Assembly: GCA_964016885.1 (NCBI GenBank)
Contig: OZ024741.1
Span: 55,490,001 to 55,554,000 of the forward strand
Length of the DNA: 64,000 bases
Reading direction: 5' to 3'
DNA from: Eledone cirrhosa
Lineage: Eukaryota
This document shows positions 1 to 64,000 of the stretch, in pieces (within the stretch, counting starts at the first letter, position 1; each line of letters starts with the position of its first letter). A program made the position numbers and the translations under genes. Below the pieces are notes generated by a model. That model was not told the origin of the DNA and ran no database searches. It worked only from the letters and a program-made list of their open reading frames with translations.

Positions 1-2765
1 ACCCTATGAACGCCTTAGATTGATCCAAGTTGATTAGGGCCCCACCAAAGCCGGGTTCGTTCCCAACCCTCTCTATGATGTATCGCATGAGGTGGACGTT
101 GTCGTGGATGGAGCTGGACGGGATAGCACATGTCTGCGCATCTCCCACCAGGTTGCCCACGACAAGCGCCAACCTCTTTGCTAACACCTTGGCCAAAATC
201 TGTAACTCTGTATTTAGCAGAGTTATGGGCCTGAAGTGACTTATTTCGTCCCCCTTGTTCTCGTCCTTCCGCACTAGCGTGACTACACTCTTGGTTACAG
301 CACAGGGAATTCTCCCGTTCTGTTGCCAGTTGAAGTAGACCGCCTCGATGAGATCGGAAACAAAGTCCGGCATAGCTAGATATAGTTCGTATGGAAGACC
401 ATCGGAACCCGAGGATTTGCGTTTGGCGCATTGGCTCAGCACGTCCTCTATCTCAGCGGCTGAAATCGGCTCCTCGCAGGACTTCGCCTCCTCGTCCGAA
501 AGACGCGGCAGGCCGTCGAGTTATGGACCGAAGTTGGGCAAAGTACCTTTGAAAAACCTCACACACCTGCTTAGGTTCCAGGATCGCCCGTCCATCCTGG
601 TCTGGCAAAGATCGGATGGTGGATTTAATTCCACTCTTTGCTTCTGTTACACGGGCCCAGCTAACAGCTTTGGTCCCCTCGTTTCCTAGAGCACGTATTT
701 TACTTCGGACAACGCAGCCTTCGTGCTTCGCGTCGAAAAACTGGCTCAAAGCCGTTCTCGACGCTAGCACTCCGGCCACGTCGCCGCTTCTAATTGCCTC
801 TTCTACTCTATCTATCAGCTCCCTTTCCTTCTTATTCCTATCCGCAGCTAAAACCTTACTAAATTCTATCGAGACTAATCTAATCTCTCTCTTTAGAGAT
901 ACCCGATACCTACCACCTGCTGTTGACGATCGCTTCAGTCAACCGCTCCTTAACTAACGTACTAATCCGGTCCCTGTAAGCTTTACTTGCCGGTACGGTA
1001 ATGACAAGTTCAGCTTCCAGTAAACGGGACCTTGTCTATGCGTTCTATCAAGGTTGACCATACAGGTCACTAACTTGTGGTCTGAATAGCCAACCATGCG
1101 CATTTCTGGACAACTTAAAAAGTCCCTGTCCTTATTTCTAACTAAGAACCTATCTAGGTACGATCTAGATTGACCGCTACGATTTGTCCAAGACCAGGTT
1201 GGCACAGTCGGAAAATCTAGTTGAAATCTATCGGCCAGGTCAAGTCGGCCGAGTAACTCCTTGAGGCTGTTACACCCCTCTCTATTAGGACATGCCCCTG
1301 TATAGTCCCAACGTGCATCCAGGATACCATTCCAGTCCCCCACTAAAAGCAGGGAACGGGGACGTCCCTAAAAAAGACTCCAGACGTTAGAAGAAGTCGG
1401 GCCGCTCTGTCCCAAAAGGGGCACATGCGGCTACCAGCCTAAAGGCTCCACCTTCACCACTGCCAAGGTGCAGCTCCACCAGTCGACCCCCTGGGTCCAA
1501 GTGAACTATCTGTGTGGCGAGACCCAGATGTTTTTGCAGTAGAACGACAACTCCACCCCCACCTCCGGGCTGACAGAGAGATGCGTGCATCTCAAAGTCA
1601 TCAAAGGTGGGGGCCAGCTGTCGCACGCTGCTGATCCGGGCCTCGCAGATAACCATCACATTTATAGATCGTGACCTGAGGTCATTTAGAAGCATTGCTT
1701 GCTTCCAAGGTGAGCCCAGGCCGCGCGCATTTAGACACCCTACTTTCAACACAGCCATGTTGGTGGTAAGGAGAAAAGGCCCTTACCTCTCTGCGTCCCG
1801 GGGAGCGGGCCGCTCAATTTCCATGAGGGTGGGGGATGGGTTGTTGGGTGGGCTGGTGGTTTGTGGAAGTGTAGGGACATCAGCGTGTTGTGGGGTTGGG
1901 GTGTTTGTAGTTGAGTGGGTGTCTGGGTAGGGGGTGGGGAAATATTTTAGGAGGACGCGGTTGATTGGCTTGGTGCAGGGGGGGGGGGGGGGGCACGTCC
2001 TCCGTGAAATTTATTTTCAATGTTTTGAATAAGTTCATTGAGACTTTAAGCATTTTTAAATGAGGTAGTCCCACAGCAGTTAGAAAGTTAGGCCCTTCAG
2101 TTTGGACCGAAGGGTTTGACGAAATTGTGTTCATTAGTTCTTTGTTGTTTGTGTTCATGTATGTATATTGTAAAGTCTTTTTTTGCATAGCAGTTAGTGT
2201 TGTGTGAAGGGGAAGGGTGGTTTGTATATATAGTTTGTTTTCTCTTGATTTTTTAGCAGTCTGTGCAAAAGATATTTTGGTTACGTTGTTGGTGTTTGAG
2301 TTGTTCTGTGTCTCGTAGTTTGAGTTATTTTCAGTTTTATTGTTGTGTTTCTCATTTAGTGTGTTGGTTTTGTCATTGTTAGTGTTTTCGTTGTAATTAA
2401 TTGAGTTTGCACCCGTATTTACTTGTTTGTCCGGCATATTGCCTTTTACAATGTCTTTTAAAACGTTGACGCGGGAAAGCAAAGTGCTTTGTACCGCTTG
2501 CTTCTTTCTCTCTTATTCCTTAGTGAGCGTGGCGTATTCGTTCACACGTGCTACAGACATGGCGTCAATTTTAGACATGTGAGTCAGCAAAAAAGTTTTA
2601 TAAGTCAGCAAAAAAGGGGTAAAAATACGATGACCACCCGTCTACAGACCTAGCCAGGTGGTCAAAAGACACGAAGAAAACACAATAAAGAAACAAACAC
2701 TTACTGTCAATAGGTAAAAATTCAAAAAGGCACGAGCCGATGTTGTACGTGTCTATACTATGCGA
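1..2765 (-). mobile_element. Tx1/L1-clade non-LTR retrotransposon copy 1 (5' part, frameshifted; RT runs off the window edge)
   Basis: ORF2 start MAVLKVGCLNARGL (APE endonuclease), GDWN and SDHK motifs, RT motifs (RPITLLNTE, IHDN, LDQSKAF) across frames; ORF1 remnant at 1880-2482. Confidence 0.9.
954..1758 (-). pseudogene. APE-like endonuclease domain of Tx1 ORF2, copy 1, frameshifted
   Basis: ORFs 1387-1758 and 954-1343 carry LNARGL, GDWNGILD, SYLDRF and YSDHK. Confidence 0.88.
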
Positions 2766-3018
2766 GATAGATAGATATATTTCTTTATTAGCCACAAGGG
2801 CGCACAAGAAAAGGGGACAATACAAAGACATGCCGGGGATTTTACATACAGTTGTGTAAAAAATATTGAAACAAACAATTACAACAATCGAAATCCCCAA
2901 TAGGGGGGGGGGGAGGCGCCACAAATGAGTTGTTTAATACCCCGTCGATAGAACAACCCTCAACTCGAGGAGCGTGTTGTGCAAGTGCTCCTTTCTTCCT
3001 TTTGCTCTCTTCCTCAAC

Positions 3019-6000
3019 CTACAGGCTTATAAACAGAGAAGGCCTAATCACTCGAGCCATTTTCGCTTCATTCATCCACCTTTCAGTAAATTTACTGGGG
3101 TGCAGTGCCTCTATCTCCACCCTGATTCTCCTTCTAAAGTGATACTTAAAGAAGGGAATCAATTGTTGTCCGGAGAGAAAGGCATCTGTCCTCAGTCCTC
3201 TCAACCGCGTCCACCATATAACTTCTTTCACCATAGCCACCGTACAGAGGAAAACCGCCTATCTTTCGTTTTTGAAAGAGGCTGGCGCTTTGATACTTAA
3301 TATGGACTCGGCAGTCAACTGGATTTGTCCCATAAGCGACAGCAGTTGTTCTGCGTAGTTCCACAGGTCGGTTACGCCCGGGCAGTGTACAATTGCGTGC
3401 AGGACTGTTTCAATGTCTTGCGCGCATCTTGGACACGTCCTCTTGGAAGGATCCCTGCCGGGGCGTCCGTGCCTGTAGAACTTGTAACGAACCGGTAGAG
3501 CTCCTCGGTAGCACTGCCAGGCCAGGGACCTCTGGAAGTTGTCCATAGGTCCCGGGCGGAAAGTCCTACCAAACAGACTGGTGAGCTCGTCGTCTTCGAC
3601 GCCCAGAGTCTCTCCGAGCACGTCGTCGCCCTTGTAACGTACAATATCTCTATAGAATGTCGAAGTGGAGCCTCCACTGATTGCTGCGCCCGCTTGCCAG
3701 AGGACTGTGAGCGCCTGAGCGCATTCAATGTGCCAGGCGCCCATTGTTTTCGGTCTTTTCTTCACCCAGGACTGCAGCTCCGTCAGCGAGACGAGCTGTG
3801 GGAAACCTCTCTCACAAACGGTGCCCACACCGTTGGGGGTCGGTGAGGAATACCTTGAGATGCCGCAGCCTCAGCGCATGTTTGCGCATCATCAGCCACG
3901 GCATTCCCAGCCCTCTGTTGGAAGGGTACTGACAGCAGACGGATCTCCTCACCAGCGGAGCCTGCTTCTTCCACAGAAATTGGAAGAGCATGCGTTCCAT
4001 CTTGGCTAGGTGTTCGCGGGGACAAGGCACGACAGTCAAGCGGTAGTAGATGACGGACGCTATGAAAGTGTTCGCCACCTCCGCTCGACCTTTCAAGGAC
4101 AGTTTGCACTCTGCCCACTTCTGGGTGAGTGCAAACACCTTGGCCGTGACCTCGTTCCAGTTTTTCTCCACCTGGAGGTCTTGACCGAACCAGACCGCGA
4201 GCAATTTCACCGGTCCGTCCGTCCAGCGTGCAACGACGCTGTCGGACGTCATCGGTTTGCCTCTCCACGTACTGAGTTTCAAACCGACAGACTTATCTGG
4301 GTTTAGTTTTGCTCCCGTCAGCGTTTCGTATTCTTTCAGTAAGTTGCCGATCACCCCGATTTCCGAGGTGCTCGACGCCATTACTGTCACGTCGTCGGCA
4401 TAAGCCGACGCGGCTTTGCGCAGTCCTGATTCTAGAGGGATGCCCTGCAACAGCTCCAATTTCCGCAGTAGTGGCTCTAGAGTCAATACATACAAAATGG
4501 AGGAGAGAGGGCACCCCTGTCGAATGGAACGCGTGATTGCGAACGGCTCCGATAGGTAGCCGTTCACCTTGACCCTCGAGCAGATGCTGGTATGCATCGC
4601 CTCGATCCACCCCCTGAACACGGGACCGAAACCAGCCGCCTTGAGAACCGCTTCCAAGTATCGATGGTCGACCCTATCGAATGCCTTAGACTGATCCAAG
4701 TTGATCAGAGCCCCACCGAAGCCGGGTTTATTACCCACCCTCTCTATGATGTATCGCATGAGGTGGAGGTTGTCGTCTATGGACCTGGTCGGGATTGCAC
4801 ACGTTTGCGCTTTCCCTACCAGGTTCTCGACGACAAGCGCCAACCTCGTCGCTAGCACCTTGGCCAAAATCTTTAACTGTGTTGAGCAGAGTTATGGGCC
4901 TGAAGTTGTTAATTTCGTCCCCCTTGTTCTCGTCTTTCCTGATCAGCGTTACTACACCCTTGCCTCCAGAACTGGGAATTCTCCTGTTCTGCTGCCAATT
5001 GCAGTAGACGGCTTCGAGGACGCCAGAGAACAAGTCCGGCATGCCTATGTAAAATTCGTAGGGTAGACCATCTAGACCAGGTGATTTGCGTTTCCCGCAG
5101 CGGCCCAGAGCGTCCCGTATCTCAGTGTCCCTGATCGGTCTTTCGCAGAACTCGGCGTCCGTGTTAGAGAGATGCGGCAGGCCGTCGAGGTATGAACTAA
5201 AGTCCATTGTCCCGTTCTGCTCACCGTCATTCTGCTCAAACAGTCGCGCAACGTGCCGCTGAAAGGCCGCGCACATTTGCTTGGGGTCAAGTTGCACGCG
5301 TCCGTTTTGGTCTTTCAAAGACCGAATCGTGGGCTTGTTGCCACTGTTTGCCTCCGCCACTTGGGCCCAGCTGACAGCTTTCGCTCCTACGTTTCCTAGA
5401 GCACGTGTTTTGCTTCTGACCACGCAGCCTTCGTGTTTCGCATCGAAGAACTGGTCCAGTGCCGTTCTCGACGCTAACACTCTAGCCGCGTTTCCACTTC
5501 TAAGTGCCTCCTCTATCTTGGCTACTAGTTCTCTTTCTATTCTGTTTTTCTCTAAGGCTAACTCTCTGCTATACCCTATCGATTCTATTCTAATTGCTTT
5601 CTTGAGAGAGTACCACCATCTATTGTTGACGATGGCTCCCGTTAACTGTTGCTTGACTAGTCTACTTATCCGTTCACTGTAAGCTTTACGTGCCGGCAAC
5701 GACACGTTCAGCTTCCAGTATCCGGGACCCTGTCTATGTATTCTATCACGGTTGACTAAGCAGACGACTAACTTGTGATCTGAATAGGCAACCATGTGCA
5801 TTCGTGGACAGCTTAACATCTTGTCCCTTCCTCTAATGAAGAACCTATCTAAATACGATCTAGATGTCCCACTGCGATTTGTCCACGTCCACTGCGGTGC
5901 AGTCGGGAAATCCAGTCGATACCTATCGACCAGTTGGAATTGGCCGATTAAAGTTTTGAGGCTGTTGCACCCCGCTCTACTGGGACATGCTCCCACATAG

Positions 6001-6458
6001 TCCCATTGTGCATCTAGGATACCATTCCAGTCCCCCACTAAAAGTAAGGAGCGAGACGTTCTCAGAAAAGACTCTAGACGCTTAAAGAAGTCTGGCTGTG
6101 ATTGCGATTGCCCGGTCGGGGCATAAACGGCCACCAGTCTGAAGGCTCCACCTCCGATACTGTTCACGTCTAGGACTACCAGTCTACCCTCCGGGTGCAA
6201 GTGTACTTGCTGTACTCCGACGTCCAGGTTCTTCCGAAACATGACAGCCACTCCACCTCCACCTCCTGGCTGACAGAGAGATGCGTAGATCTCAAAGTCG
6301 TCGAAGATGGGGGTTAGTTGCTGCCTGTTGTGGATCCTGGACTCGGTGATGGCTATCACATCCATACTGTGTGACCTAAGGTCGTTTAAAAGTTGGCCCT
6401 GTTTCCAGGGCATCCCTAGGCCACGCACATTCACGGTTCCAACTCGTAAACTAGCCAT
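3019..6458 (-). pseudogene. Tx1 ORF2 (APE endonuclease, reverse transcriptase, CCHC zinc finger) broken by frameshifts
   Basis: 575-aa APE ORF; 351-aa RT ORF with LDQSKAFDRVDH, IRQGCPLS and AYADDV; CPRC..ETVLHAIVHC in the 189-aa ORF. Confidence 0.93.
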
Positions 6459-6499
6459 GTTGGTGAAGAAAAGTTGGAGAAAAAGGACGAAAGGTGCGC

Positions 6500-7923
6500 T
6501 TACCTTTTCGTTTCCTGGAGATCGGGTTGTTCAATCTCCATTTGGGTGCTGGATGGGGTGTTGGGTGGGGTGGGGAAACATTTTAACAGGGCGCGGTTTA
6601 TGGGTTTGTGGCAAGGGTTGCCCACGTCCTGTGAAAATTTATCTTTTAGGTCATTATAGATTTCAATAGAAACCCTTATAAGTTTAAGGTGTGGAGACGA
6701 TTCTGCCTTGACGAAAGTTTTGCCCTCCGTCTCCACCTTGGGGTTTTGGGAGATGACCTCCATCAAACTCTTGTTGTTTGTGTTGATGTATGCGTATTGT
6801 TGTTTGTGTTTTTGTTGTGTTGTTTTAGTTTGTTGTTCGTCCGGGAGTTTTCTTTTTATGGTGGGTGCTCGTGTTTGGGGTGGTGTTGGTGCTGGTTTTG
6901 CTGATAGGGGGATGTTTGACTGTGGTGTTGTTTGTGTTGTTGTTTGTGTCTGTGGTTGTGTTTTGGTGTTGGTGATTGGAGTTTTGGGGGTTTTGTGGCG
7001 TCTCTTTTTTTGTTTTTTAGATTTCCGCGGTTCTCCCTCTTCTTCACTTAAAGAAGGAGAAGCAGCTTCATCTGTCGATGAATAATCATCGTCAGGTGTG
7101 TGGGGTAAGGGTATGTTGTGTGGTGGTGGTGTTTCGGTGTGTGTGTTTGTGGTAGTATTTGATGGAGTGGGATGGAGTGGGGCTGTATTCTTCAGGGGTG
7201 TTGTCTCTGTTTTTTCTGTTGTTGTTGGTTGAGTCTCTGTTTGTTTTGGTGTGGTTGCTCGTTTCGTCTTCTGTCGTTGTACTTGTGGTGGTGGTGGTGG
7301 TTGTTTTGGTGTTGGTGTTGGTAATAGCGTTTTTTTTATGATGTTGCTGTTGTGTGTTTGTGGACAAGAGGCTTTTAGGTGTGATGTGCTACCACAGCGA
7401 AAGCAGTGAAATTTTCTTCCTTCTACCGAAATGTTTATTTTGTTGTTATTATCAATAACGACTCTTTCGGGTATTTTGGAGATTCTCTCCGGTTTCATTT
7501 GCAACAGAATCTCCAAATCGGTGCCCGCCCACCTTTGTCGAATGGATTTTCGTATCGAAAGTATTATGTCTGTTTCTGGCTCTACGAAGCCAGCCAAGAT
7601 CCACCAGATGTTAATGCTTGGAGGTATGTTTTTATTTTTATTTTTTGTGTCCTTTTCCCCATGTATGTAGGGAAAAAGGTGTATGCTTTTGACACTATTG
7701 GTGTCAAAGAGTTTTTTGGGGTCAGTGCCTCGCTTTTAAACAGTACGGAAAGACTTCCGTACTGTTTTCCTCGCTGGAGAAAATCGACATTTCCTAGAAT
7801 CTCCTTGAAAGAATCTTCTATATCTGACTGATTAACAAATGTCGGTTTTCTTGACGAATTTGACACAGTCCTAAAAGTGATGCATCGACGATTGTCCTCC
7901 TTGCTTCTGATGGACACCACCAA
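6500..7923 (-). pseudogene. Tx1 ORF1 gag-like nucleic-acid-binding protein, copy 2, frameshifted
   Basis: CFRCGSTSHLKASC zinc knuckle and Pro/Thr-rich tail; similar to the 10336-11694 ORF. Confidence 0.88.
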
Positions 7924-8019
7924 GTGGCGATAGCTGCCGGTGTTTTTGCATAGCTACGGTTTTCTAAATGTTTATTTATAAAAATACCGTATTTCTTTAG
8001 AAATACGAAATTCCAATAC

Positions 8020-10335
<2,316 letters not shown>

Positions 10336-11694
10336 CTACGGTTTCTCGTAATAAATTCCGACAAAATGCAGGATGGGTGATGGCGAGATAGCCTCATCTG
10401 TTGTATCGTCTGTGTGATTGGGGAAGGGTATGTCTTGGGGAGCTGTTGTGTCTGTATGTGATTTTGCAGTGGTTTTAGGTGGAGTGGGGTTAGGTGGGAC
10501 TGTGTTTGTTGTGGTTATTTTTGTGTGTTGGTGTTGTTGTTGTTGTGGTGGTGGTGTTGGTGGTTGTGTTGTTTTGATGGGTGTCGGCAGAAGAGCCTTT
10601 TTTTGGTTCATTAATTTAGGACAGGAAGCCCTCAGGTGACCCCTGCTAAAGCAATGGTAACATGAAGGCCGCCTACCCTCAACCGAAAAGTTTATGTAGG
10701 TGAGTCCGTCCAGGAGTACACGCTGTGGGATCATAGCTATTCGCTCTGGGCTCATTTGCACCAGAACTTCAATGCTAGTCCCATTGAATACATCTCTGGG
10801 GGACTTTCCTACTGACAGTATTCTGTCTTCATCAAAATTGATGAAGCCGCACAGTATCCACCATATGTTCACCTTTGGTGTGACACTCGTTATTCTGATC
10901 TTTTGTGTCCTTTTTCCCATGTATGTAGGGAAAAAAGTGTACAGGTTGGATACAATTGGCGACACAGAGTAATTTTGGGCCGTCAATTGATCCTTCATGA
11001 GTACCGAAATACTCCCAAAAAGTTTGCTTCTTTGAATGAATGCAATATCATTCATTGAATTTTTGAAAACCAGTTCAATTTCTTTCTGTGACAATTGGAC
11101 TGGTTTTCGGGTAGAATTGGAAACTGTCCTAAAAACTATCGTTTTGAGAGCAGTTTCCTTGCGAATTTCTACCGGAGAATTGATGCTGAAAGCACCATTT
11201 CTTTCGAAAGTGACATATCTCTTAGCGTCCTTTAAAAGTTGTTCAGCATTTGTTATGTCGAGATATATCAATTCTTCCTTCTTTTGAACTTTCTCTGCAA
11301 AGGAAATTTTTGGTTTCTTTGTGGAATCCGTATTGGTGGTGTTATCATTATTGTTGTTATTCTTGTTGTTATTCTTGTTGTCACCGATGTTGGTATCATC
11401 CGTATTTTCCTTGGTGTTGTTGTTGTCTTTGATGCTGGTGTTATTGGTGTTGTCTTTATTTTTTTCTTTGTTGTTGTTATCATTGTTGCTTTTATCATCA
11501 TTATTGGTTTTGCTGTTATTTTTGTTGTCATTGAACTGTTTGGTGTCATTTGTGTTGTTTGGATGTGAATTCGTTTTTTTATTTTCATTTTGTCTTTCCA
11601 TCTCTATAGTATCTAGTGAAGAAGACGTTGTTGACTGCGAGCTTGGTAGTCTTACCGCCTCTCCACCACCATTATCGTTGGACGCAGCGTTCAT
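10336..11694 (-). CDS. Tx1 ORF1 gag-like protein, copy 4 (Asn-rich N-terminus, CCHC knuckle, 3'-truncated)
   Basis: 452-aa open frame with CYHCFSRGHLRASC; homologous to copy 2 ORF1 (FFPTYMGKRTQKI). Confidence 0.85.
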   Translation of the reverse strand: MNAASNDNGGGEAVRLPSSQSTTSSSLDTIEMERQNENKKTNSHPNNTNDTKQFNDNKNNSKTNNDDKSNNDNNNKEKNKDNTNNTSIKDNNNTKENTDDTNIGDNKNNNKNNNNNDNTTNTDSTKKPKISFAEKVQKKEELIYLDITNAEQLLKDAKRYVTFERNGAFSINSPVEIRKETALKTIVFRTVSNSTRKPVQLSQKEIELVFKNSMNDIAFIQRSKLFGSISVLMKDQLTAQNYSVSPIVSNLYTFFPTYMGKRTQKIRITSVTPKVNIWWILCGFINFDEDRILSVGKSPRDVFNGTSIEVLVQMSPERIAMIPQRVLLDGLTYINFSVEGRRPSCYHCFSRGHLRASCPKLMNQKKALLPTPIKTTQPPTPPPQQQQHQHTKITTTNTVPPNPTPPKTTAKSHTDTTAPQDIPFPNHTDDTTDEAISPSPILHFVGIYYEKP

Positions 11695-11910
11695 AACGTA
11701 ATCAAAATTTTACAATATTTTTTCCAAGATTCGATGGAGAAAAATTTTTTAAATGGATATTCCGCCCCTGTAGGGGCGAAAATGAGTTGACCCACCACCT
11801 GAAGGTCCAGATGGGTGGTCAAGTTACACAATGATATAAAATTTAACTAAAAACTCACGTTTTTTTCTTACATAAATTAACGGAAACTTCTCCGCGAAGT
11901 TACACACGTC

Positions 11911-11911
11911 T

Positions 11912-11988
<77 letters not shown>
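11911..11988. repeat. (GATA)n microsatellite between Tx1 copies
   Basis: Direct reading. Confidence 0.97.
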
Positions 11989-12390
11989 CTTTCTATTTAT
12001 TTGGCACCAGGTCCTCAAAGATTGGGACAAATACAAGAGGGGGAGTTTACATACATTTCAAGGGACGTGCAAAAATATATAACAAATCAAATTCAACAAT
12101 CGAAGTCCTCAATAGGGAAGGGGCGTTGACGTGGGTCGCAAACACCCCCTAAAAAATGTGCAACCCTCCTCGGGAGCACAAAGAGCGGGTCCACCCTTCG
12201 TCCACTCCTTCCTCTCCTCTCTCACCTACAGGCCTATATAGAGGCAAGGCCCATTCACTCGGGCCATTCTCGCCACTTTCACCCATCTTTCATAAAACTT
12301 GCTGGGGTAGAGCACCTCTCTCTCCATTCTGATCCTTCTTCTAAAATGGTACTTGAAAAAAAGAACCAGTTGTTGGCCGAGTGGAGGTTG
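11988..12390 (-). mobile_element. 5'-truncated Tx1 3' end
   Basis: FFKYHFRRRIR..F.ERW..ARMARV C-terminus as in copy 2, with a 3'UTR ending in (TATC)n. Confidence 0.85.
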
Positions 12391-13017
12391 GTTGTTGCAG
12401 AGTGGAGCACTCGAGGAAGTACGCACATTGGTTTGTTTACTCCGGAATAATGTAAAATAAGTAAGTCAAAGATGTTAAAATTGGCTTCGTTTATTAGAAA
12501 TTCTCTGCTATATATATTTCGGTGACAGCTACTATTGGCTGTGACCTCAGCAGGCAGTACGAATTAGTGTGGAAAAAACAGGTAAACATGTTGTTGAAAT
12601 GTGTTCCACTCTGTCAATATATATATATATATGTAAATTCCTTGTTCTATCTTCCAAAAACAATTAACTTGCAGACCCCTGCAAGTGGATTTTGTCGATT
12701 TCGGATTTACAGAAACCTAGCGGAGATATTATATATTATATGTGATGTATATTATATGGTATATATCATGTGTTGTGTATGATGTCGACGCGATGGTCTT
12801 TACCCAGGTTAGTCAAATTTTTATCCTGAGTTCAGTTTTTTTCGTCGCTATGGTCACTGCGGCCCGTCTATCGGTCGCTGTCTTCAATTTGCAAAGCTGT
12901 CGAAACGTAATGTTATAACTCTAGGGTAATATACCCTATTGAGTGCTTAGCTGCACACCGAGATTGCATTCGTTAGCTTGGCTGCAACCAGAGCTTCGAT
13001 GATGCTGTACTAAATTT

Positions 13018-13128
<111 letters not shown>

Positions 13129-13149
13129 TTATGATATATATATATATTT

Positions 13150-13760
13150 ATGAATCAAGAAAGCCAGTGATGCTTTGGGGTGGCTGAATGAACGTTTGTG
13201 ATCCAGATGAGGTATCACCATTGAAACCAAGGTAAAAGTGTAACTGACTTGTGTCCTTTCATATTTGCTTTATGCTTGTAAAACGTGGGTCACATACAGA
13301 AGTCACCTCAAGGAGCTGGAGAGGTTTCACCAACAATCTCTTCGTAAGATACTTGGGGCGCGATGGAAAATGTTCGTCAGCGATTTGGAAGTTCTCGAAC
13401 GGAGCAGGTGCATGAGTATAGAGACCAATGATCTTTCGGTATCAGTTGAAGTGGTGCGGTCCCGTGGTCCGGATGTCTGATGATCGCATTCCAAAGAAAC
13501 TTCTTTACGGTGAACTGTGCCAAGGAAGATGACTGTTCTGAACTGCCTGCTGTTGGGCAAAATCTGGTTTACCAGCACTGTGGTCGAGTCTGCCTGAGCA
13601 AAGCTAGTCTGATAAGAGATGATCAAAGTCGTATCAGTAGACCTCATGTAGATTATGAACAGCATGATCGGAAAAGGGATAGGGAATGTGGAATTTGCAA
13701 TCATCGGAGGTCTTAAAAGACATATGAGAACGCACAGTCAGAACCAAGCTGTGGAAAGTC
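13150..13760 (+). mobile_element. RTE-clade LINE 3' fragment
   Basis: LLYACKTW..HLKELERFHQQSLRKILG..W post-RT motif, decayed. Confidence 0.75.
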
Positions 13761-14209
13761 CCGACTGTCAATGTAATATGGTGGTATTTATACATTTTCT
13801 GGTGGTAGGAGAGGGTAGTGATTGGGATGGGTGGAGGTCATTGGCTGATGGATTTAAAGAAAAGGGGTTCTTTAAAAGCTATATTTAGAGAAAAATGCAT
13901 CGTGAATACAAAGGCAGAAGTAAATTCACGCTAAGGAGGCACTCCTAATATTTAAGGTTCATTTATTCCAAGCAAACAATAGGTATTCATTGGTGAGGTC
14001 TGTAAAAATGGTCAGGTGTCTACAATCACACACACTCAGACACACACACACACACACACGTCTATTTATCTCTTGTATGCTATTGAGTACTCATTCACAC
14101 TGCATTCAAAATAAGGGTGTAAAAGTGTGTGCGTGTATATATGTGTGGGTGGAGCTGTTTGTGCATATATATACACGCAGTTACATAGACATAGATGAAT
14201 ACACACATA

Positions 14210-14300
14210 TAGACTACATACCTCTTCCGACCAGAGAAATTGGAAAACTGTTCTTTGTTCCTTCTTGTTGCATTCCACTAGCGGAGCCGGCATGTTTACA
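14210..14300 (-). mobile_element. mariner transposase N-terminal fragment
   Basis: EQRTVFQFLWSEEV resembles the mariner N-terminus EQRSVIRFLWSEGV. Confidence 0.5.
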
Positions 14301-14450
14301 CTATAAGAGCAGCAAGAAAGCTGACGCGATCAAGTTCAAACTTCGGTCTCGTGACCACAATAGTAACAACTATAAGCTCGCATGAGCAGAAGGCAGTGTG
14401 ACAAACCTAAAGATATTTTATGGCGAAAATGCGGATAATTACTTAGGCTC

Positions 14451-14484
<34 letters not shown>

Positions 14485-14490
<6 letters not shown>

Positions 14491-15007
14491 TGCAAATTCT
14501 GCTAAGAGTATTGCAATCGCTTGTCAGATTACAGAAAATGGTGCACCTTTAGGCTACAGCCAGCAACACGAACCTGTAACACATCCTGGACAAGCAATGC
14601 CTGTACTATGAAGGGTTTTTTAAGTGGGGAAAGGCCTTGCACTCGACCAATCCCACTCTCTGGGCATCGAAAACACTACCCGAAAAGGAGAACTTGTCAA
14701 CATCATTGGATGCTTCCAAAGCCGCAGGTTTTTTTTGCTTTTCAGAGTTTCCTTCTGCTAGAAAAGCGTTGTGACAAAAGCTGGGGGCCTTTCACTGCCA
14801 GGTGGGAAAAAAAGTACTATTTGGATGGCCATTGACTCTGTTGGGTTCCTCCGCCCTTTGCCGTGTCTTGTGTTTCATCCCGCAGGGTGTCCAAATATCA
14901 CCCTCCTCACCAAGCAACTTGGTGGGGTTGCCGGTTTAGTCGCCGATGACCCGACCATGAAACAGGTTGTACTGGGTTACATGTTACCAGTAGCACTCGA
15001 GAGCGAC

Positions 15008-15010
<3 letters not shown>
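14485..15010. repeat. Interspersed repeat fragment, probably a LINE 5' region; related to 60975-61060 in the opposite orientation
   Basis: TTGGATGGCCATTGACTC and GGxTGTCCAAA shared with 60980-61060. Confidence 0.5.
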
Positions 15011-15059
<49 letters not shown>

Positions 15060-15076
15060 CTGAACCAGATCAATTA

Positions 15077-15149
<73 letters not shown>

Positions 15150-15159
15150 TACACACAGA

Positions 15160-15335
15160 AATATTAGAGAGTCGGGGTTTGTCGGCTGAACCATTGCTGT
15201 TTCGACAGCTAAATCCAGACTGGAATTAGCTGTCGGAGTGGTAAGAGTTCTTTCTAATATAGTCACACTCCACTATCCAAAGTATCGAGTACTCTGCTGA
15301 ATAATGGTCTTACTATTGCGGTTATATCCTGATGT
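15160..15335. mobile_element. Decayed mini fold-back insertion of the 50.7-kb tail family, with an HHR 3'-half remnant
   Basis: ATATTAGA...TCTAATAT arms; the reverse complement of the 75-bp tail matches GACCAT..CAGAGTACTC.ATACTT at 50740-50770. Confidence 0.55.
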
Positions 15336-15528
15336 ATATAGAGATACATAAATGTATATAGAGATACATAGATGGATGGATGCGTAGATAGATAGAGAGA
15401 TAAAGAGATGTCTAGAGATATACAAAGATAGATGGAGATATAGATTCATGCATATAATATATTAGTTACAAAATATATTGATATCTATATAGAAATATGT
15501 AATTACAGATACGCACACACACACAGAC

Positions 15529-16050
<522 letters not shown>

Positions 16051-16262
16051 TCAATGTACATACGCACCAATCACCGTTGCTGCAACGCTAATAACAAATA
16101 TTGGGATATCACTTTAGATGTTTTCATGAGATACAAAATGGCCAACTGAACGAAATGAAAAAGGCATCCATTTAATTCCCTCGTCTCTCATAGATCAAAG
16201 TTATATTAGTCCATCGTACAGCACCCTGACCGTCATTAAACAACGACATAAACAACAACATA

Positions 16263-16314
<52 letters not shown>

Positions 16315-16575
16315 TACACATATATATAAACATATGTATAAGATATATCTATACATAATAAACATATAAAAATGTATATATGCGTATATATATATATGTG
16401 TGCGTGTGTATGTATGTATATATGTATATACACATATATATATATATATATGTGTGTGTGTATCTATGTATGTATGTACATATACAAATATATATACATA
16501 CACACACACTTATATATGTGTGTGTGTATGTGTGTGTGTGTGCGTGTATGTAAAAGGTAATCAGATAGATAGATT

Positions 16576-16644
<69 letters not shown>

Positions 16645-17194
16645 ATTCGTTTCCTAAATACTTAGTGATGTAATGGGATAAAGGGAAACGGAGAACATCC
16701 CATGCCGCCATTGTGCGTTCGTTGTTGTTCTTTTTTTTTCTTAGAGGAAAGGTGTGTTTGTTATATAATTCTGCCTGCTTGTCTCTTTCGTTCTCCCTTC
16801 TTCTCTCAGACCCTCTCCTCCCTTCTCCGTCTCTATCTCTCTCTCTCTCTCTCTAGCTCTATTTCGGTAGTTTTCCACCCTCATTCTCACTCTCGTTCTT
16901 TCCTGTTAAGTATCCTTTCAACAGATTCTTCAAACTCGAACGAAATATGGCAGAGTTGAGAGAAAAAAACCAATGCAACCGACGACAGCGAATATGATTG
17001 CTTTATCGATTCAGCTTTGGTCACTTCTATGTGAAACATCCATTCACTATATTTCTATCTCTTTTTCTTTCTCTATACTTCATTTAATCATTCTAGTTTC
17101 ATCTAGTGAGATGTGATAAATGCCAACTTCGATAAGCATTTCTGGGATTACATATCCGGAATACAATATGTGTTTGGGTGTATATGAATATATG

Positions 17195-17368
<174 letters not shown>

Positions 17369-17610
17369 TAGAATCCTCGTTCTTTATCATTATAATATAT
17401 ATATATATATATATATCTTAAGGTTTGTTGGTTCACCACTGGATAGAACTGGTCATTCCGTATGGTCAATCCTGGTGTAATATTGTGAAGAGTACTCAAC
17501 GCAGTGCAGTTCACCCATCTTCGTTTGTGTAGTTGGTGGTGCGAATACGGAGTTAATTATAAATGAAATAACAGGAGGCTGGACTAGTGTAAATCCTTGA
17601 AAGGTTTATT

Positions 17611-17668
17611 ATACTATGATCATTTCAATGACCGGGTTCCATATGAATCAGGTGATATCATCAGGTAT
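17611..17668 (-). ncRNA. Minimal type-I hammerhead ribozyme, family 1
   Basis: Reverse complement of the 17694-17751 motif. Confidence 0.72.
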
Positions 17669-17693
17669 TGGAATATAACAAAGGAATATTCCA

Positions 17694-17751
17694 ATACCTG
17701 ATGATATCACCGGATTCATACGGAACCCGGTCATTGAAATGATCATAGTAT
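17694..17751 (+). ncRNA. Minimal type-I hammerhead ribozyme, family 1
   Basis: atac-CTGATGA-(accgg..ccggt stem II)-GAA-ATGATCAT (palindromic stem III)-A-gtat; AUA cleavage triplet. Confidence 0.75.
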
Positions 17752-17800
17752 AATAAACCTTTCAAGGATTTACACCAGTCCAGCCTCCTGTTATTTCATT

Positions 17801-17934
<134 letters not shown>

Positions 17935-18138
17935 AACGTAAAGCACACTCACTGTTTGGTTGGGGTTGGGTTTCGCTTTAGTATATTTTATATTTCTATA
18001 ATTAATTCGGCTGGCAATCAATGTTTATCATTGATTGACCAACAGTTAAAAATATAGATATAAAAATATTTTCTGAGAATTCTTTCGTCACACACCTGTG
18101 ACATCATATCCTCATATATATATATGTTTGTGTGTGTG

Positions 18139-18317
<179 letters not shown>

Positions 18318-18356
18318 ACACAATCACACACACACATATATACACTAATTTTGATT

Positions 18357-18393
<37 letters not shown>

Positions 18394-18563
18394 CTAATCT
18401 GGCCGAGTTTACACTCGCAAATAAGAAGAATAAGGGCCGCACTTTAGGAGCATTAGATTTGGTGTACTTCGGTTGCTGAATACAATCAGGAGTCACTGCT
18501 TCTCCTGAAGGTCAATAGTTCTCTTCTAACTCGAGCAGTAGCGCCTTTCCCCTGTCAATTTGC

Positions 18564-18609
<46 letters not shown>

Positions 18610-19111
18610 GTAATAATAAGGGTTGACGGAACTAGTATATTTATCAATGCCATAACCGGTTGTATCTCAGCGACATGGGCAATGTAAGATACATTACCAG
18701 AGTATACACATAGTTATTTGCTACAACACAACACACGTAAAACGGGTGCCTATAAGTTCCCGGACTCGAGTTTCTGCCGCACTAATGCAGCAGTAAGGTG
18801 CACTTCACCATCTGTTTGCATATATTATGCAACAATGCACAATCGGCTTATATATGTATGTATATATAGAGAGAGAGAAAGAGATAGAGAGAGAGTTAAT
18901 TCCACAATAATTACCATACCATGCTTCCGTTTATACTATAACCATACACGAGTTAAAATTCCTTTTGATGTGAAACACGTGTTCTCGGGTATGGGATGGT
19001 AATTGGTGTTGAATTAACTCTATATCCAGCTTGTCATTTCGACCGAGTGGTCTACCAACATCCTAAATTTTTACCACTATATTTGTATATATAAATATAT
19101 ATGTGTCTGTG

Positions 19112-19176
<65 letters not shown>

Positions 19177-19283
19177 GGAGTGAGTGAGAGAGAGAGAGTT
19201 TCGACTGTTTGTCTCAAGGTCATCAGAGTGTCAGGGTCTCAGACGTCAACCACATACGGATATATATATATATATATATATTT

Positions 19284-21175
19284 CTTTAGGTTTGTTGGTT
19301 CACCACTGGATAGAAATGGACATTCCGTATGGTCAATCCTGGTGTAATATTGTGAAGAGTACTCAACGCAGTGCAGTTCACCCATCTTCGTTTGTGTAGT
19401 TGGTGGTGCGAATACGGAGTTAATTATAAATGAAATAACAGGAGGCTGGACTAGTGTAAATCCTTGAAAGGTTTATTATACTATGATCATTTCAATGACC
19501 GGGTTCCATATGGATCTGTTGATATCATCAGGTATTGGAATATAACAAAGGAATGGGTCCGAAAAACCATGGGTCCGAGAAACCAAAGACAGAGAGGACG
19601 GCTGACCAACTAGCTTCGCAGCCAGCCGCCCTCAAAGTGTTGGCAACTGAAAACTACCAGTGAATATCTGGTGAGGGGGCGAAGGCTTATAATGTAGTAC
19701 CACCACTTCGTCAAAGAAGCGGAAAAAAGAATGAAAGGGAGAAATAAGTGTAGTGTAAGGGTCAAACTACATTCATGTTAGAAAATGCCGCGAAAAAAAA
19801 TGCTACCCAAAGAATCTATAATGTGTGTCTGTATGGTCTAATGTGTGAACCGAAGATTGGAACGTTAAACTTATGTTGCGAGTTATAGGATGAAATTAAA
19901 TTAAATTAAAAATATTAAATTGCAAAATGGTAAATTGAAAAATAGAGGTAGCGAGATTTATTTATTTAATGAACTTACGGAGAGAATCTTATATGAAAAT
20001 AATGTTTAACTCGATAAGATATTAGGATGGGATATAGAGTAAAGATTTCGATTGGGAGACCCAGCCAGCACACCCACTACCATGAGTCAGCCAGTCTCGA
20101 GTGGTATCGTCCAGCGAAAGAAATGGAAATTAATTTTTCCGAGTACTCTAGGAACGTAGCTAACTTTGGCCCCGGGATCGCTAGCGGGAACTCCACAATT
20201 TCGACAGGCCATCGTCTATACCACGAATACAATTAAATCACACATTAGGGGTTTATTTACGTGTCAGTAGAGGCATGCTACAGCTAATAGTTATGCCCAA
20301 ACCTAGAGTTTGTAGGTACATGTATAATGTGGCGGCCAAAACAGGCGGCGCGGTGGGACCGGGGCAAAGCAAGTCGCTCCTCCGAGTAATTTCATTTACC
20401 GAAAGAGGAGAAATTTATTTTTCCGAGCACTCAAGGAAGGCTGAACTTTCCGAGTGCCCAGCGCGCAGCCGGGGAAAAGCCACCACACAAGTCGAAGGTA
20501 TCAACCCAATGAAAAGTGCAAATAGACCAAAATTATTTTAAAGTCCCAGTTAGTCCGGGATATAGGTAGTGTGGTTCTTAGGTGGGTAGGGGGCTATGAA
20601 AGGTGCATAATGACCTGAGTAAGGAAAGTTACAAAAAAATACGAAAAAATAATAAAAGCAGCATACAAACATAAAATACCAATATAAAGATAGAATACAT
20701 TGATAAAAATACATTAATAAAATAATAAAAAATAATAAAATATACATTAATGAAATAATAAAATAATTAATAAAGGTAAATAAGAATCAATATAGATCAA
20801 GTTGTAGTAAGATAATACAAGTTGTACATATAGATATAGATATAGAGGATGGAGGAGATGGAATGGTAACAGGTTGTACCTAGTGTAAAGTTCGGGTCTC
20901 CGAATTCAGTGTGAGTCACAAAAAGTTCTGAGGTATAGAGTCAAGAATTCAGTCAATACATGTTTTAGTATAATACGTAGAGTTTTGCCAGAATCGGAAT
21001 CATCCCGACAAGGAAGTAGTATCAGGTGGCGGTAGATAAGGCGCAGAGCAGCCAAAATCCGAATGGTAAGTAGATCAGTTAATCCCATGCTGGCAATAGG
21101 TGTACACTGAAGTCAGTGCCGCTGTTCAATATTACATTTTGAAGTGCTCAACATTATAGGAGCATTTCATTTATA
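19284..21175 (-). mobile_element. 1.9-kb non-coding member of HHR family 1
   Basis: First 270 bp nearly identical to 17417-17685; no convincing ORF; right end ATTTCATTTATA matches the short-arm end at 17793-17803. Confidence 0.65.
19478..19535 (-). ncRNA. Minimal type-I hammerhead ribozyme, family 1
   Basis: Same core and stems I and III as 17611-17668. Confidence 0.72.
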
Positions 21176-21219
21176 TATATATACAGATAGATAAATAGAG
21201 AAAGGGAGAGAGAGAGAGA

Positions 21220-21490
21220 TTCCTTCGCCAACTTATTCCTGAGAGTCCTCAAATACTCCTTTCGGTGAGTCTTGTCAGAAGCAACCGTCTCCAACTGATC
21301 TGGCTAGATCCTGAAGCGAGACCAGCCAAACTCATGGATGTTATCCAACCATCTTGCTCGGGGACTACCCCTGGTTCTCCTGTCAGCTGGTCTTCCCGTA
21401 AAATCTGTCCAGCGATTCTTTCCTGAGCCTTTCTAACCACATGCCCATAGTAACAAAGCTGTGATCTCTCAATTCTGCGAAGTAACGGCT
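21220..21490 (-). mobile_element. RTE-like LINE 3' fragment
   Basis: Decayed L.Y.GHVVR..ERIA.QIL and RW.DNI C-terminal motifs. Confidence 0.55.
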
Positions 21491-21665
21491 CTACCTGCGT
21501 ACATATCTACCTATCAACTAGGTAGATATGGCTGTACGTCTGCATGCATGTATGTGTGCGCAGGTATGGAAGTTGTTGTATGTCTGCATGTATGGCTGTG
21601 TATGTTTTGAGTTATATGTGTGCAAGTGTATATGCTTTGTATCTGTACATGTGTATATGCAGTTA

Positions 21666-23050
21666 TTAGATGCAGAAGTTTGGGAATGTTTTACATATTT
21701 TTACTGTTCCATTAAAGGATTGTACTTGTAATTTCCTAACTAGTTGTGTCCTTTCTCTTTCTGTGAATCCCAGCTTTTCAAGATTTGTATTGAGGCAGTT
21801 ACTAACATATCCCAGTGTCCCAATAATCACAGGCATAAATCTGAAGGTATAGTCAGGGTGGAGTATCTGCAGATTTCTCATTAGTTCTGCAAGATATTCT
21901 CCTTCTCGCTAATCTTTAATATTATATTGGCATCTGCTGAGCAGCTAACTCCCACAACAGTGCATGCCTTCTTTTCCCTCTCCCATATCATTATGTCTGC
22001 TCTGTTATGCCTGAATCTTATCGGGGTTTTGAATGGAACATTCCGCCAGTACTCTTTCATATTATGTATATGTATGTCTTCCACATTGCTATAGCTTTTA
22101 ATGTGTTTATTCTATCTTTTCTACAGATTGCATTGGCCACTACATCATGCCTCATAGGTAGATAGTACCGAGACATCTTTGCTTATAACATAGGTGACAT
22201 CTTTAATGTTAACTCAGCAGAGTCTTCACTTGTCACATTTAGGTGTTGCCTGCACCCCTATCTCTTTTGTGAATCAGGTATTTTGTGATGATTTCCTGTT
22301 CTTGGATTGCAAAAGCATATCCTTCAAAGTGGGAGCCAATATAGCGGTTGTTGGTCCAAGATAGACTACTTTGCTTATCTATATTACTTTCACTCTGGAG
22401 TTTCCTGGCAACATATCCATGCATGAATTTTTGCTGATAATCATGCAGTTTTTCATCCATGGATTCACTGCGGTATTGCTGGGCAATTTCCCTGGGTGTG
22501 AGATTTTGATTATCATGCAGAAAGGATCTTTCAAGGGATATGATGAAACACTCAAATGCTGTCTGGGCCGATGTTAGGCCTCTGCCTTCCTGCTTACGTT
22601 TCAAGTAAAGGCGGTCTATGTCACTGTTGATGTGGAAGTTTCCAGTGTTGTTTAATATTTTTCGAATTTTAGCATCAATTGCTCGGATTTCGTCTATCGA
22701 CCAATCGAGTATTCCAAACGTTGGTGTTAGGACAGGCACAACAAACACATTTTGAGCCACTATGTTATTGTGCTCAGAGAGTTCTGATGACCTTATCTTT
22801 CTTAATCGGGTGTAGTATTCCCTGGTTACGCGTTCCTTATTACAAATACCATTATAGGATATATTCTCATCTATCTCCAGGTATATGTAGCAGTCCTTGT
22901 CAGATACTGGTGAAACAGTTAGGCCATTGATACAAATGTTGCTAGATTGGGTTGTAATTTTTCCCAGCTTTACAATCATATATGAATATTTATCTTGGTC
23001 AAACTCCATTCCTACATCCTTTTAGAACGTTGTAATCAGGTCAAGATTTT
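21666..23050 (-). mobile_element. R4/Dong-like LINE (restriction-enzyme-like endonuclease) 3' half, decayed
   Basis: PVLTPTFGIL.W, DRLYL.R..GRGL, AIQEQEI.T, HNR.DI.IW (REL domain) and PVIIG.LG motifs; flanked by (TATG)n-like tracts. Confidence 0.85.
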
Positions 23051-23429
23051 TATGTATGTATGCATGCATGTATGCATGCATGTATGCATGCATGTATGTA
23101 TGTGCTTTGAATGTGCATTTGCTTCGGTTTCATTGTTTATATTGTTCATTTGTATGTGACGTGCGTGTGTTTGTGGGACTTATGAGTGTTGTAATATGTT
23201 GTTTGTATGTGCCCGTGTATGAGTGTTTATATGTGTGTGTTTACGTAAACGATTCCCAGAAAAAATGAAAACAACTTAAAATTCTATGTAACATTGGTAA
23301 TAATAGTAGTTAATTCTTCTACCTTTTCCTCTAGTAGTTGTTTAAGGATTTCTTCATTTATGGTCTTGTCTGATTATTCAATTTTAGGTGGAATTTTCAA
23401 TGATTTGGATAGTATTTGATAGTCATGAG

Positions 23430-25260
23430 AAACCGAAAATAATCAATCTCTCACAAGAATCGCTAACACCCATACAAATCGACGTTCTATGAAAAGGACT
23501 AAACTTTACACCCACTCCTCAAAAAACAAATATACCAGAAATTAAAGATGACATTTAGGACTTCTGCAAAAGATTCAGACTAGTGGAGCAATTTTTCTTA
23601 AAAGAAGACAATTAATTAGAAACAAAAAGCAATATTAACTCCAAAAGACAGGAATGCAGCCCTTAATAACTGTTGTGATTATATCTCTAATATCCCAGTT
23701 GATAAACTGGAAAAACCACGAAGTCCAAATTTACCAGACAACAATGGAAGAATTTAAACGATCTGAAATATGACGAGAACATTATCATAAAAGAAATCGA
23801 CAAAGGAGGCACTGTTGTTATTATGGACCCTAAATATTACACCAACATGGTATAAAGTATGTTATAGGACAATACATACTATAAAGAAACCAAAGACTAC
23901 AACGGAGGCACTGTTGTTATTATGGACCCTAAATATTACACCAACATGGTATAAAGTATGTTACAGGACAATAACATACTATGTAGAAACCAAAGACTAC
24001 AACGGAGGCACTGTTGTTATTATGAACCCTAAATATTACACCAACATGGTATAAAGTATGTTACAGGACAATAACATACTATGAAGAAACCAAAGTCTAC
24101 AACGGAGGCACTGTTGTTATTATGGACCCTAAATATTACACCAACATGGTATAAAGTATGTTACAGGACAATAACATACTATAAAGAAACCAAAGTCTAC
24201 AACGGAGGCACTGTTGTTATTATGGACCCTAAATATTACACCAACATGGTATAAAGTATGTTACAGGACAATAACATACTATGAGAAAACCAAAGACTAC
24301 AACGGAGGCACTGTTGTTATTATGGACCCTAAATATTACACCAACATGGTATAAAGTATGTTACAGGACAATACATACTATAAAGAAACCAAAGACTACA
24401 ACGGAGGCACTGTTGTTATTATGAACCCTAAATATTACACCAACATGGTATAAAGTATGTTACAGGACAATAACATACTATGAAGAAACCAAAGTCTACA
24501 ACGGAGGCACTGTTGTTATTATGGACCCTAAATATTACACCAACATAGTATAAAGTATGTTACAGGACAATAACATACTATGTAGAAACCAAAGACTACA
24601 ACGGAGGCACTGTTGTTATTATGGACCCTAAATATTACACCAACGTGGTATAAAGTATGTTACAGGACAATAACATACTATGAAGAAACCAAAGACTTCA
24701 ACGGAGGCACTGTTGTTATTATGGACCCTAAATATTACACCAACATGGTATAAAGTATGTTACAGGACAATAACATACTATGAGAAAACCAAAGACTTCA
24801 ACGGAGGCACTGTTGTTATTATGGACCCCAAATATTACACCAACATGGTATAAAGTATGTTACAGGACAATAACATACTATGAGAAAACCAAAGACTTCA
24901 ACGGAGGCACTGTTGTTATTATGGACCCTAAATATTACACCAACATGGTATAAAGTATGTTACAGGACAATAACATACTATGAAGAAACCAAAGACTACA
25001 ACGGAGGCACTGTTGTTATTATGGACCCTAAATATTACACCAACATGCTATAAAGTATGTTACAGGACAATAACATTCCAGGAAGAAACCAAAAACTACA
25101 AACTCCATAAAGTGATGAAACAACTCACTGATTTACTACTTCCAAACCAAAACTGCACAACTGCTAAAGAATTAATAAAGAATCACTAATTTTAGATGTA
25201 AAAAGAGTAATTTCTATGGTTTGCCGAAAGTACATAAACATAAATTAATTAATGAGTAGG
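23430..25260 (+). mobile_element. Penelope-like element 5' ORF relic
   Basis: KGLNFTPTP (about 23495), IIIKE.DKGGTVVIMD (about 23780) and FYGLPKVHK (about 25212) are PLE pre-RT motifs. Confidence 0.8.
23803..25100 (+). repeat. Tandem repeat, 100-bp unit, about 13 copies
   Basis: ACGGAGGCACTGTTGTTATTATGGACCC recurs every 100 bp (23902, 24002 ... 25001), with few substitutions. Confidence 0.97.
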
Positions 25261-25746
25261 GTAACTTTTTGCTGAAAGGTCTAAAAGTCTATGAAAGTTT
25301 TAAATGACCTAGAAATAGCAGAAAAACAACTTATTTTAATCAAAAATAGCAAATTAAACATTTGCTTAGGTCTAAAAAGTTTAAAATTTATTATAAAGTC
25401 AAAATCAAGTCTAAAAGTTTTTAAATATAAAATATTTAATAAATCTCATTTATAATATTGATTGTTGTCAAAACTTTGCTTTCAAAGAAAATATCTGAAA
25501 TCTTAGGGAAAGAAAACAAATTTAAAAAAAAAACAATAAAGAAATAAGGCAATTAACAAAAGCAGTTGGTCAAACAATTCCCTAAGGAATTAATAGAGAT
25601 CAAAAGAAAAGAAACTGGTGAAAACTAGTCAGTGGTGATAGAGTAACTAAATTTAGGGAACTTTGGTTGGCAGAATCTACACGCAATAAAACCAAGCAAT
25701 GGTAATATTTATATATATATATGTGTGTGTATTATATATATATATA

Positions 25747-25777
<31 letters not shown>

Positions 25778-25945
25778 GTATGTATATATAAGCAAGATGT
25801 ATGATAGGTCGTATGTGAATCGCGATGATCACGCCTGACCAACAAAATATGCGACGGTAGCTAGTTAAGCTCTATGCGTATAAGCAGAGCAGAAATATTA
25901 ATGAAAAAGAACAAAGGAACTATTATGACATTACAACAAGTTTAT

Positions 25946-25992
25946 TGCCGACAGCCGTTTCGTCCGACCATATGGTGGGACTTTTCAAGGCA
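25946..25992 (-). ncRNA. Minimal type-I hammerhead ribozyme, family 2 (U3-A8 core)
   Basis: Reverse complement of 27285-27331. Confidence 0.85.
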
Positions 25993-27284
25993 TGTAACAT
26001 GTGATTGTAAGTTCATTATTTACATCAACGTTTCACTCAAGATTAGCAGTTTGAAATTGTGGTATACATCAGCAGCTCCGCTTGTATATTTGGGATCTAT
26101 ATTCTAAGGGGGCTCTTTTATATTAGTTGTCGGAGTTGTAAAAGGGATGGGTTATGGGGAGTTAAGACAATTCGAAGAGGGCCTAAGAGTCAGGGATTGA
26201 AGGTTAAAAGTTAGATAATTTATAATTTACGCATTAAAAGTAAAGGACTTGAGACCTCGTAGAAGCACCTTAAAAAATCCCTCAAAAAGTGCATAAAGCT
26301 TATAAGCCCCAATAAACCTAACAAACCAGAAGAGATTAAGAGACTAAAAAAATAAAATAAAAAAATAAAAAAATAAAAATATAAAGTTTCCTAAAAAAAT
26401 ATAAAGTTTCCTAATAAATTCCTTCGAGGGCAAAAAAATTTTTTCGAAAGAAAAAAATTTTCTTCCCCAGACATCACGTTAAAAAGTTTCAGAAAATTTA
26501 CGAAGTTTTGATAATCCCTACTAAGTTGAAAGAAACTAATCAATTAAAGGTTAATTCAAAAAGCCTTCAAAAAATCTCTCAGAGAGCCTTTAAGGATATA
26601 AATATCCTTAAAGGCTCTCTAAAATTTTAATTCTTCGAAGGGTCTCTCGGAAGAGGTTCTTATTAAAAATATTAAAGGGGCCTTTTCTGAGGGATTTTTT
26701 GAAGGCTTTTTGAATTAACCTTTAATTGATTAGTTTCTTTCAACTTACTAGGGATTATCAAAACTTCGTAAATTTTCTGAAATTTTTTAACGTGATCTCT
26801 GGGGAAGAAAATTATTTCTTTCGAAAAAAATTTTTTTCACTCGAAGGAATTTTTTAGGAAACTTTATTTTTTTAGGAAACTTTATATTTTTATTTTTTTA
26901 TTTTATTTTTTTTTTTTTTTTTTTTTTTTTTAGTCTCTTCTAGTTTGTTAGGTTTATTGGGGCTTATAAGCTTTATGCACTTATTGAGGGATTTTTTAAG
27001 GTGCTTCTACGAGGTCTCAAGTCCTTTACTTTTAATGCGTAAATTATAAATTATCTCATTTTTAACCTTCAATCCCCTACTCTTAGGCCCTCTTCAAATT
27101 CTCTTAACTCCCCATACAATTCTCTTAACTCCCTTTTACAACTCCGACAACTAATATAAAAGAGCCCCTTTAGAATATAGACCCCAAATATACAAGCGGA
27201 GCCGCTGATGTATGCCACAATTTCAAACTGCTAATCTTGAGTGAAACGTTGATGTAAATAATGAACTTACAATCACATGTTATA

Positions 27285-27331
27285 TGCCTTGAAAAGTCCC
27301 ACCATATGGTCGGACGAAACGGCTGTCGGCA
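27285..27331 (+). ncRNA. Minimal type-I hammerhead ribozyme, family 2 (U3-A8 core)
   Basis: tgcc-TTGAAAA-GTCC(caccatatggtc)GGAC-GAA-ACGGCTGT-C-ggca; GUC triplet. Confidence 0.85.
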
Positions 27332-27375
27332 ATAAACTTGTTGTAATGTCATAATAGTTCCTTTGTTCTTTTTCA

Positions 27376-27414
<39 letters not shown>

Positions 27415-27421
<7 letters not shown>

Positions 27422-27507
27422 GGTCGCACCGCTCGGTCAGAGAATCGAACTCACAACCTCACGATTGGGAATCCAAAGCTGTAACCACTAATCCATATGC
27501 CTTCACT
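27415..27507 (-). mobile_element. tRNA-derived SINE head
   Basis: A box TGGATTAGTGG and B box GAGTTCGATTC; same family as 39789-40020. Confidence 0.75.
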
Positions 27508-27508
27508 A

Positions 27509-27597
<89 letters not shown>

Positions 27598-27625
27598 CAT
27601 ATATATACATATATATATAAATATA

Positions 27626-28079
27626 TGTAGTAAGACGCCTCACGCCCCCTGTCGGATAATAGAACAACCCATAGTTATCTCCCCCTGGTTGAGAACACGA
27701 GAGGTAAACAGACAGCCACTGAAAAGCAGACTGAGCACACGCCACAGAAAACAGCCTCTGTACCACGAAACGATAAACAGCCAAGGGAACAGCAAACAGC
27801 AAACCTCACAATACTTTTGTAATTGTAATTCACCACAACTGACCGCGTCTATATTTGGTATGTTTTATTTGTAATATAATAAACACATATAACCAAAATA
27901 AACATCACCATTATTTACAATAGTTGAATATAACTCTCGTTGTGGTTATTGTCTTGTTTACGCACACACCCCACTCACTTTGTTATAATTCTCACAAACA
28001 AAAATGGTAAATAGGCGAGGGACCTTCCCTCACGTCTATGTCAATAAACAATCTAACTAGGATACTTCATTTTACCACA
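27626..28079 (+). repeat. 5' LTR
   Basis: TGTAGTAA...TTACCACA termini. Confidence 0.95.
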
Positions 28080-28080
28080 C

Positions 28081-28093
28081 TGGTGACCGACGT
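28081..28093 (+). promoter_or_regulatory. Primer binding site, probably tRNA-Trp (2-nt deletion)
   Basis: TGGTGACCGACGT compared with the tRNA-Trp complement TGGTGACCCCGACGT. Confidence 0.7.
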
Positions 28094-28773
28094 AAGAATT
28101 TTACACAGCCTTTTTATTCATTCGACTAAATAATTTTACGCTGTCTTTTTGTTCAGTTGAACTTCACTGTTATTACCACGTTGTTAACCTTTAAGCAACT
28201 TACGAAAATACAAAAAGAAGACAGAGAAATAATAAAGTGTTTATACCGTATTGACAAGGTATACAAAACAGCCAAAAAAGTTTTTCCAAGATGGCGTTGC
28301 TTTCCTTCCCCGTTTTGTAATTTTCCGCCAGGACAGGGATATTTTGGAATTGCGTGTGTGTTCCATATTTGATCAAGGGAAAAAAACTTTTTTGTGAACA
28401 TTACTGCCCAGCAGGGGATATACGTGCCTTACTTTTTTCTAAGGGATTTTTAGCCACTGGCTACCTATTGTTGATATCCAACGTGGATATATTCTAAAAC
28501 AAACATTTTTTTTCTTCCCTTTTTCACGGGTTATTTGATTTGGCTGGCTCGTTGAAGCAACACAAGGGGACAGACGTTGAAGGAGAATTTTTTTTTTTTT
28601 TAAATATATATATGTATTTTATGTATTTTTCCTATTTCCTAATGTTTTGAATGTCTGTTTCTTTTTGACCTTTCATTTTTCTTCCATATTGGCTGTTTGC
28701 TTTTCCCTGTGCGAGGGTACATTAATTGCTGTTTATATATATATATTTTTTTTTTTATTTTAAACGTTTTACC

Positions 28774-29554
28774 ATGAATGCGCCACATTTGCCCGCCTTT
28801 ACCGGAAAACCTAAGCTGTGGTTTGCCCAGTTACAGGCGTATTTTACGGTCTTTAAGACCGAGTCTGACCAACGCCTTGCTGTCGTGATTAGCGGACTTC
28901 CCCCTAATCTAGCAGATTCGGTCCAAGATCTAATTATAGACCCCCCCCCCCCCATGACTTAACGTATGAGTCTTTGAAAGGCGAGATTTTGAGAAGGAAC
29001 TGTAAGTCGGTAGAGAGTCCTTTTCGGTCATTGATCGAGGACGAACGATTAGGTGACAGGACCCCTACCGCTTTTCTCCGGCATTTGCGGGATTTGAGCG
29101 ATTCCCAAGATCAGGATAGCCCTTTCCTGAGGCAATTGTTCTTCTCTCGCCTACCTCAAGAGGTACAGGCGATCCTAGCCCATATGCTAGAGGTAAATAC
29201 CCTCGACCACATTGCTGTCTCTGCTGACAAAATTGTAGAAGTGACGAAGAGAGACACTTCGAAGCCAAAGTACGTTGCTTCCTCTTCTCTTCCTCAATCA
29301 CGCTCATCAGCGAGTGATGAGAAATTAGTCACCACAATGGAAGCCATGACTCGTTAAATGGCGGAGTGTGCCAGGAATTCAGGTCTTTTGGACGGCAGAG
29401 GAGCCGCTCACGAACTTATTCAACTCCTCGCCACCGTAGCCCTTCCAAAACACCAAAACCACCATATTGTCATTACCATCATAAATATAGTGACAAAGCC
29501 GCCCGTTGTAGGCCTCCTTGTGCTTACATGGGAAACGACGACCAGAGTCACTAA
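28774..29554 (+). pseudogene. gag: gag, disrupted
   Basis: LPAF..KPKLWFAQLQAYF, LGDRTPTAFLRHLR and CHYHHKY..KAARCRPPC; stops and frameshifts. Confidence 0.85.
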
Positions 29555-29589
29555 CGGCGGATAGTGCGCTCTGTAAACATCATCCAACC

Positions 29590-32500
29590 GCCACTTTTTC
29601 ATTGAGGATCTGCTATCAGGTAGAGCTTTTCTGGTGGACACAGGTGCAGTTTGTTCAATATGGCCTGTGTGTTGTATGAAGGAGACTCCCCTGAGACACC
29701 TATTGAGTTGCAGGCAGTAAATTGTTCGCCGATTCGAACTTTCGGACAAATCTCGCTACCTTTGCAGTTCCGTAATCTGCGGCGCGTGTTTAAATGGATA
29801 TTTACTGTCGCTGCCTTGCCGTATCCGATTCTAGGCGCGGATTTTCTCCACCATTTTTCATTGACGGTGGACCTCCGTCGTAAACGCCTAATTGATGGCA
29901 TCACTGGATTAACTGTTGTTGGCAAGGCAGCAGGAGTTCCAACGGTTAGCCCAACCTTTTTTCTTGCTAACACCGGTGATACTTACCATGCGTTGTTGAA
30001 CTCGTTCCCGCAACTGACTCAGGGAAATTTCCGAATTGATGAGCCAACTCATACCACGGAGCACTTCATATCTACAACTGGTGCTCCCGTTTTTTCTCGT
30101 CCTCGTCGCTTGCCTCCGGACAAACTCAAAGCAGCACGATCAGAGTTTGATCATATGCTGCAGTTGGGGATTATTCGTCCGTCCCCGAGCCCGTGGGCGT
30201 CCCCATTACACATGGTACCGAAAGCGACTGGCGATTGGAGGCCTACTGGAGATTATCGACGCCTAAATTCGATAACGGAACCGAACCGTTATCCTATCCC
30301 TCATCTGCAAGACTTTGCGTCTTCGTTGCAGGGATGCAAGATATTCTCCAAACTGGATTTAATTCGTGCGTACCATCAAATTCCTGTCCATAAAAATGAC
30401 ATTCCAAAAACGGCTATAGTTACGCCATTTGGGTCATTTGAGTTTTTGACCATGCCGTTCGGATTAAGGAATGCCGCTAGTACGTTTCAGCGGTTTATGG
30501 ATGATGTTACTCGCGGCCTCGATTTCGTCTATACCTATATTGACGACCTGCTCATTGCTAGTTCTTCTCAAGAGCAACATACGCACCATTTGAATCTTCT
30601 TTTCCGCCGATTGAAGGCGTATAACGTGCAGATTAATGCACCCAAATGTGTTTTTGGTGCTGAGTCACTGACTTTCTTGGGTCACGTCATCGATGCTGAC
30701 GGTATTCGACCCCGGCTTGAGCGAGTTAAGGTCATAGAGGATTTGCCTCCACCGACCTCACTACGTCAGTTACGCCAGTTCTTAGGCCTGATTAACTTTT
30801 ATAGGCGTTTCGTGCCAAATTGTGCAAGATTGCTTTTCTCCCTGACAGAAATTTTAAAAAATTGTCGGAAGAGGAACAAAGACATTTCTTTGACCGACAC
30901 CCAACTTTCTGATTTTCAGCACACCAAAACTGCTTTGGCTAATGCTTCGTTACTGACTCACCCGGTACCCGGTGCAAAGCTAACGCTTTGTGTTGATGCA
31001 TCGGATATCGCTGTGGGCGCTGTGCTACAGCAAAACATCAATGGTTACCAGCAACCGCTGGAGTTTTTTTCCAGAAAGCTGAAACCTGCTGAGACGCGCT
31101 ACAGCACCTTTGGAAGAGAGCTTTTAGCCATCTATTTGGCCGTGAAACATTTTTTACATATGCTTGAGGGTAGACTATTTACTATCCTCACTGACCATAA
31201 ACCATTGACTTTTGCGTTGAGAGCGAAGGCTGATAAATACTCGCCCAGAGAGACGAGACACCTTGATTTCATCTCGCAATATACGAATGATATCCAACAC
31301 ATTCCGGATTCACTAAATACAGCGGCCGATGCTTTGTCCCGCTTACCCGTGACAGCGATCCCGTCACCCTCTGACATAGATCTGACTCGTTTGGCTGCGG
31401 ATCAGCCTCCCCTTGAGTCATTGGATGTTACATCGCCCGAGTTCGCGAATTGCGAGATGAAATACTTGCCTCTGTCGACTGCAGTTGGCCAAATTCTCTG
31501 CGACGTCTCTTTGGACGTGCCTAGGCCCTTCGTTCCAGAGAATCATTGTCGGACCGTGTTTCTGGCATTACATGGTTTCTCGCATCCAGGATCTTCTGCC
31601 ACAGCAAAGCTCATATCAGCTAGATTTTTCTGGCCAAATATGAGGCGTGAAATTGCTGCTTGGTGCCGTTCCTGCGTCGCTTGCCAGAAATCAAAGGTCT
31701 ATCGACACGTCAAGGCTCCCCTGGGTACCTTTACTAACCCAGATGCGCGTTTTTCACACATTCATATTGATATAGTGGGACCTTGGCCTGTCAGCGATGG
31801 TTACTCTTACCTGCTGACCATAATTGACCGTTTTTCGAGATGGCCTGAAGCCATCCCCTTGAAAAACATCACCGCTGAGACAACAGCGCGTGCTCTTGTG
31901 TCTGGATGGATCTCTCGTTATGGAGTTCCATCCACAATAACTACCGACCGTGGACGACAGTTCGAGTCGAGCCTTTTCCTCGAGCTGTCAAAATTAATTG
32001 GTGCGAAACGCATTAGAACCACGGCGTACCATCCCGCTTCGAATGGTATGGTGGAGCGTTTTCACCGACAACTGAAGGCCTCCTTAATGGCCTCAATGGA
32101 CTCGGCGCATTGGAGCGAGTACCTCCCTATTGTGCTACTAGGGATTCGGTCAACGGTGAAGGTCGACTTTGGATTTTCACCGGCCGAAGTACTGTACGGT
32201 GCCCCTCTGACGTTTCCCGGGCAAATGCTTGCCCCTATCGATCTTGATACCCAAGATCACGCTTCCTACGTGTCCCGTTTGCGCTCCTATTTCCAGGATT
32301 TGCCGCCAGTGGACACTAGGAAACAAACTGTCAAGACTGCTGTCCCGAGGGATGTTCCCTCGTGGACGCATGTCTTTGTAAGGAAAGATTCTGTGAAGCC
32401 CCCGCTCACACAGCCTTACACTGGACCTTACCGTGTCTTAGCGCGCTCGGCTAAGCATTTCACTTTAGATATTAAAGGGTCCAGGGAGACAGTTACAATA

Positions 32501-32710
32501 GACAGGCTTAAGCAGGCACACCTTGACACGGACGCTGTGGTTCCTGATCCACGAACCTCTTCGTATTTGCCTGTTGAGCGAACGCCTGTTCCTGAACCAC
32601 CATCATCGCCTGTCCCTACACGACCACCATCGCCACGTTACAAGACCACGACCCGTTCAGGTCGTAGGGTCCACTGGCCCAAAAAGTTTTGCAGCACCGT
32701 CTATATTTAG
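29590..32710 (+). CDS. pol: pol polyprotein (protease frameshifted near FLVDTGA; RT, RNase H and integrase open for 1019 aa)
   Basis: FLVDTG, YIDD, DAS..GAVL and [35 protein letters not shown]. Confidence 0.95.
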
Positions 32711-32931
32711 ACTATGTTAGCTGCACCTTTTTTTTGCTTCTGTGTTTCTGCTTTTTCTTTGCCTTGTTTTTCATGCATGTTTTTTTTTTTTTTAACATTT
32801 TTCAAATCCTTATTTTGGATTTAATGATTGGTAGAGCGAATAGCTCCCCCTTGTTGCATTGTTCGCCATCTTACTCCACATGTGAGTAATGACATCGATT
32901 TTCGATGATTTGAAAATCTGGCAGGAGATAC

Positions 32932-33378
32932 TGTAGTAAGACGCCTCACATCCCCTGTCGGATAATAGAACAACCCATAGTTATCTCCCCCTGGTTGAGA
33001 ACACGAGAGGTAAACAGACAGCCACTGAAAAGCAGACTGAGCACACGCCACAGAAAACAGCCTCTGTACCACGAAACGATAAACAGCCAAGGGAACAGCA
33101 AACCCCACAATACTTTTGTAATTGTAATTCACCACAACTGACCGCGTCTATATTTGGTATGTTTTATTTGTAATATAATAAACACATATAACCAAAATAA
33201 ACATCACCATTATTTACAATTGTTGAATATAACTCTCGTTGTGGTTATTGTCTTGTTTACGCACACACCCCACTCACTTTGTTATAATTCTCACAAACAA
33301 AAATGGTAAATAGACGAGGGACCTTCCCTCACGTCTATGTCAATAAACAATCTAACTAGGATACTTCATTTTACCACA
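32932..33378 (+). repeat. 3' LTR
   Basis: Copy of 27626-28079 with a 7-bp deletion and a few substitutions. Confidence 0.95.
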
Positions 33379-33410
33379 CATATATTTATATATATATATA
33401 TATATATATA

Positions 33411-34277
33411 GTAGAATAATCGAGTATCGAAAAATCGGCGCACGAGTTCACGATAAACAAAATTCGAGATGAGCGGCAGAGGGCTCCATAATTCAAATAA
33501 ATCAGAGCTATAACTATCGTTAAAATACCGTCACACGTAGAATATGTCTACAATCAACCAAACAACCGAAAAATTGCGATATGGAAGATTCGGGACACTC
33601 AGATAAATTACCAATAAATCAATAAATCAAATGAATGTAAAAAGCATACCCGGACCCACTAGAGATATGGTATATCTAGCTTCTTGGGTTTCTGTAAATC
33701 CTTAAACCGTCCTCTATCAGCTCACATAAAAATATAAGACTTACAGACGACGGGGGACTGGAGTTACTTCTTCAACGAGCTTTAGTCCGAACGGATGAAA
33801 AGACAAAACCCAGGCTGAAAATACGCACATGGATTTCAGCAAGGGAGATAACCTTTATATCCGCAAAAAATATTCGGGAAAATGTGGAATAACACATATC
33901 GAATAAGAGTGCTCAATAGACATGTTAAAATAAACAGGAGCTATTCATCATTTAATAGAATCGACAAAAAAATGAACAATAAAATTAACTGGTCAATAGC
34001 TAGGTCTAGAGCTAAATATAGTAGAATAATCGAGTATCGAAAAATCGGCGCACGAGTTCACGATAAACAAAATTCGAGATGAGCGGCAGAGGGCTCCATA
34101 ATTCAAATAAATCAGAGCTGTAACTATCGTTAAAATACCGTCACACGTAGAATATGTCTACAATCAAACAAACAACCGAAAAATTGCGATATGGAAGATT
34201 CGGGACACTCAGATAAATTATCAATAAATCAATAAATCAAATGAATGTAAAAAGCATACCCGGACCCACTAGAGAGA
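33411..34277 (+). repeat. 1.4 copies of a 610-bp unit (256-bp direct repeat at 33411 and 34021)
   Basis: GTAGAATAATCGAGTATCG...CCCGGACCCACTAGAGA occurs twice. Confidence 0.9.
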
Positions 34278-34484
34278 TGTTCGTTTCTGAATTTGTTTAG
34301 CAAGATTCTTTATCTGAAATCGTGTGTTGAAACCGATATTGTTATACTTTGGGAGGGTCATGTTGCCAATAAGAAACACACGCACCAGTTGCTTTCACTT
34401 CAATTTATTATAATAAATTTATAATAAATTTATAAATTTCTAGTTGGTTGGTTGGTTCCACAACCAGATAGTTGTTTATATATT

Positions 34485-34527
34485 GTCATAGTTCTTTCGT
34501 CACACACTCTGTGACCTCTTCAGTGAC
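34485..34527 (-). ncRNA. Minimal type-I hammerhead ribozyme, family 3 (PLE 3' region)
   Basis: Reverse complement of 39392-39434. Confidence 0.78.
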
Positions 34528-34732
34528 TGGGGATTCCTTTCTTTGTTTCTGTGCCTCTCCTTTGTTCTGTCCTACGCCATTTTGTTTCTGTGTGTGTGCT
34601 GTGTGCTCAGTCTGCGCATGCGCCACATCCGGGTGTCTGTGTGTGTTTATGTTCATTTATTTATTTGTTTATTTATTTACATGTTACTGGTTGGTTGTTT
34701 GTTCTATGTATGTGTGTGTTTTCATTTTGTCC

Positions 34733-37700
34733 TTAATTGTAAGTTGTGATGTTGCTGTTCCACTCATATTTTCTATTTAATTTTGGTTGTAATTCTTTTA
34801 TGTTTATTGCCTCTGTGATTTGTCTAAACATTGCGTCTTTTCTGTGTGTAGATTCTATTTTTATTTCTATGTTCTCTAATTTACCCTTGTGTTCTATTTT
34901 ACCATGTTGGTAGAGTACAGATGATTCTTTACTATCTTGAAGGTCTCGCCAGTGTTCATTTATCCGTTCCCCTACACTACGAGCTGTCTCACCTATGTAC
35001 ACTATATTTTTGTCTCTACATTGTCCTTCAGTACATCTTATGCTATACACTACATTTCTAGTTTTACAGTTAATATGGGGGCTTATTTTACAGGTTATAC
35101 ATTTCTTATCTATACATGAGGGTCTTTGAAAAGGGTATGTCTTGCTAATAAGTGTTTTTATGGAGGTACCTAGTCTTTCTACTATCTTAATGTTGAGTTT
35201 ATGTTTATCTAGGGCCCTTCTAAATTTGTAGGCTAATTCACCTATAGGGGTTGTATCGATGAACATTACACTCTGGTATTTATTGCTATCATACCATGAG
35301 TTTATTCTATTAGCCTTGTTCCTAGTTCTTTCTATTCTATTCCAAAATTTGCTCCTATACAAGGGACAGGTCCCATTTATGTCATTATTTACCATTTTTT
35401 CCCATTTGGTTCTGGCTCCTCTATATACTCTGATTCTATCTCTCTGATTGTAGCCAGAGAACTGCATACGGTGGATGAAGTGTTGTATGTGTCTCTCTAG
35501 TTCTTCGGGGTTGCACATGCGGGACACGTTTCTCATCACCCGTACCAAATCCGCAATCAGTATGTTGATTTTGGTATGGTCCGAAACGGCCGAGTTTCGG
35601 TGGATCAGATGTTTGGAAGTCATGGGTTTGGCATAATGGGAATGGAGGATTTGTTTTTTGTTATTAATGGTATCTAACCAGAGCTCTATGTCTAGTACAG
35701 GTAATCGTTGGTTGGGGTGTTTACTTGGGTAGTCTATAGTAACTCTAATGCTCTGGTGGATGGAGTTAGCTATTTGCTGGATGCTTTCCATTGTGTTTTT
35801 CTCTAGTTCCTGACTGTTCTCTTGTGGGGGTGTCTTAACTACGATGTTTATATCATCAACGTAGCGGGAGTACATTATCAGGGTTAAGGGGTCTTCTAAT
35901 TGTTCTTTAAGTTTAAGTTTAAGTCTACTGTCCCACCATAACATGAATAAGTTAGCTATGTCGCCTGCAATGCTAACACCAATGGCTGCTCCTTCCTCTT
36001 GGACATATGTTTTTCCATTAAATTTGAACATATGTTCCTTAAGGGTTAGTTTTATGCTGGCCCCTACCGCATGTGTAATCATTTTCTTCAGTTCATCTAT
36101 CTGTGTGGGTTTTCTTGGCCATTGAGGTAATGGTAGGTGGTCTGCCTCTTGCTGGTCTTGTAGGGCACTGGTTGCTAAGGTCATATGTGTCTAGGTAATT
36201 ATTACTATAGGTAAGTTTAAGTAGGAGTCCCAGCTCACTGGTATCAACCCCACGGAACTCAACATTGCTCTCACTGATCATTTCTACGCATTTCTCCACA
36301 GCAAAATCCACGTCAATAGATGGATACAGGGACACAACATCCATACTACCTATTATGAAGTTTGTTATGTCCCTAGATCGGTTACCCTCGCCGATTCTGC
36401 TGAGGAGGTCCTCCGTGCTGTCACATACATCTGGGGACATTTCAATGATGGGGCGTATGATCAGGGAGAGGAAGTAGGACAGTCTGTAGTTACTAGCAAT
36501 GTTAGCTCCACAGACTGGCCGTGTTGGTGGTCCCGCGACAGGGTCACTGCCCGTTTTATGGTATTTTCGAAGCCCATACAACGCCGGCACGTCATTGTTC
36601 CAGGCCTGGAAGTTGTTGGCAGTCCTTTTGTTGGGCTGCATTATATTCCTCCACATCACCATATGGGCATTGAGGGCTTTTTCTCTATCCTCATGCTCCT
36701 GTGGTGTTACCTCTCTTGTGTTAGTGATGTGGGGTTGCATTGCCTGGATGTAGTTTGGCAGGCTCTCAACCGACATTCTGCCAGACTTGTCTGTTGGAAA
36801 GCATGCTATCTCTCCATTACGTGAGCGCTGCATGAGCTTACGCAAGCCATTTGCAGATTTTTCTCCCAGTTGCTGGGCCTCTATTCTATTATGCTTCTTG
36901 CTATACTGTTCTATAATATTTCTAATTTCGGATCTAGCTATACTAAATTGTGCTTCTGTTTGTTCATCGACCTGCGACGGCAATTGCGTGCGTTTGTTAA
37001 ATGGTAAAGTCGTGGCGTGGACTCGTCGCAGGTCGAACGATTTATCCGAGGGATTATAAAAAGTAGAGTTCCAGGCTGCTGCTTTATGTGTACTAGTGCT
37101 ATTGTTATTGTTAGTTGTGTTGTTTCTATTTCTATTTCCACCAACAGCCTCATGGTTGTTTCTATGTCTCTCATAATTACTCCTGTCTCTTTCCACTGGC
37201 TCATTGTTGTTATCTACCCTATTTTGTGTGTCTGTGTGTTCGTCTTGGTTATTTTCTTTGTCCTTAGTCTCCCTTCTCCTTTTAATCCTATTACTTTCCC
37301 TTATTTCTGTGATTTCTGTGCTACTGTCATTACTTGTTTTCTGTGTCTGTGTGTTTGTTAAGATTGTCGTGGTGGTGAGAGGCATTGAATGTGTGTGTGT
37401 TGTTGTTGTTGATGTGTGCTGTTGTTGATGTGTGTGTTATTATTGTTGTGTGTGTTGTTATTGTTGTTTGTGTCTGCGTGTCTGTTGTTGTTGTTTCTGG
37501 GTATGTTATTATTGTTGTTGTTGTTGGTGTGTGTGTTGTTGTTATTGTTGTTTGTGCCTGTGTGTCTGTTGTTGTTGGGATGTGTGTTGTATATGTGTGT
37601 GCGTATATTGTTGCTTTTGTTTTTGTTTTTGTTTTTGTTTTTGAGGCTCCAGCGTAGTTTTGTAAAGGATTTTCTATTTCTGACAGACAACCAATCATAT

Positions 37701-37815
37701 TTACCTTCTGAATGTCGCAAATTTCGGGGGTAGACGTAATACAGATAACTCATCGTCATCTATTACTGTGTTGCCGTATATATTTGTGTTGTTGTTGTTG
37801 TTGTTGAACTCATCT
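34733..37815 (-). pseudogene. PLE reverse transcriptase with C-terminal GIY-YIG endonuclease (Naiad-like), frameshifted
   Basis: LRLPPKFA, KLRW, TDKSGR, LYGLRK.HK, GPPTRPVCGA, GSMDVVSLYPSID, GAAIG, RYVDD, Cys-rich linker, VVYSIRC..YIGETARS. Confidence 0.92.
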
Positions 37816-39186
37816 GTTAATGATGAACTGAAGAAAATGATTGCACATGCGGTAGGGGCCAGCATAAAACTAACCCTTAAGGAACATATGTTCAAATTTA
37901 ATGGAAAAACATATGTCCAAGAGGAAGGAGCAGCCATTGGTGTTAGCATTGCAGGCGACATAGCTAACTTATTCATGGTATGGTGGGACAGTAGACTTAA
38001 ACTTAAACTTAAAGAACAATTAGAAGACCCCTTAACCCTGATAATGTACTCCCGCTACGTTGATGATATAAACATCGTAGTTAAGACACCCCCACTAGAG
38101 AACAGTCAGGAACTAGAGAAAAACACAATGGAAAGCATCCAGCAAATAGCTAACTCCATCCACCAGAGCATTAGAGTTACTATAGACTACCCAAGTAAAC
38201 ACCCCAACCAACGATTACCTGTACTAGACACAGAGCTCTGGTTAGATACCATTAATAACAAAAAACAAATCCTCCATTCCCATTATGCCAAACCCATGAC
38301 TTCCAAACATCTGATCCACCGAAACTCGGCCGTTTCGGACCATACCAAAATCAACATACTGATTGCGGATTTGGTACGGGTGATGAGAAACGTGTCCCGC
38401 ATGTGCAACCCCGAAGAACTAGAGAGACACATACAACACTTCATCCACCGTATGCAGTTCTCTGGCTACAATCAGAGAGATAGAATCAGAGTATATAGAG
38501 GAGCCAGAACCAAATGGGAAAAAATGGTAAATAATGACATAAATGGGACCTGTCCCTTGTATAGGAGCAAATTTTGGAATAGAATAGAAAGAACTAGGAA
38601 CAAGGCTAATAGAATAAACTCATGGTATGATAGCAATAAATACCAGAGTGTAATGTTCATCGATACAACCCCTATAGGTGAATTAGCCTACAAATTTAGA
38701 AGGGCCCTAGATAAACATAAACTCAACATTAAGATAGTAGAAAGACTAGGTACCTCCATAAAAACACTTATTAGCAAGACATACCCTTTTCAAAGACCCT
38801 CATGTATAGATAAGAAATGTATAACCTGTAAAATAAGCCCCCATATTAACTGTAAAACTAGAAATGTAGTGTATAGCATAAGATGTACTGAAGGACAATG
38901 TAGAGACAAAAATATAGTGTACATAGGTGAGACAGCTCGTAGTGTAGGGGAACGGATAAATGAACACTGGCGAGACCTTCAAGATAGTAAAGAATCATCT
39001 GTACTCTACCAACATGGTAAAATAGAACACAAGGGTAAATTAGAGAACATAGAAATAAAAATAGAATCTACACACAGAAAAGACGCAATGTTTAGACAAA
39101 TCACAGAGGCAATAAACATAAAAGAATTACAACCAAAATTAAATAGAAAATATGAGTGGAACAGCAACATCACAACTTACAATTAA
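37816..39186 (+). CDS. 5'-truncated inverted copy of the PLE RT/GIY-YIG C-terminal half
   Basis: Open frame from DELKKM to the stop; only about 4 amino-acid differences from the minus copy. Confidence 0.9.
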   Translation, partial: VNDELKKMIAHAVGASIKLTLKEHMFKFNGKTYVQEEGAAIGVSIAGDIANLFMVWWDSRLKLKLKEQLEDPLTLIMYSRYVDDINIVVKTPPLENSQELEKNTMESIQQIANSIHQSIRVTIDYPSKHPNQRLPVLDTELWLDTINNKKQILHSHYAKPMTSKHLIHRNSAVSDHTKINILIADLVRVMRNVSRMCNPEELERHIQHFIHRMQFSGYNQRDRIRVYRGARTKWEKMVNNDINGTCPLYRSKFWNRIERTRNKANRINSWYDSNKYQSVMFIDTTPIGELAYKFRRALDKHKLNIKIVERLGTSIKTLISKTYPFQRPSCIDKKCITCKISPHINCKTRNVVYSIRCTEGQCRDKNIVYIGETARSVGERINEHWRDLQDSKESSVLYQHGKIEHKGKLENIEIKIESTHRKDAMFRQITEAINIKELQPKLNRKYEWNSNITTYN

Positions 39187-39391
39187 GGACAAAATGAAAA
39201 CACACACATACATAGAACAAACAACCAACCAGTAACATGTAAATAAATAAACAAATAAATAAATGAACATAAACACACACAGACACCCGGATGTGGCGCA
39301 TGCGCAGACTGAGCACACAGCACACACACAGAAACAAAATGGCGTAGGACAGAACAAAGGAGAGGCACAGAAACAAAGAAAGGAATCCCCA

Positions 39392-39434
39392 GTCACTGAA
39401 GAGGTCACAGAGTGTGTGACGAAAGAACTATGAC
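39392..39434 (+). ncRNA. Minimal type-I hammerhead ribozyme, family 3 (PLE 3' region)
   Basis: gtca-CTGAAGA-g-GTCAC(agagtgt)GTGAC-GAA-AGAACT-A-tgac, about 205 nt downstream of the ORF stop. Confidence 0.78.
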
Positions 39435-39575
39435 AATATATAAACAACTATCTGGTTGTGGAACCAACCAACCAACTAGAAATTTATAAATTTATTATAA
39501 ATTTATTATAATAAATTGAAGTGAAAGCAACTGGTGCGTGTGTTTCTTATTGGCAACATGACCCTCCCAAAGTAT

Positions 39576-39645
<70 letters not shown>

Positions 39646-39650
<5 letters not shown>

Positions 39651-39713
39651 CAATCATGAGGTTGTGAGTTCGATTCTCTGACCGAGCGGTGCGGCCATTT
39701 CATATATATATAC

Positions 39714-39785
<72 letters not shown>

Positions 39786-40020
39786 TAAGTGAAGGCATAT
39801 GGTTTAGTGGTTACAGCTTTGGATTCACAATCGTGAGGTTGTGAGTTCGATTCTTTGACCGAGCGGTGCGACCATTGCTTCAGTTCACTCAGATGTAGAG
39901 ATGAGTTGCCAAACTGTATCGGCTCTTCTGTTTCCCATCGGTGGAGCGGGGACCGAAGATTGGTATGTGTGGGCGACTGCTGGTCTGTCACCACTTTGCT
40001 AGGGCTAATGACTCGGAGCT
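39646..40020 (+). mobile_element. tRNA-derived SINE (39789-40020) plus a truncated head (39646-39702)
   Basis: A box TGGTTTAGTGG and B box GAGTTCGATTC. Confidence 0.75.
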
Positions 40021-40164
40021 CTTATATATATATATACTTAAGTTAAATATTGATGCAATTCAATTCAACCACTCAACGTACTTTTTCCACATAGGAGTGA
40101 CGGAGTAAGTATTGAATAAGAAAAAGCGAACTAGTTTCAGATGTTAAAGTCCTTTAATAATAAT

Positions 40165-40239
40165 GCTGTGATACATATTTCAATGACGACAGTGACCACA
40201 CGCTTCGGTGTGCCCAGTGCCGTGACATCATCAGACAGC
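40165..40239 (-). ncRNA. Minimal type-I hammerhead ribozyme, family 4
   Basis: Reverse complement of 40800-40874. Confidence 0.78.
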
Positions 40240-40799
40240 TTGTTACATAATAAGGTTACGTTTCCGAGGCAATCCAAATTGAATCGACATGGGAACGGAC
40301 AAAGCGTGTGCTCTTGAGTTCTTCGCCCGTTCCCTTGTGAGTCCCAATTCACCCCCACCGGTCTGCACAGGTGCAAGTCCGAAGGAAGTTGACCATCAAC
40401 TATCGCAGAGTTCTATGAAACTCACCTAGGCAGGTCTCCCCCTCTCAACCAAACAATGACCCCATCCAGGCCTGTAATATGACACGGTTATAGCTTACTG
40501 CTAGCCACCCTGTTAGTGGCAGCCGGCCGAAAGCTAGTGGGGGTAGGAGAGTATGAGTATCAATAGGTCCCAATACTACCCCTAAATTAAGCATGGACAG
40601 TAGAACCTCCTAGGCGAGTTTCGTAGAACTCTGCGGTAGTTGATGGTCAACTTCCTTCGGGCTTGCGCCTGCGCAGACCGGTGGGGGTGAATTGGGACTC
40701 ACAAGGGAACGGGCGAAGAACTCAAGAGCACACACTTTGTCCGTTCCCATGTCGATTCAATTTGGATTGCCTCGGAAACGTAACCTTATTATGTAACAA

Positions 40800-40874
40800 G
40801 CTGTCTGATGATGTCACGGCACTGGGCACACCGAAGCGTGTGGTCACTGTCGTCATTGAAATATGTATCACAGC
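40800..40874 (+). ncRNA. Minimal type-I hammerhead ribozyme, family 4
   Basis: gctgt-CTGATGA-tg..(long stem II)..catt-GAA-ATATGTAT-C-acagc; AUC triplet. Confidence 0.78.
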
Positions 40875-43792
40875 ATTATTATTAAAGGACTTTAACATCT
40901 GAAACTACTTCGCTTTTTCTTATTCTATATATATATATATATATATGTATGAAATATTGATCGTTTGTCTTGTATCTCATGTCCGTTTTTGCCTGAAAAA
41001 ATACCTCTATGTGTGTATAAATAATACATACATATATTTATTTTTTTAATATCCAATTGAGTTCTTCACGCGTGGTTAAAATTCCTGACAGAATTAATTG
41101 ACCAGCGTATATATTATTTTATCTTTTGCGATGACCACCCCTTCCCGTTTGGGGACAGTGTTAAATTTCTTTTTGTGAGACTGCTGGAATTTCATATTTG
41201 GCGGTCATTCTAGCACTGACGGGGTCCATCGCTGAATATTAATATCAGTATGGTTTTTTATATTGATATTACTGGGCATCCGCTGATGATTTATAAGTGT
41301 CCACCTCAATGTATACCTATGGGCTATGTGCAGTCTTCTACATAACCTGGACATTATTTTCCCAATTTGTAGAAAACTTATAATGAAACGATCGTTAGGA
41401 AGGAGAGATGTATTTAATTATGTCTCATATAAAATAATACAGCTGGCTATCTGCAAAATACATATAGTTAGCACCCCAAACATATAATTGGGATTATACT
41501 CAGGTATATCCTAATGTTTGTTGAGTGTAATGGGTGTCGGTCGGAGTATTGCTTTCTCTGTTAATGTATTAAGTATACATATATATTTAATATAGAAATG
41601 GCTTCTACGGGACTAGAACTGTTTCATTGAGTACCTTACTGTAGTTACCCCCGATTGAACCCGGGATAAACTTACATATATATATATGTGTGTGTGTGTG
41701 GAAATAAAGGTATGGGTGTGTTTTATTTTTATATAAATAGCTACATTCATTCACGTGATTGAATCGTCTTTGAATGACTAAAACATTCACCTCACTAATT
41801 TCGTTCAAGTCATCCGTCGTTGGAAGATCTTATGGAAACTTCAAACAACCGTTCGCAGTTTCTTTTTAATCCTGAATGAATTATTAATGTTTGGAAATGT
41901 TTAGAAGGCTTTCCTTGCATGCTTCATAAATCTGCTATCAGATTCACTGATTGCCCGAAAATTACTCGAAAAAAAAATAATAAATAAATAAAGGCTATAT
42001 AGAGGAATAATATTCTATTATCTCGAATTGTGTACATTTACAATGTTGTTTATAACTGATACAGTTGAACCACTTTATGACGGAGACACTATTATCCTAT
42101 AAGAGAGAAAGAAATGGCTTTCTTAGTGCTAAAGATAATAGAATTAGGATACTGTTGCTATATACATATATATATATATATATGTATATAGCTGGCTCCA
42201 AGAAAGGTTAATTAACTTACATTTTCGATTATTAATAAAATTGTGTTTACGATGTACGTTTAAGCAAAGATAAACATTTAATTCTATCATCTATTGTATG
42301 AGTATTTATTTGATTTCAAGATTTATGGATTTCTATAATGTCATTATCTATTACTTTGTTGGTGAATATACGAAGTAATTTCATCAGACAATGTTCTTTA
42401 GTTTATGTTCATATACGGTTCATAAGAATTGTTGTTATTTTTTATGGAACATACATATAAATAAGTATTGTCGTGTCTTAGATTCTCGATTAAAGAGTTT
42501 TGAAAAACGCTGTATGTGTGCGTGCGCAGGTGTATATAAGGTTGTATTTCTGAGGTCACCGCTTAACAATCTTCTAGTAAGAAATTTGGCCAGATGAATT
42601 TATATATAATTAATAATTAACAACTCATAATACTATATCATAGTTTATTTCTATCGCCGTTTTTCTCTTGACATTTCTTAGTTTTATTGGTCTCTCAGTT
42701 CTATAAATTTGGTAGTACAGTTTGCTAAAAACAATAATCCAAAGTGTGGCAAGTCGCAACTATTCTAGTCATTAGAAAAAGCAAAACGAATGTTTCACCT
42801 CTAGAAGAGGGGTGACTCAGGACGAGAGAGATAAGTGATTTACAAATAAAAGAAACACCACGAAATAACTAAGCATATCTAACCCCAATATTCCAGTCCC
42901 TTCACAATCACACGTAGAAAATAATTTGGTCAATATCCAGAGCCTCAACACATAGATATTACACCAATAAATTGACCACCGCAAAAAAATTTACATTAAG
43001 ATTTATAAAAACTCTACTCACACAATTAAAACATTAAAAATTAAATATGAAATAACTTTTAGTAAATTAAATAAACACTCACACACAAAATGTATATCTC
43101 GTTTATTTAGGTAACATATTTATTAAAACAACAGAAAATTACCACCACAACAATTTACAACCTATAGTAGGAGTTTCAAACGTCTAGCCCTCGGGTCGCA
43201 GGCAGCCCCAAACAACTTTTCTATGGTCCACAGTAAAATAATTTTCGTGACTAATATTTTCCTAAAACTTGATAATTAGGAAAATTTGTCCCTCTACATT
43301 TTGTATTAATTCACATATCTCACTTACTCCCATGTGTATCCATTTTGATTTAAAAAAAACAATAAACAACAGCCTATCAGCTGCATACCATTATAGTTGG
43401 TGGAAATTATGCCTGTCTCTCATCTCACTTTTGACCCACTATACCTCTTTCCCAGGACATAATAGCCCTTCTGAGTCCTTGAATTTGAGATGTCTGATCT
43501 ATACATTAACAATCAGATACCATATCACCCTGTCACAATTCTACTACTTTTGTGAAAACGTTCGAATTCCAACATTCAGTCACTACTTTTCCTACTCTCT
43601 TAGTACCAATACTAGGGGCTAGAATTAGCAAAAATATCCTAGATAGAATTATCCCGACCATCAGTAAAAAGGTAACTCTTAACTTATGGGGGAACACCAA
43701 TCAAGTAATTAATTTACCTCGATAGAAAGCCTGATACTCGGCGGTTTCGGCTAGTTACCTCTTCGAGGAGGTCGGCCATATATATATATATA

Positions 43793-44258
43793 AAAGGGTA
43801 TGGGTATTCCAACAGGCACTAGGTACCTACAGAAATATGCATGGTGTTTATAATAGTTGTGGTTCGATGGTACTAATTTGAGATACCAGAACTATAAAAA
43901 TGAGTGGAGCAAGCAATTATCAAACAATCCTTTAAATAAATTAAAAAACGATTTAAATATTCACCTGTTCTATTGCCGTTACCGACGGTTTCACTAATCA
44001 AAAGATTGGAAATCCAGAGAATTTCCAATGGAAAGAATTAGATCTTCAGACAGCTATTTCCATACTATAAGGGTACAAAACCTCACAGTAAGTCAATATT
44101 TCGCTTACTGCCCGACGCATGCGGTCAAGCCGTTGAAGTGACGCACACGCAAAAATAGGCTACAAGTAGTGAAACCGTCGGTAACGGAAATAGAACAGGT
44201 GAATATTTAAATCGTTTTTTTTATTTATTTAAAAGATTGTTTGCTCCGCTCATTTTAT
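43793..44258. mobile_element. Asymmetric fold-back in (TA)n: tail 43793-43893, arms about 43894-43996 and 44168-44258
   Basis: Inverted arms; full HHR on the left and only the 3' half on the right. Confidence 0.8.
43975..44054 (-). ncRNA. Type-I hammerhead ribozyme, family 5
   Basis: Minus strand: gctgt-CTGAAGA-t-ctaat..ttggaaat..atttccaa..attag-t-GAA-ACCGTCGGT-A-acggc; GUA triplet. Confidence 0.78.
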
Positions 44259-44414
44259 ATATATATATATATACGATATTATGTGTAAACAAGCCCGTAG
44301 CCATGCTGGACCACCTCTAGCAAAATATTCTGTATTCATCGATAGGATTCGAACTTAGGCGTTAAGAGCCCTTTATGATGTTCTACTCCATCACCATAAC
44401 AACTCAACCAATTG

Positions 44415-44504
<90 letters not shown>

Positions 44505-44701
44505 ATTTAATAATCTCCACTTATGTTTGTTGTTTTAGTGTCTTCTACCAACTCTCCAGTCTACTTTCATCCTTCATAAAGATAATATTTCAACATCTCA
44601 TCATTAGCGAATGTAATATAATCATCCCCAAACTTGTAGCTATTATTTAAAGGCATTATATATATTGACTTCCAATCTATTATATATATTTGTGTGTGTG
44701 T

Positions 44702-44735
<34 letters not shown>

Positions 44736-44738
<3 letters not shown>

Positions 44739-44840
44739 GGTACATAGTTAAGTGGTTAACGTATTAGGCACGTTGTACCTTGAGGCAGACAGTTTATTTC
44801 ACGTTGCCCCAGTCCACTCAACTGGCAAAAAAGAGCTCTA
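44736..44840 (+). mobile_element. Internally deleted SINE
   Basis: GAAGG..AGTGGTTA head followed by a CCAGTCCACTCAACTGGCAAAAA core-like segment. Confidence 0.5.
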
Positions 44841-44878
44841 TGTATGAATGTGTGATCTTTCACACACACACACACACG

Positions 44879-44938
<60 letters not shown>

Positions 44939-44975
44939 TCTTCACATTTATTATTATTACTATATATATATATAT

Positions 44976-45195
44976 ATTATTGAGTAAAATGACAGGAGGC
45001 CGGGCGGGTGAAATTCCTTCAAAGATTTATTTCGGCATTTTACTCAATAATGATTAACTCCGTTCTCCCACCACCAACAGGATTCAACATCAAAGATGGA
45101 TGAGTTGCATAACGTCGAGTGCTATTCCTAATGTTACATCATTTTTGGCTATACGGAATGACCAGTTCTATCCAGTGGTTAACCACCAAACTTAA

Positions 45196-45198
<3 letters not shown>
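44976..45198. mobile_element. Mini fold-back with a tail homologous to family 1
   Basis: 16-bp arms ATTATTGAGTAAAATG / CATTTTACTCAATAAT; tail 45052-45198 aligns to the reverse complement of 17417-17555. Confidence 0.75.
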
Positions 45199-45249
<51 letters not shown>

Positions 45250-45663
45250 TACAAAACGAAAGATCAGTGATGCATCTGAACTCAATTTATTGTGTGTTAC
45301 AATTGTTTCGCCGGCGGACAGCTCGAGACGCGATCATTGTGTGGATCTGTCTGATTCTGGACTCGCATGTTCGACGGACACGTCTAATGATTTCGGAGCA
45401 TATTCTCTCATATATATATATATATATATATCGGTGGATTTCAGAGGGGAGACTGGTATGCATGGACTATTGGTGGTTTTCACAAAAAACACCTTGCTGG
45501 GACTTGTGGCTTGGTAGGGAAACTTTCTGGATGCATATCTCATGGTTTTTATATTTTTTTTATTTATAACTGAAATTACAGTCAGTTGCCATACAATACC
45601 TTATAAAAATTGGGTAACGCCCTGAGAGATTCGTAACGATATTTCAGCGGCCGCTACGAGGAA

Positions 45664-45737
<74 letters not shown>

Positions 45738-45829
45738 TCTCTATCTAACTCTATCTCTCTCTGTTTATCTCTCTATCTCTCTCTCTATCTCTCTATCTCT
45801 CTCTCCCTTTCTCTATCTAGCTATCTGTA

Positions 45830-45860
<31 letters not shown>

Positions 45861-45936
45861 CCGTATGTGGTTGACATCTCAGACCCTGAGATAAACAGTC
45901 GAAACTCCAGAGTAACAAGACTCACTATTTAGCCTT

Positions 45937-46008
<72 letters not shown>

Positions 46009-46010
<2 letters not shown>

Positions 46011-46335
46011 GTCAGCATAGACGAATCCGATGGTAACAATTTAAAGTTGGTGGCCCTAAAGAGAGCTTTGGATTGTTCACTCTTAAAAGTCTCAGCGGTG
46101 GTGCTGCCAGCAAAGACGAATCCAGCGATAACAATTTATAGTTAGTGGCCCTGAAGAGGACCTTTTAACGTTCACTTTGAAATATCTCAGCGGTGGTGCT
46201 GCCAACAAAGATGAATCCGATGGTAACAATTTAAACTTGGTGGCCCTGAAGAGGGCCTTGGATCGTTCATTCTTAAAAGTTCCAGCGGCAGAGCTGTCAG
46301 CAAAGATGACTCCGATTAGAGGTGGTGGCCCTTAA
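46009..46335 (+). repeat. Tandem repeat, 95-bp unit, about 3.4 diverged copies
   Basis: CTG(T/C)CA(G/A)CA.AGA.GA.TCC at 46009, 46104, 46199 and 46294. Confidence 0.85.
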
Positions 46336-46699
46336 GAAGCCCTTCACACCACTTTGGTGTGTCGTATTTTCTTTGATTGTTATTTGAGATTGTAACCTAG
46401 AAAAGCATGTAACAGTCGGTGGCCACAAAAACCGCGTTGGCAAGATCACGCTGGAATGTTAAAAAAATGTGTAAATAAGATGTATGGAAAAGTAGATTAA
46501 TTAGGTTAAAACTACGGAATATCGATAGCAAAGCGTAATAGCAACATATAAATGCGGAAAACGGAGACATTGAACATTTATAACGTATAGCAAAAGCAAC
46601 CTCAGAGGCGTACGTGGTATTGTCAAAAGGACAAAAATAGCACACGGATACAGCAAATGTAAGCACTTATACAAAAAAAGAAACAGCGATTACTTGTTT

Positions 46700-46865
46700 T
46701 CAAATTCCTGAGGAGCATGACAGGGGCACCTTCCTTAAGTCGCAGTAAGTGTGGTGGCAATCCGGGAGAGTCTAACGAGTTTAAAAATTCTGTGGGGTAA
46801 TTAACAACTTCGTCCGGATCAGCCATAGAGTCAAGGGACTTGTAGACGTGCAGGTTTCCAGGCAA
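46700..46865 (-). pseudogene. Helitron PIF1-family helicase fragment
   Basis: [38 protein letters not shown]. Confidence 0.9.
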
Positions 46866-47032
46866 GCACAGTGTAGTCGGAGGAGGGGTCGTAGTTAAAG
46901 GCCTTCAACAACCATCGTGAATTGCAAGTCATAGAAATGCCACATAACGATGATCACAGCTGTTCACTTTGCAGAAGTCGGCCATGTCGTTGCTCTATGG
47001 TTTCAGAATTTCGTGTAGCAGTAGTGGCAGCG

Positions 47033-47440
47033 GCGTCCCTGCTTCGTCGAACGGCGCGTCGTCCTTCATCCTCTCGAGCGCGAGCGGCGGATGTTGAAGT
47101 GGCGTCCCTGCTTCGTCGAATGGCTCATTGTCCTTCATCCTCTCGAGCGCGAGCGGCGGATGTTGAAGTGGCGTCCCTGCTTCGTCGAACGGCACGTCGT
47201 CCTTCATCCTCTCGAGCGCGAGCGGCGGATGTTGCAGTAGCGTCCCTGTTTCGTCAATCGGTGCGTCATCCTTCATCCTCTCGAGCGCAAGCAGCGGCTG
47301 TTGCAGAGGTGTCCCTGCTCCATCGAATGGCTCATCGTCCTTCATCCTCTTGAGCGCCAGCAGCGGCTGTTGCAGTGGCGTCCCTGCTTCGTCGAACGGT
47401 GCGTCGTCCTTCATCCTCTCGAGCGCGAGCAGCAGCATCT
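47033..47440 (-). repeat. 69-bp (23-codon) coding tandem repeat, about 6 copies, STPR-like
   Basis: Period of 69; an unlisted minus frame reads AAARAREDEGRRAVRRSRDA.. downstream of the ATG at about 47620. Confidence 0.8.
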
Positions 47441-48679
47441 TTGTTCCGTCGAAGTTCACGCCGACTCTCATCCTCCTCCGCTCTTGCAGCTGCCGTCTGC
47501 ACAGCATTCTGTGAGAGCCTGATCGCAGTCGGATTTACATCTTCGGTGAGACGCCTTCGCTTAGACCTACTTGCATCTTTAGATAATCAACCAATGAAAG
47601 TTCTTTTCTTGGGGGGCATTGTTTTCAGAAATTAACCAGGGAGAACGATAAATAGTGGACAAATAACGTTTAAGTAAGCAAATCTAAACACGGATATAAA
47701 TTGTGAAAAAATGTGATCTGAGAAAGTTTTGCAAGATTTTGTGTACCAGTCAAATTTCAGGTTTTAAGTTAGAGGCAACGCAGCGTACGGACTACGTGTG
47801 ATAAAGGAAATTAAATATAGTGTGGCTACAGTGGTAGGTATATAAGCGTCAGTATATTTGTTCAGTTCGAACATAGCAAGTAAGTACTAACCACTGAAAG
47901 GATACAGGCAAAAATGGCCGAAAAATCACAGCATGATAAACTGGAACCTTATGACCATAAACACATTAACTAAATCTCCTTTAAGATGACAAATTTTGAA
48001 GAAGCATGCGTTTCAGAAACATGGTGTAGCTTATGAGAGTACGCATGTAAAAAAACCTACCACTTGTCAAAAGCCAAAAAAGAAGTGTGATCCTAGGTCG
48101 GACTTGACCAATATAAATAGGAGTGATTTCGCTCAATGAACAACACTCGAGTTGTCTGAATGGTTAGATAATACAAATAAGTGTGATGAAATCTACTGAA
48201 CACAACTCACTGATGTGTGGTTGGCCAGAGGTCACCATTTCGCACTTAATTGAGGTGCAATTAAACGGGGGAGACAACCGGGTGCAAAAACTAATCAATC
48301 ATTCGCACAGTTTAGGCATGAGTGTGAAATAACACAATCCACATACAGTAGGCTTTAAAATTTACACCTGGGTTAAATCGCGCTTTCTTGGTTAGGAGTG
48401 TGAAATGACGCCAAATTTCAATGAAAAAAATTGAACTGCCCATTCCGCACTTAATTGTAGTGAAATTACACAGGGGATACAACCGGGTGCAAAATTAAAT
48501 TCAATCATCCTAAATTTTACTAAACAAACTAAAGTTAAGTCAGGGAGATTTAAAAATTCGCTACTCCATTTGTAGGACATGAGTAACCGATGCGTCAACT
48601 TTCGTTTAAATTGACTTTTATTTCCAGAAATTGAAATGATTTGCTGCAACCATAATATGAACTTTAAAAGTGGTCCAAA

Positions 48680-49620
48680 GGGGCTCACTGCCCTCCCTAG
48701 GGGGTTCTCTTGCAAAATTCAAGTGATAACGAATGTGTGGTGCTTTATCTTATGGCAGGCAATAACCATTTTGTTTAGTTTTTGTAAGAATCAAGTATAA
48801 ACTCCCGAGGTTATGGTACTTTTTTACTGTGGCAGTTTGAACTATTATAGGTTAATGGATTGGGCTCATTGTCCCCGAGGGGGTCCTTTTGCTGAATTGA
48901 CATAAAAGTAAATGTGCCTCACTGTATCTTCATCTGTAGTACATGAATAACAACTAAGTCGAAATTCGTTTCATTGGACTACCAATTATCGAAGCTATGC
49001 TGCATTACAATAGCCAAAATCAATAAATGACTCGCCGGGGCTTACTGCCCCCTGGGGGTCCCCTTGCTTGTTCCGGGTATAGACAGTGTCTTCAACATCA
49101 TCTTTAGGCAACCAATGTGTCGGGTAAAGTTAAAATCGAACGTAAACTTCAAAAGTTATCAGGTACTAATACAGTGTTAATGTGAACTTCAATAGATAAG
49201 TCGAAGGGGCTTACTACCCCCCCCCCCCCCCACCCCACCCAGGGGTCACCTTGATAAGTTCAAGTAAATGATTATGTGTTCACTTTCCTTTATAAGCCAT
49301 GGGTAACCAATACGTCTCGCTTCGTGAAAACTGAATACCAACTCAAGCAGTTATGACGTTTTGTTGCATTGATGATATCAACTTCAACATTCATCAAGTC
49401 GGTTTACTGCCACACACCCCCCTCCCCACAAGGGCTCCTCTACTTGAATTTCTGCGCAAGCGCATGCCTGCATATTTATTTGTAGGCCATAAGAAAACAT
49501 AAGATTAATTTTGGTGAAGATGGGAGGCAAACTGCAGTAATTATAGGGCCTTTATGCAGAAACACTGCTGACGCCAAACGAGAGGCTAAAGTGGGTTATC
49601 TGCCCCTGGGGTGGCCCACA
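48680..49620. repeat. Diverged minisatellite (unit about 170-200 bp) inside the Helitron 5' region
   Basis: GGGCT(C/T)ACTGCCCC..GGGGGT motif near 48681, 48862, 49037, 49206, 49401 and 49595. Confidence 0.6.
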
Positions 49621-49775
49621 ATCGATGTACGGGAAAATAAAATAGCCTACGATGCGTAATATGACTTCAGAAACCTATGGATGAAATTTGGTACAAATCG
49701 GTTGTAAAATGTAGAAATGCATGCGGTTACACAGATAGACAGACATCTTCTGTTTATATATATAGATATAGATAT

Positions 49776-50090
49776 ACACAAAAACAAGATGGCGTAGGAC
49801 AGAACAACGGAGAGGCACAAAAACAAAGAAAAGAATCCCCAGTCACCGAAGAGGTCACAGAATGTGTGACGAAAGAACTTTGACAATATATAAACAATCA
49901 TCTGGTTGTGGAACCAACCAACCAACCGGAAATTTATAAATTCCTAAATTTATAAATTTATTATAATAAATTGAAGTGTAAGCAACTGGTGCGTGTGTTT
50001 CTTATTGGCAACATGACCCTCCCAAAGTATAACAATATCGGTTTCAACACACGTTTTCAGATAAAGAATCTTGCTAAACAAATTCAGAAA

Positions 50091-50093
<3 letters not shown>
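49776..50093 (+). mobile_element. Solo 3' end of the Naiad PLE, including the full tail
   Basis: Matches 39328-39582 plus the reverse complement of tail 34281-34338; ends in (AT)n. Confidence 0.9.
49842..49884 (+). ncRNA. Degenerate family-3 hammerhead (core CCGAAGA, probably inactive)
   Basis: U4>C change and a CUU triplet; stems retained. Confidence 0.55.
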
Positions 50094-50125
<32 letters not shown>

Positions 50126-50190
50126 CATTTCAGAGAATATCTGTCTCTTTATTGCTCTCCACCTATCCGTCTCTCTATATATTCTTAGAC

Positions 50191-50244
<54 letters not shown>

Positions 50245-50645
50245 GATGTGCGTGTGTGTGTGCGTGTATATATATGTGTGTGTGTGTGTAACACAGATAC
50301 ACACAAAAGAAACTCTATTATATGATGTTTGAGTTCCTGGGATAACCTCATCAGTGAGATAAATATTCGGAATAGAAAAAAATCCAAGTAAGCTATACGG
50401 AAGATAAAAAAAACACTAAAAAGCAGGTATACCCACCAGAAAGAAGTTCCAAAATAGCTTACCAAAACATTCTGTCAGCCAACAAGTGGGATTAGGAATA
50501 GAATCAAGATGGCTGCATATGCAAATATGGTTTCACTTTTTTCTTTTTTTTTTCGGTACATTAATCTGATATACATACATATATATATATATAGATATAG
50601 ATATATATATATGCATATATACATGTAAACACACACACTCACTCA

Positions 50646-50710
<65 letters not shown>

Positions 50711-50711
<1 letters not shown>

Positions 50712-50893
50712 ACAAAGGAATTGTGGTAAGGAACGAGATGGACCATAACGCACCAGAGTACTCAATACTTAGGGTAGTAGACTGGGAAATATGAAAAAGT
50801 ATGACCCCGACGGCAGAGCTCAAGCCGTTTCGACGGCCAGAAATAGCCGTCGAAACGGCTCGAGCTCTGCCGTCGGGGTCATACTTTTTCATA
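50711..50893. mobile_element. Mini fold-back in (TA)n: 76-bp tail and 49-bp arms folding inside HHR stem II
   Basis: Hairpin 50788-50893 containing GAAACGGC..GCCGTC (HHR 3' half). Confidence 0.8.
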
Positions 50894-51259
50894 TATATAT
50901 ATATATATATATAAATGAAAAGTATAGAAATTTTTGTAGCAAGAAGCCAACAGTATTCCCTAATATATAAGTGACTATAGCGTCAAAATGGAAAAATAGT
51001 TAACATAAGATGTGGGAAAATAATTCAAACTCAATTCAAAAAGAATCAGGATATAGATTTATCAACAGAATTTTGTGAAATCCATGGAAAAATCAATATA
51101 TATATTAACTCAGAATAAAATAAAGTTTAAAATACTCATCCTTCAATTTGGAAAAACTACAATGCTCTGTATATTCTTAACGACTATTTCACGAAACTTT
51201 CAGTGGGGATGGCCACGGTTGGAGTCGATCATCAGCAGACCTCAAAGACACTATAACCA

Positions 51260-51301
<42 letters not shown>

Positions 51302-51304
51302 GTA

Positions 51305-51351
<47 letters not shown>

Positions 51352-51384
51352 ATGTGTGTGTGTGTGTGTGTGTGTGTTTGTGTG

Positions 51385-51430
<46 letters not shown>

Positions 51431-51433
<3 letters not shown>

Positions 51434-51623
51434 TTTCTGAATTTGTTTAGCAAGATTCTTTATCTGAAATCGTGTGTTGAAACCGATATTGTTATACTTT
51501 GGGAGGGTCATGTTGCCAGAAATTTATAAATTTATAAATTTATAAATGTATAATAAATTGAAGTGAAATCAACTGGTGCGTGTGTTTCTTATTGGCAACA
51601 TGACCCTCCCAAAGTATAACAAT
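51431..51623. mobile_element. 193-bp mini fold-back of the Naiad PLE terminus
   Basis: Same two end points as the 5.3-kb element (TCGTTTCTG... and ...AGTATAACAAT); (TA)n on both sides. Confidence 0.88.
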
Positions 51624-51904
51624 ATATATATATATATATATATATACGCTTGGAATAAAGGTATTTCTATATTCGTTATTCTGTATTAATCCGGATTCAC
51701 GTAATATAAAGTTTGAATGTATATATATATAGAGAGAGAGGTGGGGGGAGAGAGAGTGAGAGAGAGAGGGAGAGAAAGAGAGAGATAGTGAAATATATAT
51801 ACTTGCACAAACATACACTCATACACTCTTGTATACATACGTCTTCTATTTTGGTATTCTTGAAAAACCGTAGGGTTTGCAATCTTTGGTCTTTTGTGTA
51901 CGTA

Positions 51905-51982
<78 letters not shown>

Positions 51983-52769
51983 TGTGTGTGTGTCTGTGTG
52001 TGTGTCTGTGTGTCTGTGTGTCTGTGTATGTGTCTATGTCTGTGTCTGTTTGTGCGTGCGTGTGTGCGCGTATTTGTTTTTATGTGTGTGGTGTGTTATA
52101 TGTATTATGTAAGTGCCGCATGCTGTGCATTCGTGTAATCTATGTATGAGTGAGAGTGTTTATGTGTGTGTGTGTATGTGTGTGTGTGTATGTCTGTCTG
52201 TGTCTGTGTGTGTGTGTGTGTGTGTCTGTGTGTGTGTGTGTATGTGTGTGTGTGTGTTTGTGTTCTCATGCGCATGTGTGGGCCATATGAGTTTGTCGAT
52301 TTCTGTATGTATGCAAGTATGTATGCAAGTATGTATGTATATATGTATGTATATAAACCTGTTTGTATGTATTCATGTACGTACTTATGTATGTATTTAT
52401 GTATGTACGTACTTATGTATGTATGTATGTACGTACTTATGTATGTATGTATGTATGTATGTACGTATGTACGTATGACCCCTTAGCCTTTGTCAAGGCA
52501 GAATTCTAGGAGAAGGAAAACTCTGATATAACACCTGCAACCCTGATGGTATCCAATGATGTTGACTTGTTCTTCTTTTTGGTAAATATCATCTTGGTTA
52601 AGAGAGTGGGACTGGCTTTGTGCAGTGCCTTTGCTCACTATAAAAGCTTCACGGCACAGGCATTGCTTTATATCTGGAGATCTCTCTGCACTTGTCATCA
52701 CATGGTACCATGGGCCCAGCACTATGTGTCAGTAATTGTCACAAGTGTAGTGTTTGTACCAGAGAAGTT

Positions 52770-53590
52770 TTCGAGTTCTAACATCCATCTCACTTAGTTC
52801 TTGCAATGACCAGTTCAGTAGGCCAAATGTTGGCGTTAGAATTGGCACAGCATAAGTATTGTGGGCAATGTATTTGTTGTATGCTGACAGTTCTGATGAC
52901 CATATTTTCTTTACTCTTCTGAGGTATTCAGTTCTGGTTCTCTCCTTATTTATGGGTCCATCATATCTGACATTCTCATCCTGTCCAAGATATCTGTAGT
53001 TGTCACCTGACTGCAGAGGTTGTATTGTCAGGCCGTTCATCTCTAGATTTCTAGAGGAGGGCACAGCTCTTCCACGTTTTACTGCCAAATATGCACACTT
53101 GGACTCACCAAATTTCATTTTGATGTCGGTTGAAAATTGTGTAATGAGGTCCAATTGTTTCTTGGTGTCATTGATATTTGGCCCATACAACTTCAGGTCA
53201 TCAACAAAGAAAAGATGGGAGATACTTCTGGTCCCACTTCTTTGTCGACCTTGTTTCCTGAGTAGGTAAGATAGTGGATTCAGTGAGAGAACGAAGAGTA
53301 GCACTGACAAGCTATCACCCTGAAAGATGCCCTTCTGGTAATGTATCTTATCAGTCTTAACCTGCTCCTTCTCACCTCTAAGGATCAAACTGGTGTACCA
53401 GTTCTTGGTCAGGCGTTCAACAGCAGCTACCAATGGTTGTGGGACTTTAGCTAACTGTAAAGCCTTAACAATCCACCCATGAGGTACACTATCAAATGCT
53501 TTTTGATAGTCCAGCCACACGACAGTCATGTTTCTGCGATTCTTTGTTGTTTTTTCCTGAATCATTTTGTTAGTTAGTAGGTGATCTATG
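52770..53590 (-). mobile_element. R4/Dong-like LINE RT fragment
   Basis: WLDYQKAFDSVPHGW, GIFQGDSLS, SHLFFVDDLKLY and YRYLG. Confidence 0.9.
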
Positions 53591-53727
53591 CACGTATCTA
53601 TGTACGTACTTATGTTTGTATGTATGTATGTATTTATGTATGTATGTACGTACTTATGTATGTACGTATGTATGTACGTATGTATGTACGTACTTATGTA
53701 TGTACGTATGTATGTATGTATATATAT

Positions 53728-54228
53728 ATGATGGTATCCAATGATGTTGACTTGTTCTTCTTTTTGGTAAATATCATCTTGGTTAAGAGAGTGGGACTGG
53801 CTTTGTGCAGTGCCTTTGTTCACTATAAAAGCTTCACGGCACAGGCATTGCTTTATATCTGGAGATCTCTCTGCACTTGTCGTCACATGGTACCATGGGT
53901 CCAGCACTATGTGTCAATAATTGTCACAAGTGTAGTTTTTGTACCAGAGTTTTCAAGTCGCTGGCTGGACTAAAAAGTCACACTCGTTCAGCGCATCGGT
54001 AGGGGTTCTCCTACATGGATATAAAGTAGTGGCCGTACTCGAAAACGAGTTGGCAGCCACCATATATATATGTATGTATATGAACATGTATGTACGTATT
54101 CATGTACATACTTATGTACTTACTTATGTATGTATGTATGTATGTATGTACGTTCAGCGCATCGGTAGGGGTTCTCCTACATGGATATAAAGTAGTGGCC
54201 ATACTCGAAAACGAGTTGGCAGCCACCA
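53728..54228 (+). repeat. Repeated non-coding module (copies at 52475-52770, 53728-54061, 54152-54227 and 60977-61473)
   Basis: Near-identical copies; three end at the same base, GAGTTGGCAGCCACC|AT. Confidence 0.85.
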
Positions 54229-54530
54229 TGTATGTATGTATGTATGTATGTATGTATGTATGTATGTATGTATGTATGTATGTATGTATGTATGTATGTA
54301 TGTATGTATGCATTTGTGCTACTGCGTGTGCATGCATGGAGATACGTGCGTTTCTTTAATAACTTCAGCATGTCCAAACAAATCTAATTTACTTGCACTA
54401 CTGCATTGTGGGAGATTTAGGCGCCATTAATGCTGGAGTCTGTCTGCGTACTTCTTATTCGTTCCTGTTTCACTCACTAATTATACGTCTCTCTCTTTCA
54501 CCCTCTTATCATATATATGTTTGTGTGTGT

Positions 54531-54615
<85 letters not shown>

Positions 54616-54724
54616 CGTACACAAGCCACACATGCACATCGACACAAGTGTACAGACATATATCTATACTCACATACACACACACACACACACACACATA
54701 AATATATATATATATATATTTATC

Positions 54725-54790
<66 letters not shown>

Positions 54791-55415
54791 TAATTTAATA
54801 TATCAACTAACATAAGCGCACAGATGCACGCCCATGCCAGCAAATACACAGGTTATGTCATAGTACCTAGGTGGTTCAATGCAGGAGAATGCAGAACAAT
54901 AATATAAAGGACGTAAAATAAGAAAATATTAGTTGGAGTGAAAATTTAAGTAAGTAAAAAATTTTTTTAAAATTTTTTTTAAAAAAATATTTTCTTATTT
55001 TACGTCCTTTATATTATTGTTCTGCATTCTCCTGCATTGAACCACCTAGGTACTATGACATAACCTGTGTATTTGCTGGCATGGGCGTGCATCTGTGCGC
55101 TTATGTTAGTTGATATATTAAATTATCTATATTTATCTCCAAATCACTGATTTGTCGAGCAAACTTGTCAAAAGCACTTCTAAAAAAATTTTTTTGGGGG
55201 TGTTAGTAGGCGTCAGTCATCTTACCATCCCATTCCTTCTAACTAGCCTCTGTGTCACGTGATTGATTCTTTAGAATCGGCCATTTGACTTGAAGCAGTG
55301 AGAATTTCGGTACATAGAATCCAGTCCTCGCAAGCTGTTCGATCTACCGAATTATTATTATTTTTATATGAGCCGCCAGTGTCCGCGCATTGCCTGGAGA
55401 CTTAACTGAGAATAG

Positions 55416-55497
55416 ACTCCCTGATGACGCAATGAATTCTCGACAGTTGGATTACGTAACTGTCTTTATCCCATTGCAGAAACTAATTAGTTGGAGT
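55416..55497 (+). ncRNA. Type-I hammerhead ribozyme, family 6
   Basis: actcc-CTGATGA-c-gcaatg..gacagtt..aactgtc..cattgc-a-GAA-ACTAATTAGT-T-ggagt; GUU triplet. Confidence 0.82.
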
Positions 55498-55973
55498 GAA
55501 AATTTAAGTAAGTAAAAAATTTTTTTAAAATTTTTTTTAAAAAAATATTTTCTTATTTTACGTCCTTTATATTATTGTTCTGCATTCTCCTGCATTGAAC
55601 CACCTAGGTACTATGACATAACCTGTGTATTTGCTGGCATGGGCGTGCATCTGTGCGCTTATGTTAGTTGATATATTAAATTATCTATATTTATCTCCAA
55701 ATCACTGATTTGTCGAGCAAACTTGTCAAAAGCACTTCTAAAAAAATTTTTTTTGGGGTGTTAGTAGGCGTCAGTCATCTTACCATCCCATTCCTTCTAA
55801 CTAGCCTCTGTGTCACGTGATTGATTCTTTAGAATCGGCCATTTGACTTGAAGCAGTGAGAATTTCGGTACATAGAATCCAGTCCTCGCAAGCTGTTCGA
55901 TCTACCGAATTATTATTATTTTTATATGAGCCGCCAGGGTCCGCGCATTGCCTGGAGACTTAACTGAGAATAG

Positions 55974-56055
55974 ACTCCCTGATGACGCAATGAATTCTCG
56001 ACAGTTGGATTACGTAACTGTCTTTATCCCATTGCAGAAACTAATTAGTTGGAGT
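55974..56055 (+). ncRNA. Type-I hammerhead ribozyme, family 6, second copy
   Basis: Identical motif 558 bp downstream. Confidence 0.82.
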
Positions 56056-56124
56056 GAAAATTTAAGTAAGTAAAAAATTTTTTTAAAATTTTTTTTAAAA
56101 AAATATTTTCTTATTTTACGTCCT

Positions 56125-56167
<43 letters not shown>

Positions 56168-56181
56168 CGTGTGTGTGTATA

Positions 56182-56259
<78 letters not shown>

Positions 56260-56577
56260 ATGAGTGTAAGGTGTTTATATATCTCTCTCACTGAATCAAA
56301 GTTCCGAGATATTAAAATTCTCCGAAACTTCAAAAGAAATCCAGTCCACTACAGTTAACCAGAAAACAACACAAACACAACTGTATTCAAAATTCGAAAA
56401 TTTCAGCTAGACCCCCATTTAATTCCGGTTGGGGAAGTTTGTGGCTTTAGTCGAGTATTTTGCAGAAACATGGCGGGTACTGCATATATATACAGCCCCC
56501 ACCTACCACACATATGCATTGATATATTTATGCGTGGAGCTTTTTGTTATTCAAATTGTCCACACACACACACACAC

Positions 56578-56684
<107 letters not shown>

Positions 56685-56693
56685 CATATATAT

Positions 56694-57010
56694 ACACGAG
56701 GGTAAGTCAAACCTTATCCACACTCTCTTTTTTTAAATGTATTTACACAAAAGCAGGGGTTAAACCAGTATGTCATTTTTCTCCATCGACTCCTTCCCTT
56801 TCAATTCACTTGGTCCAGCGATCCACAAACTTACATATTCCCTCTAAGAAGAAGGTTTTCGGTTGGTCACGCAACCATTTATTTGTCTCTTCCTGCACCC
56901 GTTTATCCGTTGGAAATCGACGACTTTCTAAAGCATCTTTGAGCAGTCCAAAAAGATGACAGTCGGAAGACGCGAGATCATGGCTGTAAGTAGGGTGTTC
57001 CAGCACCTCA
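56694..57010 (-). mobile_element. mariner transposon 3' fragment with TIR
   Basis: HPTYSHDLASSDCHLFG (YSPDLAP-like) ... FFLEGI.KFVDRW.K; terminal ACGAGGGTAAGTCAAA next to (TA)n. Confidence 0.88.
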
Positions 57011-57049
57011 AAACGCTATCAATATAGTTGCATTTAGTCTCTTTAGGTA

Positions 57050-58290
57050 GTACAGCATGGTTGAATATCTGGTTTAAGATTTATGATTAAATTTATTGTA
57101 AGAATTAAGTTTAAGTGTACTGTTAATATTTGGTTTAAATATATGGTTAAAATTAGATTTAGGGGTTGTATTAAAATTCGGGTTAAGGTTTGTGTTAGGC
57201 TTTGATTAGATTATGGCTAGGTTTCGGCTCGAGGACAGAAGAGCTAAGTTTAGAGTTAATATATTTTTAGGATTAGGCTCAGATTTGGGGATATCATTCG
57301 AGTCTGAATTTCTGTTTAGGGGTTACATTAGGGTAAAGTTTAGACGGTAGGATACGAGGAAAATTTAGGTTTAGGGTTCATTGATATCTGAGTTTCGTAA
57401 GTTTAATGATATGAAAAGGGTTAGCGTATTTGGATTAGCATTACGGTTACGTATATCTTTAATCAATCAATCAAGTTTCCACAACCGGAGCAGCCAGTAG
57501 TTAAAGTATCATTTTAGACGTTTGACTGTGTTCATCATCGCGTTTCAGTGGGCGTTAGAAATGCTTGGCGGTGCCCATCTTCTCGCCAAGCATCCAGCTC
57601 ATCATTACCAACAGAAGCAGTAACCGGGTAGCCAGAAGTGAGTCAGGTGAGAACCGGTCTACCCGTCTACCCACGAAGGATGCCGCTGCCTGATATCAAT
57701 GTTTTCAGGTAAGGCTTCTTAAATCCTGATTAACTGTACGTCAGGTATTACAATAACGTTTCTTTCACTCACCTCACTCTACTTTCAAAGGAATATATTT
57801 CTTGGGGTTAGTGTCATCCTTTAATTCAAAATTTAGTATATGATTTGAATACTTAGCTTTAGGATTAAATATGTGAGTTAGGTATTAGATTTAGAGTTAC
57901 AATTCTTCATAGAAATTACCCTTAAGATGAATTTTAGAGTTAATATTGAGGCAAAAGTGAGTGGAATATTTAGGCTTAGGTTTACAATTAGTGTTGGTTA
58001 AAGGTTAGAATTCAAGTTAATGTTAGAAATAAGGGTGGTTTTCAAACCGGAGTTGGGATTAATATAAACGTTTGGATAAGGATTGGAATTTTATAGAGAT
58101 TTAGGATTTAGGGTATCGTGAGTGCTAGGTAGCAATTTGAAGTTAAGATTTCATAACAATTTTGGGATGATAGTAATAAATGTTTACGTTAGAGTTAGCG
58201 TTAAAGTTTGGGTTAGTAGTATGGAAAACTACTGGCGTTTTCATGGTCAATTTATGGGTTTTAAGTCTAAGAAATTTATACAATTTAGAA
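57050..58290 (+). repeat. Highly degenerate TTAGGG/TTAGG-like T/G-skewed tract, interrupted at about 57460-57790
   Basis: Many TTAGG, TTAGGG, TTAGA and GGTTA words on one strand. Confidence 0.55.
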
Positions 58291-58401
58291 TTTTCTAAAT
58301 ATCCTTGGACATGTATGGTCTATCTATCTATCTATCTATCTTTCTCTCTATCTATCTATATCTATCTATCTATATCTATCTATCTATATATATCTCTCTA
58401 T

Positions 58402-58660
58402 ATCAGCCTGTAGATTGAGGAAAAGGAGGAGGAGAGGAAAGGAGTACAAGCTCTTCGTACTCCTGGAGATGAGGGTTGCACATTTTTTTCGGGGGTCTGT
58501 GTTACCCATATAAACTGTCTCCCTCTATTGGGGAAAATCGACTAACTTTTAAATTCCATCTGTGATAACATTTTACACGTTTTTATTGTATGTAAACTTC
58601 CCCCTTTGTATTTGTCCCCTTCTTTTGTGCCCCTGTGGCTAATAAAGAAATATATCTATC
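58402..58660 (+). mobile_element. Solo Tx1 3'UTR in (TATC)n
   Basis: AGCCTGTAG..GTGGCTAATAAAGAAATATATCTATC matches the copy 2 3' end. Confidence 0.85.
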
Positions 58661-58757
58661 TTTCTCTCTATCTATCTATCTATCTTTCTCTCTATCTATC
58701 CTTATATCTATCTATCTATCTATCCTTATATCTATCTGTCTGTCTGTCTGTCTATCT

Positions 58758-59070
58758 GATGCAATCCCAACTTAGATGGGCTGATCATATCCTACGAATT
58801 AATGAGGACCACACACAAGGTAGTATTATAGAGTCAACTTCATAATGGTGCAGACCATTACTCAGATATGAAGACAAACCGAAAAGCAATCTTAAATCTG
58901 TGAACGTACTTCTCACTTCTTTTGAAACCCTAGCTGCTGACCGTGGAAAATGGAGAACTGTCGACCATGAAGGTATAAAGAACTTTGAAAAATCTCGTCT
59001 GGTCCACCTTCGTGGTCTAAGATCTAACACCAAGTTTCGACCAGACCTTCCATCCCGCTATCAATCTATA
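58758..59070 (+). mobile_element. RTE LINE 3' fragment
   Basis: QLRWADHILRI and ETLAADRGKWR motifs. Confidence 0.7.
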
Positions 59071-59075
59071 TGTAT

Positions 59076-59194
59076 AACGAAGGAAGTGTGGTAAGGAACC
59101 AGGTGGACCATAACGCTAAATCCGAACTGATTTAGCGTTCGGATCTAGCTGTCGAAACGGTCGCAGCTCAGCCGTCGGAGTCCTGACTCTTTTC

Positions 59195-59200
<6 letters not shown>
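59076..59200. mobile_element. Inverted mini-insertion: 41-bp tail, then an opposite-strand HHR 3' half
   Basis: Tail matches 50711 and 61732; GTCGAAACGG..GCCGTCGGAGTC, ending TTTTCCTATA|(TA)n. Confidence 0.7.
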
Positions 59201-59249
<49 letters not shown>

Positions 59250-59269
59250 GTATGGTGGGTAAAATTCCC

Positions 59270-59885
59270 GATATCCATGGACGAGTTCTCTCCAGCAGTC
59301 TCTGTCCTTCATCATCGCTGACATGTCCTGCGTCTCCAAGAGACATGTGGCTGTCCTTAGGGCATCAACATATGTCAACCTCGGTCTCCCTCTTCTAGAG
59401 TATCCGTGTAGGGGCTCCCACAGGACCGCTGAGTGCAGTGTCAACTCAGTCTCCTCTATGTTACTTCCAAGCTGACTTTTGGGAGGTTCCCGTACAGCTC
59501 TGAGTTCTTCATCCTCAGTATATACTGATTAATGTTCAGAGCCATCCTCAGCATTCTCGTATAGCACCCATCCACCATCTGAGTGAGCTTCTTGGTCAGT
59601 GTCCAAGTCTCAGACCTGTAAAGTAGCACAGACTCCACTGTAGCAACGAAGAGACGGATCTTTAAGTCTTTACGAAGGTCCGACTTCCACACTGATCTTA
59701 AACTGTGGCACCCCTCCCAGGCTTTGCTCTTCCTCTCAACTACATCATCCTTTGTGCTCCCAATCTTTGCTCCCAAATACAGGAAGTCCTCAACCAACTC
59801 TAGCAGCTTCCGGCCTACATTCATAATCTTCTCTGGCTTCTTAATGTTCTCTACCAGATACTTCGTCTTAATCTCATTCATTCTC
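59270..59885 (-). mobile_element. RTE/RTEX-like LINE 3' fragment
   Basis: DFLYLGA, KIRLF.ATVESVLLY.SETW, DGCYTRMLR and RRGRP.LTYVD. Confidence 0.85.
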
Positions 59886-59989
59886 ATATACATGTGTGTT
59901 TATATATATATATATATATACTATGAAGAGAGAAGAAACATTAGATATAATTAGTAATAAGATGTATCATACCTAAACTGCTTCTAAAT

Positions 59990-60079
59990 TCCTCGACTAC
60001 GTAGTTTCGTGGCATAATCAAAAACAATACATCACAGAGATATATAATTTTTGTGAGGTCTGCCGACTTATCAAGAGGA
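59990..60079 (-). ncRNA. Type-I hammerhead ribozyme, family 7 (U3-A8 core)
   Basis: Reverse complement of 60523-60612. Confidence 0.82.
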
Positions 60080-60522
60080 TACCTCATTAAGGGTTTCAAA
60101 AACACGTCTGTAAGATGCGAGATAGAATCCCAAAAGGCGGAGGAGTCAATCACGTGATACAGCGGTCAAGAAACAGAGCTAAGCCTCTTATAACCCTGAA
60201 AAAAATACCACGGAGCCGGGCGGAGCGGGTATTTATATCGAGGCCGTAGAAGAGGTGGTTAAGGAGGCAAGAAGTATGAGTAATGGTAGCTTTCCAGCAG
60301 TCACTACACTTCAAGGGTTACTCGACCAAAGGGAGTTATAAACAATATATAGAGAAACACACAGATACATGCGGGGACACACATATACATGAATATATCC
60401 ACATCCATCCAGAGGCTTAGCTCTGTTTCTTGACCGCTGTATCACGTGATTGACTCCCCCTCCGCCTTTTGGGATTCTATCTCGCATCTTACAGACGTGT
60501 TTTTGAAACCCTTAATGAGGTA

Positions 60523-60612
60523 TCCTCTTGATAAGTCGGCAGACCTCACAAAAATTATATATCTCTGTGATGTATTGTTTTTGATTATGCCACGAAACTA
60601 CGTAGTCGAGGA
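60523..60612 (+). ncRNA. Type-I hammerhead ribozyme, family 7 (U3-A8 core)
   Basis: tcctc-TTGATAA-gt.ggca...tgccac-GAA-ACTACGTAGT-C-gagga; GUC triplet. Confidence 0.82.
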
Positions 60613-60856
60613 ATTTAGAAGCAGTTTAGGTATGATATATCTTATTACTAATTATATCTAATGTTTCTTCTCTCTTCATAATGTATTATATAGCTCTGAT
60701 ACTGGTTCAGTCTAATCCATTCGGATTGGTTTGTCCCAGTTATTGATAGAGCAACATCGGTTAAGGTTGGCACCATTAACTCAAGGATGGATGTGGATAT
60801 ATTCACGTATATGTGTGTGTCCGCATGTATCTGTGTGTTTCTCTATATATTGTGTA

Positions 60857-60896
<40 letters not shown>

Positions 60897-61588
60897 CACA
60901 ATATATAGAGAAACACACAGATACATGCGGACACACACATATACGTGAATATATCCACATCCATCCTTGAGTTAATGGTGACTTTGGACATCCTGCAGGA
61001 CTAAAAACAAAACCTGTCAAAAGGCAAAGGAGCTCTTAAGAGTCAATGGCCATCCAAAATCACCGGGAGAGATGACCCCTTAGCCTTTGTCAAGGCGGAA
61101 TTCTAGGAGAAGGAAAACTCTGATATAACACCTGCAACCCTGATGGTATCCAATGATGTTGACTTGTTCTTCTTTTTGGTAAATATCATCTTGGTTAAGA
61201 GAGTGGGACTGGCATTGTGCAGTGCCTTTGCTCACTATAAAAGCTTCACGGCACAGGCATTGCTTTGTATCTGGAGATCTCTCTGCATTTGTCGTCACAT
61301 GGTACCATGGGCCCAGCACTATGTGTCAATAATTGTCACAAGTGTAGTGTTTGTACCAGAGCTTTCAAGTCGCTGGCTGGACTAAAAAGTCACACTCGTT
61401 CAGCGCATCAGTAGGGGTTCTCCTACATGGATATAAAGTAGTGGCCGTACTCGAAAACGAGTTGGCAGCCACCATATACATATATATGCATACATATATT
61501 CATATGTATGTGTATGTATATGTATGTATATATATATATATATGTGTGTTTGTATATATATGTATATATATGTATGTCTATATATAAG

Positions 61589-61707
<119 letters not shown>

Positions 61708-61849
61708 ATATATATATATATTTATATATATAACGAAGGAAATGTGGTAAGGAACCAGGTGGACCATAACGCACCAAAGTACTCAATACTATGATATTAA
61801 ATAATACAATGATATTAAATAAATTAAACTATATTTATAAAACCATATT

Positions 61850-61912
61850 TATTTTATTATATATATTTCAAGGGCACCAAAACACTTTGGTACGCTTTCT
61901 TCAGATAAAATA
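61850..61912 (-). ncRNA. Minimal type-I hammerhead ribozyme, family 8
   Basis: Reverse complement of 63676-63739, with small differences in the stem II loop. Confidence 0.78.
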
Positions 61913-63675
61913 CAAAGTTTGTTTTATAAATAGAGACATACCCAGGAAAATCATACCGTATCAGTTGAATATTCCCTGGATAGTGGAAATGTATAATGGA
62001 TTTTTCAAACTTATGGGTAAATATGCAAATGAATATGTAAATAATTGAAAAACAACCGTTAATTTAAACGACTATGGAGAGTTTAGTAAGAGAGAGAGAA
62101 GAGAAGAAGGAAAAAATAGTAAGAGAGAGAGAGAAAAAGGAAAAAAGCAAAGATAAATGAAAAGCTCATATAACGTTAATTTGAGGGAAATATATTCGAA
62201 CAGTTATCTATGTATATATGTAAGTATATATTTTAATAGTATGTGTATTTATATTAAAAGATAATTTACAATTATTAGTTGTTTATAATTTGTTTATAAT
62301 ATGAGTTACGAGGGATGTTTTTGTTCCGTTTTAATAAATAAATAAATAAATAAATGGGTATATTATGTAAATAAATATGTATTTAAATATGTATTTAAAA
62401 TTGAGAATGATTTAAAATTAAATTAACGGAGTTAAGTAATATTTATATGATTGAAAAGGAAAGATAAGGAAAGATAAACTCCGATTTTATTTATTCGTTA
62501 GTGTGAGACTATTTAGTCAAAATAAGTATGGATGCTTAAGATACATTTAGCCAGAATCAGTTTGTGGTTACTATCTACATTTAAATAATAGCTTTAGGTG
62601 TCATTGTACTTAATAAAGACTTAAGAATTAAGAAATTAAGAAAATTAAAAAATAAAAACTTTTTTCAAAATTTTTTAATTTTTTAATTTTTTAATTTTTT
62701 AATTTTTTAATTTTTTAATTTTTTAATTTTTTAATTTTTTAATTTTTTAATTTTTTAATTTTTTAATTTTTTAATTTTTTAATTTTTTAATTTTTTTATT
62801 TTCTTAATTTTCTAAATTAAAAAATTTTTAAATTAAAAAATTTTTTTTTTTATCTAAAAAAAAACTTTAAAAAATTTTTATTTTCTTAATTACTTAATTC
62901 TTAAGTCTTTATTAAGTACAATGACACCCTCTAAAGCTATTATTTAAATGTAGATAATAACCACTAACTGATTCAGGCTAAATGTATCTTAAGCATCCAC
63001 ACTTATTTTGACTAAATAGTCTCACACTAACGAATAAATAAAATCGGAGTTTATCTTTCCTTATCTTTGCTTTTCAACCATATAAATATTATTACTTAAC
63101 TCTGTTAATTTAATTTTAAATCATTCTCAATTTAAAATACATATTTAAATACATATTTATAAATACATATTTATTTACATAATATACCCTATATTTATTT
63201 ATTTATCTACTTAAAACGGAACAAAAACATCCCTCGTAACTCATATTATAAACAAATTATAAACAACTAATAATTGTAAATTATCCTTTTAATATAAATA
63301 CATATACTATTAAAATATATACTTACATATATACATAGATAACTGTTCGAATATATTTCCCTCAAATTAACTTTATATGAGCTTTTCATTTATCTTTGCT
63401 TTTTTCCTTCTTCTCTCTCTCTTACTATTTTTTCCTTCTTCTCTTCTCTCTCTCTTACTATTTTTTCCTTCTACTCTCTCTTACTATTATATATTATATA
63501 TCTAAACTCTCCATAGTCGTTTAAATTAACGGTTGTTTTTCAATTATTTACATATTCATTTGCATATTCACCCATAAGTTTGAAAAATCCATTATACATT
63601 TCCACTATCCAGGGAATATTCAACTGATACGGTATGATTTTCCTGGGTATGTCTCTACTTATAAAACAAACTTTG

Positions 63676-63739
63676 TATTTTATCTGAAGAAAGCGTACCA
63701 AAGTGCTTTTGGTGCCCTTGAAATATATATAATAAAATA
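63676..63739 (+). ncRNA. Minimal type-I hammerhead ribozyme, family 8
   Basis: tattttat-CTGAAGA-aagcgtaccaaa..tttggtgccctt-GAA-ATATATAT-A-ataaaata; AUA triplet. Confidence 0.78.
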
Positions 63740-64000
63740 AATATGGTTTTATAAATATAGTTTCCATTTATTTAATAACATTGATATATATACATATATA
63801 GATAGATATATAGGTGTATATATATGATGGTGTATATGTTTGTACGTGGGCGACTGTGTGGGCGTCTGTGTGTGTGTGTGTGTGTGAGTGTGTGTGTCTG
63901 TGTGTGTGTGCGAGAGAGAGAGTGAGTGTGTGTGTGTTTTCGTGAACTCTTATGGACACGCCAACCTAAATTCACTGAAGGATTATTCACTAATTCCCTC

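Follow-up and report, generated by a model that had tools for sequence, protein, structure and literature searches.

What fixes the two end points of a PLE insertion when copies of very different length share them? In the window (the whole 64,000-nucleotide stretch of Eledone cirrhosa DNA that was analysed), a 5.3-kb and a 193-bp fold-back of the same element end alike, which the initial annotation ascribed to a programmed priming site inside a Naiad element, 58 nt from its terminus. Numbered from the ORF start codon, the shared ends lie at +82 and +26 in the longer insertion (34280, 39583) and at +86 and +26 in the shorter one (51426, 51625), and the solo copy stops at the outer site, the tail terminus, as had been stated (Table 1). 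The two arms of the 5.3-kb copy are 99.8% identical across 1762 bp, and the tailed arm of the mini fold-back matches this copy at 88 of 88 bases. The 5.3-kb copy had been described as autonomous and as ending at (AT)n. It begins some 555 nt past the start codon, and two frameshifts split its ORF into three pieces, which rules out autonomy. The AT repeat is present at 39580-39647, but the tail end abuts none: an unrelated 877-bp piece (33403-34279) separates it from the repeat at 33380-33410. This piece has ATAT after its repeat end, which was not counted as a template match.

Table 1. Features of the PLE copies and their surroundings in the window (site numbers count from the ORF start codon).
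Feature	Position	Strand	Remarks
Unrelated piece with 267-bp direct repeats	33403..34279	.	sits at the tail junction of the 5.3-kb copy
5.3-kb fold-back, long arm	34280..37821	-	PLE copy with truncated 5' end and frameshifts; ends at outer site (+82)
Tail of the 5.3-kb copy	34280..34335	-	ORF +27 to +82; on the long arm only
Inner-site 7-base motif with ATAT	34334..34340	-	+22 to +28; matches +82 to +88 of read-through copies
Minimal type I hammerhead motif in pseudo-LTR	34485..34527	-	predicted from sequence
ORF piece: RT C-terminal part, zinc-finger linker, GIY-YIG endonuclease	34733..36190	-	
ORF piece: RT N-terminal part	36093..37436	-	out of frame with both neighbouring pieces
ORF piece: N-terminal region, Asn/Thr-rich low-complexity stretch	37358..37759	-	
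5.3-kb fold-back, short inverted arm	37822..39583	+	ends at the inner site (+26)
Motifs taken to be NRF1-like (39296-39305) and YY1-like (39336-39344)	39296..39344	+	flank the putative pseudo-LTR transcription start
Minimal hammerhead motif, second copy	39392..39434	+	predicted
AT repeat target	39580..39647	.	extends the element's ATAT in register
Solo copy	49776..50098	+	runs from -243 (5'-end hot spot) to outer site; junction shifted by two bases; flanked on each side by AT repeats
Mini fold-back, tailed arm	51426..51518	-	+86 to -7; two-base-shifted junction
Mini fold-back, tail-less arm	51519..51625	+	-89 to +26; starts in the palindrome hot spot

Copies collected by sequence patterns across the genome carry the same two ends. 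Of 18,268 upstream-anchor matches, the first 100, which all lie within the initial 25 Mb of contig C1, were examined: 47 end at the inner site, at +22 to +26, and 52 at the outer site, at +79 to +87; one reads through and none ends in between. The 26 bases ending at the inner site have 25,602 exact matches in the genome versus none for a reversed control, and the shared inner end is therefore not due to chance. Of these matches, 11,019 run on into the tail and 12,167 into an AT repeat (together 90.6%), and pattern counts give about 12,000 exact junctions at the inner and about 12,000 at the outer site. Two-ended PLE copies are real genome-wide, and the inner-end matches together with the two discrete ends support the programmed internal site that had been proposed. 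That proposal needs amending in two respects. The spacing from motif to motif is 60 nt, the length of the tail, and the outer end is internal as well: read-through copies place both ends within the first 29 codons of the ORF. An identical 7-base motif containing ATAT stands in these copies at +22 to +28 and at +82 to +88, its bases outside ATAT being shared too, and its occurrences in the 4265-nt unit are these two. ATAT or TATA begins at 1.4% of positions in the unit, and 3' ends fall at none of the 59 further such words that it contains, some of them in short AT runs of the pseudo-LTR. Folding predictions gave no stable RNA structure at the two sites, with a score no better than for shuffled sequences (z = -0.19). 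Two-site ends as such are already known, both the PLE 'tail' and two internal starts of reverse transcription being described in PMC11167929.

At both sites, the target repeat carries on the ATAT of the element in register, a four-base match that agrees with the original claim, and fewer than 1% of junctions are out of phase. At the outer site, 12,002 junctions are in register, 2,618 are shifted by two bases and still in phase, and 90 are shifted by one and out of phase; the inner site has 12,167 in phase versus 40 out of phase. The same counts establish TA repeats as the insertion target. No read-through copy carries the two-base-shifted outer junction, compared with 475 canonical matches, so the shift is not a variant of the template. 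Its share is 17.9% overall and 14.2% (610/4,284) among copies unmutated over about 80 nt, and shifted copies carry 0.89 substitutions each versus 0.45 for the others (p = 0.07). Two-base shifts may in part reflect later slippage of the repeat. Because AT repeats flank both sides, no target-site duplication can be read. The flank of locus L077 holds a short repeat.

Fold-backs unite the two sites. An inner and an outer end are combined in 37 of 38 contiguous fold-backs and, before the contiguity filter, in 38 of 39 (p = 1.5e-10 against 50%), the single exception being an outer/outer pair at L086. Of 654 subfamily-diagnostic cells, 63 (9.6%) differ between the arms of a pair, versus 44.8% +/- 3.9 in shuffled pairs, a concordance for which gene conversion, or activity of the subfamilies at different times, could also account. 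In 47 pairs, the inner-site arm is longer in 14, the outer-site arm in 17, and the two are within 30 nt of each other in 16; the tail-less arm may outreach the tailed one, at L083 by as much as 2 kb. Many solo copies terminate at the inner site. An excess of 5' ends lies at a 14-bp palindrome (-85 to -72; 16 of 153 at risk), and a further hot spot at about -243 to -245. Around the hammerhead cut predicted near -139, 5' ends stay at background rate: 3 of the 88 at risk lie between -146 and -133.

The best reading of these patterns, with an even chance of being correct, is twin target-priming on one RNA guided by four-base pairing. Very probably, the PLE ends are sites at which reverse transcription starts. 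The endonuclease would nick an AT repeat on both strands, and the DNA ends set free would each pair over about four bases with AUAU at one of two sites of the same RNA, reverse transcription then being primed at each paired AUAU. On this reading, priming would need the AUAU, and such pairing probably sets the register of the junction. Use of one RNA by both primers is slightly favoured. A dimeric protein may hold this RNA at both motifs, while the copy started at the outer site would displace the copy started at the inner one. Both antisense copies would stop early and be joined by their 3' ends, often at the palindrome or at an RNA 5' end near -245, yielding a head-to-head unit with the 60-base tail on one side. 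Survival of a single priming event would leave a solo copy.

The alternative that survives best, although unlikely, is resolution by the endonuclease, which section 6 of PMC8557442 considers the most likely source of the tail. The enzyme would cut a tandem DNA intermediate at two AT-containing motifs, and the ends would join the target through the shared ATAT, which predicts both the ATAT at each end and the fixed register. Yet the 59 other words in the unit do not serve as 3' ends, the in vitro data in PMC11167929 put the starts of reverse transcription at the tail borders, and resolution by itself leaves the one-of-each rule unexplained. Marginally less likely is that the protein sets the starts and no pairing is involved, the mechanism that PMC11167929 describes for the anole element. 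The motif would then be a protein-binding mark used on one or two RNAs, and the shifts would be later slippage; a fixed start site and a fixed nick would likewise yield a fixed register. The partial age dependence of the shifted junctions agrees with this, as do the identical motif bases beyond ATAT, which pairing alone does not need. It would, however, reduce the ATAT at both sites (1.4% per site) and the AT-rich matches of a second family to coincidence or by-product. In this second AT-targeting family the template matches the repeat at both sites (four bases at the inner, three at the outer). A third family (window 40110-40929) has an inner site whose match to the repeat begins only beyond a mismatch, and no read-through copies turned up in a search for the family at 43921-44243.

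Snap-back self-priming, in which an outer-primed cDNA folds at the palindrome, is extended on itself and then connects to the second target end via the inner-site ATAT, is improbable. Self-priming at palindromes was proposed in PMC3846280, and it would yield one-of-each pairs with identical arms; the palindrome hot spot and the pairs with arms of equal reach fit it as well. But a tail-less arm should then never be the longer one, as it is in the 14 pairs above and in the mini copy of the window, unless one-sided deletions followed, and inner-site solo copies are common. Segmental duplication followed by deletion of one insertion, to which the 88 identical bases might point, can be dismissed: the mini copy's flanks are unrelated to those of the 5.3-kb and solo copies, so that it is no segmental duplicate, and tens of thousands of copies with varied flanks and lengths have the same ends.

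An intact ORF of 1318 amino acids (L138) holds the RT, followed by a linker and a GIY-YIG domain at the C-terminus. A telomerase-like RT and a GIY-YIG endonuclease in one ORF identify an EN+ PLE, and further traits of this group are present: partial tandems (tandem pseudo-LTR units in L138, L140 and L154), an inverted 5'-truncated copy and a one-sided tail. The structure model of the ORF (pLDDT 90) retrieves TERT chains at ranks 1-3 in a PDB fold search (TM ~0.35). A PDB sequence search gave a weak GIY-YIG match only, a protein atlas search returned unnamed clusters only, and Pfam had no match for the full ORF. In the pseudo-LTR, Rfam found no family above chance and left the hammerhead core, with stems I and II, unscored.

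The element is not a Naiad, as first labelled, because its endonuclease is C-terminal and a hammerhead motif is present; in Naiads the endonuclease is N-terminal and a canonical hammerhead is missing, according to sections 3 and 6 of PMC8557442. DKA is expected in Naiads, and DKS instead of DKG is found here and in most displayed relatives. Insertion into TA repeats, a Naiad trait also seen here, is common to Neptune and Hydra and is therefore not diagnostic. For Neptune, a linker of about 25 residues from CxxC to the GIY-YIG core is expected, and 7 residues are found; Hydra should lack the CCHH cysteines and have a CxCX5C linker and DKT (PMC8557442), where this element has cysteines within GIY-YIG, CX4CxxC and DKS. 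Nematis (PMC8557442 section 3, Figs S1 and S2) is alike in its C-terminal GIY-YIG, the CCHH cysteines with two inside the motif, and a reduced CX2-5CxxC linker, here CX4CxxC lying 7 residues before the next cysteine as in the Nematis rows of Fig S2, compared by eye. A strict Nematis or canonical PLE without a fingers insertion does not fit: RT motifs A to B span 136 residues here (134-143 in 77 of 77 aligned sequences) versus about 68 in Nematis and about 123 in human TERT, as hand-counted from Fig S1. The conserved insert of about 68 residues, present in all 77, occupies telomerase's IFD position and resembles the TERT IFD in position and size only.

The origin of inverted, one-side-tailed PLE insertions and the microsatellite preference of some are posed as open questions in section 15 of PMC8557442. 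Searches of the open-access literature found neither two-site priming complementary to the target nor a fingers insert in PLEs with a C-terminal endonuclease described. The shared 7-base ATAT motif, the in-register target, the one-of-each pairing (37/38) and the RT insert were not found in print. With its intact ORFs, some 12,000 junctions for each site and two sharply defined motifs, this family opens the insertion question to direct tests by mutation and rescue. Should the start be set by pairing, initiation by PLEs is not uniformly homology-free, and the priming link between PLEs and telomerase would reach nuclease-bearing elements. A broader proposal is possible, although doubtful: an undescribed branch of C-terminal-EN PLEs, widespread in public animal and metagenome data, may prime like telomerase, with a TERT-sized fingers insert stabilising the four-base duplex, a dimer reading two motifs 60 nt apart, and both strands primed on one RNA.

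In L1 twin priming, both target strands prime on one RNA and thereby produce an inversion; the second site is variable and the copies do not overlap. The PLE would share the two-strand priming, the single RNA and the inversion, and differs in that both sites are fixed and the arms overlap. The PAc element of the green anole (Poseidon clade; Frangieh et al. 2024, PMC11167929) starts reverse transcription in vitro at two sites in the 5' part of its ORF that bound the tail, and its protein, a predicted dimer, cleaves and extends both strands. AT-rich targets and a hammerhead in the pseudo-LTR region are likewise common to both elements. The PAc start is reported there as non-homologous and its site as a stem-loop, whereas here one identical motif at both sites is complementary to the target repeat in a fixed register, without a stem-loop signal. 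Moreover, the tail measures 30-40 nt there versus 60 nt here, with sites at +22 and +82, and strict one-of-each pairing is quantified here. Canonical EN+ PLE units such as Pen2a_Av (PMC3846280; PMC8557442 section 6) have an inverted 5'-truncated copy, a tail at one end, a pseudo-LTR with the first ORF codons, an Asn-rich ORF stretch and palindromes at the inverted junction, all as here; they differ from the present element with its microsatellite target, unreadable duplication, more than 25,000 end matches and complementarity at both sites. If the pairing reading holds, telomerase and the EN-less Athena and Coprina PLEs (PMC2847249; PMC8557442) would be similar in using a short internal piece of RNA complementary to a simple-repeat DNA end, and the TERT IFD helps to form short RNA/DNA duplexes (PMC2847249; PMC8557442 section 3). 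In contrast to these systems, the primer ends here would be generated within chromosomes by the nuclease that the element itself encodes, and the match covers only about four bases.

Early in the element's ORF, at +22, sits a 7-base ATAT-containing motif that recurs at +82 (positions are counted from the start codon), and the motif is absent from the rest of the 4265-nt unit. An anchor lying upstream of the two sites had 18,268 genome matches; among the first 100, 47 copies ended at the inner site (motif at +22), 52 at the outer site (motif at +82) and one read through; none of these 100 anchor-picked copies ended between +27 and +78. Genome-wide, exact junctions to an AT repeat number 12,167 at the inner site and 12,002 at the outer site. 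Ends at two sites correspond to the known PLE tail, and both they and one-sided tails are already described for PLEs. In another PLE, tail borders were found in vitro to be RT start sites inside the ORF (PMC11167929), and a pseudo-LTR and tail spanning the first ORF codons were noted earlier (PMC3846280).

The initial annotation had recognized two 3′ end points common to the 5.3-kb, solo and mini copies of the window, and the three copies do share them, with the sites 60 nt apart rather than 58. The flanks of the mini fold-back bear no resemblance to those of the other two. Two further claims concerned the 5.3-kb copy and need correction: it is not autonomous, with about 555 nt gone from the start of its ORF and two frameshifts in what remains, and its tail end does not adjoin (AT)n, as an unrelated 877-bp piece occupies that junction. 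This piece (33403-34279), ambiguous in orientation and wedged between the tail end and the AT repeat, has 267-bp direct repeats, and its plus strand contains a short stretch resembling by eye a Hydra-type endonuclease end.

Copies of the element and other features in the window
Feature	Coordinates	Strand
5.3-kb head-to-head PLE insertion	34280-39583	
Solo PLE copy	49776-50098	
Mini fold-back of the same PLE	51426-51625	
Four other families in AT repeats, present as fold-backs or solo pieces	17395-17804, 19262-19554, 40110-40929, 43921-44243, 59909-60692	
Gypsy-type LTR retrotransposon within AT repeat; 455-bp LTRs (97% identical), 1028-codon pol frame	27626-33379	
Minisatellites, periods 100, 95 and 69 bp	23800-25101; 46009-46316; 47027-47430	
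Fragment of another non-LTR reverse transcriptase	52729-53913	-

The ATAT of the element is continued in phase by the target repeat, with 40 out-of-phase junctions at the inner site and 90 at the outer site. Another 2,618 junctions are in phase and shifted by two bases, a configuration with no counterpart among read-through templates. The parity of this shift is a prediction of pairing between a repeat primer and AUAU of the RNA; slippage after insertion predicts the same parity. Shifted junctions fall from 17.9% overall to only 14.2% among unmutated copies, and the copies bearing them are somewhat more diverged.

Head-to-head pairs nearly always combine one end of each kind. Opposite-facing pairs numbered 41 in 77 anchor-chosen loci; after removal of two with one unclassable end and one that was non-contiguous, an inner end was joined to an outer end in 37 of the 38 kept. 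In 40 loci picked for a shifted outer junction, the partner was an inner end in 16 of 17 cases and unclassed in the other. The two arms of a pair share subfamily markers, with 9.6% discordance versus 44.8% in shuffled pairs (55 pairs). Most likely, the protein would nick both strands of the AT repeat, the two nicked 3′ ends would prime on a single RNA, each at a motif and through a four-base duplex, and the cut-short copies would then be joined head to head. Alternatively, the ends could arise by endonuclease resolution at AT motifs of the element, the explanation favoured for PLE tails in PMC8557442, or the protein could set the start sites without pairing. Simple snap-back priming is argued against because either arm, inner-ended or outer-ended, may be the longer. 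Target-complementary motifs at both sites were found in no report in the open-access literature.

Two arrangements at individual loci involve the same sites. Tail-less pieces that stop at the inner site, only ~30 bp long, are inserted within the AT flanks of other copies (L078, L085, L086, L094). At L131-L137 (G000:C1:132947049-132947579), a 46-bp unit across the outer site occurs at least 12 times before the array ends in an AT repeat, a pattern suggestive of either local amplification or successive re-priming there.

The 5′ ends of copies also cluster. In the anchor-chosen set, arms stop at -250 to -229, an interval picked after viewing the data, at ~6 times the nearby rate (16 of 73 at risk, p = 4e-9). 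This pile-up falls between an NRF1-like and a YY1-like motif (39296-39344), and the solo copy begins at -243 (position 49776). Run-off at a transcription start is the likely source of the pile-up and would account for solo pseudo-LTR copies. Stops are also in excess at a 14-bp palindrome (-85 to -72); two antisense copies could anneal there, and the short arm of the mini fold-back begins in it. No excess of 5′ ends was found at the predicted hammerhead cut.

Template matches were also compared in other families of the window. A second family (17395-17804, 19262 onward) matches by four bases at one site and three at the other and has a tail of ~150 nt, a third (40110-40929) matches the repeat only past a mismatch, and a fourth (43921-44243) has a short match, read by eye. 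One-sided tails in three of the four other families measure ~77, 105 and 150 nt, compared with 30-40 nt in the literature.

Other loci of the genome hold copies that read through (475 exact matches), and in these the tail runs on into an ORF. Twenty read-through regions were fetched, and three loci among them yielded four full-length ORFs (1265-1318 aa) with the domain order RT, CX4CxxC linker, GIY-YIG. Locus L138 holds two full tandem units, terminating at the inner site, whose intact 1318-aa ORFs are near-identical; a variable-length Asn/Thr/His-rich low-complexity region lies N-terminal to the RT. Among the hits listed, the closest named one is an Octopus vulgaris predicted protein (69% identity). 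The Naiad label given initially is wrong, because Naiads have an N-terminal endonuclease and no hammerheads (PMC8557442); here the endonuclease is C-terminal and the pseudo-LTR contains a predicted minimal hammerhead motif, of the type described in PMC4209133.

The L138 protein (L138:953-4909) and its relatives P0001-P0119 share a conserved RT insert of ~68 residues at the position of the telomerase IFD, found in all 77 aligned sequences (high-coverage picks among the 120 hits listed). Its Arg, Pro and Trp are near-invariant and its modelled fold is well predicted. The fold predicted from the 77 sequences reached pLDDT 90, and in a search with this model TERT chains ranked first, with modest TM-scores. 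No C-terminal-endonuclease PLE with an IFD-sized insert was found in the open-access literature either, and this combination may be the hallmark of an undescribed clade. In its short linker the family agrees with the Nematis rows in Fig S2 of PMC8557442, and by this comparison it is probably Nematis-like, though unplaced. RT motifs A and B are 136 residues apart, compared with ~68 in canonical PLEs and ~123 in human TERT, as counted by hand from Fig S1 of PMC8557442.
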